Notes under the pieces: generated by a model
Database searches by the model: none
Told to the model about the DNA's origin: nothing
What the model saw: only the letters and a program-made list of their open reading frames with translations
Shown here: piece by piece, positions 1 through 64,000 of the stretch
How positions within the stretch are numbered: position 1 is the stretch's first letter
Layout: each line of letters starts with the position of its first letter
Source of the DNA: a phage
Assembly (NCBI GenBank): GCA_019326865.1
Contig: GCA_019326865.1_4101.1
Direction: 5' to 3' (one strand)
DNA length: 64,000 bases
Position numbers and translations under genes: made by a program

Positions 1-95
1 AATAATTGAATCATATAATGTACAAGAACTTGATGTGAACAGTATTAAGTAGTATAATAAATAATAATATATTATATGTTAAAGGAGGGCACACG

Positions 96-1337
96 ATGCC
101 TAGTGATTATAATAATGGTGATATGAAGCACAGAAATGGTGCAATTGTTCAACATTCAAAACGCAAGTCGGAGTACCGCCCTGCTGGAAACTATCATAGT
201 GGTAGAAAAATGAGTCGTAACCAAAGCACTGGTGCACAAGGTGTAGAAAATGCAAAGCCAGGTGAAGTAACAGATACTTCCAAAATGAATCAACATGAAA
301 AATTAAAATACATGAATGCTTTGGGATTACTTAATGCTCATCAAAAAGAGCAACTAGCTGCAATGGATAAAGCACAAGAACGACCAGAAGCAGCAGAAGC
401 CCCCGCACAATCAAAAGCGACTAACCCTGTCAAAGAACTGTCTGATAAGTTAGGTAAGATCTTTGCAAATAAACCCCAACTTATTCAAGGTATTGTCAAA
501 GAATTGCAATCTGTACCTAAAGAAGAATTAAAAGTCAAAGCACAAGCTGTTCTGGATGCAATGAAAGGAAATACCAGTACTGAACCAACCGAAGTATTCA
601 GTACTATTATGCGTGCACTGGAAGGTAAACAACAAGGTGAAGAACGTGGTGATGAAGTAAGTCTTGAACGTGTTCTTAAAACATTTGATAGTATTGGGAA
701 AGAAGACCGTGTTAATGCACAACAGGTTAAAAATGTACTAGCAAAATTGGAAAACCGTCTAGAAGGTAAAGATGATAAGATTAAATTGGTATCCGATGCA
801 GTTGAAAATGCACTTAAATCTTATGTACAAGGTGAAAAGAGTCGTTTTGTAACTGCTATGGATGCTGCATTCAATACTATGAAAAAGTACGAAGCGGATC
901 ATGGAGAGAAGGTAACACGAGATGGTTATTTGATGCGTGATGATGAAGAAGGTGCAGTGGAACAGAATGATGTTCATTCTGACGAAGATATTGATGACAT
1001 GGAAGCAGAACTGTCACAGGACCGCCAAATGACTGAAAAATCTCACAATGAACTAAAGAAATTAATGCAGTGGGTTGCAGACGTAGGTGAAAAGGCGGGT
1101 GCTGACAAGAAGAGTATCAACCGAAACCTAAGTTGGATTAAAGATAAGGTTGGTAATAACGCTCGTAAACTACAAAAAGCATGGACTGATGTAGTGAATG
1201 GTGCAGTAGATATTGACGTTGAATCTGGTGAAGCATATGATTATGCATTGATTACACTTGATGATTCTTTTCGTGACTACGAAAAAGGAAACGTGACTCC
1301 TTGGGAAAAAGACATAATGAGCAAATACGGTAAATGA
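96..1337 (+). CDS. hypothetical protein (413 aa), highly charged/acidic, helix-rich
   Basis: Long ORF; SD aaaggaggg ~7 nt upstream of ATG; hairpin terminator directly downstream. Confidence 0.7.
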   Translation: MPSDYNNGDMKHRNGAIVQHSKRKSEYRPAGNYHSGRKMSRNQSTGAQGVENAKPGEVTDTSKMNQHEKLKYMNALGLLNAHQKEQLAAMDKAQERPEAAEAPAQSKATNPVKELSDKLGKIFANKPQLIQGIVKELQSVPKEELKVKAQAVLDAMKGNTSTEPTEVFSTIMRALEGKQQGEERGDEVSLERVLKTFDSIGKEDRVNAQQVKNVLAKLENRLEGKDDKIKLVSDAVENALKSYVQGEKSRFVTAMDAAFNTMKKYEADHGEKVTRDGYLMRDDEEGAVEQNDVHSDEDIDDMEAELSQDRQMTEKSHNELKKLMQWVADVGEKAGADKKSINRNLSWIKDKVGNNARKLQKAWTDVVNGAVDIDVESGEAYDYALITLDDSFRDYEKGNVTPWEKDIMSKYGK

Positions 1338-1344
1338 TAACAAA

Positions 1345-1372
1345 AAGGTTGACCTCGGTCAGCCTTTTTTGT
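1345..1372 (+). terminator. rho-independent terminator hairpin (ggttgac..gtcagcc + T-run); also carries TTGAC -35-like box
   Basis: Inverted repeat followed by tttttt, immediately after stop of 96..1337. Confidence 0.6.
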
Positions 1373-1406
1373 TATCATAGCTTTCCTAACTACAAAGGAT
1401 GACGTG

Positions 1407-2048
1407 ATGACTAAGCAAGAAATATTCAAAACATTAATTGACATTTTACGTTCATCTAAAACTCGTTGTGCAATGGAGTTTGATATTCCTTACGCTGAAC
1501 GAGTCATCTTTCCACAAGTAAAAGAGGCAGGGCTTACTTTACTTGGTATGGGGATGTACTCTGTAGTAGTTGAACATAAAAACTATCCAGGTCGTGCATT
1601 TAAAGTAACCACGTCACGATGGGATGGTTTTCGTGCTTATGCAAAGTACTGTATTGATAACACAGGAACTAAGTTTCTTCCTGTAATATACAGTGCAAAC
1701 GAGCAAGGAAACTTTGGATGGTATGAGATGGATAAGTACTACCCTATCATTAAACAAAAAAACAATTATGATGACTTTGTTAGCACTAAAATTGGAGATT
1801 TGTATTCGTATGCACATGCTGGTCAGCACGTAACTTCAGTGAATGAACTGCGTGGAAATTCAGAAGAGATTGCAATTGCAACTGTTGTAGCTAACATAAT
1901 GAAAGAGTTTCATGGTCGTTTTGTACCAGACATTCATTCCAGTAATGTAATGATGGATAAAGATGGAAATTTATTCATCACTGACCCTATTTCGTGTGAT
2001 GTACGTCGAGAAATACCAATCACTGAAGAAGACCCAATTTTTTATTGA
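1407..2048 (+). CDS. hypothetical protein, protein-kinase-fold-like (Gly-rich loop, AFKV lysine motif, C-terminal HSSNVMMDKDGNLFITDP)
   Basis: ORF with SD aaaggatg; alternative GTG start at 1404; motif order resembles kinase subdomains but catalytic Asp not canonical. Confidence 0.55.
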   Translation: MTKQEIFKTLIDILRSSKTRCAMEFDIPYAERVIFPQVKEAGLTLLGMGMYSVVVEHKNYPGRAFKVTTSRWDGFRAYAKYCIDNTGTKFLPVIYSANEQGNFGWYEMDKYYPIIKQKNNYDDFVSTKIGDLYSYAHAGQHVTSVNELRGNSEEIAIATVVANIMKEFHGRFVPDIHSSNVMMDKDGNLFITDPISCDVRREIPITEEDPIFY

Positions 2049-2111
2049 CAGAACTTGTGTTCTGGTGTATATTAAGTGAATTATAAACAAATTGTGACAC
2101 AGGATTAAATC

Positions 2112-2393
2112 ATGCGTTCATTTGAAAACTTAATAGGTAAACTTCTTTTATCTGAAATTAGTGAAGACGTTAAGGAATTATGCAAATCAAAAAGTTACAT
2201 TCATTTGGATGAACTGTTTGTTAAGTACGGAGAGATTAGTTTTAAATCATTATTTGTTTTTACTATGAAAGTACATAGTTTAAAGTACTTCGATTTAAGT
2301 TATAAAAATGGTCAACCAAATCTTTATCATATGTATTATCTCAAGAATATAGAAGAAGCTCATATCTTATTTTCTGAATATCTGAAGGTATAA
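2112..2393 (+). CDS. hypothetical protein
   Basis: ORF in operon-like spacing. Confidence 0.5.
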   Translation: MRSFENLIGKLLLSEISEDVKELCKSKSYIHLDELFVKYGEISFKSLFVFTMKVHSLKYFDLSYKNGQPNLYHMYYLKNIEEAHILFSEYLKV

Positions 2394-2394
2394 A

Positions 2395-2733
2395 ATGGAA
2401 CAATATTTTGAATTAGTTAATAAAGTGTCATTCTATGTAGTGTCATTGATTTGGGTTTATTTCATGTTTTGCTACATTATTGCATTCTTCCGATATACTA
2501 CTTTATATGAACGTATCTATTATGATGCACCAATTTCATTCTTGGTGTTCTGTGCATGTACCTTGGGAATATTAGAAGTACTGATATGTGGATATAGTAC
2601 TGATGGATTAAATCTGGTATCGGTATTGACTGGGTTATCACTTGGTGTTATGATATCTTTCTTTCCAGTATGGTTGTTCTTTGAACTGATCCATCGCATT
2701 GATGTATGGCGTTCTAATATCCCTGAAAAATAA
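2395..2733 (+). CDS. small multi-TM membrane protein, family A (C-terminal R.NIPEK-type tail)
   Basis: Hydrophobic ORF; paralogous to neighbours and to 11430-14210 cluster. Confidence 0.65.
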   Translation: MEQYFELVNKVSFYVVSLIWVYFMFCYIIAFFRYTTLYERIYYDAPISFLVFCACTLGILEVLICGYSTDGLNLVSVLTGLSLGVMISFFPVWLFFELIHRIDVWRSNIPEK

Positions 2734-2736
2734 GGA

Positions 2737-3084
2737 TTGATAATGATTTATTACACTAACGTGTTTGCCTATGCTGTTGCTTGCATTTACATTGTTTACT
2801 TCTTATTTGGTGGAGTGCTTTGCTTCTTTAAGTACAAAACACTGTTTAATAGGATGTATCCAAATCATCCTATTGTAGTTGTACTTTTGATTCTTTCTCT
2901 TTCCCAAATAATCGTTGAAACTACATTGGGTATCAGTAGTGTACATTATAGTTTTGGCACTATAGTAATTATTACTATGCTTATTGCATACATTTTAGTA
3001 CTTGGATATGGTATATTTGGTAATGTTGGAATGAAAATGTATCATCGAATTAAAACCTTACGTGATAATCTACCGGAGCGTTAA
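2737..3084 (+). CDS. small multi-TM membrane protein, family A
   Basis: Paralog; C-terminal RDNLPER. Confidence 0.65.
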   Translation: MIMIYYTNVFAYAVACIYIVYFLFGGVLCFFKYKTLFNRMYPNHPIVVVLLILSLSQIIVETTLGISSVHYSFGTIVIITMLIAYILVLGYGIFGNVGMKMYHRIKTLRDNLPER

Positions 3085-3085
3085 G

Positions 3086-3430
3086 ATGTATAATTTAAAC
3101 CTAATCTCATATATTATAACAACCCTGTTTACATTTTATGTCTATGTTGGTATAATCCTACTGTACTTTAAATTTTATAAAGTGTTTAACCGTTTCTATC
3201 CTTCAATGGAGAATGAGTTCTTCTTTGTGTTGTACGTCTGCTACACGCTAATGGCTACTTGTTTCACTGTAGTTGATGGTATCATTGGTATTAAAGCAGA
3301 TGGACCAAATGGTAGTACGCTGGTTGCATTTATTCTTACCGGATTCTTGGCAACTTATATTACCTTCATTTCAACATGGTCAGTGGTTGAATTTCTCTTA
3401 CGACTACGAAAGAATATGCCGAATCGATAG
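3086..3430 (+). CDS. small multi-TM membrane protein, family A
   Basis: Paralog; start chosen at ATG after SD ggag and upstream stop; C-terminal RKNMPNR. Confidence 0.6.
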   Translation: MYNLNLISYIITTLFTFYVYVGIILLYFKFYKVFNRFYPSMENEFFFVLYVCYTLMATCFTVVDGIIGIKADGPNGSTLVAFILTGFLATYITFISTWSVVEFLLRLRKNMPNR

Positions 3431-3439
3431 GAGACATAT

Positions 3440-3697
3440 ATGTTTGCATTGCGTAACAAAAACACTAAAGAATTATTATGTATTGATACAGTATGGGATT
3501 GTGCGGGTTCAACTACTGTTCTTGAAGAAGGTACTGGATATTGCGTGTTTGTTGTTCATGATAGGAATGAACTCGAATCATTGCTTGCTGAGTTTAATGC
3601 TGGTGGTAATCCTAACAGTACTAAATTCCCTGTGATTGTTAATCCTGCACCACCTGGTTCTTATGAAATTCTAACACTATGTGAGATGGATAAGTAA
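3440..3697 (+). CDS. hypothetical protein
   Basis: ORF, tightly packed. Confidence 0.5.
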   Translation: MFALRNKNTKELLCIDTVWDCAGSTTVLEEGTGYCVFVVHDRNELESLLAEFNAGGNPNSTKFPVIVNPAPPGSYEILTLCEMDK

Positions 3698-4077
3698 TGC
3701 GTCAAATGTACAAAGTGACCGAGCTAAACAAGCGTCTAGTTAAACAATCAATGTTCGAGGATAAAGAGTCTTATTATAACTTTAAACGTGCTGTAGAGGC
3801 TGCTATCCACATTCAGAAGCTTAAAGAACGTGGTTGTATTATTTTGGAAAATGGATCGGAAGTTGTATCGGATGACTTTAGTGTAGCGTTTGATGTTTCA
3901 CCTGATGGGACGCTATCAATGCCCCGCTTAGGAACTGGAAACATGACTGTTTGGGTTGGCTTCACTATGGGTAATGTACCAGGCACAGTGTATGTAGATG
4001 ATATGGAGTTGAAAGAAAGCTTCAAAAACTTATCTTATCTTGAACCACAATACGCACATGAAATGAATTTATTTTGA
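3697..4077 (+). CDS. hypothetical protein
   Basis: ORF overlapping upstream stop (ATGA-type coupling). Confidence 0.55.
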   Translation: MRQMYKVTELNKRLVKQSMFEDKESYYNFKRAVEAAIHIQKLKERGCIILENGSEVVSDDFSVAFDVSPDGTLSMPRLGTGNMTVWVGFTMGNVPGTVYVDDMELKESFKNLSYLEPQYAHEMNLF

Positions 4078-4153
4078 GTTGACAAACACATTCAGTACTG
4101 TATAATGCTTATCAAGGGGATGAACTTCTCATCCCTACAATCGAGGAACGACC

Positions 4154-4708
4154 ATGATTACTTTTAAGAAAACTGCTAACCACATCCATGAAATCTACAT
4201 TAACGGTCACAAAGCTGGCCTTCTTCGTTTACTCAGCCATCATCCTGATGTTATTGTATCTGATAATGAACCCAAAGATTGGCGTGTCTTTTTCTTTGGG
4301 AAGTACAGTGATTTTCAAGTATCAAATCTGAAGAACATTCGTTCAGTATGCACGTTAACTGAAATTAAAGAAAAGTTAGTAAAAGCATTGAAAACTAATC
4401 CAGATGCAGTTCTTCCACCAGATAACTTTGTAGAGAAAGGTTATGCCTTAGCTCATTTCAAAGATGGCACTATTCAATCTATCAGCACTGCATATGAATA
4501 TCAATGGACTGAGTACTTCACTTATGGCTCCCGTGAAACTTTGATGGCTTCACGTAGTAAATTGGAAGAAGTAATAACTATTATAAATGAACGTGAACGT
4601 CATTTATATGATAAACCTGAAATGTGGAGTTCAAATTACATTGACCGTATTGACTATGTTATTATGACTCCAATCTTTGACACTGCTTACTATGATTCTT
4701 TGAAATAA
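4154..4708 (+). CDS. hypothetical protein (184 aa)
   Basis: ORF with SD gaggaacgacc-ATG. Confidence 0.6.
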   Translation: MITFKKTANHIHEIYINGHKAGLLRLLSHHPDVIVSDNEPKDWRVFFFGKYSDFQVSNLKNIRSVCTLTEIKEKLVKALKTNPDAVLPPDNFVEKGYALAHFKDGTIQSISTAYEYQWTEYFTYGSRETLMASRSKLEEVITIINERERHLYDKPEMWSSNYIDRIDYVIMTPIFDTAYYDSLK

Positions 4709-4719
4709 GGATAACTTAT

Positions 4720-4896
4720 ATGAAACTACGTACTCGTAATCGTTTGATGGATGCACTGTACCACGAACAATGTACAATGAATGATGTAAAGCGTCAGTTA
4801 ATGTATACATATCAGTTACCAGCCCGTGCTGCGAAACAACGTTCCAAAGAATTACTGAAAGAAGCTATCGAGTACTGGGAATCTGATTCGTACTAA
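4720..4896 (+). CDS. hypothetical small protein (58 aa)
   Basis: Short ORF filling gap, SD aagga upstream; below track cutoff. Confidence 0.4.
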   Translation: MKLRTRNRLMDALYHEQCTMNDVKRQLMYTYQLPARAAKQRSKELLKEAIEYWESDSY

Positions 4897-4935
4897 TATT
4901 ACGTGATATGTCACGTTAATTAAGTGAGACTATAA

Positions 4936-5196
4936 ATGAAAATTTTATTAGTTCTAATACTACTAATACTACTAATTGTTTTACCATTTACTTTAGTATC
5001 TCCTGAACTTGCATGGAATGTGTTTGTGTACTTAGTATGTACTATTGCGGTAAATGGTATCTTGTTCTTAGTTCTATTCATAAATGGAATAGGACACGGG
5101 GGTGGGTGGACCAGTACTGCTGATATTGTACATAAAACCACTATGTCTTTATTTGTAGTGTGGAATTTATTCTGGACTTGGTTTGTGTTCTTCTAA
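4936..5196 (+). CDS. small hydrophobic membrane protein
   Basis: ORF encoding Leu/Ile-rich TM segments. Confidence 0.5.
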   Translation: MKILLVLILLILLIVLPFTLVSPELAWNVFVYLVCTIAVNGILFLVLFINGIGHGGGWTSTADIVHKTTMSLFVVWNLFWTWFVFF

Positions 5197-5209
5197 ATGA
5201 AAAAAAAAT

Positions 5210-5581
5210 ATGAATATAGATTTGAAAGGTGCAACCAGAACTGTTATCCTCATTGGTGAATACGCTATCAAGATTCCAACCTTCAAAAGCTGGAAGTTAT
5301 TCTTAACGGGAATGATAGCTAACCTAAATGAACGTTCGTGGATGCAGTACTCCAATCGTAGTGACAGTAGTATCTGTCCTACGTTGTGGTCATCATGTAC
5401 TGGACTAATAACTGTACAGAAACGTTGTAAGCCAGTACAACATAGGGGTTTATTTTGGGTGGAGTTGTGTGCTTTAGCATTGAATTCTGAGTTAAGTATT
5501 GACTTCTTCTATTCAGATGCGAAGCCAGAAAACTTTGGGTATCTGGGTGGTAAGTTAGTTAAACTTGATTATGGAGATTAA
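5210..5581 (+). CDS. hypothetical protein, kinase-fold-like (AIKIP; DAKPENF catalytic-loop-like; DYG at C-terminus)
   Basis: Motifs D-x-K-P-E-N and D-Y-G seen in translation; protein ends right after DYG. Confidence 0.5.
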   Translation: MNIDLKGATRTVILIGEYAIKIPTFKSWKLFLTGMIANLNERSWMQYSNRSDSSICPTLWSSCTGLITVQKRCKPVQHRGLFWVELCALALNSELSIDFFYSDAKPENFGYLGGKLVKLDYGD

Positions 5582-5582
5582 T

Positions 5583-5852
5583 ATGTACGCATTGTATAAT
5601 AAAGAAAAGAAACAATTTGCTAAGGTTGAAATTTCGATTGATACATTTGATATGTTGGAGTACTGTATTGTAACGGACCCATGTGCTAACTTGTATTACG
5701 TTCATGATGACGTATCAGTACTGCAACGATTGCTTGAGAGTTCAAAAAGTCAATGTCAGGGAATCCATGATGGTTCATCCTATGAAACTCCTGAGTGTTC
5801 ATATGGCTGTCTGGATGGATATGAGATTGTTAAGTTAGGGATCGTTGAATAA
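5583..5852 (+). CDS. hypothetical protein
   Basis: ORF; start at ATG after SD ggag and upstream stop. Confidence 0.5.
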   Translation: MYALYNKEKKQFAKVEISIDTFDMLEYCIVTDPCANLYYVHDDVSVLQRLLESSKSQCQGIHDGSSYETPECSYGCLDGYEIVKLGIVE

Positions 5853-5858
5853 AGAAAA

Positions 5859-5885
5859 GGGTTGACTTTAGTCAGCCCTTTTTTC
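5859..5885 (+). terminator. terminator hairpin gggttgac-ttta-gtcagccc + T-run
   Basis: Perfect 8-bp stem, T-run; recurs at 9255 and 10539. Confidence 0.7.
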
Positions 5886-5891
5886 TATAAT
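5862..5891 (+). promoter_or_regulatory. sigma70-like promoter embedded in terminator hairpin (TTGACT -18- TATAAT)
   Basis: -35 lies in hairpin loop, -10 tataat just after T-run, SD and ATG follow. Confidence 0.55.
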
Positions 5892-5919
5892 CATTTCATC
5901 GGAACGGAAGGATGTTGAA

Positions 5920-6402
5920 ATGAACTATTTAGATTTAATTAATACGTATGTCATCAGCCCATATCTTAACGATGAAAGTATCAAATGTGTAGTATCTGTT
6001 GATAATCATCCAAATGGTGCATTAGAACTATTCGGTGCAGGACAGATTAACAATCGTTGTGGGTATACTTTTGAGTACTTACCAGAAAGAGATGTATTTG
6101 GTTGTTATGACCACAAAATCAAAAAAGGTGCTATATGGGGTAATCACAAAGATATTGCACAATCTTCACTTTTCGAAGATCATAATGGATATATGTGGCG
6201 TTCTCTTGGTGCAGTCCTACTTGATATCGCCCGTAGATATAAAAAGCGTATAACTCTTACTTATACACATACAGTTGAATATAAAAATGAAGTACAAGTA
6301 GAAGATGAAGAATTTTTTAAAAGTATCCCGTACATTGAATTCAACTTCCAAAACGGGTATGCTATATATCCTGATGATTTTATTGGTGAAAAATATTTTT
6401 AA
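5920..6402 (+). CDS. hypothetical protein (160 aa)
   Basis: ORF downstream of promoter/terminator element, SD ggaaggatg. Confidence 0.6.
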   Translation: MNYLDLINTYVISPYLNDESIKCVVSVDNHPNGALELFGAGQINNRCGYTFEYLPERDVFGCYDHKIKKGAIWGNHKDIAQSSLFEDHNGYMWRSLGAVLLDIARRYKKRITLTYTHTVEYKNEVQVEDEEFFKSIPYIEFNFQNGYAIYPDDFIGEKYF

Positions 6403-6493
6403 AAAATATTTGAAAAGAAAAGAATAAGTGCTATAATTATTACATCAAGACAACAAACACTAACATGTAAACGCTACTAATTAGGAGACACAC

Positions 6494-6904
6494 ATGATTA
6501 ACAAACATTTCGCAGTTTCTAAAACAGTAACCATCGATAACGAATGGGAAATTACTATTCTTAATGATCCTGCTCGTGGGTTGCTTGCAGAGAATCTTGT
6601 ACAGAAATACATCGACTGTAAGTCTGAATTGATTATTCACGACCGTACCAAATTTCTTCTCATCAATGGCAAGAAGTGTAAAGTATTAGTATTCACGGAT
6701 AAAATGAGCCGTGCAGACATTATCACCAAATTGGTAAGTTCTTCACGTCACCGCCCAGGAGTTAACAAATCTATCGAAGAAGTTAAAGATATGAAGCCTG
6801 GTGATTTATTCATTATTGCGGGTTTTGATTCTAAAACAAGAGAAATGTACATTTCAGAAATGTACACTAATGCTGAAATGCGTAACAAATTCTTCTCTAA
6901 CTAA
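6494..6904 (+). CDS. hypothetical protein (136 aa)
   Basis: ORF with SD aggagac. Confidence 0.6.
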   Translation: MINKHFAVSKTVTIDNEWEITILNDPARGLLAENLVQKYIDCKSELIIHDRTKFLLINGKKCKVLVFTDKMSRADIITKLVSSSRHRPGVNKSIEEVKDMKPGDLFIIAGFDSKTREMYISEMYTNAEMRNKFFSN

Positions 6905-6935
6905 TCAACCTAATTATGTATTATACAAATCTATA

Positions 6936-8153
6936 ATGGATAAAAATATGATCTTCGAAACAGAAAAAACTTTACTTGAAACTTATACTTTAGAAAATCT
7001 TGTACAACTTAATCTGGCCCGTCCTGATATTCAACGAAACTGGCAATGGAAAAGTAATAATCAAAATAATCTTATAATTTCTATTCTAAAGAATTCACCA
7101 ATTGGACAATTTTTGGTATGGAATGAAACTTCTTCAAATACAATGTACATTACTGATGGACGCCATCGTTATACTGTAATTTCAAACTTCATTAATAATA
7201 AGTTCCCAGTAACAGTTAAAACCGAAAGTGGAACCAAAGATTATTATTATGGTTCTGACGATCCAATCGAAGAAGAAAACATTTCACTAAAACTTGGTGG
7301 TAAAAGTAAGACTTGGAATTTCTTATCAAAAGAAGAGCGTAATGCTTTTCGCAATAAAGAAGTATCAGTAACATTTGTTCATACAGATGATGCTGAGAAG
7401 ATTTCTGAAATGTTTATGGCTATCAACACTGCTTCATCTAATTTGTGTAAAGTAGACTTGCTGGTATGCAAGCACCACAAAAATGCATACATGAAACGTA
7501 TTGATAAACTATTTTCAATTGAGATTGAAAAAGATGACCAAATGGCAGTTCTAGTTAGCGATTTCTATCGTGCAATCGGACACTGTAATGTCAACGGTAA
7601 TTACGAGAAACATTTAGCTAAACTTAAAGCTAACCCAAAAGTTCAGAAGCGTGAATTTTTTGAGATGTATTTTATGGTACGAGCCTTCACCAAATTGTGT
7701 CGTGATGCTTTAAACGATACATTGAATTCATATCGTATGCCTAAGATGAATAAACAAATTGAAGATGCTATTATTAGTACTGAATCACTGAGTGAACAGC
7801 AAGCTAACGCCGATTTTGTTCAGTTCGTGAATGCAGTTCGTGAGATGAACCTTGTATCTCCAATAAAAGATTTACAAAAGTTTCAATTCATCCACGAAGA
7901 TATGAAGAATACCTTTAACAAGCGTCTTTTTTGTATCTTAATGGGATTATATTATGCTTACGGTACACGTTTACCATTGCATTTTCGTGATGTTTGGTGT
8001 GCCATTTATAATGAAATGTCAGAAAAAAGTACTGAACTACCAACAAACGGGACTGATAGTTCTTCTGCTATTGTAGCTGGTATCCAATTGATTGAACCGT
8101 ACTTTAGTTCAGCCTTTAATAATATTTCATTGAGTGCTCGCGTGGGAAAGTGA
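6936..8153 (+). CDS. DUF262/ParB-like (GmrS-like) domain protein; motifs PDIQRNWQW and ITDGRHRYT
   Basis: N-terminal motifs resemble DUF262 signature (QR..W ... DGQQR); start placed after upstream stop; ends GTG-GGA-AAG-TGA. Confidence 0.55.
   Translation: MDKNMIFETEKTLLETYTLENLVQLNLARPDIQRNWQWKSNNQNNLIISILKNSPIGQFLVWNETSSNTMYITDGRHRYTVISNFINNKFPVTVKTESGTKDYYYGSDDPIEEENISLKLGGKSKTWNFLSKEERNAFRNKEVSVTFVHTDDAEKISEMFMAINTASSNLCKVDLLVCKHHKNAYMKRIDKLFSIEIEKDDQMAVLVSDFYRAIGHCNVNGNYEKHLAKLKANPKVQKREFFEMYFMVRAFTKLCRDALNDTLNSYRMPKMNKQIEDAIISTESLSEQQANADFVQFVNAVREMNLVSPIKDLQKFQFIHEDMKNTFNKRLFCILMGLYYAYGTRLPLHFRDVWCAIYNEMSEKSTELPTNGTDSSSAIVAGIQLIEPYFSSAFNNISLSARVGK
8144..8150 (+). other. candidate -1 programmed frameshift heptamer G_GGA_AAG immediately before stop
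   Basis: X_XXY_YYZ heptamer in zero frame of DUF262 ORF; -1 frame continues directly into HNH ORF. Confidence 0.4.
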
Positions 8154-8362
8154 AAAATCGTGGAATACTAAATATTTCACAAAAACAATATATTTTGAAA
8201 AAATATCCCGTTTGTTATCTTTGTAAACAATTTATATTAGATACAGATAAACCACACTTTGATCATGTACAGTCATTGAAAAATGGTGGTAGTAATGACC
8301 TAGAAAATATTAGACCAACGCACCCCATTTGTAATTTACGCAAAGGTGCTAAAAGTATGTAG
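8150..8362 (+). CDS. HNH endonuclease domain (C-x2-C, DH, N, H-x2-C-N), possibly expressed as fusion with upstream ORF
   Basis: CYLC...FDHVQSLKNGGSNDLENIRPTHPICNLRKG; GTG start overlaps upstream stop. Confidence 0.65.
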   Translation: MKNRGILNISQKQYILKKYPVCYLCKQFILDTDKPHFDHVQSLKNGGSNDLENIRPTHPICNLRKGAKSM

Positions 8363-8367
8363 AATAA

Positions 8368-8394
8368 AGACTCCCATTGACTGGGAGTCTTGTT
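8368..8394 (+). terminator. hairpin agactccca-ttgac-tgggagtct
   Basis: 9-bp perfect inverted repeat after stop of HNH ORF. Confidence 0.5.
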
Positions 8395-8411
8395 ATATTA
8401 AAAGGATTTAT

Positions 8412-9248
8412 ATGAGTATTAAAAATAAATTAGATCAGTATTATACAAAACCAGAGTATGCTGTAGATTGTTATACTAAATCATTAGAATTAATTTCTGA
8501 ACGTATGGATATTAGTTCATCGTATTTTATGGAACCATGTGTCGGTACTGGTTCATTTTATCTACAATTTCCTGAAGAACGTCGTTTTGGTTGTGATATC
8601 GAACCAGTACATCTTGATGAAAATGTTATACATTCTGATTTTTTGCTTGAGTTCGGGATTAATGCAAGAAGTAAAGGTGAGCCAATAATTGTTATAAGTA
8701 ATCCACCATTTGGTAAGATTTCTTCTTTGGCTATCAAATTCTTTAATAAATGTGCATCTATGCCTGAAGTGAAATATATTTGTTTTATTGTACCTAAGAC
8801 ATTCCGTAAAGTTGCAACACAGAATAAACTAAACGAGATGTTCCATCTTGTTCTTGATGAAGATTCACCACATGATGCTTTTATTCTGCATGGCGAACCG
8901 CATCATGTACCATGTGTATTTCAGATATGGGAGCGTAGAGATGAAGTTCGTGAACAACACGAAATTAAAAATAAATCAAACTACTTCCAGTTTTGTACTA
9001 AGGATGAAGCGGATATTTACATTAAGCGTGTAGGAACTAAAGCTGGTGAGTATGCTGCACCTGGTAAAGAACACAAAGATGCAAGTATGTACTACATTAA
9101 AACTGATTATGTTGATGAAATTATTAGAATTTTGCAAAGTGAAGACTACATTGACGAGATTAAACGTATACGCAAAACCACCGCTGGTGTATTCTGTGTA
9201 TCTAAATCTGAACTTGTACTGAACATTGAAAAACGTTTGAATTTTTAA
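8412..9248 (+). CDS. putative DNA amino-methyltransferase (N6-adenine or N4-cytosine), motif I VGTGSF then motif IV NPPFG
   Basis: Motif I before motif IV with short spacing suggests gamma-like order; start at ATG with SD aaagga (track start 8346 overlaps HNH). Confidence 0.6.
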   Translation: MSIKNKLDQYYTKPEYAVDCYTKSLELISERMDISSSYFMEPCVGTGSFYLQFPEERRFGCDIEPVHLDENVIHSDFLLEFGINARSKGEPIIVISNPPFGKISSLAIKFFNKCASMPEVKYICFIVPKTFRKVATQNKLNEMFHLVLDEDSPHDAFILHGEPHHVPCVFQIWERRDEVREQHEIKNKSNYFQFCTKDEADIYIKRVGTKAGEYAAPGKEHKDASMYYIKTDYVDEIIRILQSEDYIDEIKRIRKTTAGVFCVSKSELVLNIEKRLNF

Positions 9249-9254
9249 AATACA

Positions 9255-9280
9255 GGGTTGACTTAGGTCAGCCCTTTTTG
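9255..9280 (+). terminator. terminator hairpin gggttgac-ttag-gtcagccc + T-run
   Basis: Same element as 5859. Confidence 0.7.
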
Positions 9281-9315
9281 CTAAAATTCTTTCATCGAAA
9301 CGTGAGGATGAATAC

Positions 9316-9831
9316 ATGACACGCATTAACTTAGTACACGTTAAAGAACTTGCAGACCAACATCTGATGGCTGAATATCGTGAACTACCACGTGTATTTG
9401 GTGCTGTACAAAAACACGTTCAAGCACGTAAGCGTGTACGTGATTTCAAAATTAACAGTACTTATCTGTTAGGTTCAGGTCATGTGACATTCTTTTACGA
9501 CAAGTTGCTGTACTTACAGAAGCGTCATATCGATATTGTCAACGAATGTTTGCGTCGTGGTATGAAGATTCAAAATACTGAAGTAAACGACATTAGCAGC
9601 TTCCCTGCTGAGTTTTGTAATGACTATGTACCATCGGAGTCAGAGATTGAAATGTCTCGTAAGCGTTTGATTGAGAAGCTTCAGATGAAGCCTACGTGGT
9701 ATAAGTTTACTGATGTTGAATGTCCACAGTACGTTACAGATATGCTGAACGTAAGTAGTAAGTTCGAATATAGTACGGCTATGTTAGACGAAATTGAAGA
9801 ACAAATCAAAGATGAAATGAATAATTATTAA
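9316..9831 (+). CDS. denV: endonuclease V-type pyrimidine dimer DNA glycosylase/AP lyase
   Basis: N-terminal ~130 aa closely resemble T4 endonuclease V as I recall it ([50 protein letters not shown]), with a C-terminal extension. Confidence 0.85.
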
Positions 9832-9869
9832 AGGAAAGGATTGACTTCGGTCACATAAAGGAACATAAC

Positions 9870-10064
9870 ATGTTATTAGTATATTCAAAGCGTTTCTGGA
9901 TTTCTTTTATTGTACTATCGCTAATCGGCTTCGGTGTGAGTATACTCTTTTCGTGGGATGAATTGGGCACATGGTATTATGAAGTCCCGTGGTACATGAA
10001 GATAGCTCCTTGTTACGCGGCATTGTTCGTATCATTCCTTATTGTTGTCTTCAGCGAGGATTAG
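9870..10064 (+). CDS. small membrane protein
   Basis: Hydrophobic ORF. Confidence 0.45.
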   Translation: MLLVYSKRFWISFIVLSLIGFGVSILFSWDELGTWYYEVPWYMKIAPCYAALFVSFLIVVFSED

Positions 10065-10171
10065 TTGATGTAGTATGTTCTACATCAAAAGTATTTGGAT
10101 ATTTGAGATATAAACATTGACACATGTTCTATCTTTCTGTATTATGTACATCACCAAATGAGGAATACAAC

Positions 10172-10531
10172 ATGGCATCTTTAAGTGAAATCGCGGAATA
10201 CAATCCACTAACAATCTCAACAATTCAACGTACAAAAACTTTTTATTTCCGTCCTGTTGATGGATGGAAACGTGGAATGAATAGTGACTATCGAGTACTG
10301 GAAGATTCACTCATCGAGCGTATCAACTCTGAACTACAGAAGTATGAAGGTGTTAAAGTTGTACGTTCAACTTCTCGTTATTTTGAGTACTATATTGAGT
10401 CTTTAACAGTAAATGAAAACTCATCATCATCTGTGGATAACACTGATATTCTTCGTAATGCAGTTGGTCTGTTATGCAACATTGCAGAAGAAATGGGATT
10501 AACTATCACAACAATGAGTGAAATAGAATAA
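10172..10531 (+). CDS. hypothetical protein
   Basis: ORF; start at MASLSEI with SD gagga (track start 10124 lies in promoter region). Confidence 0.55.
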   Translation: MASLSEIAEYNPLTISTIQRTKTFYFRPVDGWKRGMNSDYRVLEDSLIERINSELQKYEGVKVVRSTSRYFEYYIESLTVNENSSSSVDNTDILRNAVGLLCNIAEEMGLTITTMSEIE

Positions 10532-10538
10532 CAAAAAA

Positions 10539-10564
10539 GGGTTGACTTTAGTCAGCCCTTTTTG
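10539..10564 (+). terminator. terminator hairpin gggttgac-ttta-gtcagccc + T-run
   Basis: Identical to 5859 element. Confidence 0.7.
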
Positions 10565-10571
10565 CTATAAT
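10542..10571 (+). promoter_or_regulatory. promoter embedded in terminator (TTGACT..TATAAT)
   Basis: Same architecture as 5862. Confidence 0.55.
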
Positions 10572-10599
10572 CATTTCATCAACTGATGAGGATAACGAA

Positions 10600-11373
10600 A
10601 TGAACCGTACAGAGAAAGCACTCCAAATTGAAAAGAACTTCAACTCCATGATGGCAGCACTGGAATGTCTTCTTGATACACAAACTAACTCGATCAACTC
10701 GCTGATCGTTTCTGGTAAAGGTGGTGTTGGTAAAACTTACAATGTTGACCAACGGTTACAGAAAGCTGATGACAACTTTGAAATCGACTACAAGAAAATC
10801 AGTGGTAAAGTAACTACTGTAGGTCTGTACGAAGCACTGTATCGTTCACGTCATGCTGCTTCAGTACTGTTACTTGACGACGTTGATATCTTCTCTGATG
10901 AAACGAATATTGATTTGCTTAAAGCTGTATTGGATACTTCTGAGAAGCGTGTAGTGTCTTATGCTACATCTGCGAAGTACCTGGAACAGCAGGGTATCCC
11001 TAAACAGTTTGAATTCCGTGGTAAAGTAATCTTTCTGACTAACAAAAATCTGTCACAGATTGCTAAAGGTAAAAGCAGTTTAGCACCACACATTGATGCA
11101 CTGATTACTCGTAGTATCTTTGTTGACCTGCAACTGTTCACCAACGAAGAAGTTATGATTCACATTGAGAATATCATGAACAAAACTAACATCCTTGAGA
11201 ACAATGGTGTTAACAAAAATGGTTGTAAAGCAATTTTGAACTGGATGTTGAGTAATGAAGATCGTCTGCGTTCACCTTCACTGCGTATGCCAGTACTGAT
11301 CGCTGGACTGTATAATAAATTCCCATATGATTGGGAGTCAATGGCAGAGAATATGTTCCTTGAGAAAAATTGA
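10600..11373 (+). CDS. P-loop NTPase, AAA-like (Walker A GKGGVGKT, Walker B LLLDDVD)
   Basis: Walker motifs with ~55 aa spacing seen in translation. Confidence 0.6.
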   Translation: MNRTEKALQIEKNFNSMMAALECLLDTQTNSINSLIVSGKGGVGKTYNVDQRLQKADDNFEIDYKKISGKVTTVGLYEALYRSRHAASVLLLDDVDIFSDETNIDLLKAVLDTSEKRVVSYATSAKYLEQQGIPKQFEFRGKVIFLTNKNLSQIAKGKSSLAPHIDALITRSIFVDLQLFTNEEVMIHIENIMNKTNILENNGVNKNGCKAILNWMLSNEDRLRSPSLRMPVLIAGLYNKFPYDWESMAENMFLEKN

Positions 11374-11429
11374 TCACGAGCATTAACCGAACTAACAATG
11401 TGTAGTATTTAATTTACTGGAGACACCCA

Positions 11430-11771
11430 ATGTGTGAGTTTTTTGAATCTAATATAATGCTTGGTATTACATTGATATACATGTATGTATTCTTGTTTTA
11501 TCATTCAATTGTAATTAGTCTTTGGTATTTTAAAAGGAAAATGGTTTTTAAATTATATTCATATGATAATGTATTCTTAGTTATATATAGTATCATACAA
11601 GGTGGGTTTGTTCTATTTGGTATTATGACGTATGTGATTTATAGATTACAAATTGATAACACACCATACATTACACAATATGTTGTGTTTTCAGGACTAA
11701 TCGTATGGTTATTGGTGTGTATAATTTATTTTATAATTAAAGCTCGTGATAAAATTAAAGGGGATTTCTAA
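11430..11771 (+). CDS. small multi-TM membrane protein, family A (C-terminal RDKIKGDF)
   Basis: Paralog array, hydrophobic. Confidence 0.65.
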   Translation: MCEFFESNIMLGITLIYMYVFLFYHSIVISLWYFKRKMVFKLYSYDNVFLVIYSIIQGGFVLFGIMTYVIYRLQIDNTPYITQYVVFSGLIVWLLVCIIYFIIKARDKIKGDF

Positions 11772-12109
11772 TGTTAGAATTTTTTAAATCAGATGTGATG
11801 CTTAGTATTACATTGATTTATATGTTTGGTTTTTTATTTTATCATCTACTAGTTGTAGTTCTATGGTATTTTAAAAAGAAAATAGTTTTCAAACTGTATC
11901 CACCTAGTAACATTTTATTGTTTCTTTACACACTTATTCAAGGTATGTTTGTTATTATTGGTGTTATCACACACTTAATCTATTGTTATAATCCACATTT
12001 AAAATCAATAACACAATATATTGTTTTCTTTGGGTTGTTCATTTGGTTAATTATATACTTAATTGAACTCATTATTCATAGTAGAGAAAAAATTCGTGGA
12101 GACTTCTAA
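11771..12109 (+). CDS. small multi-TM membrane protein, family A
   Basis: Close paralog of 11430 gene (C-terminal REKIRGDF). Confidence 0.65.
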   Translation: MLEFFKSDVMLSITLIYMFGFLFYHLLVVVLWYFKKKIVFKLYPPSNILLFLYTLIQGMFVIIGVITHLIYCYNPHLKSITQYIVFFGLFIWLIIYLIELIIHSREKIRGDF

Positions 12110-12456
12110 TGTTTGAAGCTTATCTTGATTTTTTAAGAAATAGTCCAGTTGCACATTCACTTGCAGGAATTATACTAACAACTTATATCACATTTTGGGG
12201 AGTTATGTTTCTAGGATGGTATTTTAAACGACAATTCTATAAACGTAATGGCGAACATTTTATGAATTCTGTCATTAATCAATCGTTGTTTGCATCAACA
12301 TTTATAGCATCTATTTTAGCCATACTCACAGGAAAGGTTCTGCCAGCGTATTCAGTAACTTACGGAACACTTTGGATGATATGTTTAACTTTTATATTGA
12401 CCATTAAAATTTGTTGTGTTATGATTGAACTTCGAAATAAGATACCGGAGGAATGA
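12109..12456 (+). CDS. small multi-TM membrane protein, family A
   Basis: Paralog (RNKIPEE tail). Confidence 0.6.
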   Translation: MFEAYLDFLRNSPVAHSLAGIILTTYITFWGVMFLGWYFKRQFYKRNGEHFMNSVINQSLFASTFIASILAILTGKVLPAYSVTYGTLWMICLTFILTIKICCVMIELRNKIPEE

Positions 12457-12791
12457 TGGAGTATTTTATTGATTTACTGCCGTGGTATATGAAAGTGAGT
12501 ATTTTATACTATATTATTAGTACTGGATTCTACTTCCTGATGTGGTTTTTTAAACGACCAATTTCAGTGTACATTGCTAATAACATGCTGCAATTAAAAT
12601 TACACGCATGGTTTTTTATGGCGATGTTTATGCCTATTATTCACTACTCAATGATTAGTATAGGTTTACGTTCTAATGGTGAACCAATTGTATTAGTATT
12701 CTATTGGGGTTCAACTATAGTATATTTCGGTTTGCTATTGTTCCCCATCATTCATAAATTACGTGCTAAAGTTCCTGATGCGAGGTATTAA
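12453..12791 (+). CDS. small multi-TM membrane protein, family A
   Basis: Paralog (RAKVPDARY tail). Confidence 0.6.
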   Translation: MMEYFIDLLPWYMKVSILYYIISTGFYFLMWFFKRPISVYIANNMLQLKLHAWFFMAMFMPIIHYSMISIGLRSNGEPIVLVFYWGSTIVYFGLLLFPIIHKLRAKVPDARY

Positions 12792-13105
12792 TGGATATCG
12801 TAACATTGATCTACACGTTGTATTCATTCTATTTCATTATGTGTTGGGTTGGATTTTTATTTGTACTCAAGATGTTTGATTATGTTGAAAAACAGATAAA
12901 AGATTTTTGTATTCCTTTTATCGGTTCAACCATTATTAGTGTTTCTTGTGTTTATTTTTTAGTGTTTGATCCACCAGATAACACTGCGATGATTGACTTC
13001 ATGTTACTACCAACCACTGTAATTTTTTTATGTAGTCTGATGCCACCTATTAGTCGTGGATTAACTGAATTTAGACGCAAACAAAAGCGTAAAAGAGGGA
13101 TGTAA
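12791..13105 (+). CDS. small multi-TM membrane protein, family A
   Basis: Paralog, basic tail. Confidence 0.6.
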   Translation: MDIVTLIYTLYSFYFIMCWVGFLFVLKMFDYVEKQIKDFCIPFIGSTIISVSCVYFLVFDPPDNTAMIDFMLLPTTVIFLCSLMPPISRGLTEFRRKQKRKRGM

Positions 13106-13473
13106 TGGAAATTGCTCTTATTATCTTAACTGCTATGCTGTTTATTAGTACATTGGTTATAATTGGCAAATTCTTTTGTGTATCATTTTTAGAAACGGTA
13201 TACGATGAAATTGCTGATGATTATGAATTACACGCCGGATTTTTCATTACGTATTGGCTTAGTTTATTTTGTCTAGTCATTGTTTGGATTTTACATATCT
13301 TTAAATGGGGTATGGTGGACGGTGATCCTATCATGGCAATTATTGTTCTAGTGTTTGGTATCCTAGGTGGTGCAGTACATAATATGATGGTTATTTGGCA
13401 AACTGTTCAATGTGTATTGGTTCCTTATTTCGAAAAAATGCACAGTACAATTAAAAAACGTAAACGAGGTTAG
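13105..13473 (+). CDS. small multi-TM membrane protein, family A
   Basis: Paralog, basic tail KKRKRG. Confidence 0.6.
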   Translation: MEIALIILTAMLFISTLVIIGKFFCVSFLETVYDEIADDYELHAGFFITYWLSLFCLVIVWILHIFKWGMVDGDPIMAIIVLVFGILGGAVHNMMVIWQTVQCVLVPYFEKMHSTIKKRKRG

Positions 13474-13474
13474 T

Positions 13475-13837
13475 ATGAACGGGATTGAATTATCTTTCAT
13501 TGGTCAAATACTAGTAATGGTGAATACTTTCTTTTTCTCACTTATTGCATTAATGTGCATTGGAAAGTATTTTCATAAACAACCATTCTCAAATTTATAT
13601 GATGTAATAAAAAAGAAATATAGTCCTGCACATAGTGTACTTATTTGCAGTTTCAATTTTGGTTTTGTTGTATTAATAATTGGATTGTTAACATCAACGT
13701 CAAATGTAATGATCTTCGGTCTTATGATCTGTTCATTGGTATTAGCAGTAATTGTATGTTGTTTAGTACTGCACCTTGTAGTACTATTATATATAAAGCT
13801 CGTTGAAATCCATCAACGTTTAGGTATGAGGAAATAA
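13475..13837 (+). CDS. small multi-TM membrane protein, family A
   Basis: Start at ATG after upstream stop. Confidence 0.55.
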   Translation: MNGIELSFIGQILVMVNTFFFSLIALMCIGKYFHKQPFSNLYDVIKKKYSPAHSVLICSFNFGFVVLIIGLLTSTSNVMIFGLMICSLVLAVIVCCLVLHLVVLLYIKLVEIHQRLGMRK

Positions 13838-13838
13838 T

Positions 13839-14210
13839 ATGAGTTACCGTGAGATATTTTCCATTATTTCAATTATTATGTTCAGTGCTGGGACATTGGT
13901 GTGGGTATTATATTTTTTCTGTGTATCACCAGTGTATAATATGTTATGTAATATTAAATCAAGTTCTGGATATATGACTTTTATGATCTTTATGGGATAT
14001 TATTGTCTAAGCATTTTAGGTGTTGTTTTGGTTGTTATATTTGATGTAGGGCCAAATAAGGATGGTCTGAAAATGTATGAGTTAATAACTATGTTTGGGT
14101 GTATGATACCAACTGCACTAATGTTTGTAGCTATTGGTGCTGGATGTATAAAGTTATACAATTATTTAAAATCCATTCATCATTCCATTCATAATAAACG
14201 TATGTCATAA
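13839..14210 (+). CDS. small multi-TM membrane protein, family A
   Basis: Paralog. Confidence 0.6.
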   Translation: MSYREIFSIISIIMFSAGTLVWVLYFFCVSPVYNMLCNIKSSSGYMTFMIFMGYYCLSILGVVLVVIFDVGPNKDGLKMYELITMFGCMIPTALMFVAIGAGCIKLYNYLKSIHHSIHNKRMS

Positions 14211-14217
14211 TAAAAAT

Positions 14218-14237
14218 CCAGTACTGAATAGTACTGG
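14218..14237 (+). terminator. hairpin ccagtac-tgaata-gtactgg
   Basis: Perfect 7-bp stem after membrane array. Confidence 0.45.
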
Positions 14238-14251
14238 ACTAATAAGGAGTT

Positions 14252-14902
14252 ATGATGAAATCAAAATTAGGTTTGTTTTATGGAAACTACTTCATTAAAC
14301 AGCGTAAATTCATAAAAAAATACTTCTCCACAGAGAAATCTAGTCCTATAATTTTTAAAAGACCAAAATATAATTTTTACTTAGCAGGTGCTAAACAGTC
14401 TAAGAAATTCATTACATTTTTAAATAAAAACAAAATTAAAGCTTCTTATGTTGAAACTAGAAAGAACTCATCGATAATTCCTGGTGATTTCATTGAATAC
14501 GGATGTTTCAATATTAAGTACAATGATAGCACATACTGTATGGATATTGATTGCAATACATCAAATCTTTTTAACATTGTAATAAATCCATCGAAACAAT
14601 ATAATGTTTATGGTGATTCAATTATCAAATTAATAAAAAACAAAGATTGGTTTGATTTTGAAATAAATGTTTTAGATGAAAATTATGATGAAGTTCCAGT
14701 TAACCCTGAAATATGTGATATATTAAACAGTTTAAAAGGTAGTAGCTACAATATACCATCTGATTTAATGTTTCAGTACTCTTTAATACATAAAGATATT
14801 GAACATTATATTGTGTGTGCTAAAATCTTGAATTATCTGTATGATGAATTTAAAATGAGTTCTAAAATAACAGCATATACTCTTTATAATATTTCTATAT
14901 AA
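14252..14902 (+). CDS. hypothetical protein (216 aa), very AT-rich
   Basis: ORF with SD aaggag. Confidence 0.55.
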   Translation: MMKSKLGLFYGNYFIKQRKFIKKYFSTEKSSPIIFKRPKYNFYLAGAKQSKKFITFLNKNKIKASYVETRKNSSIIPGDFIEYGCFNIKYNDSTYCMDIDCNTSNLFNIVINPSKQYNVYGDSIIKLIKNKDWFDFEINVLDENYDEVPVNPEICDILNSLKGSSYNIPSDLMFQYSLIHKDIEHYIVCAKILNYLYDEFKMSSKITAYTLYNISI

Positions 14903-14913
14903 TTTAAAATATT

Positions 14914-14939
14914 AAAGCCAGTACGAGAGCACTGGCTTT
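14914..14939. terminator. bidirectional hairpin aaagccagt..actggcttt between convergent genes
   Basis: Inverted repeat with flanking A/T runs on both strands. Confidence 0.55.
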
Positions 14940-14943
14940 AATA

Positions 14944-16089
14944 TTATTTTTTCCAAGGAAGTAACGAAGTTGGAATCTTGATAGGTATATTTGATGCAAC
15001 AACATCAGGAAAATTTGCATCTCCACAAACATACAAATTATCGATTTCGTCTATCAATAATGTATAGTTGTAACTTCTACAAAAACCACTTAAGACTCTT
15101 CCCTCTAATGCAGATAAATTCATTTCAGTGAATTGAGTGATATATGTTTCATTTGAACCAACACCACATTGACCATTAGCATTTATACCACAAGTAAGCA
15201 ATTTATTATTGTTTTGAATTACACATGATGGTCCAGCAAGGTTCGTACCTAGTTCACCTACAACATTAACTTCACCTTTTAATGATAAATTTGGGATCAC
15301 TGTACTCATTGGGACTCGAGATGTATTTCCGACACCTGCTTGCCCTGAGCCATTAGTGGATGCTACTTTAACAGTACCGTCATTAAGAAAAATATAAGAT
15401 GTTTCGATTGTATTAACTGCTTGAGTAGCTGATGTTATTGACGTATCCTGTTTGAATTTAAGTACATTTGTCGTTGTTGAACCAGAGATAAATGTAGCAC
15501 CTGCGTACCAATATGTTCCATCCTGGAGTACTAAACCAGTACTTCTAATTGAACACCCAGCACTTCGAACATTTTCTATATGACTATATGTAAAGGTTGA
15601 TACGATTGAAGATTCACCATTACCGAACACCCCACCAGTACCTGCACCACAGAAAAACCATTTACCGTTTTTCAAAAATACACGCATACAAGCAGAAATA
15701 ACCACACTATCAATATCACTTGCAGTTACACCAAAATCGGTAAATAAATGAGTTATATCAATCCAATTACCACCAGTATTTGATGGGAGATGTGGAATTA
15801 CAACTCTAGTCCCTGTGTACCAGATTGTATCATCATCTTTAATAACAAGCGTACCTTGAACACCACCCCAATACCTGGTTACATTAGTATTAACAAGTGT
15901 CCACTCATTAGATGATTCCGTTGAGCCATTACCACCTTGACCATATGATGATGAACCGCACCAGTATAAATTGCCATTTTTATTTAAATAAAATTTTGCA
16001 TCAGCCGAGCATTGTAATCTGTATTTGAATACGGTTTTTGGTGCTGGTGCAATATTTGCATACTTAATCATTCTTCCAAAAGGTAACAT
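14944..16089 (-). CDS. RCC1-repeat-like (beta-propeller) protein, paralog 1; N-terminus MLPFGRMIKYAN
   Basis: Repeated G-x-N-x-x-GQ-x-G-like motifs (e.g. LYWCGSSSYGQGGNG); conserved 5' cassette. Confidence 0.7.
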   Translation of the reverse strand: MLPFGRMIKYANIAPAPKTVFKYRLQCSADAKFYLNKNGNLYWCGSSSYGQGGNGSTESSNEWTLVNTNVTRYWGGVQGTLVIKDDDTIWYTGTRVVIPHLPSNTGGNWIDITHLFTDFGVTASDIDSVVISACMRVFLKNGKWFFCGAGTGGVFGNGESSIVSTFTYSHIENVRSAGCSIRSTGLVLQDGTYWYAGATFISGSTTTNVLKFKQDTSITSATQAVNTIETSYIFLNDGTVKVASTNGSGQAGVGNTSRVPMSTVIPNLSLKGEVNVVGELGTNLAGPSCVIQNNNKLLTCGINANGQCGVGSNETYITQFTEMNLSALEGRVLSGFCRSYNYTLLIDEIDNLYVCGDANFPDVVASNIPIKIPTSLLPWKK

Positions 16090-16138
16090 AATTTCTCTCC
16101 TTCATTCATTATACTGTATTTAACCCAATTAAGAAAAG

Positions 16139-16155
16139 CCAGTATCAAGTACTGG
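16139..16155 (-). terminator. hairpin ccagtatcaagtactgg
   Basis: Perfect inverted repeat after stop of 16163..17512; recurs at 17561 and 19997. Confidence 0.55.
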
Positions 16156-16162
16156 TATTTTA

Positions 16163-17512
16163 TTATTGTAATGGAATTTCAGTGAGTGTTTTATATGTAC
16201 TTCCGTTATACACCCCTCTCCAATATACTTTACCATCAGTACTAACCACTAATAATCCATATGTTGTAAACCCAAGAGTACCACCAACATACATAGCATC
16301 TTTGATTCTAATACCAATGTCTTCATATGTAAATGACGCGACTGCACCCGCTTGCCATGAAGGACTAGCGTAGTAATCACTATAAACACCATGTGCTTTA
16401 TATATTGATGTTGTTCCTGGTTCAAAAATTACAGTTCCACAGTAGTTCATTCGTATTTTAGTACTGGATGAAGTTGGTACATTTATACCTACGTCATCTT
16501 TTATCCCTGTGGTTAGGACGTTAAAACCACCCGCCACACGGTTGACGTCATTCGCACCGATTAAATACATACCAACGTTGTAGCCCATATAAAACACACT
16601 AGAGCTTCCATTCCAGAAAGAAAAACCACCACCATTCCCACAGCGATATAGTTGTGAATTTGAGCAGTACATCATACCTTCGTTTGTCGCATCAAATTCA
16701 TCTGCTTTTCCTATTGTAGCTACTGTAGTCCAAGTTTTAATTACTTGGTTTGTACTAGCTGGTGTTTGTATACCATATCGTATATTATACCCTTTACCGA
16801 CTATTGTACCATCTTCTAATTTGGCATAAAGTACAGGTCTATTACCAACAAAATACATATTATTGTGTGACATGTCTATTGTGCATCTTAATGAAACTAC
16901 TTTTTGTTTCAATTGATTATCTTTAGTAAAAGAAGTAAAGTAGTAATCTGATGTTGAGTTGTTTATTAAACCTTGTATTGACAACCCCATATACCAGATT
17001 TCTCCATTACTGTTCAATGCTGCCAAAATACAACTATATTTTGAAGTATATGCTGGGGTTACTGATGTTGCTGGTCCTTTATCATATCCACCACAGAATA
17101 CCATCTCCACAACTTCACCCACGTTAGCAAAATAAGAAGATACATTGATAAAACCATTTGTTATAAAAGGTGCTGTATTTATACTTGAATGTGTGAATAT
17201 CCCATTTGCATATACACCACAAAAATGATATGAACCATCATTATCTTGGACTATTATTCCATTTGATAGTAACCAAAAATTGTTTACATTTTTTCTTACT
17301 AATTCGATTCCTGCCCCATTAGTTGGCGTTATACCAAAAGAAACATATTTTGTTTGACCAATTCCATATAAATTTCCATTTGATGCTAATATTGCACCAA
17401 ACCAATTACCACCACCATTCTTGTTATGACCCATACCTATAGAATCAAATTTCTTAACAGTAGGAGCTTGTACTTTGTTCCCATAATTCACCATTCTTCC
17501 AAAAGGTAACAT
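16163..17512 (-). CDS. RCC1-repeat-like protein, paralog 2; N-terminus MLPFGRMVNYGN
   Basis: Conserved N-terminus and upstream motif; G/S/T/N-rich repeats. Confidence 0.65.
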   Translation of the reverse strand: MLPFGRMVNYGNKVQAPTVKKFDSIGMGHNKNGGGNWFGAILASNGNLYGIGQTKYVSFGITPTNGAGIELVRKNVNNFWLLSNGIIVQDNDGSYHFCGVYANGIFTHSSINTAPFITNGFINVSSYFANVGEVVEMVFCGGYDKGPATSVTPAYTSKYSCILAALNSNGEIWYMGLSIQGLINNSTSDYYFTSFTKDNQLKQKVVSLRCTIDMSHNNMYFVGNRPVLYAKLEDGTIVGKGYNIRYGIQTPASTNQVIKTWTTVATIGKADEFDATNEGMMYCSNSQLYRCGNGGGFSFWNGSSSVFYMGYNVGMYLIGANDVNRVAGGFNVLTTGIKDDVGINVPTSSSTKIRMNYCGTVIFEPGTTSIYKAHGVYSDYYASPSWQAGAVASFTYEDIGIRIKDAMYVGGTLGFTTYGLLVVSTDGKVYWRGVYNGSTYKTLTEIPLQ

Positions 17513-17560
17513 ATTTCCCTCCTTTATTCATTATACTATATTTAATACTAAAAGAAAAAG

Positions 17561-17577
17561 CCAGTATCAAGTACTGG
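17561..17577 (-). terminator. hairpin ccagtatcaagtactgg
   Basis: Same hairpin, after stop of 17585..18694. Confidence 0.55.
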
Positions 17578-17584
17578 CATTATG

Positions 17585-18694
17585 TCATTTTGGTAAATTA
17601 ATTTTAGTAAAGGCTGCAACATCCTCGATTGCACCAGGAATTGCGTAATACGATCCAGTACTATATACATCTCCGTCTTTGGTTAATATTGATGTTAAAC
17701 CATCACTAAAAAGAACATCCCTAATCTCACTAACTTCAACGGGTAATTGTAAATTAGTAGCACTATATATTGCACCAGTTTGAGAATTGTTTAATCCCAA
17801 ACCACGGTTCGCCCCAACACCCTTCTGATATGTACTAGTAATTACCATTTGTGTAGCAGTATTTAAGGCAGGTGAATTCGTCATAAACAACGGTGAACTA
17901 TTAGGCAAAGTACTTGCAGGAACTGCACGAAATGTAGTTGTATCTGAACTAAGAAAGTTTGGCGTTTGACCACATACGAAATATGATGTACCATTATAGT
18001 AATTAAATGCATTACCACCAATGACTGCATCGATTACACCAGAGCTACGTAATCCCCACGTGTTAATTTGTGTTCGGTTCCCCGTGCCATGCTGACCCCT
18101 GTCATTCCACCCAGAACTATATAACTTATTATCTAATGTAATATACATACTGTCATTTGCATTCGTCATTACTTTACGCACATTAGTAGCACATTGAGTT
18201 AATGTGTAAATTGATGATGAACCAATACCTAAAGCACCACGATATCCATTAGCTCCTGCACCATAGAGTACTGAACTAGTGCTAAGTACAAATATTAAAC
18301 CATACGAACATACAATATTAGCAATTTCACTCACTGGTATAGCACTGGTAAACCAATTAGTTCTTTCAACTAATACTGTGCTGTAAGAAGTAGTTGTAGA
18401 CGATGTGAACCAATATGTTTCCCCTGATGTCCATATAGTATTATCATTTTTAATAATAACAAGTGCACGATCACCTACGAAAAAATTAGAAACATCTGCA
18501 CTTACTAATATCCATGAAGATACCGTGTTTTTATTACCATTTCCAGATTCACCACCTTGATTTCTACCTATGTAATATAAATCATGTGAATCAGTTAATA
18601 AGAATTGACCCTGTGTAGATGCACCAACTTTAATTATATTTTTAGGACCAGGTACAATATTCCCATAATCAAACATTCTTACAAAAGGTAACAT
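17585..18694 (-). CDS. RCC1-repeat-like protein, paralog 3; N-terminus MLPFVRMFDYGN
   Basis: Start placed at conserved MLPF methionine with SD ggag (track start is 15 nt upstream); motifs LYYIGRNQGGESGNG, LYSSGWNDRGQHGTGN. Confidence 0.65.
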   Translation of the reverse strand: MLPFVRMFDYGNIVPGPKNIIKVGASTQGQFLLTDSHDLYYIGRNQGGESGNGNKNTVSSWILVSADVSNFFVGDRALVIIKNDNTIWTSGETYWFTSSTTTSYSTVLVERTNWFTSAIPVSEIANIVCSYGLIFVLSTSSVLYGAGANGYRGALGIGSSSIYTLTQCATNVRKVMTNANDSMYITLDNKLYSSGWNDRGQHGTGNRTQINTWGLRSSGVIDAVIGGNAFNYYNGTSYFVCGQTPNFLSSDTTTFRAVPASTLPNSSPLFMTNSPALNTATQMVITSTYQKGVGANRGLGLNNSQTGAIYSATNLQLPVEVSEIRDVLFSDGLTSILTKDGDVYSTGSYYAIPGAIEDVAAFTKINLPK

Positions 18695-18768
18695 AACTAA
18701 AATCTCCATATAATAATTATAATGTATTTACAAAAAAATACCAGTACGTATTTCAGTACTGGTATCAT

Positions 18769-19950
18769 TTATGGTAAAATGATAGATTGTAACGAACTCA
18801 TACCCAATGCTGGAACACTAGCCTGTGGTGCTGGAGAATTCAATTTTGGTGATGAAACCGCATATGACATTCCTGAACCCAAATCTGGATCAAAAACTAC
18901 AGCACAATAATTCCCACTATATATAAGTCCATTCTTGTATCCTTGTGCACTTTGAATGCATTTCGTGAACGTACCAATATCTGTCGTGGCATTTATTAAG
19001 TTCCTCCCACGATAACCGCAGGTGTATATGAAATTATCATCGCCTATGTACATACTAGAATCCCCAGAAGAACTACATAGATACGACATATAAGCACGCA
19101 TGTTTTTAGGAGCAACTGACAATGTACCTGCATAGAATTTATTATTCGAACCCGTAATATCACCATCACCCAATGCACCAAAACTTCCCCAGCCAGTACC
19201 GTAATATCTCTTATCACTCAAAAATATAATACAGTTGTTATTACACATCTTGATTTGATATATCAATGAAGGATCAACCCCAGGGAATGATTCAGTGAAT
19301 GTTAGAACAGCCGGATCAGTACTAGCATTACATTGATGATATGTATTAGTACCAGCGGACAAGATTGTTCCATTAGCTAACAGAATTCTCGCAGTACCAG
19401 TACCAGCAGTACAAGCAACTGCACTTCCTGCACTTCCGGTGTATATTTGTCTGAAAGTAAAGAAACCAACAGTTTTACTTCCCTGCCCACTCCAACCAGT
19501 ATTATCAACTCCACACGCCCATACTGAACCATCTTGCATGATCATCATTACACCAAAGCGTTCTATTGAAATATAAACAATCTTCGTTGTATCAACTGCA
19601 CTAAATCTAGAAGTTATATCAGTCCATACCTTAACACTTACCGCCGTCGCACTGGAAGTAGGATCTTCACCAGCTATCATTATCCTCCCATTGTTAGTAA
19701 GATACATTGTCTGACTATAACCAGTACTACAAAACTTAACACTATCAGTCTCTGGAACTTTTAACCACTCGTTGTAACGTGTTACGTTAGTGTTATTACC
19801 TAACTGATAATAGTTATTCATCCCAGATACATATAACACACCATCCTTTATTAAACTATAAGTCGCACTATAGTCACTACAGGTATAACGTGTACCCACA
19901 GGTCGCTCAACGACGTTCCCGTACTTAACCATTCTCCCAAAAGGTAACAT
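18769..19950 (-). CDS. RCC1-repeat-like protein, paralog 4; N-terminus MLPFGRMVKYGN
   Basis: Motifs LYVSGMNNYYQLGNN, VWACGVDNTGWSGQG. Confidence 0.7.
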   Translation of the reverse strand: MLPFGRMVKYGNVVERPVGTRYTCSDYSATYSLIKDGVLYVSGMNNYYQLGNNTNVTRYNEWLKVPETDSVKFCSTGYSQTMYLTNNGRIMIAGEDPTSSATAVSVKVWTDITSRFSAVDTTKIVYISIERFGVMMIMQDGSVWACGVDNTGWSGQGSKTVGFFTFRQIYTGSAGSAVACTAGTGTARILLANGTILSAGTNTYHQCNASTDPAVLTFTESFPGVDPSLIYQIKMCNNNCIIFLSDKRYYGTGWGSFGALGDGDITGSNNKFYAGTLSVAPKNMRAYMSYLCSSSGDSSMYIGDDNFIYTCGYRGRNLINATTDIGTFTKCIQSAQGYKNGLIYSGNYCAVVFDPDLGSGMSYAVSSPKLNSPAPQASVPALGMSSLQSIILP

Positions 19951-19996
19951 ATTTTCCTCCTTTATTCATTATACTATATTTAATACAAAAAGAAAT

Positions 19997-20015
19997 GCCA
20001 GTATCAAGTACTGGC
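19997..20015 (-). terminator. hairpin gccagtatcaagtactggc
   Basis: Same hairpin, after stop of 20024..21172. Confidence 0.55.
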
Positions 20016-20023
20016 ATATTAAT

Positions 20024-21172
20024 TCATTGTATAAATGACATATCTACTTCTGTATAATTAAGAACGTTCTGTCCAGAAATACCACCCATTACTACTATTG
20101 CAAGGCCACAATAATATAATTTTCCAGTATCCGTAAGTATAAGTGATCCAGATGGACTGCGTACCAAATCACACGAACTATTAAAAGAAGTATAAGAAGG
20201 AGTATAGGAGTACTGATTATTATTATTACCAACACCTAATTGCCCAAACCCATTCGATCCAGAAGCATATAGAACTTCATCTGCTTTGACAATATGTGAT
20301 GCCATGTTACCAACACAAGTATATAGAGTATAAACTCCTGAACTCAATAATGTCGGAGTTTTATATTGTATATCTGTAGATGTAGAAGTACCACCTGTAC
20401 CAAATTCGTTCCCATATTGTGCACCGAACTGTTTACCACAAGCGTACAAATTATTATCCGATTTGATAAAAAATGTACTCTGATAACTTACATTAAAATC
20501 TATAACATCCGAAGAAATCATCGTCACCCCAGTAATAGAAGTTTGATTACCCGTGCCCAACTGGTAGTAATAGTTAAAACCACAACCCCATAAAGTATTA
20601 TCTTCTCGCAAATAAATGTTACCAACTGCCTTTTTAACCGAAGTTATAGTATCTACTCTTTTGAATGTGTTAAAAGAATTAATGTTTGTACCATCACCAA
20701 ATGATGATATGTTCGATATATTGTTAACTCCACAACAATACAATGTACCATCTTTTGTTATCAAATTCACCTTCATATCATAAAAACTACTCATGTATTT
20801 TATATCAGAAACATTAACACCACTTGATGTTATCCACGTAGTACAGTCCGTCCACAAAGTTTTTCTATCAGTTACACCAGTGAATGCCTTCGTGTTACCA
20901 GTGATAAAAACTTTTCCAGTACCTTTCTCTTCATACAATTGACAATCACTACTGTTATCTTCCAATAGAACTCGTTTAACATTCTCCGCACAAAGAATAA
21001 ATTTACTCGATGCTACACCTGTACCAGTACCCCAATTCGTCGCAGAAGATGCATACAACTTATCAGTATAAGTATCATGAAGATACATAGAATCACTGGA
21101 ATATATTTTAAAACGCCCTTCTTTCTCAGGTATAATATTCCCGTACTTAACCATTCTCCCAAAAGGTAACAT
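20024..21172 (-). CDS. RCC1-repeat-like protein, paralog 5; N-terminus MLPFGRMVKYGN
   Basis: Clearest RCC1-like motifs: LYASGSNGFGQLGVGN, LWGCGFNYYYQLGTGN. Confidence 0.75.
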   Translation of the reverse strand: MLPFGRMVKYGNIIPEKEGRFKIYSSDSMYLHDTYTDKLYASSATNWGTGTGVASSKFILCAENVKRVLLEDNSSDCQLYEEKGTGKVFITGNTKAFTGVTDRKTLWTDCTTWITSSGVNVSDIKYMSSFYDMKVNLITKDGTLYCCGVNNISNISSFGDGTNINSFNTFKRVDTITSVKKAVGNIYLREDNTLWGCGFNYYYQLGTGNQTSITGVTMISSDVIDFNVSYQSTFFIKSDNNLYACGKQFGAQYGNEFGTGGTSTSTDIQYKTPTLLSSGVYTLYTCVGNMASHIVKADEVLYASGSNGFGQLGVGNNNNQYSYTPSYTSFNSSCDLVRSPSGSLILTDTGKLYYCGLAIVVMGGISGQNVLNYTEVDMSFIQ

Positions 21173-21268
21173 ATCCCCTCCTTATTCATTATATCATATT
21201 TACCCAAAAAACACTTGACACCCTTTCAGTACTGTTGTACGATAGAAGGAATATTAGGAGAACTACAC

Positions 21269-21496
21269 ATGACAAATACCCTTAAGTACTACCTCAATAC
21301 TCTGCCCGACCTAGAGTACGGGAAGTTTCTCGCAGATAGTTCGTGGCTGATTGAGCTAAAAACACATAACAGCCCTGGATGCACCCTTATGATGAACAAT
21401 GCAATTGATACCCTTATAGTGAGTATTTTACATAGCAATATCTACGAGGATAACAATAAACAATTAACAAAAATCTTAGTACTGCTATCTCTATGA
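21269..21496 (+). CDS. small protein, family C (MHKEFY...LIYRY-type)
   Basis: Start at ATG with SD aggag; tandem paralog. Confidence 0.5.
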   Translation: MTNTLKYYLNTLPDLEYGKFLADSSWLIELKTHNSPGCTLMMNNAIDTLIVSILHSNIYEDNNKQLTKILVLLSL

Positions 21497-21705
21497 ACAC
21501 TATGAGCACTGAACAGTTCTACATCAATGCACTACCAACTAAAAGTCTTCAAGAAAGCTTACTGTATACACAAAAGAATTTTAAAAACTTCAAACGTTGC
21601 CCTAAACTACTGAACTCGTACAGGAATAATATTATAAGAAATGTTTTACAAGGAGAAGAAAGTATGCAATACTATCACATCCTTATCCTTATATTGGAGT
21701 ACTAA
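21493..21705 (+). CDS. small protein, family C
   Basis: Tandem paralog, ATGA overlap. Confidence 0.5.
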   Translation: MNTMSTEQFYINALPTKSLQESLLYTQKNFKNFKRCPKLLNSYRNNIIRNVLQGEESMQYYHILILILEY

Positions 21706-21706
21706 T

Positions 21707-21916
21707 ATGAATACTGAACATAAAGAATTCTACACCAAATACCTCAGTAACGAAGAACAATTGTTTCTAAGAAGTGTATCACCTGTAAGTACCAATACTC
21801 AATTCGGTAGAGATTGCTTTAATAATTGTATACGTAGTACCCTAGAAGCTATCGAATACAATAACAAAAATATTATGTACTCAGGTTTAATAGGACTAAT
21901 ATTCTTCTATGAATAA
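21707..21916 (+). CDS. small protein, family C (MNTEHKEFY..)
   Basis: Start at family-typical N-terminus. Confidence 0.55.
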   Translation: MNTEHKEFYTKYLSNEEQLFLRSVSPVSTNTQFGRDCFNNCIRSTLEAIEYNNKNIMYSGLIGLIFFYE

Positions 21917-22103
21917 TCATAAAGATTTCTATGGTAGTAAACTACACAAACATGAACAGCTATCATTCTCTTTAGCACCACCTATGAGAAAGGATAATCT
22001 ATATTATAATTACGATTTCAGGATGGCGACACGTTATGCAATAGAACATCAGTTCCCTGAAACTAAGTACCGCTCTATCCTGAACCTCATCTTTAAGTTC
22101 TAA
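21909..22103 (+). CDS. small protein, family C (MNNHKDFY..LIFKF)
   Basis: Tandem paralog. Confidence 0.55.
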   Translation: MNNHKDFYGSKLHKHEQLSFSLAPPMRKDNLYYNYDFRMATRYAIEHQFPETKYRSILNLIFKF

Positions 22104-22150
22104 AAACCGCACCAGGGTCCGAGTACTTTAACATAGTAAGGCTAATTACA

Positions 22151-22336
22151 ATGAATCACATAAGCTACTACTACCAACAACTATCCGACAGAGACAAGTA
22201 CAGCCACAATTCCCATGTATGGTACTACAAACGCGGCAGTATAAGAGACAAACAACATTACTTCTGTATTTCTATTAAAGAAGCACTAACAACTAAGTAC
22301 ACGTACAGAGCAGTACTTAAACTAATCTCTATCTAA
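22151..22336 (+). CDS. small protein, family C
   Basis: Tandem paralog. Confidence 0.5.
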   Translation: MNHISYYYQQLSDRDKYSHNSHVWYYKRGSIRDKQHYFCISIKEALTTKYTYRAVLKLISI

Positions 22337-22344
22337 GGAATACT

Positions 22345-22524
22345 ATGCAAGAATTCTATATAGAACATATAACCATAAAAGACCGTTTCATGTACGACAC
22401 CTTCGTGAAATACTACAAACTGGGAACAAAAAGTACTAAAAATATTAATCTCAATAGCTGCATACACCAAGCACTAACAAAAGATAATCCCTTCAGGGAA
22501 ATCCTCGCTCTCGCATCTGTATAA
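22345..22524 (+). CDS. small protein, family C (MQEFYIEH..), 59 aa
   Basis: Below track cutoff; found by translating gap. Confidence 0.45.
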   Translation: MQEFYIEHITIKDRFMYDTFVKYYKLGTKSTKNINLNSCIHQALTKDNPFREILALASV

Positions 22525-22534
22525 AGGAAACCAA

Positions 22535-23194
22535 ATGAAACTTAATCAACACAGCAAACAATACCTTAAACACTTTAAGTACCTCAACAGTATTCAAGCA
22601 GAATCTTTTACACCAGCATATACGTATCACCCAAATGTACTAAAGAAACGAAATAAAAAGAAAAAATCCAGAAATGTTCTCGTATCTAAGAACCTCAAAT
22701 CGTACTTGAAGAAAAATAATATAGCTCTTGCTTTTATTAATATCTATAATACTGATTTAAAAGTATTGAGTACTAATACCAGCACAAAAGCACTAAAGAA
22801 TGCATCTATCTATATACACATGGATAATATCCCGTGCACTATAATTCTATCTTCCGGGAATGTATACTTCTTCGGGAATTGTAATAGCACCCATGATATC
22901 AGTACTGCACAATTCCAAATCGGAGATATGTACTGCATGGGTTCAGAAAAAATACACGATAACATGCACTTCTTCCAAAAGCAACGTACTAACGAAACTG
23001 ATACAGTACTGCAATTCCTCAAAGAATTACAAAACAAAGAATTATCCGAGGAAGAAGAATTCATGTACAGTACTGTAATCGATAATCCAGGACTCTATAA
23101 AAACGCGTACAAACTAACAAAACATGTACAGGAACTTATCAGTACTGATAAGAAATTCCATCACCTCATTACGTATATTTCAAACTATGTATAA
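22535..23194 (+). CDS. hypothetical protein (219 aa) within family C array
   Basis: Longer ORF. Confidence 0.55.
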   Translation: MKLNQHSKQYLKHFKYLNSIQAESFTPAYTYHPNVLKKRNKKKKSRNVLVSKNLKSYLKKNNIALAFINIYNTDLKVLSTNTSTKALKNASIYIHMDNIPCTIILSSGNVYFFGNCNSTHDISTAQFQIGDMYCMGSEKIHDNMHFFQKQRTNETDTVLQFLKELQNKELSEEEEFMYSTVIDNPGLYKNAYKLTKHVQELISTDKKFHHLITYISNYV

Positions 23195-23369
23195 AGAATT
23201 CTACAAAGATAAAATCCCAATGCATCTACAACACCATATACCAAACGTTGCATTGGGCATAAAAGATCACGCAAAGATAATGTTCCAACAATGTACTAAG
23301 TACACGCTCATATACGATGATAATCCATATATGCTGTACTACGTAGTAATGCTAACATTCAGGTACTAA
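23187..23369 (+). CDS. small protein, family C (MYKEFYKD..LTFRY)
   Basis: Tandem paralog. Confidence 0.55.
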   Translation: MYKEFYKDKIPMHLQHHIPNVALGIKDHAKIMFQQCTKYTLIYDDNPYMLYYVVMLTFRY

Positions 23370-23370
23370 T

Positions 23371-23550
23371 ATGCACAAATATAAAGAATTCTACCTCTCG
23401 TACCTTAATTCCGATATAGTAACATCCAATACCTTCAGTACTAAAATTATCTATAATGAAGTAATGAAAGAATGTATTAAAGGTGCTATTAACCCTAAAG
23501 ATACGTATGACTTGTACTATGCAGTACTAACCCTTGTTTTCACGAAATAA
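23371..23550 (+). CDS. small protein, family C (MHKYKEFY..), 59 aa
   Basis: Found by translating gap. Confidence 0.45.
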   Translation: MHKYKEFYLSYLNSDIVTSNTFSTKIIYNEVMKECIKGAINPKDTYDLYYAVLTLVFTK

Positions 23551-23558
23551 CACATAAT

Positions 23559-23747
23559 ATGAATAACCACAAAGAATACTACATACAATTTCTCCCCAGT
23601 ATTTTTGAACACTACGCCAGATATAAAGTCCCCCTGGATAACGATTTGGCAGTACTGGGATTCAATCACTGCATAGAACGAAGTATAGAAAATAGTAATA
23701 GCTATGAACAATTATATAACACTATCCTACTTATATTCAGGTACTAA
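23559..23747 (+). CDS. small protein, family C (MNNHKEYY..LIFRY)
   Basis: Tandem paralog. Confidence 0.55.
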   Translation: MNNHKEYYIQFLPSIFEHYARYKVPLDNDLAVLGFNHCIERSIENSNSYEQLYNTILLIFRY

Positions 23748-23748
23748 T

Positions 23749-23937
23749 ATGCACAAAGAATACTACGCAAAATATTTCCCAATGTATCTCAGAACTAATC
23801 TATTAGATAAACCTCGCGATATCAATGCACAAAACGATAAAGTGTACTTTATTATGTGCACTAAAGCATGTATACTAGATCATGACAGCTACCATCGAGT
23901 ACTGTATCATACACTGTACCTAGCTTTCGTATTCTAA
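23749..23937 (+). CDS. small protein, family C (MHKEYY..LAFVF)
   Basis: Tandem paralog. Confidence 0.55.
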   Translation: MHKEYYAKYFPMYLRTNLLDKPRDINAQNDKVYFIMCTKACILDHDSYHRVLYHTLYLAFVF

Positions 23938-23946
23938 GAGAACAAT

Positions 23947-24132
23947 ATGCATAAAGAATTCTACTTAAGCCATCTGGATCTAAACTCCCAAATGCTTATA
24001 CCACTAATCCCAATAGATATCAAGGATAAGAAAAATACCGAACAATTCATTTACCATACACAGTGTGCGATCACCCCAAATTACATTCCATATGAATTGT
24101 ACTACATTCTCGCCCTAATATATAGGTACTAA
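23947..24132 (+). CDS. small protein, family C (MHKEFY..LIYRY)
   Basis: Tandem paralog. Confidence 0.55.
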   Translation: MHKEFYLSHLDLNSQMLIPLIPIDIKDKKNTEQFIYHTQCAITPNYIPYELYYILALIYRY

Positions 24133-24133
24133 T

Positions 24134-24319
24134 ATGCATAGAGAATACTACACACAATTTGTTAAAGGGAACTACAAACATGCCGTACCCAGAACCCCTT
24201 TAAATTCTCATGACCCAAGTACTATATTCCTGTTTAATGACGCAATACGTACAGTACTCAATACTAAAGATGAACAAGTGCAGTACGTATTCTTACTTTT
24301 ACTTATATACAGACACTAA
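24134..24319 (+). CDS. small protein, family C (MHREYY..LIYRH)
   Basis: Tandem paralog. Confidence 0.55.
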   Translation: MHREYYTQFVKGNYKHAVPRTPLNSHDPSTIFLFNDAIRTVLNTKDEQVQYVFLLLLIYRH

Positions 24320-24342
24320 CTAATATACAGACACTAACTAAT
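24307..24342. repeat. perfect 18-bp tandem duplication (atacagacactaactaat x2) spanning stop codon
   Basis: Two identical adjacent 18-mers read directly. Confidence 0.8.
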
Positions 24343-24525
24343 ATGAATAAAGAACATAAAGACTTCTACATAAGAAAACTAACATTCGTCCCCGTAAGAA
24401 TATACAAAGAATGCGACCCAAGATTATACCTATGGCACTTCAATGAGTGCATAAAAGATTCTATATACCCTAAGAACTATAAAGAACAATTGTGCTCAGT
24501 ACTAACACTAGTACTATCATATTAA
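24343..24525 (+). CDS. small protein, family C (MNKEHKDFY..)
   Basis: Tandem paralog. Confidence 0.55.
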   Translation: MNKEHKDFYIRKLTFVPVRIYKECDPRLYLWHFNECIKDSIYPKNYKEQLCSVLTLVLSY

Positions 24526-24538
24526 TAGAGATAATACT

Positions 24539-24730
24539 ATGTATAAAGAGTACTATATAAGTAAACTCAAAGAGAATGAACAAGCATGGATTAAATCTAT
24601 AATAGCACTTGCATTTAATAGATATGCATTTAACAGATGCACAGAGATTGCTATAGAACCTTGTCCTATTAAAGAGAAGGCACAGTACAATCAGTACTAC
24701 TATATGTTAATGCTTATATATAGAAAGTAA
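24539..24730 (+). CDS. small protein, family C (MYKEYY..LIYRK)
   Basis: Tandem paralog. Confidence 0.55.
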   Translation: MYKEYYISKLKENEQAWIKSIIALAFNRYAFNRCTEIAIEPCPIKEKAQYNQYYYMLMLIYRK

Positions 24731-25386
24731 TTCAACATAGAGACAGGGGAAGCTCCGCAGGGTAAGCATTGGACAGGCTTTAACATATGTTATATATGTT
24801 AAAATTCAGCCTGGACAAATGCGATCACTAGGATTCTCCCCAGGCTAAACCCCGTAATCATATATAAACATTTAAGTAATCATTTATAATCATTGTGGTG
24901 ATCAGTAGTGATTAGTATTGAGTACTAGAGTGTAATAGAGTACAGGAATGTGCACGTTTAATCAAGAACGTAGCAGTACTGATATGCCACTAAGTAGGCA
25001 GAGGAAGTCTGCCGTACTTTGTAGTTTCCAAGCTCCTTTTCCATTTTGCAAATTACATCAAATGTAATCAAAAGTAATCACGTAATGATTAGTACTGAAA
25101 TATTAGTTTCATCTTTTTTCAAATACCTTTTTACCCTTCGGGATAAATGTATTTTTATCCATTTACCTTTGGGGTAAAATCCCATTACCCCTTGAGGCTC
25201 CAGCAAAAAGTTGGAAAGTACTCCATCGTAAATATGGATCGTAAAAATTTTGGAGTACCTATGAAATAAAAGTTGGATCTTCGAAAGTTGAAATTTACGT
25301 TGGGACATTGATGTTTTTTGGGATATAATGAGTTTTGTAGTGATGAAGTTTGTACGATTACAGTACTGAATAATGAAAGAAAGCTA

Positions 25387-25414
25387 TTGACATTATGATT
25401 CAGTACTGTATAAT
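25387..25414 (+). promoter_or_regulatory. orphan sigma70-like promoter (TTGACA -16- TATAAT) with no ORF downstream
   Basis: Consensus hexamers; only a ~20-codon ORF follows. Confidence 0.45.
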
Positions 25415-25785
25415 GTTCTACATAGAGAGATGAGTTGCCGCAAACAATTCATTCACTCTACCTCCTGTCGTGAGACAGTACAGAAAAGATAGTTCCTCCT
25501 ATGCGTGGTACATCTTTTTATAACCTCTTTTTTCGTAATATAAACAGTACTGGTATTAACAGAATGGTATCAGTACTGACTTTAATCTAATACATTATGC
25601 CACCAGCACAAGCTGGTGGATTCCCTCTAACAGTATTCAGTACTACATGATAGTCTTCATCCTCCTAGGGTAACATAGTGAGGGCTATTGTGGGAGTACT
25701 GAATACTCCTTTCAAAAGATAGAATAATGGTATAGTACCGACGGATTTTGGGCGTAGTTACCCTGGGTGGATTTTGGACGTAGAT

Positions 25786-25930
25786 ATGTCTAGCCCTCCA
25801 GAAGTCTGGAAGTAAAGATGGCTATCCATCTAGACGGCTAAACGGATAGATTTCTAGATGGCTGTATGGCTAGACGTTTGGATGGCTAAACGGCTAGATG
25901 GTTACACGTCTGGAAGTATAGACGGCTAAA
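25786..25930. repeat. cluster of short direct repeats (ggctaaacgg / ctagatgg / tctggaagta units), iteron-like
   Basis: Repeated 8-12 nt units in noncoding DNA. Confidence 0.5.
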
Positions 25931-26619
25931 TCAAAATTTTTATTTTGTTTTTCCAATAGTTCCCCTACCGCGTGAGGATATTTTTCCCCGCAGTATCTGG
26001 AGTTAGATTTTTCTGAATCTGGAATCATTATCTAATAAACTGGGGGCAATGTCAACCGCCTGGATGAATATTTTTAAAAATAATCTAGTACTGAATTTTG
26101 GGCGTAACTATGCACCCGGTGGGCTTGAGTCTTTCTCGACTTGATGAAACTATTATACAGTACTAGAAAAATAAAGCAATACCCTAAACGCAAAAAATTT
26201 AATTAATTTGCTTGCTATCCTGGGCCGTACTATGGTACTATTAGTTCAGTACTGAGAAAGTGCTTTAACCTGCTAGGGTGCGGGAGTGTATCCTTTTTAA
26301 ATTATATGAATTTTGGACGCAATCCCGCACCCTGTGGGTTAGTGCCTTGTGTCCGGCTTATGTAGTAATTATACGCTTTTTCAGTACTGAGTCAATAGCT
26401 AAAAACAAAAATAATTGAAAATAATTTAACGCGTTTAAACGGCCCGTAAAGCCCTGGAGTGATTGGAATGGTACAAATGTATAGCTTAGGTGTATTAATG
26501 CGTTAGAATGCGTCTGAGGCCGTTTTACGGGGTGTAGTGGTGATTTGGTTGATTCAGTACTGAATGATAGTATTCCTATATAGAAAGAAAACTATTTTAA
26601 AAGTACATGTAGAAAGTAC

Positions 26620-26647
26620 TTGCAAAGTATTGGGAAAGGTGTAGAAT
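26620..26647 (+). promoter_or_regulatory. early-type promoter TTGCAA -16- TAGAAT, followed by leader hairpin gcgggaacacttcccgc
   Basis: Hexamers and spacing read from sequence. Confidence 0.55.
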
Positions 26648-26702
26648 GTTTTACATCGAGAGCGGGAACACTTCCCGCTGCACATAAAGAGAGATTAAAA
26701 CG

Positions 26703-27065
26703 ATGGCTACTCAAATCAATAAAATTATTGCTAACCTGGTTAACTTCCGCGACGAGATGAAAGGTCTTCCGGCTGAAACGGTAAAAATTCACATTTCAGC
26801 TTATCGGGAACTTATTGCAATGTTACCGCTTAAGCGTGAACAATACGCCGCTACCGTGATGCTTGATGCGATGATCCATGAGATGATCGCCAGTGATTTA
26901 ACGATGGTTTATCAGTACATGGGCGAAAATTTCGCGGTGTCTGGTAAGCCAGTACCAGGGATGGCAACTACTGAGGAATTGCACGGTTTAAATTTAAAAC
27001 AAGATGCATGGGATAATATGCCTCGTTTCCTGGTATGGGCTGACAGTGGCAAAATTTACAAATAA
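26703..27065 (+). CDS. hypothetical protein (120 aa)
   Basis: ORF after promoter + leader hairpin; starts ATGGCT. Confidence 0.65.
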   Translation: MATQINKIIANLVNFRDEMKGLPAETVKIHISAYRELIAMLPLKREQYAATVMLDAMIHEMIASDLTMVYQYMGENFAVSGKPVPGMATTEELHGLNLKQDAWDNMPRFLVWADSGKIYK

Positions 27066-27079
27066 GTTTAATAAAGTAC

Positions 27080-27107
27080 TTGCATACTAAGTTAAAACAA
27101 GTATAAT
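27080..27107 (+). promoter_or_regulatory. early-type promoter TTGCAT -16- TATAAT
   Basis: Followed by two leader stem-loops (27127-27146, 27151-27165). Confidence 0.6.
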
Positions 27108-27150
27108 ACTTTCTATCAGGTGCAACGGGAAGTTTTTAAACTTCCCTATA

Positions 27151-27165
27151 GGGGAATAGTTCCCC
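27151..27165 (+). other. 5' leader palindrome ggggaatagttcccc
   Basis: Perfect 6-bp stems; same motif class upstream of >25 genes in 26.6-44.5 kb. Confidence 0.6.
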
Positions 27166-27186
27166 ACTATATAAGAGGATTAAAAA

Positions 27187-27426
27187 ATGGCTAAATCAAA
27201 AATGTTCTTAGGTCACAAAAACAAAACTCATTGGAATGTAAGCCTTTGGATTAATAACGATGAGTCATTGTACCGGTTGGCCCAGGACTTTATTGCCGCC
27301 AACACTAATCGCAATGATGCGGCCCGTCATATGATGTTATTTTTAGAACAGACTGGACAAGATAAAACACCGGACGGATTCAAATATAGCACTACTGCGA
27401 TCCGTGCGGCGATGGTTGGAATGTAA
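27187..27426 (+). CDS. hypothetical protein (79 aa), paralog of 29223 gene
   Basis: Shares HKNKTHWNVSLWINNDESLYR and GFKYSTTAIRAAMVGM with 29223..29462. Confidence 0.7.
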   Translation: MAKSKMFLGHKNKTHWNVSLWINNDESLYRLAQDFIAANTNRNDAARHMMLFLEQTGQDKTPDGFKYSTTAIRAAMVGM

Positions 27427-27511
27427 TAGAATTTATTTAAAGTACTATCGCAAAAAATGATAGTACTTTATAATAGTGTTTTATTCATACACCAACGATA
27501 AGGGCAACAGC

Positions 27512-27778
27512 ATGAATATTAAGTATTTTGCGACGCGTGAACAAGCTCGGAAGGCGGCGAAAGTGGAAGGTGCAACGTTTAAAGATATGGGCATACAATC
27601 GGAACGTGGTAAACGTTGGGCCATTGTAAAGCGTAGTACAGCCAGATCATTACAGTACTGGTTATCAGCTTTAAAAAGTCCTGATAGTGTATCGCGTCGA
27701 GTGGTAGAAATAAAGCTCGACCGTAAGGGGAATCGTGTTACCGTGTACCGTACTAAAAAGATTGCAGTACTTGAATAA
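27512..27778 (+). CDS. hypothetical protein, paralog of 39936 gene
   Basis: Shares KYFATREQAR..FKDMG..RKGNRVTVY; start at MNIKYF. Confidence 0.65.
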   Translation: MNIKYFATREQARKAAKVEGATFKDMGIQSERGKRWAIVKRSTARSLQYWLSALKSPDSVSRRVVEIKLDRKGNRVTVYRTKKIAVLE

Positions 27779-27784
27779 AAGTAC

Positions 27785-27812
27785 TTGCAAAGTAAGTTAA
27801 AAGGCGTATAAT
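27785..27812 (+). promoter_or_regulatory. early-type promoter TTGCAA -16- TATAAT + leader hairpin ggggaatacttcccc
   Basis: Read from sequence. Confidence 0.6.
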
Positions 27813-27862
27813 ACTTTCTATCAGGTGGGGAATACTTCCCCACTACATAAGAGGATTTAAAA

Positions 27863-28093
27863 ATGGCTACCATGTACATGACCGAAGTTAAAACCGTAAA
27901 AGATACTACCACAAATAAAACTACTTACTTACAGCGGATCTGTGGTGTATGGCAACGTATTAGTAAAGTAAAGTACTTTAAATTAACATCATATGCCAAT
28001 CGTTCGGATTCATTCAGTACTGAAATAAAAGGTAATAAAGTACACCAATACGGCACTTATTATTATTATAGCCTGGACGCGATTGCAGTATAA
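27863..28093 (+). CDS. hypothetical protein
   Basis: ORF after promoter cassette. Confidence 0.6.
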   Translation: MATMYMTEVKTVKDTTTNKTTYLQRICGVWQRISKVKYFKLTSYANRSDSFSTEIKGNKVHQYGTYYYYSLDAIAV

Positions 28094-28519
28094 GCAGTTT
28101 ACAAATCTTTACAATTGCCGGTATTGACTTAAAATGTCAGTACTGGCATAATGTATCTATTGAAACGAACAATTTGGCCCACGGGGTGCGGGAGTGTATC
28201 TATAGAAAAAGTAGTTTAGTACAGTTACAATTGTGCACCCGGTGGGTTAGCTGTTGTCATGGGGTATATTATGCCAGTACTTGATAATGCTGTCAATACC
28301 TTTTTACTATTCAGTACTGAAAACTATTTGATAAAAAGTACTTGCAAACTATGTTTAAAGGCGTATAATGTTTTACATCAGGACGGGGAACGAAATAAGT
28401 AACTTCCCGTTAAGTAGCCCAGGAGTAAGGCATACGAAAAACTCCCCTGATAAAATAGTTTGACAATTGTTTTTAAAAGCGTATAATACTTACATCAACT
28501 ACTTAATGAGGGTTACAAA

Positions 28520-29131
28520 ATGAAAACTATCACTACTACTACTTATGTTATGGATTTTTCTGAATTAAACGCAGAACAAAAAACGTCAGCTATCGAACTG
28601 GTTCGGGAACGTGAAAAAAACTTAAACGACGATTATTTTTCTGAAAGTGAAATTGAATACTATAAAGAAACAGTACTACCGGAATATGGCATTAATGAAG
28701 CTGAAATACAATTCAGTGGTTTTTGGTCGCAGGGTGACGGTGCATCAATTAGTACTGACCACGTTGACGCAGTGAAGTTTTTACGTAAGGTAAGAGCATT
28801 AACTAAGTATCGCTCAATCCGTCACCTGCTGAATGAAGATGATTTGGCGATGAGTGTAAAGCGTTCTCACTCCCGCTACTCACATGAGAACACTGTAAGC
28901 GGGTACATTGAATCGGCTTACACTGATTTAACCGCAAAACAAGAAACGTTAGTTAATGGGCTTGAGGAACTGCTCACTGATACTATTCGTGAATTGTCAC
29001 GCAAGTTATACCGTGATTTAGAGAATGCATATGAGGATCAATTCACTACTGAAAACATCGTATCACTGATTGAGGGTAACGAATATCAATTCAATGTTAT
29101 TGATGGCGTAGTAGAATCAATTGCATATTAA
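28520..29131 (+). CDS. hypothetical protein (203 aa)
   Basis: ORF after promoter TTGACA..TATAAT. Confidence 0.65.
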   Translation: MKTITTTTYVMDFSELNAEQKTSAIELVREREKNLNDDYFSESEIEYYKETVLPEYGINEAEIQFSGFWSQGDGASISTDHVDAVKFLRKVRALTKYRSIRHLLNEDDLAMSVKRSHSRYSHENTVSGYIESAYTDLTAKQETLVNGLEELLTDTIRELSRKLYRDLENAYEDQFTTENIVSLIEGNEYQFNVIDGVVESIAY

Positions 29132-29138
29132 AAAGTAC

Positions 29139-29166
29139 TTGCAAACTAAGTTTAAAAGCGTATAAT
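29139..29166 (+). promoter_or_regulatory. early-type promoter TTGCAA -16- TATAAT + leader hairpin gggggaatggttcccc
   Basis: Read from sequence. Confidence 0.6.
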
Positions 29167-29222
29167 ACTTTATATCGAGGCGGGGGAATGGTTCCCCTGC
29201 TCAAACAAACGAGGATTTAAAA

Positions 29223-29462
29223 ATGGCTAGTACTAAAACTTACAACGGACACAAAAACAAAACTCATTGGAATGTTTCATTGTGGATTAATAACGATGAA
29301 TCATTATACCGGATTGCTCAAAATTGCATCGCTCAAAGTAAAACGAAAGATATTGCAGCGGAATTTATGTACCGCAGATTAAAAGCCAACGGTACTACTA
29401 CAACGCCGGACGGATTCAAGTATAGCACTACGGCGATCCGTGCTGCAATGGTTGGAATGTAA
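29223..29462 (+). CDS. hypothetical protein, paralog of 27187 gene
   Basis: High identity to 27187..27426. Confidence 0.7.
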   Translation: MASTKTYNGHKNKTHWNVSLWINNDESLYRIAQNCIAQSKTKDIAAEFMYRRLKANGTTTTPDGFKYSTTAIRAAMVGM

Positions 29463-29518
29463 CATTCAGTACTGAATCAATGGCGGGTGTGGTTCCCGCC
29501 TTTACTGAGGATTATCTA

Positions 29519-29800
29519 ATGAGTAAAGTAATTAACTATACAGTACTAAGCAAGTCATTATCTATTAGCCAGTGCACCGATGGTTTTTGGCTGTACGATG
29601 AAACGCGTGGCATGAATTTAGCTATGCAGGAGAAAACTGCTGATGCGGCATATCTTAAAGCACTGGAATACTACCAGAAGCGTTTAACGGAAGTAGAAAA
29701 CGATTATAATAACCTTAAAGCGAAAGTGGATAATTTCGTTGGTCAATTCGTTGACGATGACGAGGGGCACTACTGCGACCGTTGTGGATCTTACAGTTAA
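29519..29800 (+). CDS. hypothetical protein
   Basis: Start at MSKVINY with SD gagga. Confidence 0.55.
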   Translation: MSKVINYTVLSKSLSISQCTDGFWLYDETRGMNLAMQEKTADAAYLKALEYYQKRLTEVENDYNNLKAKVDNFVGQFVDDDEGHYCDRCGSYS

Positions 29801-29817
29801 GTACTAAGGATTATATA

Positions 29818-30021
29818 ATGAGTGATTTAATTGAACGTATCAAAGAGCTTGAAGAAAAAGAATTGCAGTTGATCGGTTTACAGAATAAAATCTATCATGA
29901 TTTGGGGAGTTTTATCAATGCGTGGGATAATGGCGATCCTGATGCGTTACCTGCTAACCGCCAGGCAATGATCAATGATGTGCGTGGTGTCTTTGAGTAT
30001 GTTTTAAAGCAATTAAATTAA
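29818..30021 (+). CDS. hypothetical protein
   Basis: Start at MSDLIERIK. Confidence 0.55.
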   Translation: MSDLIERIKELEEKELQLIGLQNKIYHDLGSFINAWDNGDPDALPANRQAMINDVRGVFEYVLKQLN

Positions 30022-30031
30022 AAAAAAGTAC

Positions 30032-30059
30032 TTGCAATTAGTTTTTAGTACTGTATAAT
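30032..30059 (+). promoter_or_regulatory. early-type promoter TTGCAA -16- TATAAT + leader hairpin ggggagaaatggttctccc
   Basis: Read from sequence. Confidence 0.6.
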
Positions 30060-30109
30060 GTTTTACATAGAGGGGAGAAATGGTTCTCCCTGGTAATGAG
30101 GAAAATACA

Positions 30110-30331
30110 ATGGCTAATATCACTACTCTTTCTCAACTGGAAGCACTGGTTAAATCTATGCGGGAACATGCCGACAAAATCGGCGTAAAAGATCCAGCCG
30201 TTTGCTTCTGCGACGAAATGAATGATGATACATTGGTAATAGCAGAAGTTCAGGACGTTTCTAACTATTCATCGCGTTACACTGGCGGCGTAGCAAATAA
30301 AGGTGACTTCTGTTTATACCTTACCAAATAA
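30110..30331 (+). CDS. hypothetical protein
   Basis: Start at MANITTL; track start 30080 lies inside leader hairpin. Confidence 0.6.
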   Translation: MANITTLSQLEALVKSMREHADKIGVKDPAVCFCDEMNDDTLVIAEVQDVSNYSSRYTGGVANKGDFCLYLTK

Positions 30332-30574
30332 CAACGCGGGGAGATAATAACTCCCCGTTACTTTTTCAGTACTGAATAATTTAATAGACGGATCTATGCA
30401 CCCAGTGGGTTAGTGACTGTTTCGTCTTTATGTAGTAATTATGCCAGTACTGGATGCACTTGTCAACAACTATTTTTCAAATACTTTTTATTAAAATACT
30501 TGCAATTAGTTTTTAAACGCGTATAATGTTTTGCATAGGGGGAGCGGTTCCCCTGGTAACTAAGGAATAAGAAA

Positions 30575-30811
30575 ATGGTCGAACAAATCAAATCAACGTC
30601 TTCGAATGTAACGGGAACGGTAGCACACTTTACTTGTGATGAATCGCGGGGCGTTCCCTATTGTGCTGTACATGTAAACACTGAGGGTAACTACTGGTTT
30701 ACGGTTTACGGATCATATTCATTTGGACGGCCAGGGCATCAAAAAATTCTGGATAAAGTACAACCAACGGGTAAAAATATCACTGCCGAAATGTTTTATA
30801 AAAACAAATAA
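30575..30811 (+). CDS. hypothetical protein
   Basis: Promoter cassette upstream. Confidence 0.6.
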   Translation: MVEQIKSTSSNVTGTVAHFTCDESRGVPYCAVHVNTEGNYWFTVYGSYSFGRPGHQKILDKVQPTGKNITAEMFYKNK

Positions 30812-30905
30812 AAGTACTTGATAATAGTTTGACTATGTATTACAGTACTGTATAATAGATACATAAGGGGCGAATAGTTTGCCCCTAGTACAAAGGGGAA
30901 ACATT

Positions 30906-31136
30906 ATGCCAGGCCGAATAGTTTTACTTAACGCTGGAAGTACTACACAACTCCTTAACGCCGTGTATTATGATATTGAAACGAGCGTCAATCTTATCAG
31001 TACTGTAGTATTGTTGGACACTGGAAAGGTCGCAAATGATAAAGCGATTGCAGGTATACTAACGGATCTTAAACCAGGTTGCAGTACTCCAATAACTTTA
31101 AATGATAAAGTGTTTAATATTTTACTAACTGATTAA
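30906..31136 (+). CDS. hypothetical protein
   Basis: Start after leader hairpin ggggcgaatagtttgcccc. Confidence 0.55.
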   Translation: MPGRIVLLNAGSTTQLLNAVYYDIETSVNLISTVVLLDTGKVANDKAIAGILTDLKPGCSTPITLNDKVFNILLTD

Positions 31137-31143
31137 GTACATA

Positions 31144-31165
31144 GCCCACCTGGTGGGCTTTTTTG
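31144..31165 (+). terminator. terminator gcccac-ctg-gtgggc + T-run
   Basis: GC stem then tttttt. Confidence 0.6.
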
Positions 31166-31360
31166 TTTTTGTAGTACTGCATACTTTGAAAATAGTTTTA
31201 AAAAAGTAGTTGACATTACCGCAAAAAGGCGTAGAATGTATTACATCAAGACGGGGAGCACTAAGTAGACCGCCAGTAAGTCGAACGAAAAACTGGACAC
31301 GTCGAGAAAACTTTGATACACTAACTAACATAAACTAAACTTTAATTGAGGATTTATAAA

Positions 31361-31843
31361 ATGGCTAATGTAAAATCATTTCTGAAAGCACTGATTTCTA
31401 ACGATACTGCTATTGCTGCTGAATTGCTGGCGGATCTGGATAGCGATACCATGAAAGCGGTACGCAACAATTTTAACATTGCGTACAGTGAAGCTAAAGA
31501 ACTGCAAGCCAAAAAGATAGCAGAACTGGAAGAACAGAAAAAAGCCCGTGAAGAAGAATTACAAGCAACAATTGAAAGTATTCAGGCGGCGGTTGCAGGG
31601 TTGGATCTGGAAGTAGTTATTGAAATGGCACATAAAGCCCTGGCAGTTAAGTACGGTGAAGATAAGCCAGTATCTAAACCTAAAAAATGGATTCAGGAAC
31701 GCGTAACGGTTGTTCTTGATAATGGCGAGGAACATTTAATTCCCGTGCGTGGTAACTGCATTGCGGTAGTTCTGGATGCTATCAAAGAAAGCGGATTGAC
31801 TCGCGAGGAATGGATCGAAGCTCACCGCAAGATTGAAGCATAA
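31361..31843 (+). CDS. hypothetical protein (160 aa), charged/helical
   Basis: Start MANVKSF. Confidence 0.65.
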   Translation: MANVKSFLKALISNDTAIAAELLADLDSDTMKAVRNNFNIAYSEAKELQAKKIAELEEQKKAREEELQATIESIQAAVAGLDLEVVIEMAHKALAVKYGEDKPVSKPKKWIQERVTVVLDNGEEHLIPVRGNCIAVVLDAIKESGLTREEWIEAHRKIEA

Positions 31844-31864
31844 CAATTAAAGTACTGAATCACT

Positions 31865-31892
31865 AGCCCACTTCTTATAGTGGGCTTTTTTG
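31865..31892 (+). terminator. terminator agcccac..gtgggct + T-run
   Basis: Stem-loop then tttttt. Confidence 0.6.
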
Positions 31893-32107
31893 TGTTTATC
31901 GTTTACCAGTCCACTAGCACCGCCTAGAATCGATTCTAACGCATTAAACTGGTCGCCCTAGCTGGTGGCATTAATGCCGTTAGAACGCGATTGAGGACGT
32001 TTAAAGTATTTTTGCAAAAAGTAATAAAAAGTACTTGCACGATTAAGAGATTAGAGTATAATTAATTACATCAAGACAAGACACCTTAACTAACTGAGGA
32101 TATAAAG

Positions 32108-32260
32108 ATGAATACTTATGAACTGGATTGTTTTACTTTACAAGTAATGTCAGTATGCAGTAAAAAAGATTGGTCATCAAAGGAATTTAAAGCAGTTATT
32201 GCGTGTGCAAAACACGGCAAGACTATCAATGAAACGGCATCAATCATTGATAAACTTTAA
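32108..32260 (+). CDS. hypothetical small protein (50 aa)
   Basis: Short ORF after promoter, SD gagga. Confidence 0.4.
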   Translation: MNTYELDCFTLQVMSVCSKKDWSSKEFKAVIACAKHGKTINETASIIDKL

Positions 32261-32331
32261 AAAATAGTTTGACAATAGTTTTAAGTACTGCGATAATACA
32301 TACATCAACTACTGAATAGGAATAAAAAACA

Positions 32332-32559
32332 ATGGCTATCGTAATCACTCGCGTAACTGGTACTACTGGCACTGCTTCAAATGTTGCTGTAATTACTAAT
32401 AAGAAAGGTGCAGAATTACATTTTGCAATGGATAAATGGGCCGTTAATGAGTTTGGTCAGTGGGCAAGTGTAGCATACATTGAAACCTATCAAGTGCCAT
32501 CGATTAGCTTAACTGATTTAGGTGTAGAACGTATCCTTTGCCTGGATGAATTAAATTAA
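32332..32559 (+). CDS. hypothetical protein
   Basis: Starts ATGGCT after promoter. Confidence 0.6.
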   Translation: MAIVITRVTGTTGTASNVAVITNKKGAELHFAMDKWAVNEFGQWASVAYIETYQVPSISLTDLGVERILCLDELN

Positions 32560-32645
32560 AAAAGTACTTGCAAAGTAAATCGAATAAAGTATAATACATT
32601 ACATCAAGGGGAGAAAATGGTTCTCCCCACTAAGAGGAAACTAAT

Positions 32646-32789
32646 ATGAAAACTTGTCAATGTGGTAAAAAATCTATTACTGGTTTGAAACGGGGCGTTG
32701 CACTTTGCCAGTACCATTATAATTTACAAGTATGGGGTAAAGAATGGGCCGATCAGGTGGAAGCAATAAAGAAAGCAAAAAGTAAGTAA
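32646..32789 (+). CDS. hypothetical small Cys-containing protein (47 aa)
   Basis: Short ORF after promoter + hairpin. Confidence 0.4.
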   Translation: MKTCQCGKKSITGLKRGVALCQYHYNLQVWGKEWADQVEAIKKAKSK

Positions 32790-32869
32790 AAAATATTATC
32801 ACAGTACTATTGACATAGATTGATAGTACTGGCATAATAGATTTTATTAAAACAACTGAGGAAATTAAA

Positions 32870-33082
32870 ATGGCTATCATTACTAAAATCAAAGTAAACA
32901 AAACACTGGTTAAGCTGGAACAAGTGAAAGAAGGTTATAAAGTATCTTGGTGCGGTATGTATCGGACGTTCGCAGATGTAGACGATGCAATCAATTACTA
33001 CACTGACACGGTTAAAAACTTTGTTCGTGCTGATGTGGTTATGGCAGTGGCAACATATAAAGCATCAAAAGAAAGTAAGTAA
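32870..33082 (+). CDS. hypothetical protein, paralog of 35824 gene
   Basis: Identical promoter block upstream; N-terminus MAII. Confidence 0.6.
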   Translation: MAIITKIKVNKTLVKLEQVKEGYKVSWCGMYRTFADVDDAINYYTDTVKNFVRADVVMAVATYKASKESK

Positions 33083-33164
33083 AAATATTATCACAGTACT
33101 ATTGACATAGATTGATAGTACTGGCATAATAGATTTTATCAAGACAACTAAGAGGAAATTAAAA

Positions 33165-33509
33165 ATGGCTAACATCAATACTATAGCAGCACAAAATATC
33201 AACCTGTCTTCTGTTGAAGTTGTACACATTGCCGCCCGGCGTTGGTTCCAGGCGTCTTATGGTAATACGTATTTCTCTTTAACGGTAGATGTTGAAATCA
33301 ATGGCGAATTTATTGAAGTAGTAAACGTGCCGTTCCAATATGGCTACGGGGATCATTTTGACACTGTAGCAATGGAAGAATTTAGCAAGGTTATTAATAT
33401 GGAAGGTAAAGAGTTTTTACGCGGTTCTTATCTTTCCCGTTTTTGCCGTGATAATAATATCACTGTTTATAGTTCTGTTAGTGATGTTAAACGCAAAAAA
33501 GATCTTTAA
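33165..33509 (+). CDS. hypothetical protein, paralog of 39526 gene (C-terminal VKRKKD)
   Basis: Shared C-terminal motif. Confidence 0.6.
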   Translation: MANINTIAAQNINLSSVEVVHIAARRWFQASYGNTYFSLTVDVEINGEFIEVVNVPFQYGYGDHFDTVAMEEFSKVINMEGKEFLRGSYLSRFCRDNNITVYSSVSDVKRKKDL

Positions 33510-33589
33510 TTAGCTTTACTTTATGCAGATACTTTGATATAGTGTCTGCATAGGGGAAAGAAATTAAATCAACTTAAGAGGATAGTAAA

Positions 33590-33859
33590 ATGAAAAATAT
33601 CAGTACTTTAATCGATGCAGGTACACATGTTCGTCGGTCTATGGTTGCAACCAGTTCTACAAAACAAGTAGCGAGCGGTTATCTTGTATTTGTGCACGAT
33701 GGAAAACTCCTGGAACGTTCAATCAATTTTGATGTTAAAAACAATTGCCGTTTTATTATCTTTCGCCGTGAACAATACAAGATCGACATTCCAGCAAAGC
33801 CCATTAGCGGGGCGTACAACGTGCAATCATTGTTTGAGCGTCAACCATACACCTATTAA
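33590..33859 (+). CDS. hypothetical protein
   Basis: ORF with SD gagga. Confidence 0.55.
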   Translation: MKNISTLIDAGTHVRRSMVATSSTKQVASGYLVFVHDGKLLERSINFDVKNNCRFIIFRREQYKIDIPAKPISGAYNVQSLFERQPYTY

Positions 33860-33910
33860 TCAAAACATCGTTAGCGGTCGATTTAGGCCGCTTATACTGG
33901 GGATTATATA

Positions 33911-34183
33911 ATGAATACTAATCAAGTACTGAATGAGATTGAAAGCATCATTAAACCGATGAAGCGTACTGATGCAATGTTAACACCGGAAGAATGCCGC
34001 CTATATGAGCGTTATAGCGTCGAACAAGTCCAGGAAATGGCTATGGCTATCCCTGCCGTTCAACAGCCTGAGAATGCGTCACAGGACGTTACAGGGGATT
34101 ATAACATCAATCCAGTACTAGGGAAGATTACACCAATTACCGAAGAAGAAAAAGACTACTTAAGCCAGTACTTAAAAGGTTAA
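33911..34183 (+). CDS. hypothetical protein
   Basis: ORF. Confidence 0.55.
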   Translation: MNTNQVLNEIESIIKPMKRTDAMLTPEECRLYERYSVEQVQEMAMAIPAVQQPENASQDVTGDYNINPVLGKITPITEEEKDYLSQYLKG

Positions 34184-34188
34184 TTAAT

Positions 34189-34398
34189 ATGCTTACTGTA
34201 CAGGATAAGATCGACATCTTAAAGGTTAATATGTATGTGATTGATGCAGATCCTGAAAAAGTATTTGCATACGATGATTCTAATCGTAGTCCTTTTTATT
34301 GTAGTCATGTAGTTGGATATGTGCCGTTATCGTATGTTATCGAAAGAGTGGTTGATTCAGCATACAAACATTTTTTAGAAAATAGTACTTGCAATTAG
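34189..34398 (+). CDS. hypothetical protein
   Basis: ORF. Confidence 0.5.
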   Translation: MLTVQDKIDILKVNMYVIDADPEKVFAYDDSNRSPFYCSHVVGYVPLSYVIERVVDSAYKHFLENSTCN

Positions 34399-34466
34399 TT
34401 TTTAGTACTGTATAATGTTTTACATGAAGGGGGGAAATGATTCTCCCCAATAACAGGAGAAACAAA

Positions 34467-34619
34467 ATGAAACAATACAACGCTCGGTTTGATGTTACTA
34501 TCGGCAACGGCAAAGGTCAATTCTCTTTCAGTGCTCGTAAGAGTTATACAGAAAACTTCTTGCGTAATTGTGCACTGACCGCCGCACAAATTAAACATTA
34601 TTTTCAGGCTAAAAAATGA
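34467..34619 (+). CDS. hypothetical small protein (50 aa)
   Basis: Start after leader hairpin, SD aggag. Confidence 0.45.
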   Translation: MKQYNARFDVTIGNGKGQFSFSARKSYTENFLRNCALTAAQIKHYFQAKK

Positions 34620-34850
34620 AATCATTAGCTTATTATAGCTCGGCCCTGGTCGGTGCATTGATCGCGGCATTGTTAGTAGCTTATCTATTCTTTATGGTGA
34701 TTTAAATGAATCCTAACGGTATAATTTACAGTACTCCTAAAACTAAAGCAGATAAAGCGGAAGCACGTAAAGCGAAAGTAAAGGAGTACATCAAGCAAGG
34801 TATGACACGAAAGGCGGCGATTCTAAAAGCTAAAAATAAATGAAAAAAAG

Positions 34851-34940
34851 TGGTTGACTTCGGTCAGCCATTTTGCTATTATATATTCATTGAGAGATAG
34901 CTCACTAGCCCACAGGGTGCGGGAGTGTATCTATTATATA
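34851..34940 (+). repeat. ~90-bp repeat element copy 1 (hairpin ggttgacttcggtcagcc + ...tagcccacagggtgcgggagtgtatc...)
   Basis: Near-identical copies at 38578, 41587, 43870. Confidence 0.75.
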
Positions 34941-35065
34941 AGTATTGAGTACTGAAAACTATTTTAAAAGTACATGTATAAAGTACTTGCAAACTATCTC
35001 AATTGGCGTATAATGTTTTACATCGAGAGGGGAAACGGTTTCCCCTAGTAATAAGGAATAAAATC

Positions 35066-35407
35066 ATGACTATTGCAATTGTACAATCTAACTTTGAAAA
35101 TGAAATCATCGCCCAAGCACTGCGTTTAAATGATGGTCGGGCCGAAATTAATTACGGTTTCAATTCAGGCGGTTGTGAAAAATATCAGTACTTTATAACT
35201 GCTGATGGCGGTGTCCTGGGTATTAATACAGTTATTGTAAACATTCAGAAAATTAATTTCAATGATCCAGACGATAGCCAGTTTTACATTGTAGGCGTAG
35301 ACGTGAACTATGAGGATGACTCACTAACTGATGATTACACTGGCGAGAAGTTAGAAAGTGCATACGGTGAAGATGATTATCAGTCAGTACCGGAAGATTT
35401 TGAATAA
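35066..35407 (+). CDS. hypothetical acidic protein
   Basis: Start at MTIAIVQ after leader hairpin. Confidence 0.55.
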   Translation: MTIAIVQSNFENEIIAQALRLNDGRAEINYGFNSGGCEKYQYFITADGGVLGINTVIVNIQKINFNDPDDSQFYIVGVDVNYEDDSLTDDYTGEKLESAYGEDDYQSVPEDFE

Positions 35408-35531
35408 TATTAAAAAATAGTTTGACAATAGATTATAGTACTGTATAATAGTTTACATCAAGGGCGACGGGAAGTTTTAAAAACTTCCCTATAGGGAGAA
35501 TAGTTCTCCCCACTAACAGAGAGAAAACAAA

Positions 35532-35744
35532 ATGGCTAATATCTGCACTGTACTGAAAAATGCAAAACAAGTTTTATTTTCTGATCACGATCATTTAAAC
35601 AAGGATATTACTGGCGTTCGGAATATCAAAGATGTAAAACGTGTTATGGGTATCTATTGCAATATGAAACGTGTCGGCACGTTCGGTAATAAATTTCTAT
35701 ACCAGGCGGGGGATTACAATTTTACACTGACTATCATTAACTAA
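35532..35744 (+). CDS. hypothetical protein
   Basis: Promoter with two leader stem-loops upstream. Confidence 0.6.
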   Translation: MANICTVLKNAKQVLFSDHDHLNKDITGVRNIKDVKRVMGIYCNMKRVGTFGNKFLYQAGDYNFTLTIIN

Positions 35745-35823
35745 AAATATTATCACAGTACTATTGACATAGATTGATAGTACTGGCATAATAGATTTTA
35801 TTAAAACAACTGAGGAAATTAAA

Positions 35824-36003
35824 ATGGCTATCATCGCAAAAACTGAAATCATCGGCCTGGATTCTATCATCATGACGTTTGAAGATCAAAAAGGTATGTA
35901 TGTAGTTTCCTATGGTGATTATGTTCGGGAGTATGAAACGGTAGACGAAGCCTTTGAAAGTTACATTCGCCAGGTGAATAAAGCATACGACGATTACCGC
36001 TAA
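35824..36003 (+). CDS. hypothetical protein (59 aa), paralog of 32870 gene
   Basis: Same promoter block as 32790-32869. Confidence 0.5.
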   Translation: MAIIAKTEIIGLDSIIMTFEDQKGMYVVSYGDYVREYETVDEAFESYIRQVNKAYDDYR

Positions 36004-36104
36004 AATATATTACCAGTACTATCAAAGCTATTGACAACGTTTGATAGTACTGTATAATAAGTTTTATCAACTGTAGTTAACTTAACAAAAGAGAGAGAAA
36101 CAAA

Positions 36105-36248
36105 ATGATCGCACTGGATTCATTCATCGATGCAGTTCTGGCAAAAACTGGCGAGGATCTGACCGCAGAACAATACGCGATGATCGAGCAATGCCAGCAA
36201 GACGGTAAATCGGTGAAAGATACTGTTAAGATTATCCGCAAGATGTAA
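36105..36248 (+). CDS. hypothetical small protein (47 aa)
   Basis: After promoter with AGTACTATCAA inverted repeat around TTGACA. Confidence 0.4.
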   Translation: MIALDSFIDAVLAKTGEDLTAEQYAMIEQCQQDGKSVKDTVKIIRKM

Positions 36249-36354
36249 GATTATAAGCCCATTAGTTAACGCTGGTGGGCTTTAATCATTTACCCTATAC
36301 AATGCCAGTACTAAACCGTTTATCTCGTTAGAATGCATTACAGGACGTTTAACA

Positions 36355-36552
36355 ATGATTAGCATGAAATCAGTACAAAAACAAATAGAAACATTATCAA
36401 AAATTAAACGTAAACAGTACTCATTAGAATATAATATCAATGGTAACTATCATCTAATGAAAGAGAATAATTTTATCGTCATTGATGAATCATTGCAAAT
36501 TATTAGTATAGTACTGAAAGCATTAATTAATGATAGAAAAAGGTTAAAATAA
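36355..36552 (+). CDS. hypothetical protein
   Basis: ORF. Confidence 0.45.
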   Translation: MISMKSVQKQIETLSKIKRKQYSLEYNINGNYHLMKENNFIVIDESLQIISIVLKALINDRKRLK

Positions 36553-36809
36553 TGGCAGTAGGATTCGCGAAAGATGGAGCCGAGCAAGATGAGATTAACG
36601 CAGTTATTCAAGCCGCCGTTAACCACGCTAGAAAGCAAATTAACGCACAAATAGAATCACTGATACATTGCCTCGACTGCGGCGATAAAATCCCTGAGAA
36701 TCGCCGACAGGCTGTTAAGGGATGTAAGTACTGCATAACCTGCCAGGAAGATCATGATAGTACTTTTAAACGAGATCCGCGTAATTGTTGGCATAGATCT
36801 ATGAGATAA
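36552..36809 (+). CDS. TraR/DksA-like C4 zinc-finger protein
   Basis: C-x2-C-x13-C-x2-C-x2-C with IPENRR motif. Confidence 0.55.
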   Translation: MAVGFAKDGAEQDEINAVIQAAVNHARKQINAQIESLIHCLDCGDKIPENRRQAVKGCKYCITCQEDHDSTFKRDPRNCWHRSMR

Positions 36810-36873
36810 AAAGTAATTGACAGTACTGAAAGATAGTGTATAATGTTTTATATCTTAACTGAGGATAGAAATC

Positions 36874-37230
36874 ATGGGAATACAACATATCACGCTGACC
36901 ACTGACAATGGCGAGATCACTGGTTATCAAGTACAGGGCAAAGTAGCACAATTGCAGTACTGGTTTGTTAAACGTGGAATCATTGCACCGGATCTTGATT
37001 ATGACCGTGTAGCGTTTATTGATTCTCTTTATGTTGATCCTGAAAGTCGGGGCAATGGTGAAGGTAACGAATTAATGAATGCCTTTATTGATGCCGCCGA
37101 TGATTCAGATTGTATCATTTTAGAATGCGATACGGGAGAAGATAACGCCTTCAATCTTAAAGAATGGTATGAAGGTTTCGGATTCGAAGTACTGATCGAT
37201 AGTGAATATCCTATCATGATTTTATCATAG
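36874..37230 (+). CDS. hypothetical acidic protein
   Basis: ORF with SD gagga. Confidence 0.6.
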   Translation: MGIQHITLTTDNGEITGYQVQGKVAQLQYWFVKRGIIAPDLDYDRVAFIDSLYVDPESRGNGEGNELMNAFIDAADDSDCIILECDTGEDNAFNLKEWYEGFGFEVLIDSEYPIMILS

Positions 37231-37319
37231 TACTAAAAAAGTAATTGACAGTACTATCAGATAGTATATAATGTTTTACATAGAGGGGAAACATCTTCCC
37301 CTACTAAGAGGAAAGAAAA

Positions 37320-37508
37320 ATGGAAAACTTATCAAGTATTTTAGTACAAGATGATTTTGGTAATCCTGGAAGTGCTATCATTGTTCGGGGTAATAAAGCA
37401 ACGTTTGTTATTGCTGGTGGACCTGTACAGCGTAGCATTAAAAACAATGCTGTTACTATTAATAATGTACGCTATCGCTTAGATAAAGAATTGATTCATA
37501 AACTGTAA
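37320..37508 (+). CDS. hypothetical protein
   Basis: After promoter + hairpin ggggaaacatcttcccc. Confidence 0.55.
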   Translation: MENLSSILVQDDFGNPGSAIIVRGNKATFVIAGGPVQRSIKNNAVTINNVRYRLDKELIHKL

Positions 37509-37535
37509 TATTAATTTAATAGAGGATAACAATAA

Positions 37536-37859
37536 ATGTACATTCATACTACTATCACAAAGGAAGTCCGTTGCCAGTTCGAAAGTATTCCGGGCGTATG
37601 TTTCATCACTGGTACGTTTTCCCCTGGTGATCGTGATAATCCAGTACTGTTACAGTTACGCCATCCATTATGGGATAAAGCATTTGATCTACCGTTGAAT
37701 GAATTCGCAACTACTGCTGAAAAGTACATTAAAAATATTCGCGAGAATGATCGACTATTCATTAATGCTTTTAGTGATTCCGCGTTAAGCGAGATCCACG
37801 GCGTATTGGTTGCAATCATGGAATCAATGGAGAAAACTAAATTCAAACAAGGTGAATAA
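37536..37859 (+). CDS. hypothetical protein
   Basis: ORF with SD gagga. Confidence 0.6.
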   Translation: MYIHTTITKEVRCQFESIPGVCFITGTFSPGDRDNPVLLQLRHPLWDKAFDLPLNEFATTAEKYIKNIRENDRLFINAFSDSALSEIHGVLVAIMESMEKTKFKQGE

Positions 37860-37943
37860 AAACTATTGACAATGTAATCTAGTACTGTATAATAAGTTAC
37901 ATGAAGGGGAGAAATGATTCTCCCTACTAAGAGGAAAGAAAAA

Positions 37944-38156
37944 ATGCAAGGTCAACTAATCGTTCGTAAATGGTCTGATACTAATGAAAAACCGTGGGAT
38001 GTACAATACATCGGACCGGATGGGGTATCACGTTATCAGCCTGGCGTAACGCATAGTACTGAGCAATATGCCGCCGCTCATCGTGAACGCCTGTTAGAAT
38101 CTATGCAACAGGGTTTAGGTGAAAAATTCATTCAAGATCATTGGCTGAAAGATTAA
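37944..38156 (+). CDS. hypothetical protein
   Basis: Start after leader hairpin ggggagaaatgattctccc. Confidence 0.55.
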   Translation: MQGQLIVRKWSDTNEKPWDVQYIGPDGVSRYQPGVTHSTEQYAAAHRERLLESMQQGLGEKFIQDHWLKD

Positions 38157-38242
38157 AAAGTACTTGTGTAGTATAGAAAATAAAGTATAATGTTTAATAC
38201 AGGAAGGGGAATAGTTCCCCTCCTAACAAAAAGGAAAGTAAC

Positions 38243-38416
38243 ATGATTCATGTAGAATTGTCAGTACTGAGAGATTTGTTTTATCGGATGGGTACTACTG
38301 GCGAATATCCGAAGGGTGATACTGCAAAACTTTTTGTATCTCTCGACTTATGGCAACGCGAACAATTAGTAATGTCGTGGCGTAAAGGTAAAGCAGATCG
38401 CGAGGTGAAAGCATGA
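38243..38416 (+). CDS. hypothetical small protein (57 aa)
   Basis: After promoter + hairpin. Confidence 0.45.
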   Translation: MIHVELSVLRDLFYRMGTTGEYPKGDTAKLFVSLDLWQREQLVMSWRKGKADREVKA

Positions 38417-38562
38417 AAGAATTTTTATTCGAAGTAGTTTTTATTGGTGTAAGTAGTCACCAATTGATTCGCTCAAGTGGTTACAATGTTTGCCAGGCAT
38501 GGAATAACATTAAACAAATGTACCCGAACGCTATCACATATCGCAACCCAAAACAAGTTTAA
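38413..38562 (+). CDS. hypothetical small protein (49 aa)
   Basis: ATGA-coupled to upstream ORF. Confidence 0.35.
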   Translation: MKEFLFEVVFIGVSSHQLIRSSGYNVCQAWNNIKQMYPNAITYRNPKQV

Positions 38563-38577
38563 AAATAATTAAAAAAA

Positions 38578-38667
38578 GGATTGACTTCGGTCAGTCCTTT
38601 TTGCTATTATATATTCATTGAGAGATAGCTCACTAGCCCACAGGGTGCGGGAGTGTATCTATTATAT
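38578..38667 (+). repeat. ~90-bp repeat element copy 2
   Basis: Matches 34851 copy. Confidence 0.75.
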
Positions 38668-38894
38668 GTTGGTGGGTGTATTATCTAGTACTGAAAACTA
38701 TTTGATAAAAAGTACTTGCATTGTACTTAGAATCAAGTATAATGTTTTACATCAGGACAGGGAACGAAATAAGTAACTTCCCGTTAAGTAGCCCAGGAGT
38801 AAGGCATACGAAAAACTCCCCTGATAAAATAGTTTGACAATAGTTTTAAGTACTGATAAAATAATCACATCAACTACTGATAAGGAAACATAAA

Positions 38895-39170
38895 ATGCGG
38901 GTTCTTCTGACAGCTAACGAAATCGAGCAAGTACTTACTACTAACCTGGAACAATGGAAACGTGAAGCAGATATCCAGGCGGTTCAATTGTTAAATGAGA
39001 AGTTAACGCCGGATGATTTAAGTAAGATTGTAGATCCTCAATTCTACGAAGATATTCACGACACCGCGTTAAGCGTCGAGGATGTACTAGATAAACACTA
39101 CATTGATACTAATTTACAGGGTTACGGTCGTAAAAATTTTATTACTATTCACGACATTTACAATAATTAA
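38895..39170 (+). CDS. hypothetical protein
   Basis: ORF after promoter. Confidence 0.6.
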   Translation: MRVLLTANEIEQVLTTNLEQWKREADIQAVQLLNEKLTPDDLSKIVDPQFYEDIHDTALSVEDVLDKHYIDTNLQGYGRKNFITIHDIYNN

Positions 39171-39256
39171 GTATTGACAAAGTATCTTAGTACTGTATAA
39201 TAGTTTACATCAAGTGAGGGGAATGGTTCCCCTCCTAACAAAGAGAGAAATAAAAA

Positions 39257-39439
39257 ATGGCTAAGTGCACTATCTGTAAGAAAGAAATAGTATTAGTTCC
39301 AAGTGCCCGTGAGCGTGCAGCTCGGTTCGGTGGCAAAGCGTCAGACTATACAAAAATGTTTACTACTCATGCAAATTGCCAGGTAGCAAAACGTTCACAA
39401 GAAAGCGTAGAATTAATGCGTAAACTTTCCAAAAAATAA
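39257..39439 (+). CDS. hypothetical small Cys-containing protein
   Basis: Promoter block duplicated at 39440-39525. Confidence 0.55.
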   Translation: MAKCTICKKEIVLVPSARERAARFGGKASDYTKMFTTHANCQVAKRSQESVELMRKLSKK

Positions 39440-39525
39440 GTATTGACAAAGTATCTTAGTACTGTATAATAGATTACATCAAGTGAGGGGAAACGGTTCC
39501 CCTCCTAACAAAGAGAGAAATAAAA

Positions 39526-39849
39526 ATGACTATGATCCTTGCCCAGAAAGTAGAACTGAAAATTGTAACTTCCTTTGACATTAAAGTTAATCGCTGGACT
39601 GATCGGAACGGTAATACTTACCACTCTTGCTACGTGTCTGCATTGATTGGTGATCGTTGGGAAGACTTGGGACACGAAACCTTTACATACGGTTACGGTA
39701 CGCAAGGCGAATACACTGGTTTGGAGATCATTAAAGAAACCGTTATAGGTTTCAACCCGAAAGAAAAAGTTATTCACCGCATCGAAAAAGAGATTAATAA
39801 AGAAATAACAGTTCGCTACTACGATGTAAAACGTAAGAAAGACATGTAA
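39526..39849 (+). CDS. hypothetical protein, paralog of 33165 gene
   Basis: Shared C-terminal VKRKKD motif. Confidence 0.6.
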   Translation: MTMILAQKVELKIVTSFDIKVNRWTDRNGNTYHSCYVSALIGDRWEDLGHETFTYGYGTQGEYTGLEIIKETVIGFNPKEKVIHRIEKEINKEITVRYYDVKRKKDM

Positions 39850-39935
39850 TAGAATCCATTTAAAGTACTATTTGACATTACACAGATAGTACTTTATAAT
39901 AGACTCTAACTTGTAGTATTAACTTAACTAATAGG

Positions 39936-40340
39936 ATGTATACCATGATTACTAAATTCTACGCTACCCGTGAAGCTGCCCGTATTGTTGCACGCGAGGA
40001 AGGAGCGGCATTTAAAGACATGGGCAAAGATGCACCGAAAGGCCAACGCTGGAGCGTACAGTTCAAAGAAATCTCTGATATTGTGAATTCACCTGAACCA
40101 GTACTGACAGCAGCAGAACAGAAGAAAGCTGATGAACTGGCGGCAATTCTTAACGCTCAAGATGAATTCGTCGAGGGTGCTGATATCCAGGTTGTAGTAA
40201 ATTCGAATGCATGGACTCACGCGGATCATCTGGCTAACCTGAAGCGTCCAAGCGTATTGATTCGCAACCATAAAGAGATCCGACACGACCGCAAGGGCAA
40301 CCGTGTTACTGTATACAGTAAACGCCGCCAGGTTATCTAA
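39936..40340 (+). CDS. hypothetical protein, paralog of 27512 gene
   Basis: Shared KFYATREAAR..FKDMG..RKGNRVTVY; alternative start 39945. Confidence 0.6.
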   Translation: MYTMITKFYATREAARIVAREEGAAFKDMGKDAPKGQRWSVQFKEISDIVNSPEPVLTAAEQKKADELAAILNAQDEFVEGADIQVVVNSNAWTHADHLANLKRPSVLIRNHKEIRHDRKGNRVTVYSKRRQVI

Positions 40341-40362
40341 TACCTAGCAGTACTAACAACAC

Positions 40363-40387
40363 GGCGGGATCTGTTCCCGCCTTTTTT
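40363..40387 (+). terminator. terminator ggcggga-tctg-ttcccgcc + T-run
   Basis: GC stem then tttttt. Confidence 0.65.
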
Positions 40388-40402
40388 ACAGGATAAACTA
40401 AA

Positions 40403-40657
40403 ATGATTAAGGTAAAACTATCTAAAGATAATATCTTGCGGGTACACTATAAAGCCCCTCAGAGAATCATCACAAAGGCCGTACAGCTTGCGAATGAGTT
40501 TATTAATGGTAATCTATTACCTAGGAAGTTAAGCAACGGAAAACTGCGTGTAATCGATGTAGACACTAACAACAGAATAGTAATAGAGAATACCGGAAAG
40601 ATAAACCTATATGAACACCAACAATATAATAAGAAAATAAAACTAATTAGTCGTTGA
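40403..40657 (+). CDS. hypothetical basic protein
   Basis: ORF. Confidence 0.55.
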   Translation: MIKVKLSKDNILRVHYKAPQRIITKAVQLANEFINGNLLPRKLSNGKLRVIDVDTNNRIVIENTGKINLYEHQQYNKKIKLISR

Positions 40658-40711
40658 CAGTACTCAAATGTTTTAGTACTATATATCTATACCAACACGG
40701 AGAGAAACAAA

Positions 40712-40930
40712 ATGAAATTATCTAAAATCGAAAAGAAAACTATTGACGTAGCTATCCAACATGGTTACACCTTTCGTAATGATTTACATTTTACCAATTT
40801 TCAACAAGGGTATCGTACTATTAAAAAACTAATTGACAAAGGTTTATTAGTTAAAGTAGACAACGGCAACGGCGTTGAATATCAACCAACACAGGACGCA
40901 TTTAATTTTAAGAAATATAATATTATCTAA
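40712..40930 (+). CDS. hypothetical protein
   Basis: ORF with SD ggagag. Confidence 0.55.
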   Translation: MKLSKIEKKTIDVAIQHGYTFRNDLHFTNFQQGYRTIKKLIDKGLLVKVDNGNGVEYQPTQDAFNFKKYNII

Positions 40931-40987
40931 TTGACAGTACTCAAATGTTTTAGTACTATATCTATACCAACACAGGAAAAAAACAAA

Positions 40988-41572
40988 ATGCGTAATTATA
41001 CTAAATTCATCCGTACACTGTCAGAAATGGAAACCAACAAAGAGATCTTGACAGCTTGTCGGTTAGCTGGTCTGGAGATCATCGGTGCGGGGTCTTCCCG
41101 TATTGTATTCGCTTTAAATGATCGGTTAGTGATTAAGGTCGCGAATTGTGATGCGGGTGTAGAACAAAATGAAACAGAATGTAAAGTATGGAATTTTTTA
41201 GATTATGACCGACCTCAGTTGAAACAGTTCTTTGCTAAAGTACATATGCATTTAAGCGATCCTGATAATATGTTTATTGTTATGGATCGGTTGAGTACTG
41301 CAAGTAAAGGCAGTGTAAAGCACGTTAACGCGTGCAACGAATTAAAGTACAATATTAAACGTAATGCAATCGAACGCCAGCACCGCTTTGCTGATGCACT
41401 ACAACACGTCGATGATACATTATCAACACTAACGATCAGAGATATCAGAAAACAGAATATCGGACAGGATCGAAATGGACTGATTAAAGTACTTGATTAT
41501 GGTTTAACCCGCAATATCTGGAATCAGTACTATAAAAAGCGTGATGTAAAAGCCGTAACTATAACACGATAA
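40988..41572 (+). CDS. hypothetical protein, kinase-fold-like (IIGAGSSRIVF, VIKV, DIRKQN, LDYG)
   Basis: Gly-rich loop, lysine motif and catalytic/DFG-like motifs in canonical order; start at MRNYTKF. Confidence 0.5.
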   Translation: MRNYTKFIRTLSEMETNKEILTACRLAGLEIIGAGSSRIVFALNDRLVIKVANCDAGVEQNETECKVWNFLDYDRPQLKQFFAKVHMHLSDPDNMFIVMDRLSTASKGSVKHVNACNELKYNIKRNAIERQHRFADALQHVDDTLSTLTIRDIRKQNIGQDRNGLIKVLDYGLTRNIWNQYYKKRDVKAVTITR

Positions 41573-41586
41573 AAAAGATTAAAAAA

Positions 41587-41675
41587 GGGATTGACTCCGG
41601 TCAGTCCCTTTGCTATTATATATTCATTGAGAGATAGCTCACTAGCCCACAGGGTGCGGGAGTGTATCTATTATA
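41587..41675 (+). repeat. ~90-bp repeat element copy 3
   Basis: Matches 34851 copy. Confidence 0.75.
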
Positions 41676-41787
41676 TAAGTATTGAGTACTGAAAACTATT
41701 TTTAAAAAGTACTTGCATTGTACTTAGATTCAAGTATAATGTTTTATATCGAGAGGGGGAACGTCCCTGATAATAAGGAATAAAATC

Positions 41788-42009
41788 ATGACTACAATGA
41801 CTTGCATTTACGCTTCCAATCTTCTGAATGATGCTGTTTTTAATGTTGATTCAGAATATCAATGTTATCGGGATGAAAATAAAAAAGTTTTTGTAGTTGA
41901 TAATAATGGTTTCCATATTGAATTACAATCCGGCTTCACTGGTGTTGATGGTAAATCAGTATGGGGCGTACAGGATGATAAAGGCACATATCATTTTAAA
42001 CGTAATTAA
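41788..42009 (+). CDS. hypothetical protein
   Basis: ORF after promoter. Confidence 0.55.
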   Translation: MTTMTCIYASNLLNDAVFNVDSEYQCYRDENKKVFVVDNNGFHIELQSGFTGVDGKSVWGVQDDKGTYHFKRN

Positions 42010-42124
42010 GTATTGACAAAGTATCTTAGTACTGTATAATAGTTTACATCAAGGGCAACGGGAAGTTTTAAAAACTTCCCTATAGGGAGAACAGTTCTCC
42101 CCGATACTAAAAGGAAACAAAAAT

Positions 42125-42397
42125 ATGTCTAGCTACTCCGCTACTATGATCATTAAAGATATGAACGGTAATCCTACTGCTGCTGGTGGATCATTTGGAA
42201 ACATTAACTTAGATGGTCGGTTAACCATGCAATCAGCCATCAATGCAGCGAAAGAAGTTTTTAAGAATGAATGCACTGTAAGTAAGCTGGATTATATGGG
42301 ATTCGCTATCGAGAAAACTAATCGTTTTGTGAACTACAAAAATCCACTGATGATTGATACTAACCTGAAAGCTAACGAAGTGGAATACTTATTATGA
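42125..42397 (+). CDS. hypothetical protein
   Basis: ORF after promoter with two leader stem-loops. Confidence 0.6.
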   Translation: MSSYSATMIIKDMNGNPTAAGGSFGNINLDGRLTMQSAINAAKEVFKNECTVSKLDYMGFAIEKTNRFVNYKNPLMIDTNLKANEVEYLL

Positions 42398-42585
42398 CAG
42401 TTGAAGAAGTTAAAAAAGTACTGGCAGTTCTACGCTATCATAACCATTGCAAGGTGAAGAATGATTCTGATTATCTTGATTCATCCCTTGAGGAAGACAC
42501 ATTAAACGCAATAAGCTATATGCAAACATTATTAAAACGTATGACCGAAAAGAATAGACCGGACTATATCGGAAATAAAATTTAA
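42394..42585 (+). CDS. hypothetical protein
   Basis: ATGA-coupled. Confidence 0.5.
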   Translation: MTVEEVKKVLAVLRYHNHCKVKNDSDYLDSSLEEDTLNAISYMQTLLKRMTEKNRPDYIGNKI

Positions 42586-42671
42586 AAAGTACTTGCATTG
42601 TAGTTAGATTAACGTATAATGTTTTATATCGAGAGGGGAAATGGTTTCCCCTCAAGTCCAGGAGATACACA

Positions 42672-42935
42672 ATGAACACTATCGAAATCACTATCAATGC
42701 TCACGTATACGACAACGTAGTACTGCAAACTACTATGACCGCTAATGATACCAGTACTTTGCGGAATACTGTTATTAGTGCTGTATGTGCCGCTATCGGT
42801 GATGTCGCCCTGGAAAATGCAAAACACGTAAACGATGGTTTCACTATGTGCAAGCGTGATAACGCAAAACATATCATCGTAGAAGGTTACGGCGGTGTAG
42901 AATATAATGTTTATATGAAAAAAGTACTTGCATAA
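42672..42935 (+). CDS. hypothetical protein
   Basis: ORF after promoter + hairpin. Confidence 0.6.
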   Translation: MNTIEITINAHVYDNVVLQTTMTANDTSTLRNTVISAVCAAIGDVALENAKHVNDGFTMCKRDNAKHIIVEGYGGVEYNVYMKKVLA

Positions 42936-43002
42936 TAACTAAAACAAAGTATAATGTTTTGCATAGGGGGAGATATCCTCCCCCACTAAAAGGAGTAATA
43001 AA

Positions 43003-43227
43003 ATGGCTAACTTTGATGAACTGATGCGGGAAGTAGCTAACCTGGCAGAAGAGAAGAAATCATTCGATTCTATCTATAACACCTCTTACCGTGATTCAGT
43101 ACTGGCATGTAACCAGGATCAAAAAGATGAACTAATCGCCACCTATTATGAAGCATGGAAGTACTACCGACAATGGGAGAAAGAAGAAAGTGAGTCTACC
43201 ATTGACGGCCTCAATAATCTAATCTAA
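43003..43227 (+). CDS. hypothetical protein
   Basis: ORF after promoter + hairpin gggggagatatcctccccc. Confidence 0.6.
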   Translation: MANFDELMREVANLAEEKKSFDSIYNTSYRDSVLACNQDQKDELIATYYEAWKYYRQWEKEESESTIDGLNNLI

Positions 43228-43302
43228 AGTTTTATTTCAGTACTATTGACATAGATTGATAGTACTGATATGATAACTTTACTATCTACAAGGGGAAACA
43301 TC

Positions 43303-43560
43303 ATGGAACAATTCACACAATATCGGGTAAATCCTCAAGCTATGGCATACGTAGAAGACCATAAAACGTTACCAGTACAAACACCAATTAAAGGCCATAT
43401 CTATCGTGCAATGTCATGGAATCCGGCCCAGTATGGCTATAACACCGTAGCCGTGGGCATGTACTGCGGCAATGGTGAATGGTTTGATCCTAACAATCCG
43501 ATTGCACTTGATAGTACTGAAAAAATGAAATGGGCCGACTACATCGAAGATATTTCATAA
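43303..43560 (+). CDS. hypothetical protein
   Basis: Start at MEQFTQY. Confidence 0.55.
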   Translation: MEQFTQYRVNPQAMAYVEDHKTLPVQTPIKGHIYRAMSWNPAQYGYNTVAVGMYCGNGEWFDPNNPIALDSTEKMKWADYIEDIS

Positions 43561-43650
43561 AAATTATTTGACAGTACTAACCAGTAATGTATAATGTTTT
43601 ACATAGAGCGGGGGAATAGTTCTCCCGCCAATAGTTTGGAGTAAAACATT

Positions 43651-43851
43651 ATGTCTATCGCTATCGCCCTGGTCGAAGTACTGAAAGAAGCTAAAGCCAA
43701 CCTTATCGATGTACAGATTAAGGAATTGCAAAATGGCTTAATCGGCTGTACTTGTACCGCTGGTGGCCCGTCAGACTATCGGGAATTCGAATCACTTGAA
43801 TCGATGGTCCGTTATCTTACAATCATCGTAGAAGATTGGAGAATCATCTAA
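43651..43851 (+). CDS. hypothetical protein
   Basis: ORF after promoter + hairpin. Confidence 0.55.
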   Translation: MSIAIALVEVLKEAKANLIDVQIKELQNGLIGCTCTAGGPSDYREFESLESMVRYLTIIVEDWRII

Positions 43852-43869
43852 CAAAAAAAAAGAATAAAA

Positions 43870-43955
43870 AGGGATTGACTCCGGTCAGTCCCTTTGCTAT
43901 TATATACGCATAGACAAAAACTAGCCCACAGGGTGCATAGGTGTATCTTAAATAT
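43870..43955 (+). repeat. ~90-bp repeat element copy 4 (diverged 3' half)
   Basis: Matches 41587 copy at 5' end. Confidence 0.65.
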
Positions 43956-44097
43956 ATAGTTAATAACGGTGAGTAACTATCTGCTGGTGGGGTGAAAACT
44001 ATTAATAAAAAGTATTGACAAAGTATATCAGTACTGCAATAATGTATCTCGTAGGGCGGCAATGGTGCGACGGTCCACAAAGTTAGGAGATTCACAA

Positions 44098-44430
44098 ATG
44101 AGTACTTCAATCGCTATCGTTAAAGCTTTCATCCGTACCAACGTTTCATCTGTATTCATTGACGGACTGGATCGGGAAGTAGAATACTCAATCATTATCG
44201 CACAAACTGCAAACGGTGCTCGGTACATCCTTAATAATAGTGAAGCAAATCACTACTACTTCACTAAAGCCACTGGCTTTAAACGCATCGATGCTGATGT
44301 AGTATACGCTAAGATGAATAAGCTGGTAGACAAGATTAACGCGAAAGGTACTATCGATTTACAGTACTGGACCGAAACCGATCCAGAATATGGATCTCAC
44401 CGCTACCTGAATCCAGGTATTAAAATGTAA
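44098..44430 (+). CDS. hypothetical protein
   Basis: Start at MSTSIAIV with SD aggag. Confidence 0.6.
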   Translation: MSTSIAIVKAFIRTNVSSVFIDGLDREVEYSIIIAQTANGARYILNNSEANHYYFTKATGFKRIDADVVYAKMNKLVDKINAKGTIDLQYWTETDPEYGSHRYLNPGIKM

Positions 44431-44519
44431 AAAGTACTTGCATAGTACTTAGATTTAAGTATAATGTTTTTCATAGAGAGGGGGAAATGGTTCTCCCTCC
44501 TAAATTAAGGAGTTTTATC

Positions 44520-44921
44520 ATGACCTTCTCAATCACTTCCTTCGCTGACGTTTTAGTACTGGCTCGGACTTTCGGCAAAGCTGGCCTTGAGCACGCTGTA
44601 AGTAATGGTTATATGCACCCGGAATATTGCCGCATTATCGGTAGCTGTAAACGTTGGGCCGTGTCCCGTAATATTGAGATTGAAAACTTCAATGATGGTA
44701 ACAACGAATATACAGTTGATGCAGTATTCGAATCCGTTGATCTCGGCGGTATCTATAACACTAACCTGAATGATGTGCGTATTGTTCGCACGGGGTTCGG
44801 TGCTTATGATGTATCTATCCGTGAAGCGATGGACAAGGGATACATTAGCAAGGATCAGTTAGCTTACATTATGCAGCAGACTAAAGAGCGTAATGAAGCA
44901 CGCACTATCTTAGGTCTGTAA
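44520..44921 (+). CDS. hypothetical protein
   Basis: Start at MTFSITSF with SD aaggag. Confidence 0.6.
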   Translation: MTFSITSFADVLVLARTFGKAGLEHAVSNGYMHPEYCRIIGSCKRWAVSRNIEIENFNDGNNEYTVDAVFESVDLGGIYNTNLNDVRIVRTGFGAYDVSIREAMDKGYISKDQLAYIMQQTKERNEARTILGL

Positions 44922-44989
44922 GCATTACACATCACTAAACATCATAGGCCGCTCTCTAGCGGCCTTAACTATATCAGGAGTACATACAC

Positions 44990-45199
44990 ATGATCTATAC
45001 AGTATACAGTGTTCTAGGCACTATTGCAGGTGTACACGATAATGTCGATGATACTATGATTACAGTACTGCAACAGGTTCCACTAAAGCCTAAGACAGTT
45101 AAGAAGATGACCGCACGACTAACCAGGGCGACGGCTGGCGTGGAAGTATGGCAGGACTACGGGGATACACAGGTAATCGTAAGCGTAACGAGGGATTAA
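44990..45199 (+). CDS. hypothetical protein
   Basis: ORF with SD ggag. Confidence 0.5.
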   Translation: MIYTVYSVLGTIAGVHDNVDDTMITVLQQVPLKPKTVKKMTARLTRATAGVEVWQDYGDTQVIVSVTRD

Positions 45200-45448
45200 T
45201 ACGTAAAATGATTTAGTACTGATTCAGAAAAAAGTCAAGGCGTTTTTAAAATTATGCGTTAAAAAAATGCATAGGTAATCCCTTGACTTTTTTGAAATAA
45301 AAGGGATTGGACTATGGCAAAATGCGTAGGGGGGCTAAAGTGCGGGTAACTTAGCGGCTTCGATAAAGGGGTATTACGAATAAAATGTTATTGACTTTTT
45401 ATATAAATCGTATAAAATATGATTGATAATAATTTTAAGGGAGTCCCT

Positions 45449-45646
45449 GTGCGTATTTTAACTCAAGCAGAACACCACGAAAGACTTATCAATAACATGG
45501 CTATGATAATGTATAAGTCCCATGACCGTGGTATTGCCTATAAGCGTGAATTAGTACTGGAACTATTCATTGGAACTAACTTTCAGGAAAGGTATGTCAA
45601 CGATTGGATTTGGTATTTAATTGAAGATATAACGAGTAAACTATGA
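45449..45646 (+). CDS. GTNYQ-family small protein, member 1 (GTG start after SD aagggag)
   Basis: N-terminus VRILTQAEHHERL aligns with family M.IL..EY; C-terminal GTNFQERYV. Confidence 0.55.
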   Translation: MRILTQAEHHERLINNMAMIMYKSHDRGIAYKRELVLELFIGTNFQERYVNDWIWYLIEDITSKL

Positions 45647-45837
45647 TCATTTTAAATAAAGAAGAATATCAAGAACTGTTACGTAAAAACTTTGTAAAGA
45701 TTTATAATACAGACACACACGTAGAACGAATGGAGTTATACCTTTTGATTACATTGGGAACTAACTATCAGGAAAGATGGGTGATTCAATATATGGATAC
45801 ATTGAAAAATAAAATATTGTCCACGAGGAAACAATGA
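45643..45837 (+). CDS. GTNYQ-family small protein
   Basis: C-terminal LGTNYQERWV; ATGA-coupled. Confidence 0.65.
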   Translation: MIILNKEEYQELLRKNFVKIYNTDTHVERMELYLLITLGTNYQERWVIQYMDTLKNKILSTRKQ

Positions 45838-46043
45838 AAACTATAACACGAACCCAATCATTCGGACTTATCTTGAAATACATGGACTTAATGGTGGATA
45901 TCAGCAAAGACCTGCCTAAAACTGCAATTGAAGTTGCAAGAGCAGAGATCCGCATGTTGGCTGTACTGAACACAAACCATCAGGAAGAGTATGTTGACGA
46001 TTGGATTCGATTTTTAATAGAAGATATTAAGAGTAAACTATGA
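45834..46043 (+). CDS. GTNYQ-family small protein
   Basis: Family motif; coupled. Confidence 0.65.
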   Translation: MKTITRTQSFGLILKYMDLMVDISKDLPKTAIEVARAEIRMLAVLNTNHQEEYVDDWIRFLIEDIKSKL

Positions 46044-46252
46044 TTATATTAACACCTGAAGAATATAAGAAACGTTTTAATTCTGTCCAGACTGAAATAT
46101 TACTTATATACCTTTCAAATGCAGATCTTAACTTATCAAGGGTAATGGAGAAGGATTTACTTATGGGTGCATTTTTGGATACAGACTTTCAGGAGTATTA
46201 TGTAGGGGAATACTTTATTGCACTTCAGAACCACATTAAGAGTAAACTATGA
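46040..46252 (+). CDS. GTNYQ-family small protein
   Basis: Family motif; coupled. Confidence 0.65.
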   Translation: MIILTPEEYKKRFNSVQTEILLIYLSNADLNLSRVMEKDLLMGAFLDTDFQEYYVGEYFIALQNHIKSKL

Positions 46253-46464
46253 TTATTCTAGAAAAATCATATCAATATACTGAACGCATCGCTGCCAGAC
46301 AACTTGAAATCCTCATAATATACGAAGAGACTTCTGATTTAAACTTAGCCGAGGTATTGGAAAATGAAATACTTTTGGGTGCATTCTTGGGAACAGACTA
46401 TCAGGAGTATTATGAGGAAAAGTATTTGTCATCTCTTGAGAAATACGTCAGGAGCAAACTATGA
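46249..46464 (+). CDS. GTNYQ-family small protein
   Basis: Family motif; coupled. Confidence 0.65.
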   Translation: MIILEKSYQYTERIAARQLEILIIYEETSDLNLAEVLENEILLGAFLGTDYQEYYEEKYLSSLEKYVRSKL

Positions 46465-46688
46465 AACATTTAAGTAATATAGAGAAGAATAAAATTATCA
46501 TTGCTGTAATAAACAAATATTTTACACTTCCACAAAAAGAATGTTTATCTATAAGGGAACACAGGATAAACACCACCGAGATTCGCATGTTGGCTGTACT
46601 GGGGACTAACTTCCAAGAAGGCTATGTTCATGAGCACATCGTTGCACTCACTAATTACATAATGGACAAATGCAATGAACATCATTAA
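46461..46688 (+). CDS. GTNYQ-family small protein
   Basis: Family motif; coupled. Confidence 0.65.
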   Translation: MKHLSNIEKNKIIIAVINKYFTLPQKECLSIREHRINTTEIRMLAVLGTNFQEGYVHEHIVALTNYIMDKCNEHH

Positions 46689-46899
46689 TAACTTTGAATA
46701 CGAGGCCCGTGTTAAGAGTGCCAGAAAAAAAGAGAACACCATTTACTTCACTATGATGTACTTACAATGGACTGAAATTGAAGAAAAGGTTGCTGAAGTA
46801 TGGATGTTGGAATTCATGGGGACGCAGTATCAGAATAGGTTTGCGGGTGAGTATATCAATGTTCTTATGAAACAAATAGAAAGGAAGGAAAAGAACTAA
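46675..46899 (+). CDS. GTNYQ-family small protein
   Basis: Family motif (MGTQYQNRF). Confidence 0.6.
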   Translation: MNIINNFEYEARVKSARKKENTIYFTMMYLQWTEIEEKVAEVWMLEFMGTQYQNRFAGEYINVLMKQIERKEKN

Positions 46900-46984
46900 T
46901 GGAGGGATGCTGTACTTTATTGGAACTTTTATATATTCATGAACACATAGTTGCCCTCACAAATCTAATAAAGGATAAATGTAA
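46900..46984 (+). pseudogene. decayed fragment of a GTNYQ-family gene
   Basis: Translates in pieces to LYFIGT.. and EHIVALTNLIKDKCK, matching C-terminus of 46461 gene, without intact ORF. Confidence 0.5.
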
Positions 46985-47242
46985 ATGAAACACTTGACTG
47001 ATGATGAACATGAAACTATAATTCGTAAACTAACCCCCATCACAAGGATAGTCTACGGTGATCCCAGCCTCACATGGAACCAAATGCGAGCTAAAGTTAA
47101 TGAGCTATGGTTGCTGTACTTTATGGGGACTCAATATCAAGATAAGTTTTGCACAGAATATATCGAACAATTAACGAATGTTATACAGGATAAACTAAAT
47201 GAACGAATTGTGGAAAAATATGAAAACTTTATCAAGCATTGA
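46985..47242 (+). CDS. GTNYQ-family small protein (extended C-terminus; usual coupled stop lost)
   Basis: Family motif; junction aaactaAATGaa instead of aaactATGA. Confidence 0.6.
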   Translation: MKHLTDDEHETIIRKLTPITRIVYGDPSLTWNQMRAKVNELWLLYFMGTQYQDKFCTEYIEQLTNVIQDKLNERIVEKYENFIKH

Positions 47243-47471
47243 GTATCAGACTGCCCTCTTCTCTCTTCTAAACACCCTCCGCACGAACAATAAACTTTAT
47301 AATTCACGTGAAGCTGATATTGTCAACGCTGATGTATATCTTAATAAATTTATAGGGACTAACTATCAAGAACTGTTTGTTTTACGATATATCTCTGCAC
47401 TAAGAAACGAAATATCAGATAAAACCCGCCAAGCCAGAAGAGAATGGAAGAGACAATGCAACAAAGACTAA
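47199..47471 (+). CDS. GTNYQ-family small protein
   Basis: Family motif FIGTNYQELFV. Confidence 0.6.
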   Translation: MNELWKNMKTLSSIEYQTALFSLLNTLRTNNKLYNSREADIVNADVYLNKFIGTNYQELFVLRYISALRNEISDKTRQARREWKRQCNKD

Positions 47472-47707
47472 ATCACAAAATGTATTGTAAACTATTACAG
47501 AATCTAGGACAAAAACACTATGATACAGTATCTGAAATATTACCCTATGATATCATGCGTTTAATTCATAGTGAGGCAGAGATGCTTGTACTGATGACCG
47601 GTACTGATAAAACAGCAATCACCAGATCGATAGAGCAATATATTGATGCACACTGTCAATGTATTAGAACTGAGATATGGAGGCGAGTAAATGAAAGTAC
47701 TGAATGA
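47444..47707 (+). CDS. GTNYQ-family-like small protein (diverged motif MTGTDKTA)
   Basis: Position in array; weak motif. Confidence 0.45.
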   Translation: MEETMQQRLNHKMYCKLLQNLGQKHYDTVSEILPYDIMRLIHSEAEMLVLMTGTDKTAITRSIEQYIDAHCQCIRTEIWRRVNESTE

Positions 47708-47906
47708 GTATCAGTATCATTGGAGGTTACAAACTATAAGAGGGAAAGTTGTTAGTATTTCTTTAGACAAGTCTATTGCACAAGAGGACAAATGTGTTAT
47801 AATAGCTGAAATGAAGTTGGGTGTATTTGTAGGAACAAACTATCAAAACATCTACACTGACGTATTATTAAGTGCCTTACGCAACAAGGTGTTATCCAGA
47901 GAATGA
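47691..47906 (+). CDS. GTNYQ-family small protein
   Basis: Family motif. Confidence 0.65.
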   Translation: MKVLNEYQYHWRLQTIRGKVVSISLDKSIAQEDKCVIIAEMKLGVFVGTNYQNIYTDVLLSALRNKVLSRE

Positions 47907-48121
47907 GAAAATTAATAGGTTACGAATATGTTAAGCTTCTGAAAACCTGTAGTATTAGCAGGGTAAAGATTCAATCTGATAAGAGTATTCCTGTTGAACT
48001 AAAGTACGCAATGATGGCTGAACTTTATGTAGGTGCACTATTGGGGACAAACTATCAACAAATGTATGTAGACCTATGGGTTGACGCTCTACTGAAAGAG
48101 GTCCAAAGTAAATGCAAATGA
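47903..48121 (+). CDS. GTNYQ-family small protein
   Basis: Family motif. Confidence 0.65.
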   Translation: MRKLIGYEYVKLLKTCSISRVKIQSDKSIPVELKYAMMAELYVGALLGTNYQQMYVDLWVDALLKEVQSKCK

Positions 48122-48333
48122 TTCATTTATCTTACTATGAATATCAAAAACGTTTAAATGCATCAAGGGATATAAGGATTAAAATCTACAATAACAAAAG
48201 ATTGAAATCTGAAGCCAAAAAAATCAAAATGATAGAAGCTGAATTATGCAACTTCCTTGGGACGAACTATCAGGATGATAAGGTAACAAACTATCTTAGA
48301 GAACTAATGATTAGTATCAAGAGTAAATGTTAG
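48112..48333 (+). CDS. GTNYQ-family small protein
   Basis: Family motif. Confidence 0.65.
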   Translation: MQMIHLSYYEYQKRLNASRDIRIKIYNNKRLKSEAKKIKMIEAELCNFLGTNYQDDKVTNYLRELMISIKSKC

Positions 48334-48337
48334 GCAG

Positions 48338-48595
48338 ATGTACATGAAAATGATTAAATTATCTCAAGCAAAATATAAAGAACGCCTGGAAAAAATTACA
48401 CCTAGACTTAATGAAATCCATCACGGAGAAGTCATTAAACACGGAAATAAGATGATTATGAAACTTGAGTTAAAGGTGGGTGCATTCATAGGAACAAACT
48501 ATCAGGAGTATTATGTAGATGAATACATAATCGCACTTAAGAGATACATTGGAAGAAAACTATATCTACAAACTAAAGAATTGTATTGCAAATAA
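48338..48595 (+). CDS. GTNYQ-family small protein
   Basis: Family motif. Confidence 0.65.
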   Translation: MYMKMIKLSQAKYKERLEKITPRLNEIHHGEVIKHGNKMIMKLELKVGAFIGTNYQEYYVDEYIIALKRYIGRKLYLQTKELYCK

Positions 48596-48876
48596 ATGCA
48601 AGGATAATGAATATGAAAATGATCAATTTAAGTAAAGATGAATATACCGAGCGTATGACAAAAATTACGCACAAACGTAATACAATCTATCACAACCCAG
48701 AAATTCAACACAGTAAGAAAATGATTATGATGCGTGAGTTAAAGATGGGTGTATTCTTGGGAACAAACTATCAAGATACAGAAGTAAATCGCTTAATCGC
48801 GGAGTTACTACTGGAAATCAGAGGTAAGCTGTACTTTCATCAAATGACCCAACCACTGAGGTGTACTAAGAAATGA
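48586..48876 (+). CDS. GTNYQ-family small protein
   Basis: Family motif. Confidence 0.65.
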   Translation: MQINARIMNMKMINLSKDEYTERMTKITHKRNTIYHNPEIQHSKKMIMMRELKMGVFLGTNYQDTEVNRLIAELLLEIRGKLYFHQMTQPLRCTKK

Positions 48877-49088
48877 TCAACATCACATTGCAAGAAAGAT
48901 TCATCCGAATCAACTATGCAATTACCAAATTAGATGCTACTATAGGATTCCAAAGTCTACCGTTCCAAACAAGAATGATATTAGAGTGCGAAGCTAAATT
49001 GGGTGTACTGTTAGGAACGCAACACCAACAACGATATGTGGAAATCTGGATTGATCTTTTAACCCAAAATGTACATGAGAAAATGTAA
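48873..49088 (+). CDS. GTNYQ-family small protein
   Basis: Family motif (LGTQHQQRYV). Confidence 0.6.
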   Translation: MINITLQERFIRINYAITKLDATIGFQSLPFQTRMILECEAKLGVLLGTQHQQRYVEIWIDLLTQNVHEKM

Positions 49089-49325
49089 ATGAAAAATGAA
49101 ATGATATACTTAACGAATGAAGAGTTTCAAGAGAAGATGTTAAAAATCTATGATAATACTCTTGAGTACGTTCCAAATCAATCAATATATGAAGTGTCTG
49201 CGAATGTATTATTTCAGAAGCTACCATACGTTCTTGGAACGGATAAACAAGAATTTATGGTCAAAAATATGATTGAACATCTTATGATGAGTATTAAGGA
49301 AAAAGTGAATGCAAAAGAAAAATGA
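49089..49325 (+). CDS. GTNYQ-family small protein
   Basis: Family motif (LGTDKQEF). Confidence 0.6.
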   Translation: MKNEMIYLTNEEFQEKMLKIYDNTLEYVPNQSIYEVSANVLFQKLPYVLGTDKQEFMVKNMIEHLMMSIKEKVNAKEK

Positions 49326-49572
49326 AATGATATACTTAACACCTGCTGAGTTAACAGAAAGACTAGTTAAATCCAGAAGATATACAAATCAACTTCCTCA
49401 CAACCCAAATCAAACCCCAGCGGAAAGGAGTGCAGAAGTTTTATTCCAATCACTACCATACCTTCTTGGAACTAATAGACAAGAGTATCATATCGAACGT
49501 ATAATTAAATATCTTAAAATTACTATTAAGGAAAAAGTAAATGCTCAAGAATTTAAAAATCCTAACAGTTAA
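49309..49572 (+). CDS. GTNYQ-family small protein
   Basis: Family motif (LGTNRQEY). Confidence 0.6.
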   Translation: MQKKNEMIYLTPAELTERLVKSRRYTNQLPHNPNQTPAERSAEVLFQSLPYLLGTNRQEYHIERIIKYLKITIKEKVNAQEFKNPNS

Positions 49573-49783
49573 TGAATATCATAAGATTGTAATGAAAACT
49601 AATAGTGCAATTTCTAAAAAATCAAACCCAAAGTACATACTGGAACACACATTTGAAGAACGTCAATTAGCTTTAGTTGAAGCAAAACTTCTTGCACTCT
49701 TAGGAACAAACTATCAGGAAGAATACATCAGAAAACTAATATACCTTTTAACTAAACACATCAGGAAAAGAAAAAAAGCATGA
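49541..49783 (+). CDS. GTNYQ-family small protein
   Basis: Family motif. Confidence 0.65.
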   Translation: MLKNLKILTVNEYHKIVMKTNSAISKKSNPKYILEHTFEERQLALVEAKLLALLGTNYQEEYIRKLIYLLTKHIRKRKKA

Positions 49784-50010
49784 AGCACTTGACAGATGAT
49801 GAACATGGGCTTATAGTAATGGATGTAATCAACATCGAATACAAAAAGTTGATACGCTATCGTTGTTATGAAGATAAGCAACTAGTTCTAGCAGAACAGA
49901 AGTTGTTTCGACTCTTAAACACAAACTTCCAAGCACAATACGAAGAATCGTATATGTACCTTTTGGCGAGGAAAGCAAAAAGAGATTATGAAAATTTTAA
50001 GCAAAGGTGA
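49780..50010 (+). CDS. GTNYQ-family small protein
   Basis: Family motif (LNTNFQAQY). Confidence 0.6.
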   Translation: MKHLTDDEHGLIVMDVINIEYKKLIRYRCYEDKQLVLAEQKLFRLLNTNFQAQYEESYMYLLARKAKRDYENFKQR

Positions 50011-50209
50011 TTCAGTAATATTACTTATAGAGAGTTCAAATAAATTCTTAAACATAACACTGTCTGATATAGATGAAGATGATAAAGAAGTACTGAGAGC
50101 AGATTTAAGAGTACTGTTACATCTCGGAACAAACCTACAAGAAGAATATGTAGAGTACTACATTGATGAACTTAAAGAATCAGTACTGAGAAGATGCAAA
50201 TGCGAATGA
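49988..50209 (+). CDS. GTNYQ-family small protein
   Basis: Family motif. Confidence 0.6.
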   Translation: MKILSKGDSVILLIESSNKFLNITLSDIDEDDKEVLRADLRVLLHLGTNLQEEYVEYYIDELKESVLRRCKCE

Positions 50210-50421
50210 TTACCGACGAAGAATACCTAACAATTATAAATGGATTGTTTTTGAAGTTGTTTGTTATTAACACATCAGATATACCAGATATGGATAAAAT
50301 TATTAAGAGAAATGAAATCTATGTTCTAGCTACCCTGGGAACTAACTATCAAGAATGCAATATTAATGATTATATTAATACACTTAAAGGAGCGATTGAA
50401 CTAAAATGCCAAAACCACTAG
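50194..50421 (+). CDS. GTNYQ-family small protein
   Basis: Family motif. Confidence 0.65.
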   Translation: MQMRMITDEEYLTIINGLFLKLFVINTSDIPDMDKIIKRNEIYVLATLGTNYQECNINDYINTLKGAIELKCQNH

Positions 50422-50621
50422 GAACAGCAGAATACATTGAACTCATGGGATTACACTTCTCATCCTTTCAGAAACTTATGCGAGAATCAAAGAATGATTT
50501 AGAATATACCATCAGAGGTTCAGATTTAAGAATGCTTCTCACCCTAGACACAGATTCCCAAGAGAGATTTGTCAATGAGCATATTAGAGCACTTTTAATG
50601 GAAATTAAAAGTAAACTATGA
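50406..50621 (+). CDS. GTNYQ-family small protein
   Basis: Family motif (LDTDSQERF). Confidence 0.6.
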   Translation: MPKPLGTAEYIELMGLHFSSFQKLMRESKNDLEYTIRGSDLRMLLTLDTDSQERFVNEHIRALLMEIKSKL

Positions 50622-50833
50622 AGGTAATATCAAACCAAGAGTACTTGGCACTATTCAGGAAGAATAATCACAAATATATGGCACTTGATTCAAGAACTGA
50701 TATAGGGGAACTTGAAAAAAATCTTTTGCGTTCAGAGATGATAGTACTGACACTCTTAGGAACACAACATCAAGAGAGAACTGTTGATTCATATATTGAG
50801 ATTCTTAAGAAGCTTATACAGGAAAAACTATGA
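50618..50833 (+). CDS. GTNYQ-family small protein
   Basis: Family motif. Confidence 0.65.
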   Translation: MKVISNQEYLALFRKNNHKYMALDSRTDIGELEKNLLRSEMIVLTLLGTQHQERTVDSYIEILKKLIQEKL

Positions 50834-51060
50834 GAATCATAACACAAACAGACATATTTAAGTTAGCAAGGGAACATACATCTGAAATTGATGCTATAGT
50901 ATCAAAAAGTTACAATGACCCTTATACACAAGATGTGCACTACAATGAATTATGGGTGTATATACTTTTAGGTACAAATTATCAAGAGCAAGCAGTACAG
51001 AAGTATTTGGCAGCTTTAAGTACTGCTACTGCTAATAGTATAGGTATTAAAAAATGCTAG
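50830..51060 (+). CDS. GTNYQ-family small protein
   Basis: Family motif. Confidence 0.65.
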   Translation: MRIITQTDIFKLAREHTSEIDAIVSKSYNDPYTQDVHYNELWVYILLGTNYQEQAVQKYLAALSTATANSIGIKKC

Positions 51061-51290
51061 TACTGACAGAACTAGAAATGTATCATAGATTTAATAAGTA
51101 CTATCATTTACTTAAGCCTATACAGAGGATTAAATGTCCATTTGAAGAGAAACAGGTATTAATTTATGAGCATAAGTTATTTGTATCATTAGGTACGAAT
51201 GAACAAGAGTATTATTTGAAGTTGTACTTAATTACTTTAATTGAATTGATTAATCACAAAACACAGAAAGCTAAGAAATCTAAAAAATGA
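51054..51290 (+). CDS. GTNYQ-family small protein
   Basis: Family motif (LGTNEQEYY). Confidence 0.6.
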   Translation: MLVLTELEMYHRFNKYYHLLKPIQRIKCPFEEKQVLIYEHKLFVSLGTNEQEYYLKLYLITLIELINHKTQKAKKSKK

Positions 51291-51625
51291 AAACTAATAT
51301 TCAACTCAAGGTATACATATCTTATGAATCTATATACATCAAATGCAGTCTATGTAAAGATGTAATGGATTATAAAGGTAAGCCATTCACAATTACTTAC
51401 AGTCTAACAGGAGGCTTTTATATATCTTTTGTTGATTACGAAAATAAAATATACAAGCACATTGATATTAAAGATTTAAGTACCTTGTCAGATGAGGAAT
51501 ACTTTCAAGAATCATTAGTATGGGATTTAGAGTTTCCTATGACATTAGTACACAAAATGATAGTACTAATGAAAGAAACTAAACCTGAGCCGAGTGGTTA
51601 TGAAGAATTCATTATTGAGTATTAA
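51287..51625 (+). CDS. FQxSLV-family protein (EEYFQESLVWD) embedded in GTNYQ array
   Basis: Motif seen in translation. Confidence 0.6.
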   Translation: MKTNIQLKVYISYESIYIKCSLCKDVMDYKGKPFTITYSLTGGFYISFVDYENKIYKHIDIKDLSTLSDEEYFQESLVWDLEFPMTLVHKMIVLMKETKPEPSGYEEFIIEY

Positions 51626-51637
51626 GAGTACTGATAT

Positions 51638-51853
51638 ATGAAAAGATTATCATACAAAGATTACAGTAAACTTATCAGTACTTTACAACCAGAAATTAGA
51701 AGAATTAATTATCTTCCTATATCTAACGAAGAACGTGTAGTACTGAAAAATGAGTTAATATTAAAACGCACAGTAGGTACTAACTATCAAGATAATAGTG
51801 TTTGCGATTTAATTAGAGGGTTAATGATCACAATAAAGGCCAAGTGCTATTGA
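51638..51853 (+). CDS. GTNYQ-family small protein
   Basis: Family motif. Confidence 0.65.
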   Translation: MKRLSYKDYSKLISTLQPEIRRINYLPISNEERVVLKNELILKRTVGTNYQDNSVCDLIRGLMITIKAKCY

Positions 51854-51917
51854 CAGTACTTGACGGAGCTTTTCATTACTGATATAGTATACTAACGTTA
51901 ATCATAGGGTAGAAATT

Positions 51918-52163
51918 ATGTTAAAATTTTTAAATTTCCTTATCGTCTTGTGTATTGTTCTTGGGATTGCACCGTTTGTACTGGTGTATATGGATTCAGA
52001 TGAAATGCAAAAGATGAATTGCACAAAGACGGGACAGAGTAGAGAAGAGACGATTCTTATGCCTGTTACTGTTATTGTTAATAATATGCCCATTACAAAC
52101 ATGGTCCCTACCCTAACGACAACGTACCAGTACTCTTGTACAGACGGGGAGAGGTGGAGATGA
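51918..52163 (+). CDS. small protein with N-terminal hydrophobic segment
   Basis: ORF after TTGACA-like promoter. Confidence 0.45.
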   Translation: MLKFLNFLIVLCIVLGIAPFVLVYMDSDEMQKMNCTKTGQSREETILMPVTVIVNNMPITNMVPTLTTTYQYSCTDGERWR

Positions 52164-52480
52164 AATTTAATATAGCAAAAACATCGAATGTATGTATATT
52201 TGGTTATGCAGAAGAGTTAGGTGATATTGACATTCTTTTGTACAAAAAGGATGGTGTTATGCATTTCAAGTACCAGGATGAAGAGGCAGACAATTATCTT
52301 TTGCCTAATTTAGTACAAATGCAGGAAGAGGAATTATTCCAGTACAGCTTAGTATATGACATTGATATTTGCACGATGCCAGTACTAATTAATATTCAAA
52401 AAGTGATGCTCGATGTGTTTGATAGGCTAATACAAGGCACACAAGGAAGAACCATATATGTCAATGTACAAGACAATTAA
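52160..52480 (+). CDS. FQxSLV-family protein (EELFQYSLVYD)
   Basis: Start at MKFNIAK with SD ggag. Confidence 0.6.
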   Translation: MKFNIAKTSNVCIFGYAEELGDIDILLYKKDGVMHFKYQDEEADNYLLPNLVQMQEEELFQYSLVYDIDICTMPVLINIQKVMLDVFDRLIQGTQGRTIYVNVQDN

Positions 52481-52673
52481 TCAAGAATGGAAGAATCAAA
52501 AGTACAGAGAATTCAATAGGAATTTTACAAAAGACGAATTGAATATAAAAACAACAGAATTTGATATGTTTATTTTTCTCGGAACACGTTCTCAGGAGCA
52601 ATTTGTTCATTATTATATAAATTCGTTGCGAGCGGAGATAGTATGCAAAACAAAGGGTATTATAAAAAGGTAA
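52458..52673 (+). CDS. GTNYQ-family small protein (LGTRSQEQFV)
   Basis: Family motif, diverged. Confidence 0.55.
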   Translation: MSMYKTINQEWKNQKYREFNRNFTKDELNIKTTEFDMFIFLGTRSQEQFVHYYINSLRAEIVCKTKGIIKR

Positions 52674-52909
52674 ACCAACATTTGTACGCTACAAAGTACA
52701 GGGATTTTTGTTTAAAGGGTGGTGATGAAGATTTTTCTTTGCGATTATCAGAATTTAATCTGTTATTTTATCTTGGTACATCGGAACAAGAAGAAATGGC
52801 ACAGAAATTTCTCAATCACCTTGTACAAAAAATTAATATGCAAATTTTGATGCTTAAGTTACAGGATGAGATAAATGAATATGAACCCAACAATAGTACA
52901 GGATCTTAA
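52643..52909 (+). CDS. GTNYQ-family small protein (LGTSEQEEM)
   Basis: Family motif, diverged. Confidence 0.55.
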   Translation: MQNKGYYKKVNQHLYATKYRDFCLKGGDEDFSLRLSEFNLLFYLGTSEQEEMAQKFLNHLVQKINMQILMLKLQDEINEYEPNNSTGS

Positions 52910-53270
52910 ACAAGTAATATTCCTTTTGAATACAAGAAGTGAATTGTATACAGAGTTTAAAGAGATTAATGCATTTTATCAGAATTTTGTAATTCAAGAG
53001 TTCAGTGATTTAATTACAGATGCATTATTTGAATTATCGGAAAAATACAAAGGAACAGAGTTCAGTGTTAAAAATGTATTACGTTCTTTATCAACGCGTA
53101 TAATAAAATTAGATCATTTCAAATTTGAAAATAAAGATTTATTCAGTCACAATCCAAGTACAGCTTTATATTTTATTCCTGATTCAGACAAAAATCATCC
53201 TATTCATTACGGATGGATTTTGTCGTACATAGTACAAGGAAAGGAGTATCCTATTAAATGGAACGATTAG
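52875..53270 (+). CDS. hypothetical protein
   Basis: ORF in array, no family motif recognised. Confidence 0.5.
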   Translation: MNMNPTIVQDLKQVIFLLNTRSELYTEFKEINAFYQNFVIQEFSDLITDALFELSEKYKGTEFSVKNVLRSLSTRIIKLDHFKFENKDLFSHNPSTALYFIPDSDKNHPIHYGWILSYIVQGKEYPIKWND

Positions 53271-53418
53271 GGCGATTAGATTATTACACAATTAATACAA
53301 ATTATTTGTTGCGTAATATAAAATCCGATTACAAAATATGGATAAAGAACAGAGATAGCATGTGTTATGAATTTTATTTAGATTATGCTATCAAACGATT
53401 TTTAAGAGAAGAACATTA

Positions 53419-53622
53419 GTGCAAAATAGTAATACGATAACATTAAATGCATTACAGGATTCATTATTAGATAGTATTAAGATGTATTACAATATACATT
53501 TGAGGGGTGGCATTGATGATTATAATTATTATTTGAGTTTAATTGTAATTGAGCACCTTTCAGTACAGGACAGGATTTTACATCCTACAAATCCTAGGTA
53601 TCCATCGATAGGTAAATTATGA
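53419..53622 (+). CDS. hypothetical protein (GTG start)
   Basis: ORF from track. Confidence 0.35.
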   Translation: MQNSNTITLNALQDSLLDSIKMYYNIHLRGGIDDYNYYLSLIVIEHLSVQDRILHPTNPRYPSIGKL

Positions 53623-54176
53623 ATGAGATAGAGTTATTAGCACACAAGATAAGTACAATAATGCTTATCCTCAATAACAACCATCCTATATCGCAGATAG
53701 ATGGAATCCTGAGTCAGAGGACAGGTGGTAGTTTATATTTGTCCCTAAACGCAAATATCGCAAGGAAATACATTGACATTGGTGATGTTGATGCTGAAAT
53801 CGAATGTGATACAACTGGAATTGTTGATGTAGGTGCATTAATCAGTTCAAATCCTGTATCAGTATCCCCGTTGACCAAAGGTGTTAGTACAGGATTCGAA
53901 GGATATTTGTGGTATAATGCTAATGATAATTATTTTATATATCAGCATTCTAATACAAATTATGATGAAGATAAATTTGAGTTCATTGACCCTTATGATG
54001 AAGCTGGAGTATTTCAACAATCATTAATCACAAAACCACATCAAATGATGTATCTAATGTTATTCAGTACAATGAATTTGAATCCATTAATTAATGGTTT
54101 AAAGTTTTATATTCAATTGAATTTGGTTCATGTAGTTTATGATTTATTAATGCAAGGATATAGTTATGAAGTATAA
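53619..54176 (+). CDS. FQxSLV-family protein (AGVFQQSLITKP)
   Basis: Family motif. Confidence 0.6.
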   Translation: MNEIELLAHKISTIMLILNNNHPISQIDGILSQRTGGSLYLSLNANIARKYIDIGDVDAEIECDTTGIVDVGALISSNPVSVSPLTKGVSTGFEGYLWYNANDNYFIYQHSNTNYDEDKFEFIDPYDEAGVFQQSLITKPHQMMYLMLFSTMNLNPLINGLKFYIQLNLVHVVYDLLMQGYSYEV

Positions 54177-54468
54177 AATGATGTATACTCCAGATATGAT
54201 TTATGTTGAATTAGAAGACGATGACGACGGCTGGAATTTGATTTATTCAATTAGTTCAGGTTGGTACATGGCACATTTAAATGATAACAAAGTTACAGAT
54301 TATTTTGTAGATTTCAACACCTTATCCGATGAAGAATTGTTTCAACAACAATTAGTGATTGATACAGGTGGTTATGATGTGTTATTATTAAAAAAGATAC
54401 AGAAAGCTGTTATTGATTTTAAGCCCAATATGTTGCAAAGGAAATATTATGACATCGAAGTACAATAA
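54166..54468 (+). CDS. FQxSLV-family protein (EELFQQQLVID)
   Basis: Family motif. Confidence 0.6.
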   Translation: MKYKMMYTPDMIYVELEDDDDGWNLIYSISSGWYMAHLNDNKVTDYFVDFNTLSDEELFQQQLVIDTGGYDVLLLKKIQKAVIDFKPNMLQRKYYDIEVQ

Positions 54469-54802
54469 TGTATTTGATATTAAGAAATTAAAAGAATGGG
54501 TTTATAGTATTGAAATTGAAGCAATTCCTTATCATAGATACAAACAATATGATTTATGTAATATAGATATTCGTGAGTTGTACGCATATTATCAGAGTGC
54601 ATTAGAGATGCATAAGATATTTTTGAGTTCAAATTACATGACACGTTGTAATGATGCTTTTAAAGAATTTAATAATTATAATTTAGTACAAAAATATGTA
54701 GTATCAAAGTACATGTACAATCAAGGAATTAAAGGTTGTATTGAATTCAATTCGGTCTTTGCTTTAGTTGAGATAATTTTATGCAGTACATGTCTGATTT
54801 AG
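54449..54802 (+). CDS. hypothetical protein
   Basis: Start at MTSKYNNVF. Confidence 0.45.
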   Translation: MTSKYNNVFDIKKLKEWVYSIEIEAIPYHRYKQYDLCNIDIRELYAYYQSALEMHKIFLSSNYMTRCNDAFKEFNNYNLVQKYVVSKYMYNQGIKGCIEFNSVFALVEIILCSTCLI

Positions 54803-55278
54803 AGTTTAGTTTAGATGCTGCTTTTAAATTTGTACACAAGATAGAAACAATATATCGTACATTATGTGCAATACGATTAGTAACATCTGAACTTGATGTT
54901 GGTAAAAGGTATCAGGTATGGAATAACACATTTCTAGACAAAGAGCGTTGTTCAACTGGGTTTAATATTTTATCATTTAATCCAAGTAATTGTTACCCAG
55001 AGAAGCATGAGCGTTATCCGAATGATGACATGTGGTTTGAGTACAAAGAAGATGGTGATATGTCGTTCATTGAAGTTCCTGATGATTTTAATGCACAAGA
55101 TTTAACAGAAGAATGGTGGTTCCAGCAGAATTTAGTCCACGATGATATTGATTTATTTTTTTATGTAGTATTTAAAATGCTTTATCACAACAAGATAGTA
55201 CAAGATAGTGTATTTTTTTCATGTCTATATATTGATGATTTGTACAATGAAATTCAAATCAACATGCCTGTATCGTAA
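54781..55278 (+). CDS. FQxSLV-family protein (EEWWFQQNLVHD)
   Basis: Family motif. Confidence 0.6.
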   Translation: MQYMSDLEFSLDAAFKFVHKIETIYRTLCAIRLVTSELDVGKRYQVWNNTFLDKERCSTGFNILSFNPSNCYPEKHERYPNDDMWFEYKEDGDMSFIEVPDDFNAQDLTEEWWFQQNLVHDDIDLFFYVVFKMLYHNKIVQDSVFFSCLYIDDLYNEIQINMPVS

Positions 55279-55358
55279 GATATGGGCTTTTTTTGTTTTG
55301 GTATTGACATAGAAGTACAAAACTGTTATCATGGGTAATCATTTTAAAGGAGGAATTT

Positions 55359-55880
55359 ATGGCGAGTTTTATGGTTCCAAGTACATACGAAGATGCATCA
55401 AGTGCAGTGCATAAGGTTCATCATATTTTTAATTTAATTATTAATGCATCAAAAAATAAAATGTATGCACCTCTAGTGAAATTTAATAAAAATGAGGAAA
55501 TTTTTGTTAGTACAGAACAAACGATTTTTCCATATTTCAATAAAGATAGATTATGGTTCATGCATTCAGTTGCATTACAAAGATATAATATAACAAGATC
55601 CAACGAAAATCATAATCCAGGATATTTGCATATATCGTTATACCATCCCGATATTGGAGAGGATGTATATTTTCAGTACAGCACAGTACACTGCCATGAA
55701 GATATCTTTGCTGCTATGCTTATTGCTAAACTGAACACCGTTGATTTGGAGTACCACAAATACAATAATAAATCATTTAAGATCATAATCCCTGCATTCA
55801 TAGCTCTTTATGATTATGTGGTGCATAACAAAAAAGATGATACATATGCTTTCAATGAAGAGTATTTGGATTTTTTTTAA
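55359..55880 (+). CDS. FQxSLV-family protein (EDVYFQYSTVH)
   Basis: SD aaaggagg; family motif. Confidence 0.65.
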   Translation: MASFMVPSTYEDASSAVHKVHHIFNLIINASKNKMYAPLVKFNKNEEIFVSTEQTIFPYFNKDRLWFMHSVALQRYNITRSNENHNPGYLHISLYHPDIGEDVYFQYSTVHCHEDIFAAMLIAKLNTVDLEYHKYNNKSFKIIIPAFIALYDYVVHNKKDDTYAFNEEYLDFF

Positions 55881-55889
55881 GGAGAACAT

Positions 55890-56435
55890 ATGAGCAGTAC
55901 AACAGTACAGAAAGCAATGACATTCAATGAAATTGGTGCATTTAAAGATAAGATTATTGATAGTATTGAATATTTGATTTGTTGTAACATCAATAAGATA
56001 GATGTATATAACAAGGTAAATGGTTCATGTCACACAATGTACATGACAAACAACAATGGAACTATTCCATTTATTTCGGATAGTACAATATGGTACGCAT
56101 GTGATACAACAAAATACACAGCAGGTTCGTATGTGTTAGGGACACATAAGGAATTAATTATTCCTGAGCATTGTATACAAGAAGAAGAATATTTTCAAAT
56201 GCAGTTAGTACACGCACCATTAGAGATGGTTGCTTTATATATGATACCTTATATCTCTAAATGTGTTCATGAGAATAAAGCTCCATGGAATCATGAATTT
56301 GGTTCGTTGAAGTTATTGTATAATGTTTTAGCACAATATTATGATTACAGACACGAGGGTACAATCAGCGATGTATGGGATTTTGAATCACTAAGGGTGA
56401 AAACATACACAGGTGAATTATATGTCCAGAATTAA
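55890..56435 (+). CDS. FQxSLV-family protein (EEEYFQMQLVH)
   Basis: SD aaggag; family motif. Confidence 0.65.
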   Translation: MSSTTVQKAMTFNEIGAFKDKIIDSIEYLICCNINKIDVYNKVNGSCHTMYMTNNNGTIPFISDSTIWYACDTTKYTAGSYVLGTHKELIIPEHCIQEEEYFQMQLVHAPLEMVALYMIPYISKCVHENKAPWNHEFGSLKLLYNVLAQYYDYRHEGTISDVWDFESLRVKTYTGELYVQN

Positions 56436-57036
56436 AATGTGTGATTTGATGCAGTACAGTAAAATTGCAATTCCAGTACTTAATAAAGTTCTTGATGCAT
56501 TCATTGCAAAATACCCTGAGAATTCAGAATTACGTATTCCGTTTCGTGTACCAGACATAGATGATACATTCTATGTAAATGTCAGTACACGTGGTATTAC
56601 ATTGCAGCAGAAATACAGGGATACAGAATACTATGGAATAAAGTTGGATTCGGGGCAGGGTTCTAAATCATCCTATGATTTTTTTGTTCCTAATAATATA
56701 GAGTCATGGGAAACAAACATTTCAAAGAAAGATGAAAATGATGTTCCTATTAGTGGTGAATTAAGCAATAAAGTTTTTTATTATTACGAAACTGATAAAT
56801 TCCCTGAAGAGTTATATTACAATTCAGAAATGAGTGAAGATGTAGATGCATTCATGTTTCAATTATCTTTAGTACAGGATATAATTAATGTTCAAGAGTT
56901 AAGAGCAGAAATCAATTTAGCTAAAGAGTTGTCGGACATGTTGCCACCGTTTAGTATGATTTTTTGTGAAGGAGGTTATTTTACAAAAGAAGTGTTTGAA
57001 CATTTCGTAGATGTTGTAAAAGGGTTGGATATATAG
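56413..57036 (+). CDS. FQxSLV-family protein (DAFMFQLSLVQD)
   Basis: Family motif. Confidence 0.6.
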   Translation: MNYMSRIKMCDLMQYSKIAIPVLNKVLDAFIAKYPENSELRIPFRVPDIDDTFYVNVSTRGITLQQKYRDTEYYGIKLDSGQGSKSSYDFFVPNNIESWETNISKKDENDVPISGELSNKVFYYYETDKFPEELYYNSEMSEDVDAFMFQLSLVQDIINVQELRAEINLAKELSDMLPPFSMIFCEGGYFTKEVFEHFVDVVKGLDI

Positions 57037-57037
57037 T

Positions 57038-57268
57038 ATGCTTACTGATGATATTAAACAAAAATACCGTAAGTTTGATTGGTTCACCGACAGTTTCCAG
57101 CTTGAATTACTGCATTTGAATATAAGTGAGACATTATGTGCAGAAACACAAGATGAATTTGATGACAGAGTTCTTAACATAGTAATGCTTTCTTGCTTTA
57201 AACACTTTGGTTATTTTTCGAACAGGATTAAGGTACAAAATGCATCAACACAAGCATCATTCATATGA
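57038..57268 (+). CDS. hypothetical small protein
   Basis: ORF. Confidence 0.4.
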   Translation: MLTDDIKQKYRKFDWFTDSFQLELLHLNISETLCAETQDEFDDRVLNIVMLSCFKHFGYFSNRIKVQNASTQASFI

Positions 57269-57755
57269 TTTTGCAATTAACATTATGAAGTTCATTCGAG
57301 CGTTGGAGGATGGGAAGCTTAGTCATAAGTACAGGAAAGAGGGTAACAATTGGTTCAGAAATGATTCCGAGTTCAGGAGTCATAACATCGTGTATAGCAA
57401 TCAGTACAGTGCTAATTACCTACAAGATGTAGTGATGTGTTTTGAATATGTATTGCAGTTCAGGGGTACAATCCAGAATGAATTAATGGATCACATGTAC
57501 ATCCGATACCTTCCAATGCATAAAGATGAAAATGCATTATTAGGTTCAATATACCAACGAGTAAGGGAAATTGAGTGCAGGGATATATTAGATACAGAAG
57601 AATCGTATTTCCAGCAATCTCTTATTACTGCACCTGATTCATTACAGGCACATAATTTGTTTAATACATTACGTCAGAACATCAGTACAGACATATTTTT
57701 GTCATTATTGGATTATGATACATTTGTCAAAGATTTAGAGGAAATAGGTTTATGA
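57240..57755 (+). CDS. FQxSLV-family protein (EESYFQQSLITAP)
   Basis: Start at MHQHKHH with SD aagg; family motif. Confidence 0.55.
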   Translation: MHQHKHHSYDFAINIMKFIRALEDGKLSHKYRKEGNNWFRNDSEFRSHNIVYSNQYSANYLQDVVMCFEYVLQFRGTIQNELMDHMYIRYLPMHKDENALLGSIYQRVREIECRDILDTEESYFQQSLITAPDSLQAHNLFNTLRQNISTDIFLSLLDYDTFVKDLEEIGL

Positions 57756-58108
57756 GTATATTTTCGGTTTATATAGTAAACGTCCACAACGATGGTAGTT
57801 TAATTGAATTTGATCTAGTTGATAACGATGATAATGCATATGGTATTAAAGTGCAGGGAGATGAAGTGCAGTTCACTACAAGAACAAATTTTGAAAATCC
57901 AGTCCAAGTTCCTAATTTCATAGAAGATGAAGCTGCACGATTCCAATACGAAACGATATACGAGAATGTACATATGCATACTGTTATGCAACAAAGTTTA
58001 GTTCAATTAGTTCCTTTGTTTAAACAAAATATATATGTACATGAATTGTCGATTAATGACGTTCGCAGTTCCGTTTTGTTCGGTTCCAGTGATACCGATG
58101 ATATGTAA
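57752..58108 (+). CDS. FQxSLV-family protein (ARFQYETIY..MQQSLVQL)
   Basis: Family motif, diverged. Confidence 0.55.
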   Translation: MSIFSVYIVNVHNDGSLIEFDLVDNDDNAYGIKVQGDEVQFTTRTNFENPVQVPNFIEDEAARFQYETIYENVHMHTVMQQSLVQLVPLFKQNIYVHELSINDVRSSVLFGSSDTDDM

Positions 58109-58117
58109 GGAAGTGTT

Positions 58118-58666
58118 ATGAGTTTATTAGATACATTAGAAAAAGACCGAAGTGCAATTAAACGATTAAAAAAGCAAATTCAAAAGATTGTATACAACGT
58201 TGATAAGTTTGAGGTTCCTGGGAGAGTAGGTGATATTTCCCATACTGAGATCAAATCCCTTAAGTCAGATTTGTTGTTAAAAAATAAAAATGAGTTGATT
58301 TTAGTTTTGAGTTCAGATATGATGGGGGTAAGATATGGTTTTAATTCAGTATCAGTGCATCCTAAGAGTGAAGGGATATATCTATCACAGGGTTTCAATA
58401 GCAACGAGCAGAAGTGTTTTTACGATGCTGTACATGAACCTTTGAAGTTTACGAGAAGTGAAGCTCAAGCGTTATTAGAGCTATCAGACGAGAGTTTGTT
58501 TCAGTACAGTACAATGTACGACAATGACAAGCTTCGTTGTATGTACGCAGTGAAGCATTATGCACATGAGTTCTCTGGATTTGAATACCTTTTAGTTAGA
58601 ACCAATACAATGTATCTTGATATGTTAGAAGAATACATCGATAAAGTTGTTAATGAGTATCACTAA
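58118..58666 (+). CDS. FQxSLV-family protein (DESLFQYSTMYD)
   Basis: Family motif. Confidence 0.6.
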   Translation: MSLLDTLEKDRSAIKRLKKQIQKIVYNVDKFEVPGRVGDISHTEIKSLKSDLLLKNKNELILVLSSDMMGVRYGFNSVSVHPKSEGIYLSQGFNSNEQKCFYDAVHEPLKFTRSEAQALLELSDESLFQYSTMYDNDKLRCMYAVKHYAHEFSGFEYLLVRTNTMYLDMLEEYIDKVVNEYH

Positions 58667-58827
58667 TGAAAGAGTTATTTGAAGATCAGTTCAATACCTA
58701 TGTGGATAATATTCTTTATTCCAATCGTGCCAGTCAACGAGGAAATCGTGCTTACAATATTGATTACCTATTAGTGGTACTGAGTTCACAGTACACACAC
58801 GCTGTACAGAGGATGTATTATGAATAG
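58666..58827 (+). CDS. hypothetical small protein (53 aa)
   Basis: Gap-filling ORF coupled on both sides. Confidence 0.35.
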   Translation: MKELFEDQFNTYVDNILYSNRASQRGNRAYNIDYLLVVLSSQYTHAVQRMYYE

Positions 58828-59023
58828 TTATCACGATATTGCAAAGGAGAAGTTGGAGTGTAGTTTAGATTACGGTTTAAATAATTTTCTTACATGCACA
58901 ATGTACAGGGATGAAGATTATGAACAATCCGTAATTTCGTTGCATAGATATTTCGAAATAATTTACGCAAGATATCTTAGAAGGTTAGACGGGATAGGGG
59001 ATTGGAATTATGATTACGTTTGA
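58820..59023 (+). CDS. hypothetical small protein
   Basis: ORF. Confidence 0.45.
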   Translation: MNSYHDIAKEKLECSLDYGLNNFLTCTMYRDEDYEQSVISLHRYFEIIYARYLRRLDGIGDWNYDYV

Positions 59024-59264
59024 AGAACCTGAAACAATGAGTCCATATACGATGAAAGGTTTTGAATTCATGATGGATTCGATTTTGAAGAGTTCGTGTT
59101 TAGTACACAATCCTGGATGTGCTACAGTGAGGGAATATCAGGACAATGCATTGCATCGTGTAATGAATATGTACAGGAATACGAGCCGTAAGCTTTGTGC
59201 GATTAAAAGGATTAAAGAAATCAAGGCTTCTAAGATGAATAAAATCAATCCGTGTGATTTTTGA
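59010..59264 (+). CDS. hypothetical small protein
   Basis: ORF. Confidence 0.45.
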   Translation: MITFEEPETMSPYTMKGFEFMMDSILKSSCLVHNPGCATVREYQDNALHRVMNMYRNTSRKLCAIKRIKEIKASKMNKINPCDF

Positions 59265-59300
59265 AATCTTCGTATTCATATATCATAAGGTTTAATAAAA

Positions 59301-60029
59301 ATGAAATATAAAGAATTTTGTATAAAAACATGGATGTACACTGGTGAATTGCTTACGTGCTGTAATTTGTACAAGCGTGATGTAAACTTCACAAAGGACA
59401 AAGTTATCAAGTATGAAAATTCTCAATTTTATTTGATGGATTTTAGTACTGGGTTTCATGGTAAATCAACCGAGATGCTGGATTATACATTAATGGATGA
59501 GGCGGCACTATTTCAAGAATCATTAGTATTTGATAAGAAGTACATCTGTACATTAGAAGAGATGATTGAAATTCAGAATAAAATTAAATGTGTTCACAGG
59601 GAATGTATTGATAAATGGTGTAAAACTGGTGAAACTGATTTTAGTAATCATTTTAATTTAGGAGAAAGAGTGATGGAATTTGATTTTTTAATATCAGTGC
59701 ATACATTCAAGAATACACATCAGTACTTTTGTAATTTAAACAAAGGTGATTTAATGCACAGTGCGAATGAGTATATTCATTTTATGGATGGTAAATTCAC
59801 ATTCATTGATTACAGTTCATTACAATATCCACATCAAGATATGCCGGACTATACAATAATGAATGAGGCTGAACTATTTCAAGCTTCATTAGTATTTGAC
59901 AAGAAGTACATCTGTACATTTGAAGAAGTAATTACTATACAAAATGAAATGAAGGAGTATGCATCTTTGAATAAACCCAATGAAGGTATTAATCAAGAAT
60001 ACAAATTCAATATAGAGATTCCAAAATGA
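59301..60029 (+). CDS. FQxSLV-family protein with internal duplication (two ALFQESLVFDKKYICT units)
   Basis: Two ~30-aa near-identical segments in one ORF. Confidence 0.65.
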   Translation: MKYKEFCIKTWMYTGELLTCCNLYKRDVNFTKDKVIKYENSQFYLMDFSTGFHGKSTEMLDYTLMDEAALFQESLVFDKKYICTLEEMIEIQNKIKCVHRECIDKWCKTGETDFSNHFNLGERVMEFDFLISVHTFKNTHQYFCNLNKGDLMHSANEYIHFMDGKFTFIDYSSLQYPHQDMPDYTIMNEAELFQASLVFDKKYICTFEEVITIQNEMKEYASLNKPNEGINQEYKFNIEIPK

Positions 60030-60385
60030 CATATGATTATTCTATGTACTATTATAAGTTACCTAAAGGATGGGACTTGTGCTGTAATCTTATTAAGGGA
60101 GACTCGGAACATGAGTTGAATTTATATATGCACTACAAAGATTCTTGTTTTAAATTTATTCATGTATCACATGATGACTATGACTATGAATCTGAGAGTC
60201 TTATAGATTATACAGTACTGGACGATGGCGAACTATTTCAGGAAGCATTAGTGTTTGATAAGAATAAGTACTCCTGTACATTTGAAGAAATGGTTTCTTT
60301 GCAAACTGAAATGAAGAGATTTGAAAAAGAAAACGTATTTAATCCATCCCCATCAAGAACGAATAATTATTATTTCAATATATGA
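60026..60385 (+). CDS. FQxSLV-family protein (GELFQEALVFDKNKYSCTFEE)
   Basis: Close paralog of 59301 gene. Confidence 0.65.
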   Translation: MTYDYSMYYYKLPKGWDLCCNLIKGDSEHELNLYMHYKDSCFKFIHVSHDDYDYESESLIDYTVLDDGELFQEALVFDKNKYSCTFEEMVSLQTEMKRFEKENVFNPSPSRTNNYYFNI

Positions 60386-60394
60386 GATTATAAA

Positions 60395-60877
60395 ATGACA
60401 TTACAGAGTTCATTGGAAAAAGCAAAGAAGATTCATGAGTACATGAATATGGCAAAAGAAGGTTCAGTTTACGGTGTTTTCAAAGACACAAGTACTCAAT
60501 ATTATGTGCCGGATAACCTCCTTTATAATGACTACTCAGATACAGAAACGTGCGTACTGGATACCGACCCTAAAGATTATGAATGTTTCATTGATATGCA
60601 TTATGAGTACATGGTCTATATTAATGATGCAGATATTACCATATACAGTACTGACTGCGATTCTGATGACATTATAATTCCTAGTGAAGTTCTGAATGGC
60701 CCGTGGGATAGTGAAGAGTATTACTTCCAACAAAGTACTGTATACAATGAAGAAGTACTTGATGTTATTATAATTATGTGGTACTTTAAAAATATTGGTT
60801 CTGATAACTTCTATTTCGATTACAGATACGTAAAGAAAGCTATAGATAACGATATTAATAAACCACACGGGGGTTGA
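60395..60877 (+). CDS. FQxSLV-family protein, MSLQSALEKAKK subfamily (EEYYFQQSTVYNEEVLD)
   Basis: Subfamily with conserved N- and C-terminal blocks. Confidence 0.65.
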   Translation: MTLQSSLEKAKKIHEYMNMAKEGSVYGVFKDTSTQYYVPDNLLYNDYSDTETCVLDTDPKDYECFIDMHYEYMVYINDADITIYSTDCDSDDIIIPSEVLNGPWDSEEYYFQQSTVYNEEVLDVIIIMWYFKNIGSDNFYFDYRYVKKAIDNDINKPHGG

Positions 60878-60878
60878 A

Positions 60879-61349
60879 ATGAGTTTAGAAAGAGCATTAG
60901 AGATTGCGAAGTTAATTGATTTATGCAGCAAAGAAATTGTATCAAATTGTCTCAATGGATATCTATTCAAGGAAGGTAAATCATATTGTCGAATGAGATA
61001 CGATGACAGTAGTGAGTATATTCACATGTATGAAGAAGACCTTGATGATTCCGAAATAACACTGAATGGGTGTGATGTTAATCTGGAAGATAATTACATT
61101 TACTTCAGTCGTGGTGCTGATATTTTAATACAAGAAACATCAATTCAACATGTGAATCCAGATGTATATCTTCCATATTCAGTACTGGATAATGACTGGG
61201 GAAGTGAAGAGGTTTACTTTCAGCATAATACTATCTACGATGAAGATGTGCTTGACAAGCTTGTCATTCTGTGGTACTTTAAGAACACTGATACTCCCAA
61301 CTTCTATATGGATTTGGATCTACTACGAGTTATAAAAGAGGATATATGA
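60879..61349 (+). CDS. FQxSLV-family protein, same subfamily
   Basis: EEVYFQHNTIYDEDVLD..WYFKN. Confidence 0.65.
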   Translation: MSLERALEIAKLIDLCSKEIVSNCLNGYLFKEGKSYCRMRYDDSSEYIHMYEEDLDDSEITLNGCDVNLEDNYIYFSRGADILIQETSIQHVNPDVYLPYSVLDNDWGSEEVYFQHNTIYDEDVLDKLVILWYFKNTDTPNFYMDLDLLRVIKEDI

Positions 61350-61789
61350 GTTTAGCAAGTGCACTTAAACTGGCACACAAAATACATCACTTCCACGATA
61401 ACATAAAAAGTGGGTTCAATGGTGATAAAGTAAGTGCATTGGGTAATGAGTATTATCTATCAGGTATAAAGACATACTCTGATGATATTTTACTTATGGG
61501 ACATGATAAAGACAATACTATACAGTACTCTTCATGTAGTCAATATACTAGTTTTATGGTATATATTCCAGGTACTAAGATTACGTTTGACACATCAAAT
61601 TCACCTGTTGACTTCGGGGTACTTGATGGCCCGTGGGGTACTGAAGAGTATTACTTCCAACAGAGTCTTATTTTCAACCAAGAAATTCTTGATTCCTTGG
61701 TTGTTTTGTGGTACTTTAAGGAATTGAATTTTGAACCATTCTTTCTTGACTGGGGAGCATGTGAGTATTTAAGTACAGGGGATTTGTAA
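61346..61789 (+). CDS. FQxSLV-family protein, same subfamily
   Basis: EEYYFQQSLIFNQEILD..WYFKE. Confidence 0.65.
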   Translation: MSLASALKLAHKIHHFHDNIKSGFNGDKVSALGNEYYLSGIKTYSDDILLMGHDKDNTIQYSSCSQYTSFMVYIPGTKITFDTSNSPVDFGVLDGPWGTEEYYFQQSLIFNQEILDSLVVLWYFKELNFEPFFLDWGACEYLSTGDL

Positions 61790-62277
61790 TGTCGTTACAA
61801 AGTGCATTAAAAGAAGCAAAGAAAATCCATGAGTACATGATTATGGTACAAGAAGGTTCAGTCCCAGGTGTGTATAAAACATCTGATACTGAATTTTTTG
61901 TAAAAGACCGTGACGATTATGATGAGTCAGAGATATGTGCAGAAACGTTAGTACTGCACACTGATACTGGTGATAGTGATAACTGTGAATATCATATGTA
62001 CAATCAATACATTAGTTATTGCCGTAATGAAGATATTACCATCTACAACACAGATATTGATGCTGATGACACTATCATTCCGTATTCAGTACTGGAAGGT
62101 CCGTGGGATAGTGAAGAGTATTACTTTCAGAATAGTACTATCTACAATGAAGAAGAACTGGATGTTATTGTGATTATGTGGTACTTTAAAAGTATTGACT
62201 CCAGTAGTTTCTATTTTGATTATGAATATGTAGAGAATACAGTAGGAGAAGGTAATGTCATTACAAAGTGCTCTTGA
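61789..62277 (+). CDS. FQxSLV-family protein, same subfamily
   Basis: EEYYFQNSTIYNEEELD..WYFKS. Confidence 0.65.
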   Translation: MSLQSALKEAKKIHEYMIMVQEGSVPGVYKTSDTEFFVKDRDDYDESEICAETLVLHTDTGDSDNCEYHMYNQYISYCRNEDITIYNTDIDADDTIIPYSVLEGPWDSEEYYFQNSTIYNEEELDVIVIMWYFKSIDSSSFYFDYEYVENTVGEGNVITKCS

Positions 62278-62701
62278 AAAAGCAAAAGAACTACATGGAT
62301 ACTTTGAAGATATAAAGGCAGGAAAGTTCAAAGAAGTATACAAAGCCGAGAACGGTAACTACTACAAAGATGAAATATATAATAATTCCGTTGGTGTAAG
62401 GGTTATTCTTGGGTTGAATTCCAATAGTCCTGTGTCGTTTTCTGAATACAATAGAGATGCAGAATTCATTAGTTATGTTGAAAATGGTAGCATTCGTTTT
62501 ATTAATAGACAAAAACCATTAATTTTGAATTATGAAGTTCTGGATGGTCAATGGGATAATGAAGAGTATTACTTCCAAAACAGTACTGTATACGACGATG
62601 AAGTACTTGAAGCATTAGTTATTATGTGGTACTTCAAGAGTATTAACTGTCCTCGATTTTATTTGGATTTCGAAGAACTTGGTAAAGATCCAGAGGTATA
62701 G
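62255..62701 (+). CDS. FQxSLV-family protein, same subfamily
   Basis: EEYYFQNSTVYDDEVLE..WYFKS. Confidence 0.65.
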   Translation: MSLQSALEKAKELHGYFEDIKAGKFKEVYKAENGNYYKDEIYNNSVGVRVILGLNSNSPVSFSEYNRDAEFISYVENGSIRFINRQKPLILNYEVLDGQWDNEEYYFQNSTVYDDEVLEALVIMWYFKSINCPRFYLDFEELGKDPEV

Positions 62702-62702
62702 A

Positions 62703-63017
62703 ATGAAAAACTTATTCAGTGTTCAGTACGTTCCAGGTGAAATTAGTTTATTGTATCTCTTTGACCATGATAATTCATTATTACTAGTAGTAAAGAAATG
62801 TCAAGCTAGTTCGTTTGTTGAATACATTCACGATAATGAATATATACCTGATTTTTTAGAGTGCGATTATTACGATGATCATGAATCATTTATTTTTCAG
62901 GAATCGCTAGTATGGGACAAATCGATTAACTTCTTTACGTTAATTGAATTACAAAAGCAAGTGAAGTATCATTGGGATTATTTAATTACACAGGATTACA
63001 TTGAGATAGAAATATAA
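62703..63017 (+). CDS. FQxSLV-family protein (ESFIFQESLVWD)
   Basis: Start at MKNLFSV with SD gagg. Confidence 0.55.
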   Translation: MKNLFSVQYVPGEISLLYLFDHDNSLLLVVKKCQASSFVEYIHDNEYIPDFLECDYYDDHESFIFQESLVWDKSINFFTLIELQKQVKYHWDYLITQDYIEIEI

Positions 63018-63325
63018 TGACTAAAAATGAATTTGATTCACTTTGTACTGTTTATAATTCATTAACAGAAATACCTAACTTTATTAGTTATATTTCAGCT
63101 TTAAATCACATTATGCATAGTTTTGAACAATCGTTTGAGGAGAAATATGCTGGAAGAAAAGTTCTATGTCATATGCCAATGTACTTAGGAGATGGTGAGC
63201 CTTACACTACAAGTACTACATGTGAAATAAAAAAATATAATATATTATTGGGTACTATAGAATTCACAGTATCCAATGGCGGTAGTTATATGTACTTTAG
63301 AGATGGAGTGGTTGAATTATTATGA
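63017..63325 (+). CDS. hypothetical protein
   Basis: ORF. Confidence 0.45.
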   Translation: MTKNEFDSLCTVYNSLTEIPNFISYISALNHIMHSFEQSFEEKYAGRKVLCHMPMYLGDGEPYTTSTTCEIKKYNILLGTIEFTVSNGGSYMYFRDGVVELL

Positions 63326-63771
63326 GTTACGAAAGTGCAATCAAGAAAGCAAATGATATTCTACGCGTCGTTCAATTCTTCAAAGAAAATCCTGAATACG
63401 TAGATGATAAAAACCAAGAGCACGATGAGAGATTGAGACGAAAAATTATCTCTTTATTTGACACTAATAAAGATAATTGGAGTCTAATTGAGTTAGCATA
63501 CGATTATATTTCATTGAACCGAAATGATGATGTAGTTAAGATAGAAAGGCATGAATCAGAAGAATCTTTTAAAATTTCAGATATTTTATCCCTGAGTACT
63601 GAAGAAGGGTACTTCCAGGGTAGCACTCTTTATAATGAAGAAACACTTGACAATCTATGCACATTCAGTGTAATATATCAGAAATCTGTACTAGATATAT
63701 TTTATCTTGACACTGCTGAACTGCATACCCTAACCAATTTTGTTACTACCGAAGAGGCTACATTCGAGTGA
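63322..63771 (+). CDS. FQxSLV-family protein (EEGYFQGSTLYNEETLD)
   Basis: Family motif. Confidence 0.6.
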   Translation: MSYESAIKKANDILRVVQFFKENPEYVDDKNQEHDERLRRKIISLFDTNKDNWSLIELAYDYISLNRNDDVVKIERHESEESFKISDILSLSTEEGYFQGSTLYNEETLDNLCTFSVIYQKSVLDIFYLDTAELHTLTNFVTTEEATFE

Positions 63772-64000
63772 TGAAAGTTAACATTAATGACTTTGATGCA
63801 TTACAAGATTTATCAAAAAAGATTCGCACCATCGTACCAGTACTTAAAAAATGCAGTACTGGTTTAATCGATCCTAGTTCTGTTGTCAATGAGAAGTACA
63901 ATTTTCATCGTGTATTACAGGGGACAGGTGCATTTCAGAAGTGTGAGGTACGTGAGAAACATGTAATTGATACATCGTTGTTTTCTATTGGTGCACCTGT
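63771..64000 (+). CDS. hypothetical protein, 5' partial (runs off window)
   Basis: ATG overlapping upstream stop; ORF open to end. Confidence 0.4.
   Translation, partial: MKVNINDFDALQDLSKKIRTIVPVLKKCSTGLIDPSSVVNEKYNFHRVLQGTGAFQKCEVREKHVIDTSLFSIGAP

What the first reader, a model, noticed from the sequence alone, without database searches (positions are those of the whole stretch)
21269..24730. Third tandem family: about 15 copies of a ~60-aa M-H/N-K-E-F/Y-Y ... L-I-Y-R-Y protein
These share an N-terminus M(H/N)KE(F/Y)Y and an aromatic/aliphatic C-terminus (LIYRY, LIFRY, LAFVF, LIFKF). Two members are 59 aa and were missed by the 60-aa track cutoff. A perfect 18-bp tandem duplication at 24307-24342 spans one member's stop codon, a trace of recent slippage or recombination.
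Basis: seen in the sequence. Interest (0 to 1): 0.55.

Follow-up and report, generated by a model that had tools for sequence, protein, structure and literature searches.

The report
Tandem small-protein gene family, jumbo coliphage
This stretch of a giant E. coli phage (121Q/PBECO4 group) holds a real, tightly packed row of 13 related genes for 60-aa four-helix proteins of unknown function. Related phages gain, lose and swap these genes, which is an ordinary kind of feature for large phages, though this family has not been described.

Summary
The window is an Asteriusvirus (121Q/PBECO4/UE-S1-like jumbo coliphage). The interval 21269-24730 equals 121Q gp249-265, all annotated "hypothetical".

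- **Membership.** Of 15 plus-strand ORFs, 10 are clear members of the HKEFY…LIFRY family (PHROG 11711). Two more (22151, 22345) and one (21493) are distant relatives by profile-profile comparison. The first ORF (21269) is unsupported. The 219-aa gene (22535-23194) is unrelated but conserved inside the array.
- **Coding status.** The genes are real: pooled dN/dS is 0.28, third-position changes are in excess, and the AlphaFold model has pLDDT 93 (four helices) with no structural neighbour.
- **Distribution.** The family is confined to this genus: 34 representatives at E ≤ 1e-3 among 1.84 billion proteins, one of them (P0069) judged spurious.
- **Array dynamics.** Eleven genomes carry 12-19 members drawn from about 25 orthologous cassettes in a conserved order. 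The window's array is a UE-S1-like/121Q-like mosaic with a deletion scar.
- **The 18-bp duplication.** It is perfect, unique to this genome, and sits at a junction that also varies in other phages.
- **Context.** The array follows one conserved sigma-70-like promoter, has almost no intergenic space, and ends 263 bp before the site homologous to a relative's mapped physical terminus.

Most likely it is an early, host-transcribed operon of accessory host-interaction proteins. That function is inferred, not shown.

The parts
21215..21243 (+). Sigma-70-like promoter (TTGACA-17-TACGAT), 26 nt upstream of the first ORF, followed by the Shine-Dalgarno sequence AGGAGA
   Evidence: Found by the promoter scan. 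The -35 hexamer, the spacing and a TAC(T/G/A)AT -10 hexamer are conserved in 10 related phages. Function is inferred.
21269..21496 (+). First ORF of the operon (75 aa; 121Q gp249 orthologue). Shares only the KYYLNTLP-like N-terminal motif, so family membership is not supported
   Evidence: Leave-one-out E = 3.5. hhalign probability 0.6%. Orthologues are 52-97% identical in 10 phages.
21493..21705 (+). Distant member, 'm02 type' (70 aa; …MQYYHILILILEY)
   Evidence: hhalign against the core family: probability 84%, E = 7e-6. A second copy of this type is present in G17, A4, fEgEco12 and BF17.
21707..21916 (+). Core member, cassette A (69 aa)
   Evidence: Leave-one-out E = 9.7e-11. dN/dS 0.25.
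21909..22103 (+). Core member, cassette B (64 aa)
   Evidence: Leave-one-out E = 2.8e-6. Few substitutions; dN/dS 0.94 from 35 differences.
22104..22150 (+). 47-nt spacer that is a deletion scar. It keeps about 40 nt of the 3' end of an m02-type cassette that is intact in phage G17
   Evidence: Pairwise alignment with G17.
22151..22336 (+). Subtype-B member, cassette C (61 aa; …YTYRAVLKLISI)
   Evidence: hhalign of subtype B against the core: probability 79%, E = 1.6e-5. dN/dS 0.12.
22345..22524 (+). Subtype-B member, cassette D (59 aa)
   Evidence: Leave-one-out E = 1e-3. hhalign support. dN/dS 0.26.
22535..23194 (+). Unrelated 219-aa gene embedded in the array at a conserved position (121Q gp256; PHROG 29152, unknown function)
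   Evidence: No HMM or hhalign relation to the family. PHROG match. Present at this position in all 12 genomes compared, including JNE01. The AlphaFold model failed (pLDDT 39).
23187..23369 (+). Core member, cassette E (60 aa); overlaps the 219-aa gene by 8 nt
   Evidence: Leave-one-out E = 8e-11. dN/dS 0.25.
23371..23550 (+). Core member, cassette F (59 aa)
   Evidence: Leave-one-out E = 1.3e-9. dN/dS 0.33.
23559..23747 (+). Core member, cassette G (62 aa); this is the protein that was modelled
   Evidence: Leave-one-out E = 6e-14. AlphaFold pLDDT 93.1 with four helices at residues 3-9, 14-20, 29-44 and 48-60.
23749..23937 (+). Core member, cassette H (62 aa)
   Evidence: Leave-one-out E = 7e-6. 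dN/dS 0.26.
23947..24132 (+). Core member, cassette I (61 aa). The mosaic breakpoint lies just upstream: genes to the left are UE-S1-like, and I to K are 121Q-like
   Evidence: Leave-one-out E = 5.8e-10. Nucleotide identity 100% to 121Q and G17 but 81% to UE-S1.
24134..24319 (+). Core member, cassette J (61 aa)
   Evidence: Leave-one-out E = 6e-9. dN/dS 0.28.
24307..24342 (+). Perfect 18-bp tandem duplication (ATACAGACACTAACTAAT x2) covering the last codons and stop of J plus the J/K spacer
   Evidence: Seen in the sequence and by Tandem Repeats Finder. Absent from the 10 other genomes, where the spacer is 5 nt (13 nt in UE-S1 and 17 nt in A4, with CACTAA repeats).
24343..24525 (+). Core member, cassette K (60 aa)
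   Evidence: Leave-one-out E = 5e-9. dN/dS 0.21. Absent from UE-S1, A4 and fEgEco12.
24539..24730 (+). Core member, cassette L (63 aa); last gene of the array
   Evidence: Leave-one-out E = 3e-11. dN/dS 0.36.
24993..25013 (+). Context only: the position homologous to the physical left terminus and the start of the about 21-kb direct terminal repeat of phage fEgEco12, with a hairpin at 24997-25013
   Evidence: fEgEco12 record position 1 aligns to window 24993. The fEgEco12 termini were determined with PhageTerm and restriction digests (PMC13070987). The hairpin was found.

Best explanation
The interval is a single operon in an Asteriusvirus jumbo coliphage. It encodes a genus-restricted multigene family of soluble, roughly 60-aa four-helix proteins: 13 members in three sequence subtypes, plus one unrelated 219-aa gene and one unassigned first gene.

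**Shown**
- The genes are real and under purifying selection.
- They share a conserved aromatic and aliphatic core: K5, E6, F/Y7, Y8, L12, P25, L26, F35, C38, I/L43, Y/L52, Y53, L56, L58, I59, F/Y60. Helix 2, the loops and the start of helix 3 are hypervariable.
- The array is a conserved ordered series of about 25 old, distinct cassettes. Each phage carries 12-19 of them.
- Cassettes are lost, duplicated and exchanged between phages. Breakpoints fall at the cassette boundaries, where DNA is conserved: the first about 25 nt of coding sequence (ATGAATAAAGAACATAAAGAATTCTA…) and the …AGGTACTAAT-ATG junction.
- The 18-bp duplication, the 47-nt scar and the UE-S1/121Q mosaic are traces of that turnover in this genome.

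**Inferred**
- The operon is transcribed by host sigma-70 RNA polymerase from the one conserved promoter at 21215-21243. That makes it early or constitutive.
- It is translated by coupled ribosomes on an unusually G-poor, weakly structured mRNA.
- Each paralogue uses the common helical scaffold to bind a different partner, most likely host proteins or host defence components. The array would then be an accessory host-takeover or counter-defence module whose content is tuned by cassette turnover.
For: **Identity and annotation.** The interval is 87-98% identical in nucleotide sequence to 121Q, UE-S1 and about 40 other Asteriusvirus records, and is annotated there as hypothetical proteins.

**Family reality.**
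- Leave-one-out HMMs against the six-frame background separate members from non-members.
- PHROG 11711 matches 10 of 14 members, best E = 4e-26.
- hhalign links the three subtypes.
- JNE01 carries intermediate sequences that are hit by two subtype HMMs.

**Coding status.**
- Pooled dN/dS is 0.28, and 11 of 12 genes are at or below 0.40. Codon-position differences are 252/283/619.
- The AlphaFold model has pLDDT 93.1 and pTM 0.78.

**Narrow distribution.** There are 54 hits among 5.8 billion clusters. There are 34 representatives at E ≤ 1e-3 among 1.84 billion, one of them (P0069) spurious. The most divergent ones map to the Asteriusvirus phages JNE01 and Turkey5.

**Array dynamics.**
- Orthogroup maps of 11 genomes show the conserved order with presence and absence of cassettes.
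- The gene after J always starts ATGAATAAAGAACATAAAGA, whichever cassette it is.
- N-terminal prefixes swap within orthogroups.
- Third codon positions of the motif and all TAA stops are conserved across 17 orthogroups.
- The window's array is a mosaic and contains a deletion scar.

**Operon organisation.**
- Gaps between genes run from -8 to +23 nt, plus the 47-nt scar.
- There is no internal terminator, and internal promoter-like hits are at the level of shuffled sequence.
- The upstream promoter is conserved.

**Early-type context.**
- The adjacent terminal repeat carries 13 perfect TTGACA-16/17-TATAAT sites.
- RpoD-like promoters were assigned to early genes in the related phage CBB (PMC5259590).

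**Not structural.** The phAPEC6 virion proteome lists the neighbouring RCC1-like gp549 and gp551. It lists none of gp540-548, although a 4.7-kDa protein was detected.

**mRNA structure.** Mean minimum free energy per 120 nt is -14.4 kcal/mol. Other plus-strand gene blocks of similar G+C give -19.2 to -22.1.
Against: - There are no expression, proteomic or phenotypic data for any member.
- The promoter is a consensus match with an imperfect -10 hexamer. The window version, TACGAT, is the weakest among the phages.
- A dN/dS of 0.28 is only moderate constraint. Whole cassettes are dispensable in nature.
- The array lies just outside the terminal repeat, not inside it. It therefore does not sit in the block richest in strong early-type promoters.
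Confidence: 0.45

Rival explanations
1. The members are small DNA-binding proteins or transcription regulators that act on the phage's own genome, for example at the nearby terminus, packaging site or origin region, or on the early promoters of the terminal repeat. They would not act on host proteins.
For: - They are small all-helical proteins with a median pI of 8.5.
- The array ends 263 bp from the site homologous to the mapped physical terminus. It lies next to an ORF-poor, repeat-bearing region at the cumulative GC-skew minimum.
- A lineage-specific expansion of a small domain in phage G was proposed to be transcription factors or DNA-binding proteins (PMC7824862).
Against: - pI ranges from 4.4 to 9.7, and 16% of members are below 6.
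- No basic patch is conserved. The conserved positions are hydrophobic core positions.
- There is no Pfam match.
Confidence: 0.2
2. The array is largely dispensable ballast. It would be duplicated genes that spread because a head-full or terminal-repeat packaging phage with a very large capsid tolerates extra DNA, and that are now slowly decaying, with no specific function per cassette.
For: - Hua et al. proposed tandem duplication as a route of genome expansion in jumbo phages, including 121Q (PMC5646251).
- Cassettes are present or absent among closely related phages.
- There is a deletion scar.
- Constraint is only moderate, and cassette B has dN/dS 0.94.
Against: - Paralogues are old (13-41% identity), yet each orthogroup is kept intact and in the same order. 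This holds even in the divergent JNE01 lineage.
- Pooled dN/dS is 0.28.
- No frameshifted or stop-interrupted copies were found among the verified genomes. Only the UNVERIFIED CMSTMSU record has them.
- The fold core is conserved.
Confidence: 0.15
3. The proteins are virion-packaged or DNA-associated internal proteins, made together with the neighbouring RCC1-like proteins.
For: The divergently transcribed neighbours, the RCC1-like paralogues, are virion components in phAPEC6 (gp549 and gp551).
Against: - None of phAPEC6 gp540-548 is among the 62 virion proteins, although a 4.7-kDa protein was detected.
- The promoter is of the host sigma-70 type, which the CBB authors assign to the suspected early genes of that relative.
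- Variable gene content is atypical for structural modules.
Confidence: 0.08
4. The ORFs are not genes. The similarity would reflect a DNA repeat or AT-rich codon bias.
For: - DNA is unusually conserved at cassette boundaries, including synonymous positions.
- Composition is odd: the coding strand has 13% G.
Against: - Third-position substitutions are in excess and dN/dS is 0.28.
- No six-frame segment elsewhere in the 64 kb scores above 8.9 bits.
- The fold is confidently predicted.
- Reading frames are intact in more than 10 genomes.
- Paralogues are 13-41% identical at the protein level, and their interiors are too diverged to be a DNA repeat.
Confidence: 0.02

Closest known systems
PHROG 11711 / Escherichia phage 121Q gp251-265 and their orthologues in PBECO4, phAPEC6, UE-S1, fEgEco12 and others (all 'hypothetical protein')
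   Same: This is the same family and the same locus. Ten of the window's ORFs match the PHROG profile. The interval is collinear with 121Q gp249-265.
   Different: Nothing differs in kind. This genome has its own cassette set (A B C D | E F G H I J K L), lacks cassette M and the N-R types, and carries a unique 18-bp duplication. The database entries give no function, and the array was not described in the papers I could search.
Hyperplastic regions of T4-type phages, and their promoter-early/stem-loop cassette shuffling (from my own knowledge: Comeau 2007, Arbiol 2010; not re-read here)
   Same: Both are blocks of small, fast-turning-over accessory ORFs between conserved modules. In both, short conserved boundary sequences serve as recombination substrates, so that whole ORFs are gained, lost and swapped between related phages.
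   Different: Here the ORFs are paralogues of one family rather than unrelated novel ORFs. The conserved boundaries are the coding 5' ends and stop/start junctions, not a promoter plus a stem-loop. There is one upstream promoter and no internal terminators.
Terminal-repeat-encoded early or host-takeover modules (T5 pre-early genes, the SPO1 terminal-redundancy host-takeover module, the long-terminal-repeat genes of Staphylococcus phage K; from my own knowledge)
   Same: Both involve many small genes of unknown function, host-type promoters, one orientation, and a position at the genome end of a large virulent phage with long direct terminal repeats.
   Different: The array ends 263 bp outside the terminal repeat, so it is present once per genome. 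It is a single paralogous family. There is no sequence similarity to those modules.
Multigene families near the genome ends of large eukaryotic DNA viruses (African swine fever virus MGF110/360/505, poxvirus terminal families; from my own knowledge)
   Same: Both are tandem paralogue arrays beside the genome terminus whose copy number and content differ between isolates, with old, diverged paralogues kept as distinct orthogroups.
   Different: The virus realm and the fold are different, and there is no homology. A role in countering host defences is demonstrated for some of those families and is only conjectured here.
The lineage-specific expansion of about 35 zinc-ribbon proteins in Bacillus phage G (PMC7824862)
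   Same: Both are large expansions of a very small domain, specific to one jumbo-phage lineage, with unknown function.
   Different: This family has no zinc-ribbon motif (one semi-conserved Cys) and an all-helical fold.

Membership tests
PHROG 11711 (unknown function) | Significant match to the family profile | tested here: met
   Ten of 14 ORFs match, best E = 4.4e-26. ORFs 21269, 21493, 22151 and 22345 do not match.
Single homologous superfamily covering all small ORFs of the interval | Profile-profile similarity over the full length between subtypes | tested here: inconclusive
   The core against subtype B gives probability 79%, E = 1.6e-5. The core against the m02 type gives 84%, E = 7e-6. 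Both are full-length alignments. The core against the first ORF (21269) gives probability 0.6%. Cross-hits in JNE01 support the first two links.
Any Pfam or NCBI-curated domain family | Match at or above the gathering score | tested here: not met
   Pfam gives only two sub-threshold hits, E about 0.08. NCBIfam was not run.
Helix-turn-helix or other known small DNA-binding folds | Structural superposition of the model on a known DNA-binding domain | tested here: not met
Known anti-phage defence components (PADLOC) | Profile match | tested here: not met
   None of the 14 members matches.
Terminal-repeat-encoded early module (T5, SPO1 or phage K type) | The genes lie inside the direct terminal repeat | tested here: not met
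   The start of the terminal repeat maps to window 24993, and the array stops at 24730.
Terminal-repeat-encoded early module (T5, SPO1 or phage K type) | Early transcription by host RNA polymerase | not testable with these tools
   Only a conserved sigma-70-like consensus site was found. No transcript data were found.
T4-type promoter-early/stem-loop cassettes | Each ORF is flanked by its own early promoter and a stem-loop | tested here: not met
   Gaps are -8 to +23 nt. There are no internal terminator-like sites, and promoter-like hits are at shuffle level (26 found against 26.5 expected).
Virus multigene family near a genome end (ASFV or poxvirus kind; an analogy only) | Tandem paralogues adjacent to the terminus, with content that varies between isolates | tested here: met
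   There are 12-19 members per genome in 11 genomes, drawn from about 25 orthogroups. The array ends 263 bp from the terminus.
Virus multigene family near a genome end (ASFV or poxvirus kind; an analogy only) | Role in host range or evasion of host defence | not testable with these tools
   This needs deletion mutants and host panels.

The most novel reading that the evidence does not exclude
The family is an orphan-fold binding scaffold. The array would work as a cassette library. Each 60-aa four-helix paralogue would neutralise a different host factor or defence system. The DNA-conserved cassette boundaries (the first about 25 coding nucleotides and the AGGTACTAAT-ATG junction) would be maintained because they let co-infecting Asteriusviruses swap, add or drop cassettes in frame. 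That would be a phage counterpart of the terminal multigene families of large eukaryotic DNA viruses. The G-poor, weakly structured polycistronic mRNA would be an adaptation that lets any cassette order be translated.
Probability: 0.25. Interest if true: 0.65.

Novelty: new member of a known kind. Interest (0 to 1): 0.38.

Why it matters
Jumbo phages of the 121Q/PBECO4 group are being isolated for therapy, and over 80% of their genes have no assigned function. This array is a compact, well-delimited example of how such genomes carry and reshuffle accessory genes. It comprises 13 paralogues here and up to 19 in the relatives compared, drawn from about 25 cassette types.

The family has a confidently predicted fold with no detectable structural relative, so one solved structure or one identified partner would annotate hundreds of database proteins.

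If the cassettes prove to be host-takeover or counter-defence factors, their presence or absence could help explain differences in host range among otherwise near-identical therapeutic phages. If they prove dispensable, the array marks about 3.5 kb that could be removed or replaced in engineered phages.

In either case this is an instance of a known phenomenon, not a new principle.

Tried and rejected
**Function by sequence.** All searches were negative.
- Pfam gave only two E of about 0.08 hits.
- PADLOC gave none.
- A PDB sequence profile search gave one designed repeat protein at E = 0.027.
- PHROGs gave only families of unknown function.

**Function by fold.**
- Foldseek against PDB had no hit better than E = 5.7.
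- Foldseek against BFVD returned only the family's own orthologue.
- The afdb50 library was not available.

**Clue from the embedded 219-aa gene.**
- Its homologues are restricted to the same phages.
- The AlphaFold model was unusable (pLDDT 38.8).
- It is not related to the family.

**Wider relatives.** The exhaustive profile search over 1.84 billion representatives found 34 proteins. The one long hit, P0069 (531 aa, 7 stretches), is an unrelated low-complexity repeat protein.

**Other negative searches.**
- Rfam found no non-coding RNA in 20500-27500.
- There is no match to the array in 5,426 complete E. coli genomes.
- I found no paper describing this family and no transcriptome of an Asteriusvirus. 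[quoted passage not shown]

**Ideas rejected.**
- Transmembrane or secreted peptides. The N-termini are polar, the hydrophobic C-terminal stretch is 10-13 residues and forms helix 4 of the bundle, and hydropathy (GRAVY) is mostly negative.
- Acidic DNA-mimic proteins. The median pI is 8.5.

**Excluded data.** The CMSTMSU record is labelled UNVERIFIED and full of frameshifts, so it was left out of the counts.

Full report
**1. What the window is**

- The interval and its flanks are 87-98% identical to Escherichia phages 121Q, UE-S1, PBECO4, fEgEco12, SP27 and about 40 other records of the genus Asteriusvirus. These are Rak2-like jumbo myoviruses of about 350 kb.
- The interval 21269-24730 is collinear with 121Q gp249-gp265 and UE-S1 genes 213-224. 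All of these are annotated "hypothetical protein".
- Upstream, on the minus strand, lie five RCC1-like paralogues (14944-21172).
- Downstream lies about 2 kb without long ORFs.

**2. Checking the observation**

- Fifteen plus-strand ORFs fill the interval.
- Ten carry the stated N-terminal M(H/N/Y)KE(F/Y)Y motif and an L-x-L-I-(F/Y)-(R/K)-(Y/F)-type C-terminus.
- Leave-one-out profile HMMs, with E-values scaled to the 962 six-frame segments of the window, recover those ten at E = 6e-14 to 7e-6.
- The other ORFs score as follows: 22345 at 1e-3, 22151 at 0.07, 21493 at 0.46 and 21269 at 3.5.
- No other segment of the 64-kb window, in any frame, exceeds 8.9 bits. AT-rich codon bias therefore cannot explain the similarity.
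- With orthologues from ten other phages added, profile-profile comparison gives:
  - 22151/22345 type ("subtype B", …YTYREVLKLISI) to the core: probability 79%, E = 1.6e-5, 54 aligned columns.
  - 21493 type to the core: probability 84%, E = 7e-6.
  - First ORF (21269) to the core: probability 0.6%, so it is not linked.
- In the divergent phage JNE01, several members are hit by two subtype HMMs at once. This supports one superfamily.
- The 219-aa ORF at 22535-23194 is unrelated.
- The supported count is therefore 13 members, not about 15.
- The two 59-aa members exist.
- The 18-bp duplication is perfect at 24307-24324 / 24325-24342 and spans the TAA of the 24134-24319 gene.

**3. Are they genes?**

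- I compared each window gene with its orthologues (at least 70% identity) in ten genomes.
- Pooled Nei-Gojobori estimates are dS = 0.158 and dN = 0.044, so dN/dS is 0.28.
- Eleven of twelve genes lie between 0.12 and 0.40. The twelfth has only 35 differences.
- Differences by codon position are 252/283/619. The pairs are not independent, so these figures describe the pattern rather than provide a formal test.
- Reading frames are intact in all verified genomes.
- AlphaFold2, given a 66-sequence family alignment, predicts the 23559-23744 product with mean pLDDT 93.1 and pTM 0.78. The model is a bundle of four helices at residues 3-9, 14-20, 29-44 and 48-60.
- The 219-aa neighbour, by contrast, gave pLDDT 39.
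- Conserved columns are almost all aromatic or aliphatic: F/Y7, Y8, L12, L26, F35, C38, I/L43, Y/L52, Y53, L56, L58, I59 and F/Y60. K5, E6 and P25 are also conserved.
- Helix 2, the loops and the first half of helix 3 are hypervariable.
- The proteins are Tyr-rich (10.4%) and Gly-poor (1.5%). Their pI ranges from 4.4 to 9.7, with a median of 8.5.

**4. Distribution**

- A word-seeded profile search of 5.8 billion clusters found 54 proteins.
- An exhaustive HMMER search of 1.84 billion representatives found 34 at E ≤ 1e-3. One of these is a spurious low-complexity protein.
- The most divergent true hits map to the Asteriusvirus phages JNE01 and Turkey5.
- There is no match in 5,426 complete E. 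coli genomes.
- As far as sequence methods can see, the family is confined to this phage genus.

**5. Anatomy and dynamics of the array**

- I clustered the members from 11 genomes at 60% identity. This gives about 25 orthogroups arranged on a common backbone: A B C [N P Q R] D | 219-aa gene | [O/W] E F M G H I J [A' Y] K [S] L.
- Each phage has 12-19 members. The window has A B C D | E F G H I J K L, plus the m02-type gene.
- Paralogues within the window are 13-41% identical (median 26%), whereas orthologues are mostly above 85% identical. The duplications are therefore old, and the cassettes are maintained as distinct entities.
- JNE01 keeps the same architecture, with cassettes scoring 16.5-60.5 bits against the core HMM. 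That architecture is the first ORF, two m02-type genes, subtype B, the roughly 220-aa gene, then ten core members.
- Turnover happens at the cassette boundaries:
  - After cassette J, the next gene is A', K or L depending on the phage. It always begins ATGAATAAAGAACATAAAGA.
  - N-terminal prefixes (MH-, MY-, MNNH-, MNKEH-) swap within orthogroups.
  - Across 17 orthogroups the motif codons AAA GAA T(T/A)C TAC are nearly fixed, even at third positions. All stops are TAA. Six groups end …AGG TAC TAA T ATG.
- This genome carries three traces of such events:
  - The array is a mosaic. Genes m01 to H are 96-100% identical to UE-S1. Genes I to K are 98-100% identical to 121Q, G17 and SP27 but only 81-93% identical to UE-S1, or absent from it.
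  - The 47-nt spacer at 22104-22150 retains about 40 nt of the 3' end of an m02-type cassette that is intact in G17.
  - The 18-bp duplication is found in none of the ten other genomes. In those the J spacer is 5 nt, or 13 and 17 nt with CACTAA repeats in UE-S1 and A4.

**6. Expression signals (inferred)**

- One sigma-70-like site, TTGACA-17-TACGAT, lies at 21215-21243, 26 nt before the first ATG and its AGGAGA Shine-Dalgarno sequence. It is conserved in ten phages, most of which have TACTAT as the -10 hexamer.
- Inside the array, promoter-like hits are at the level of shuffled sequence, and there is no terminator-like site.
- Gene spacing runs from -8 to +23 nt, apart from the 47-nt scar. 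Seven of the 14 junctions are 1 nt or less. In several, the Arg codon AGG of the preceding gene's C-terminal "RY" lies 10 nt before the next ATG.
- The coding strand is G-poor (13.4% G, 20.0% C), the reverse of every other gene block in the window. Synonymous codon usage also differs.
- The predicted mRNA is less structured than other plus-strand gene blocks of similar G+C. Mean minimum free energy per 120 nt is -14.4 kcal/mol against -19.2 to -22.1.
- I read this as one polycistronic, translationally coupled operon made by host RNA polymerase. The cause of the odd composition is unexplained.

**7. Genomic position**

- fEgEco12 has 20,993-bp direct terminal repeats. Its ends were confirmed with PhageTerm and restriction digests (PMC13070987).
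- Position 1 of that record aligns to window 24993. By homology, the array ends 263 bp before the physical terminus and the start of the terminal repeat, and it lies outside the repeat.
- The repeat region of the window (from 24993 to roughly 46000) carries 13 perfect TTGACA-16/17-TATAAT sites on the plus strand.
- In the related phage CBB, RpoD-like promoters were taken to mark the early region (PMC5259590).

**8. Function**

- The phAPEC6 virion proteome lists the neighbouring RCC1-like proteins gp549 and gp551. It lists none of gp540-548, which are the array genes in that phage.
- The features to be explained are:
  - a small soluble scaffold with a conserved core and variable surfaces;
  - old paralogues kept under moderate purifying selection;
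  - variable cassette content between isolates;
  - a host-type promoter;
  - a position beside the early-promoter-rich genome end.
- The best-supported reading is an accessory operon of host-interaction (takeover or counter-defence) proteins.
- My confidence by step:
  - real gene family in one operon: about 0.95;
  - early transcription by the host polymerase: about 0.6;
  - binding of host or defence targets: about 0.35-0.4.
- The rivals are phage-directed DNA-binding regulators, dispensable duplicated ballast, and virion proteins. They are listed with their tests.

**9. Comparison and novelty**

- The family is already in databases as PHROG 11711 and as many GenBank "hypothetical proteins".
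- In the papers I could search, I found only general remarks about tandem duplication in 121Q and phAPEC6 and nothing on this family.
- It works like other plastic accessory blocks of large phages and like the terminal multigene families of large eukaryotic DNA viruses.
- It fails the specific definitions of a terminal-repeat-encoded module, because it lies outside the repeat. It also fails that of T4-type promoter/stem-loop cassettes, because there are no internal promoters or stem-loops.
- It is a new, undescribed member of a known kind of feature, of moderate interest.

Noticed in passing
window 24993-25013 and 24731-26700: Window 24993 aligns to position 1 of phage fEgEco12, which is its experimentally supported physical terminus and the start of its roughly 21-kb direct terminal repeat. 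A hairpin (GGCAGAGGAAGTCTGCC) sits at 24997-25013. The surrounding 2 kb has no long ORF, holds tandem repeats at 25829-25914 (24-nt unit, 3 copies), and coincides with the minimum of cumulative GC skew. This may be the packaging or replication control region.
   Followed up: partly
window 25387-43595 (+ strand): There are thirteen perfect sigma-70 consensus promoters (TTGACA-16/17-TATAAT) within the presumed terminal repeat. There are also repeated 60-95-bp intergenic elements near 26602, 27778, 28331, 29128, 34954 and 41692. This looks like a dense early-gene region with reiterated promoter cassettes.
   Followed up: partly
window 14944-21172 (- strand): Five tandem RCC1-like paralogues (374-449 aa) are transcribed divergently from the small-protein array. 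Their number varies between related phages. Two phAPEC6 orthologues (gp549, gp551) are virion proteins.
   Followed up: partly
window 21269-24730: The coding strand of the array is C-rich and G-poor (13.4% G, GC skew -0.22), the opposite of every other gene block in the window. Synonymous codon usage is distinct: TAC 67% against 40%, TTC 76% against 39%, Leu CTN 77% against 43%. The predicted mRNA is weakly structured. The cause is unexplained.
   Followed up: partly
window 11430-14210 (+ strand): Eight back-to-back ORFs of 104-141 aa look like another tandem paralogue family. They were not examined.
   Followed up: no
window 22535-23194: A 219-aa gene (PHROG 29152, unknown function) sits at a fixed position inside the array in every genome compared. 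It is highly conserved (64-99% identity) and restricted to these phages. The AlphaFold model failed (pLDDT 39).
   Followed up: yes
proteins P0032, P0083, P0092, P0097, P0100 (homologues of window 21707-23194 genes): Several homologues are labelled as Escherichia coli hypothetical proteins. Where the longest contig is listed at 350-380 kb, this suggests jumbo-phage genomes deposited within bacterial assemblies. One exception is P0092, on a 126-kb contig. None is in the RefSeq complete-genome set.
   Followed up: partly
L001 (UE-S1) and paper PMC13070987: The 8.3-kb terminal repeat reported for UE-S1 is disputed by the fEgEco12 authors on the basis of a genome alignment. The other mapped Asteriusvirus repeats are about 20-21 kb.
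   Followed up: no
L011 (CMSTMSU, MH494197.1): In this record, which is labelled UNVERIFIED, many array genes are broken by frameshifts. These are most likely sequencing errors, so the record was excluded from the counts.
   Followed up: partly

What the first reader, a model, noticed from the sequence alone, without database searches (positions are those of the whole stretch)
24731..26702. 2-kb stretch with no convincing ORF, dense in repeats, palindromes and an orphan promoter
This is unusually long for noncoding DNA in an otherwise compact genome. It holds iteron-like short direct repeats (25786-25930), many CAGTACTG palindromes, several copies of a cacccggtgggtta-type element and of a cgttagaa(t/c)gc element that recur in later intergenic gaps (28175-28300, 30395-30455, 31900-32000, 36300-36350), and a consensus promoter (25387-25414) with no ORF behind it. 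Candidates are a replication origin, packaging site, or small RNA genes.
Basis: seen in the sequence. Interest (0 to 1): 0.62.

Follow-up and report, generated by a model that had tools for sequence, protein, structure and literature searches.

The report
Phage chromosome end with MetJ-box array
The gene-free 2 kb is the leader at the physical left end of a giant E. coli phage chromosome; besides the packaging cut site and early promoters it holds 14 tandem copies of what looks like the host methionine repressor's binding site, an array also found near DNA ends in two unrelated phage families.

Summary
The window is an Asteriusvirus (121Q/PBECO4-like jumbo coliphage), and 24731-26702 has no ORF conserved among 15 relatives, no tRNA and no Rfam match.

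Seven independently sequenced relatives with determined or deposited terminal repeats all begin at the same nucleotide, which is window 24993. One of them was confirmed by PhageTerm and restriction digests. The region is therefore the last 262 nt of unique DNA plus the first 1.71 kb of a 20.36-kb direct terminal repeat (24993-~45351).

The leader contains:
- a conserved cut-site block;
- three near-consensus sigma-70 promoters (0.09 expected), including the "orphan" one, which belongs to the phage's early-promoter family and precedes a structured, covarying non-coding transcript;
- the "iterons", an 8-bp-period array.

Scored with the published MetJ met-box matrix, this array is the only site in the 64 kb that passes: 14 contiguous boxes, 98 bits, against 25-31 bits for E. 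coli's metB and metF operators. Similar arrays sit close to the deposited record starts or terminal repeats of other Rak2-like, T5-like and T7-like phages. All but one of those hosts belong to orders that have MetJ.

The closest analogue is T5's untranslated "injection-stop" repeat region. MetJ binding and its purpose are inferred, not shown.

The parts
24731..24992 (.). Last 262 nt of the unique region, just left of the terminal-repeat boundary. It holds an invariant block at about 24796-24858 with a 7-bp-stem hairpin (AGCCTGG/CCAGGCT), then a variable stretch of 10-bp repeats (GTAATCA at 24854 and 24876).
   Evidence: Alignment of 15 genomes. Fold z -3.4, but essentially no covariation. Tandem repeats.
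24974..25013 (+). Conserved cut-site block CAGTACTGATATGCCACTA|AGTAGGCAGAGGAAGTCTGCC. The physical left terminus, which is the first base of the terminal repeat, is 24993. AAGTC lies at nt 13-17 from the end.
   Evidence: G17, BF17, vB_Ec-M-J, fEgEco12, CRJP21, ELP-22 and E9.1 all start (G17: ends) at AGTAGGCAG.... [quoted passage not shown] AAGTC sits at the same distance from the record start in Muenster, CBB and pEa_SNUABM_12/BF.
24993..45351 (+). Direct terminal repeat, about 20.36 kb. It is present once in this collapsed assembly and would be at both ends of virion DNA. It carries some 50 small + strand ORFs, most with their own sigma-70 promoter.
   Evidence: The G17 repeat 1..20668 is 100% identical to the record's other end and maps to window 45352..24993. 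The right end matches in G17 and vB_Ec-M-J. Promoter families.
25064..25092 (+). Three 10-bp-phased GTAATCA/GTAATGA repeats, 70-100 nt inside the terminus. They are candidate binding sites for the small terminase subunit (inferred).
   Evidence: Four of the window's 24 GTAATCA copies lie within 230 nt of the cut. vB_Ec-M-J has one extra 10-bp unit.
25198..25300 (+). Block with the highest conservation in the leader (0.96-0.97). It has three imperfect direct repeats of about 28 nt (AAAAGTTGGA...TAAAT), and a fourth in EJP2. Function unknown.
25387..25414 (+). The 'orphan' consensus promoter TTGACA-16-TATAAT, with CAGTACTG in the spacer. It belongs to the phage's TTGACA...TAGTACTGTATAAT early-promoter family.
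   Evidence: 12 of 12 match. It is the reference copy of a 12-member repeat family of gene promoters in the terminal repeat (D5). Conservation 0.94.
25420..25620 (+). Predicted non-coding leader transcript of about 200 nt with five hairpins. These include a 5' stem-loop, the 14-bp CAGTACTG...CAGTACTG palindrome (25545-25578) and the GC hairpin 25601-25620, which is annotated as a terminator in G17.
   Evidence: MFE -59.9 kcal/mol, z -5.41. Seven pairs changed on both sides against 2.1+/-1.2 in shuffles and 0-5 in slid controls; G-U pairs in helix 1. G17 terminator annotation.
25743..25786 (+). Two AATTTTGGRCGTA motifs directly upstream of the array. Further copies lie at 26095 and 26310. The motif also precedes the arrays of GAP32 and pEa_SNUABM_12.
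25776..25927 (.). Array of nineteen 8-bp units, consensus AGA(C/T)G(G/T)CT. Sixteen pass the MetJ met-box threshold. The core 25816-25927 is 14 contiguous boxes totalling 98.4 bits.
   Evidence: Published weight matrix and thresholds (PMC3228920) applied. It is the only passing site in 64 kb; the best of 100 shuffles scored 21.7 bits. Substitution rate is as low as codon positions 1+2 of the neighbouring gene in most comparisons.
25928..25975 (+). A/T-rich tract followed by CCAATAGTTCCCCTACCGCG. A CCAWTAGYTCCCCTWCCGCG block also follows the arrays of GAP32, pEa_SNUABM_12 and fHe-Yen9-04.
26027..26055 (-). Leftward promoter TTGACA-17-GATAAT. Its transcript would run into the array, about 90 nt downstream, and on toward the terminus.
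   Evidence: 11 of 12 match. Both hexamers are conserved while 121Q has about 12 substitutions confined to the spacer.
26147..26309 (+). Block conserved at 75% with Klebsiella Alcyoneusvirus phages (Muenster nt 1152-1309, inside its PhageTerm-predicted terminal repeat). It reads as a promoter (TTGCTA-N18-TACTAT here, consensus-like in Muenster), then about 50 nt, then the weak hairpin AGGGTGCGGGAGTGTATCCT+TTTT. It is a candidate small transcript.
26275..26333 (.). Inverted repeat with 19-nt arms, built from two copies of a repeat found only in the terminal repeat (GGGTGCGGGAGTGTATC / CACCCKGTGGG family).
   Evidence: I12; D17.
26368..26395 (-). Second leftward promoter, TTGACT-16-TATAAT, with CAGTACTG in the spacer. 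Similar minus-strand modules lie at about 28296 and 30466.
26400..26545 (+). Very conserved block (0.93-0.98) containing CGTTAGAATGC-N5-AGGCCGTTTTA. Related copies lie at 31977 and 36325. No significant fold. Function unknown.
   Evidence: Fold z -0.32.
26620..26702 (+). Promoter of the first gene in the terminal repeat (AAAGTACTTGCAA-16-TAGAAT), the 5'-UTR hairpin 26661-26679, and the ribosome-binding site. The start codon is at 26703.
   Evidence: Member of the 13-16-copy promoter families D1-D3. Sequence.

Best explanation
Core claim. The stretch is the non-coding leader at the left physical end of an Asteriusvirus chromosome. The terminase cut that creates the left end falls at 24993. So 24731-24992 is the tail of the unique DNA, and 24993-26702 is the first 1.7 kb of a 20.36-kb direct terminal repeat that carries the phage's small, individually promoted genes, presumed early.

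The leader is a mosaic of cis-acting elements rather than genes:
(i) A conserved cut-site block with AAGTC 13-17 nt from the end, flanked by 10-bp-phased GTAATCA repeats. I infer these are terminase recognition elements.
(ii) One inward and two outward near-consensus sigma-70 promoters. They make short non-coding transcripts. The inward 'orphan' promoter gives a structured RNA of about 200 nt.
(iii) 14-16 tandem 8-bp boxes that fit the operator model of the host methionine repressor MetJ. I infer that SAM-loaded host MetJ coats this array.

Purpose of the array (inferred). It either titrates MetJ, which would de-repress methionine/SAM synthesis as phage copies accumulate. Or it forms a nucleoprotein block near the repeat edge, analogous to the DnaA-box 'injection stop' region at the edge of phage T5's terminal repeat.

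Shown versus inferred. Shown here: the position of the terminus by homology, the absence of a conserved ORF, the promoter matches, the RNA covariation, the met-box scores and the cross-family occurrence of the array. Inferred: MetJ binding, terminase binding, and every functional consequence.

Confidence. The 0.75 below is for the core claim (terminus plus non-coding leader). I put MetJ binding at about 0.4.
For: Terminus.
- Seven records from different laboratories start or end at the identical base.
- fEgEco12 was confirmed experimentally. vB_Ec-M-J annotates a direct terminal repeat 1..21525. G17's roughly 20-kb redundancy comes from read coverage.
- The right boundary agrees in two records.

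Non-coding.
-.

Constraint.
- Leader divergence (5-14% in most comparisons) is below third-codon-position divergence of the next gene in five of ten comparisons, about equal in two, and higher in ph0011, BF17 and EJP2.
- The array diverges about as little as codon positions 1+2 in most comparisons, but clearly more in EJP2.

Promoters.
- Three sites reach at least 11 of 12, against 0.086 expected.
- The orphan promoter is in the gene-promoter family.
- The spacer-only divergence in 121Q supports the leftward promoter.

RNA.
-.

Met boxes.
- Matrix and thresholds come from PMC3228920.
- Window: one site, 14 boxes, 98.4 bits. The best of 100 shuffles scored 21.7 bits.
- The same scan recovers E. 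coli metJ/metB (4 boxes, 31.2 bits) and metF (4 boxes, 24.9 bits) and nothing else in 8.5 kb.
- Indels between genomes are multiples of 8.
- Arrays of 9-28 boxes occur in EJP2, G17, CBB, GAP32, Eneladusvirus, the T5-like Pontus, AhSzq-1 and Noelle, and the T7-like PGT2. All lie within about 0.8 kb of a deposited record start or in a terminal repeat.
- BLAST hits to the array are confined to phages of Enterobacterales, Vibrio and Aeromonas, plus one Xanthomonas phage. MetJ exists only in five gammaproteobacterial orders.
- PA5oct, a Rak2-like relative on Pseudomonas, has no met-box site in 45 kb.
- No phage record encodes a MetJ homologue.
Against: - No read data for this genome. The terminus is placed by homology only.
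- A random tandem 8-mer would reach this met-box score in some phase about 1.4% of the time, so the match is suggestive, not decisive.
- Position 6 of the boxes is G more often than the consensus T.
- The array is not at a met-gene promoter and is 3-7 times longer than any natural operator.
- Klebsiella Alcyoneusvirus Muenster and T5 lack the array although their hosts have MetJ.
- One array-bearing phage is listed on Xanthomonas, which has no MetJ.
- The host distribution is partly an ascertainment effect of BLAST among related phages.
- The hairpin at 25601-25620 lacks a U-tract, so the 3' end of the leader RNA is uncertain.
- It is not known which DNA end enters the cell first.
Confidence: 0.75

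Rival explanations
1. Replication origin. The 8-bp array and its adjacent A/T-rich tract would act as iterons plus an unwinding element. Alternatively, the ORF-less promoters would prime replication through an R-loop, as at T4 oriF/ori34 (recalled from memory).
For: - Repeats next to an A/T-rich tract.
- Convergent strong promoters with no ORF.
- The cumulative GC skew has its minimum at about 25 kb.
- By my recollection, the phage group uses a T4-like replisome (not retrieved here).
Against: - No DnaA boxes in 24.5-27 kb.
- No initiator gene was identified among the ORFs examined nearby.
- The repeat unit is 8 bp and palindrome-like, not the 17-22-bp iteron I recall for plasmid and phage origins.
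- The skew turn coincides with the chromosome end and largely follows gene orientation.
- The same array occurs inside the roughly 260-bp terminal repeat of a T7-like phage and in the T5-type injection-stop region. The T5 paper states that T5 replication origins lie near the centre of the molecule, not there.
Confidence: 0.12
2. The array is the binding site of a phage-encoded protein, for example a ribbon-helix-helix protein or a small terminase subunit. Its likeness to met boxes would then be coincidental.
For: - The arrays sit near deposited record starts or terminal repeats in all three phage groups, which suggests a packaging or end function.
- Box position 6 deviates systematically from the MetJ optimum.
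- Chance of a met-box-like unit is about 1.4%.
Against: - Three phage lineages with unrelated virion and packaging genes share the same unit. This is more easily explained by a shared host factor.
- No MetJ-like gene is found in any phage record.
- Pfam scans of ten neighbouring ORFs show no DNA-binding fold.
- Close relatives of array-bearing phages (T5, Muenster) package similar chromosomes without an array.
Confidence: 0.3
3. Graveyard of decayed early-gene cassettes. The leader would be leftover promoters, UTR hairpins and spacer repeats from genes that have been lost, with no function of its own beyond the cut site.
For: - The orphan promoter and the first bases of its transcript match gene cassettes elsewhere in the repeat.
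- Spacer repeats are shared with later intergenic gaps.
- A stop-free frame persists in 12 of 15 genomes.
Against: - Substitution rates are below synonymous-site rates in half of the comparisons.
- Several blocks are 0.93-0.98 conserved.
- The array and its flanks are conserved across genera, and the 26147-26309 block is shared with Klebsiella phages.
- Compensatory changes keep the hairpins.
Confidence: 0.1
4. The region is chiefly a cluster of small regulatory RNA genes, and the DNA-level repeats are incidental.
For: - Structured, covarying transcript behind the orphan promoter.
- Candidate 50-nt transcript unit conserved with Klebsiella phages.
- The relative PA5oct expresses two abundant non-coding RNAs from its terminal repeat (PMC7318152).
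Against: - No Rfam family.
- The most conserved blocks (25198-25300, 26400-26545) do not fold better than shuffles or show no promoter.
- The array evolves by whole 8-bp units, which is DNA-repeat behaviour.
Confidence: 0.2

Closest known systems
Untranslated Repeat Region 3 / injection stop signal (iss) at the edge of phage T5's terminal repeat (Davison 2020, bioRxiv 10.1101/866236; annotation of AY587007)
   Same: - It is an ORF-free 1-2-kb stretch that straddles one boundary of a long direct terminal repeat. T5's is 1.2 kb and overruns the repeat by 270 bp; this one is 1.97 kb and overruns by 262 bp.
[quoted passage not shown] - It carries clustered boxes for a host DNA-binding protein.
- In the T5-like Vibrio and Aeromonas phages, the met-box array sits in the equivalent region, next to T5 DRD-like GTGCAAATCCGAC repeats.
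   Different: - The boxes are MetJ-type, not DnaA-type. There are no DnaA boxes here and no met-box array in T5.
- No sequence homology to T5.
- Two-step DNA transfer has not been reported for Asteriusvirus, as far as I found.
- The genes in the repeat all point away from the leader.
MetJ operators of the E. coli methionine regulon (tandem 8-bp met boxes, optimum AGACGTCT; PMC3413123, PMC3228920)
   Same: - Tandem 8-bp units with no spacer.
- Per-position base use closely follows the published matrix: A/G, G, A, C/T | G, T/G, C, T.
- The site passes the published two-level threshold.
- Individual boxes such as AAACGGAT and GGACGTCT occur verbatim in the metF operator.
   Different: - 14-28 contiguous boxes, against the 4-box runs this scan scored at metJ/metB and metF and the maximum of 5 reported for metF.
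- Not placed over a met-gene promoter.
- G is favoured at position 6.
- Binding is untested.
Left end of phage T7: terminal repeat, arrays of short repeats beside it, and host-RNAP promoters A1-A3 that draw the genome in (recalled from memory, not retrieved here)
   Same: - Exact chromosome ends with a direct repeat.
- Short-unit repeat arrays within a few hundred bp of the end.
- Strong host-type promoters facing inward with no ORF directly behind the first one.
- The T7-like phage PGT2 carries nine met-box units at nt 38-109 of its genome. From the IMG/VR match positions I infer a terminal repeat of about 260 bp.
   Different: - The repeat here is 20 kb, not 160 bp.
- T7's repeat unit is different.
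- Transcription-driven entry is not known for this phage.
Promoter-early stem-loop (PeSL) cassettes of T4-type phages (recalled from memory)
   Same: Small ORFs each framed by a near-identical early promoter and a stem-loop, repeated dozens of times. This would favour recombination and shuffling, and explains why motifs from the leader recur in later gaps.
   Different: - The sequences are unrelated.
- Here the hairpin lies in the 5' UTR after the promoter.
- AGTACT is built into the promoters.

Membership tests
Fixed chromosome end / boundary of a long direct terminal repeat (T5/T7-type packaging) | The sequence coincides with experimentally determined virion DNA ends in close relatives. | tested here: met
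   [quoted passage not shown] Its first base aligns to window 24993.
Fixed chromosome end / boundary of a long direct terminal repeat (T5/T7-type packaging) | The same end nucleotide is found in independent isolates. | tested here: met
   Seven records share AGTAGGCAGAGG... as the first (or, in reverse complement, the last) bases. The right end agrees in two records.
Fixed chromosome end / boundary of a long direct terminal repeat (T5/T7-type packaging) | Two-fold read depth over the repeat and read starts piling up at the ends in this genome. | not testable with these tools
   No reads are available for the window's source.
MetJ operator | At least two adjacent 8-bp boxes, each at least a quarter of the consensus score, and a total at least equal to the consensus score (published criterion). 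| tested here: met
   14 contiguous boxes, 98.4 bits against a threshold of 12.58. It is the only such site in 64 kb. The method was calibrated on metJ/metB and metF.
MetJ operator | The host encodes MetJ. | tested here: met
   The hosts of the close relatives are E. coli and Salmonella. MetJ is present in Enterobacterales and annotated in K-12.
MetJ operator | The site overlaps or abuts the promoter of a methionine-related gene, typically within about 75 bp of the start codon. | tested here: not met
   There is no met gene nearby. The array lies about 90-240 nt downstream of a leftward ORF-less promoter.
MetJ operator | SAM-dependent binding by MetJ protein. | not testable with these tools
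   Requires a gel shift, footprint or ChIP.
Iteron- or DnaA-type replication origin | DnaA boxes, or 17-22-bp iterons beside an initiator gene. | tested here: not met
   No TTWTNCACA in 24.5-27 kb. The repeat unit is 8 bp. Flanking ORFs have no Pfam match.
Iteron- or DnaA-type replication origin | A strand-composition switch that marks where replication begins. | tested here: inconclusive
   The skew minimum at about 25 kb coincides with the chromosome end and with a change of gene strand at 21 kb.
Known structured RNA family (tRNA, tmRNA, Rfam) | A match to a curated covariance model or a tRNA model. | tested here: not met
   ARAGORN found 0 genes. Rfam gave 0 at gathering score and a best E-value of 1.
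T5 injection stop signal | Paired DnaA boxes within the IRD'-spacer-IRC' inverted repeats. | tested here: not met
   No DnaA boxes. BLAST finds no homology to T5 itself.
T5 injection stop signal | DNA transfer pauses at the site during infection. | not testable with these tools
   Requires a blender or shear experiment, or time-resolved entry mapping.

The most novel reading that the evidence does not exclude
Phages from three unrelated families that package exact-ended, terminally repeated DNA carry 9-28 tandem operators for the host methionine repressor near a chromosome end. The families are Rak2-like jumbo myoviruses, T5-like siphoviruses of Vibrio and Aeromonas, and a T7-like podovirus. 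These phages would be hijacking SAM-loaded MetJ. One possible use is as a sponge, lifting repression of methionine/SAM synthesis as genomes multiply. Another is as a nucleoprotein stop or anchor at the repeat edge during DNA entry or packaging, which would be the MetJ counterpart of the DnaA boxes proposed for T5's injection stop signal. On the second reading, jumbo phages of this group may use a T5-style two-step DNA transfer, with the 20-kb repeat as the first-step DNA.
Probability: 0.33. Interest if true: 0.8.

Novelty: new variant of a known kind. Interest (0 to 1): 0.6.

Why it matters
Placing the chromosome end at 24993 turns an unexplained gap into a defined set of cis elements: a cut site, entry-proximal promoters and leader RNAs. 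This matters for a phage group now being developed for therapy, in which about 80% of genes are of unknown function.

If the met-box array does bind MetJ, it would be a new way for a virus to use a host metabolic repressor. I found no report of met boxes in phage DNA in the searchable literature.

It would also make two long-standing questions experimentally testable. One is what the repeat arrays beside T7- and T5-type chromosome ends are for. The other is what physically constitutes an injection stop signal.

Tried and rejected
- tRNA and tmRNA scan: nothing.
- Rfam at gathering and at permissive thresholds: only noise, E>=1.
- Hidden gene: six-frame ORF conservation across 15 genomes found none. 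The best frame is broken in this window.
- DnaA boxes: none.
- Phage-encoded MetJ: tblastn found only bacterial contaminant records.
- T5 itself and Klebsiella phage Muenster: no met-box array.
- Exact degenerate patterns for the array were too strict to be useful in collection scans. A 19-nt seed from the array's 3' end found 15 IMG/VR stretches on 11 contigs, several of which have the lengths of phages already seen in GenBank.
- The 24745-24850 element folds well (z -3.4) but shows essentially no covariation. The 26400-26545 block does not fold better than shuffles.
- Resemblance of AGTACT/CTAG motifs to SlmA or TrpR sites was considered from memory. I set it aside because the flanking bases differ. 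This was not tested.
- CAGTACTG as a feature special to this region: rejected, because it is enriched throughout 22-45 kb.
- Pfam on ten neighbouring ORFs gave only a GNAT acetyltransferase and two DUFs.
Full report
**Identity of the window.** The 1972-nt stretch matches 43 phage records at 86-94% identity. Almost all are Asteriusvirus, the 121Q/PBECO4-like jumbo coliphages of about 350 kb. The window has no tRNA and no Rfam match at curated thresholds. Most annotators of these genomes leave the homologous 2 kb empty.

**Check of the observation.**
- The gap holds no ORF conserved among 15 aligned genomes. The most persistent open frame lacks an ATG, is frameshifted in this window and changes non-conservatively.
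- The short direct repeats form an 8-bp-period array at 25776-25927.
- CAGTACTG occurs 47 times in the window against 0.68 expected. However, its core AGTACT is 11-fold enriched throughout (227 vs 20), with a symmetric context and highest density from 22 to 45.5 kb. The palindromes are real but not a property of this region.
- CACCCKGTGGG occurs 11 times against 0.34 expected, always between 26113 and 43935. The CGTTAGAAYGC element is weaker.
- The promoter at 25387-25414 is a 12 of 12 match.

**Where the region lies.**
- Several related records are 20-35 kb longer than the rest and hit the query twice.
- In G17, bases 1-20668 are repeated exactly at the other end of the record. The paper reports about 20 kb of terminal redundancy from read coverage.
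- Mapping G17 onto the window puts the inner boundary of that repeat at 24993 and the outer one at about 45352.
- Six further records begin with the same bases, AGTAGGCAGAGGAAGTCTGCC, which is window 24993 onward. They are BF17, vB_Ec-M-J (annotated 'Direct Terminal Repeats 1..21525'), fEgEco12, CRJP21, ELP-22 and E9.1.
- For fEgEco12 the ends were found with PhageTerm and confirmed by restriction digests.
- The right end agrees between G17 and vB_Ec-M-J, and corresponds to ...GGGTAACT|TAGCGGC at 45351/45352.
- The finding therefore consists of the last 262 nt of unique DNA plus the first 1710 nt of a 20.36-kb direct terminal repeat. In virion DNA this leader is the extreme left end, and it recurs about 20 kb from the right end.

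**Is it constrained?** Sliding identity across the 15 genomes is 0.85-0.98 over most of the leader. There are a few variable islands: 24840-24940, 25120-25180, 25320-25360, 25500-25540, 26300-26360 and 26520-26560. Pairwise divergence of the leader is below that of third codon positions in the next gene in five of ten comparisons, about equal in two, and higher in ph0011, BF17 and EJP2. The array diverges about as little as codon positions 1+2 in most comparisons, though clearly more in EJP2. This argues against junk DNA, but the gene sample is small (121 codons).

**The cut site.**
- The 19 nt left of the cut and at least 100 nt right of it are conserved, whereas DNA further left is variable.
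- The record starts of representatives of three other Rak2-like genera, where termini are predicted or deposited, share AAGTC at nucleotides 13-17 from the end. These are Muenster (PhageTerm), CBB (coverage and PFGE) and pEa_SNUABM_12/BF.
- The sequence just right of the right boundary (TAGCGGCTTCGATAAAGGGG) resembles these left termini.
- Four of the window's 24 GTAATCA heptamers lie within 230 nt of the cut, at 10-bp phasing.
- I read these as terminase recognition elements. That is inference.

**Promoters and transcripts.**
- The terminal repeat holds 26 sigma-70 sites with at least 11 of 12 matches, 21 of them on the + strand.
- They fall into two families: AAAAGTACTTGCAA-N16/17-TATAATGTTTTACATC and TATTGACA-N9-TAGTACTGTATAAT. 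Both are followed by a 5'-UTR hairpin and a ribosome-binding site. This accounts for part of the AGTACT excess and for motifs recurring in later gaps.
- The 'orphan' promoter is the reference copy of the second family.
- The finding region has three sites at 11 of 12 or better, against 0.086 expected: 25387 (+), 26055 (-) and 26395 (-).
- For the 26055 promoter, 121Q keeps both hexamers while its spacer carries about 12 substitutions.
- The roughly 200 nt behind the orphan promoter fold with z -5.4.
- Across ten distinct relatives, 7 of 38 pairs change on both sides while staying paired. Shuffles give 2.1+/-1.2 and none of 500 reach the observed value. Slid controls give 0-5.
- Helix 1 contains G-U pairs that would be mismatches on the other strand. 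A structured non-coding leader RNA is therefore likely, though its 3' end is unclear.
- A second small unit at 26205-26295 is conserved at 75% with Klebsiella phage Muenster, inside that phage's predicted terminal repeat.
- In the distant relative PA5oct, the terminal repeat is transcribed early and encodes two abundant non-coding RNAs.

**The array.**
- A distant BLAST search showed that the array segment, alone in the region, matches phages outside the genus. These are Mimasvirus (GAP32, CBB), Eneladusvirus (Yersinia, Erwinia and Serratia phages), T5-like Demerecviridae of Vibrio and Aeromonas, and the T7-like coliphages PGT2 and phiKT.
- Written in 8-bp register, all are runs of AGA(C/T)G(G/T)CT-type units.
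- I applied the published half-box weight matrix and thresholds. The window then has exactly one site: 14 contiguous boxes at 25816-25927, 98.4 bits. The best of 100 shuffles scored 21.7 bits.
- The same script finds the known metJ/metB and metF operators in E. coli K-12 (4 boxes each, 31.2 and 24.9 bits) and nothing else in 8.5 kb.
- Other phages score 9-28 boxes. T5, Muenster and the Pseudomonas relative PA5oct (45 kb scanned) score none.
- Length differences between Asteriusvirus genomes are multiples of 8.
- MetJ occurs only in Enterobacterales, Pasteurellales, Vibrionales, Aeromonadales and Alteromonadales. The array-bearing phages infect Enterobacterales, Vibrio and Aeromonas, with one Xanthomonas exception.
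- No phage record encodes a MetJ homologue.
- Caveats. A random tandem 8-mer would look this good in some phase about 1.4% of the time. Box position 6 is G more often than T. The host pattern is partly an ascertainment effect. Nothing here shows binding.

**Position of the arrays.**
- In Asteriusvirus the array begins 783 nt from the left end.
- In CBB it lies at 685-812 of the annotated repeat.
- In Eneladusvirus records it lies at about 670-840.
- In PGT2 it lies at 38-109. From the IMG/VR match positions I infer a terminal repeat of about 260 bp there.
- In the T5-like Vibrio phage Noelle the array lies at the edge of the pre-early block, on the side distal to dmp, A1 and A2. It sits next to repeats like T5's DRD.
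- That is the position of T5's untranslated Repeat Region 3, the presumed injection stop signal. In T5 that region is 1.2 kb, overruns the repeat by 270 bp and carries DnaA boxes.
- The present region is 1.97 kb, overruns by 262 bp and carries met boxes instead. It has no DnaA box.

**Mechanism, with the steps marked.**
- Shown: the terminus position (by homology), the non-coding status, the promoter quality, the RNA covariation, and the array's fit to the MetJ model and its cross-family recurrence near ends.
- Inferred: terminase recognises the cut-site block. The promoters fire early from host RNA polymerase. SAM-MetJ polymerises on the array.
- Two consequences are possible and not exclusive. 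One is titration of MetJ as phage DNA accumulates, at two arrays per genome. The other is a nucleoprotein block or anchor at the repeat edge during entry or packaging.
- I cannot tell which DNA end enters the cell first.

**Rivals.**
- An origin of replication lacks positive evidence but is not excluded.
- A phage-encoded ligand for the array remains a serious alternative (about 0.3).
- A cassette graveyard is disfavoured by the conservation.
- A pure small-RNA locus explains only part of the region.

**Verdict.** The core finding is ordinary in kind but was not described for this group: it is the terminal leader of a terminally repeated phage chromosome. The met-box array is unexpected and testable. 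I found no report of it in three literature searches.

Noticed in passing
whole window; densest at 22000-45500, 50000-52000 and 60000-64000: The hexamer AGTACT occurs 227 times against 20 expected, with a symmetric context T..CAGTACTG..A. It is built into both early-promoter classes, upstream of the -35 in one and abutting the -10 in the other. It also lies inside ORFs. Its ligand or purpose is unknown.
   Followed up: partly
window 21200-24730: A run of + strand ORFs of about 60 aa has strongly negative GC skew (-0.2) and high AT skew. This is opposite to the other + strand genes in the window.
   Followed up: no
window 24993-45351: Nearly every small ORF in the terminal repeat has its own near-consensus sigma-70 promoter and a 5'-UTR hairpin (GGGGAAnnGTTCCCC). 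There are 26 sites with at least 11 of 12 matches. The layout resembles the promoter/stem-loop cassettes of T4-type phages.
   Followed up: partly
window 28177, 34834-34969, 38562-38697, 41571-41706, 43855-43960: A dispersed repeat is found only in the terminal repeat. It consists of a terminator-like hairpin that contains a -35 (GGGATTGACTCCGGTCAGTCCC), then TATTAT, then about 40 nt ending in GCCCACAGGGTGCGGGAGTGTATC. It may be a family of very short transcripts. Inverted copies form the 19-nt-arm inverted repeat at 26275-26333.
   Followed up: partly
window 24993-25013 and 45352-45372; L023, L026, L021 and L032 nt 1-21: The left termini of four Rak2-like genera share AAGTC at nt 13-17 from the end. 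The sequence to the right of the right repeat boundary resembles these left termini. This suggests that one nuclease specificity acts at both boundaries.
   Followed up: partly
window 14944-21172, minus strand: Five consecutive ORFs of about 375-450 aa of similar size, possibly paralogous, lie on the minus strand just before the small-ORF run. Their counterparts in relatives are annotated as RCC1/GTPase-regulator-like.
   Followed up: no
window 25198-25300: This is the most conserved part of the leader (0.96-0.97). It is three imperfect direct repeats of about 28 nt (AAAAGTTGGA...TAAAT). EJP2 has a fourth copy. No function is suggested.
   Followed up: no
L044 (PA5oct 1-45000): The Pseudomonas relative PA5oct has no met-box site anywhere in its 39-kb terminal repeat, and its leader has ORFs from nt 122. 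This is consistent with its host lacking MetJ, but it is a single case.
   Followed up: partly
window 26610-26709: A record labelled Campylobacter phage A150 matches this promoter/5'-UTR segment at 79% over 100 nt. This is odd for that host.
   Followed up: no
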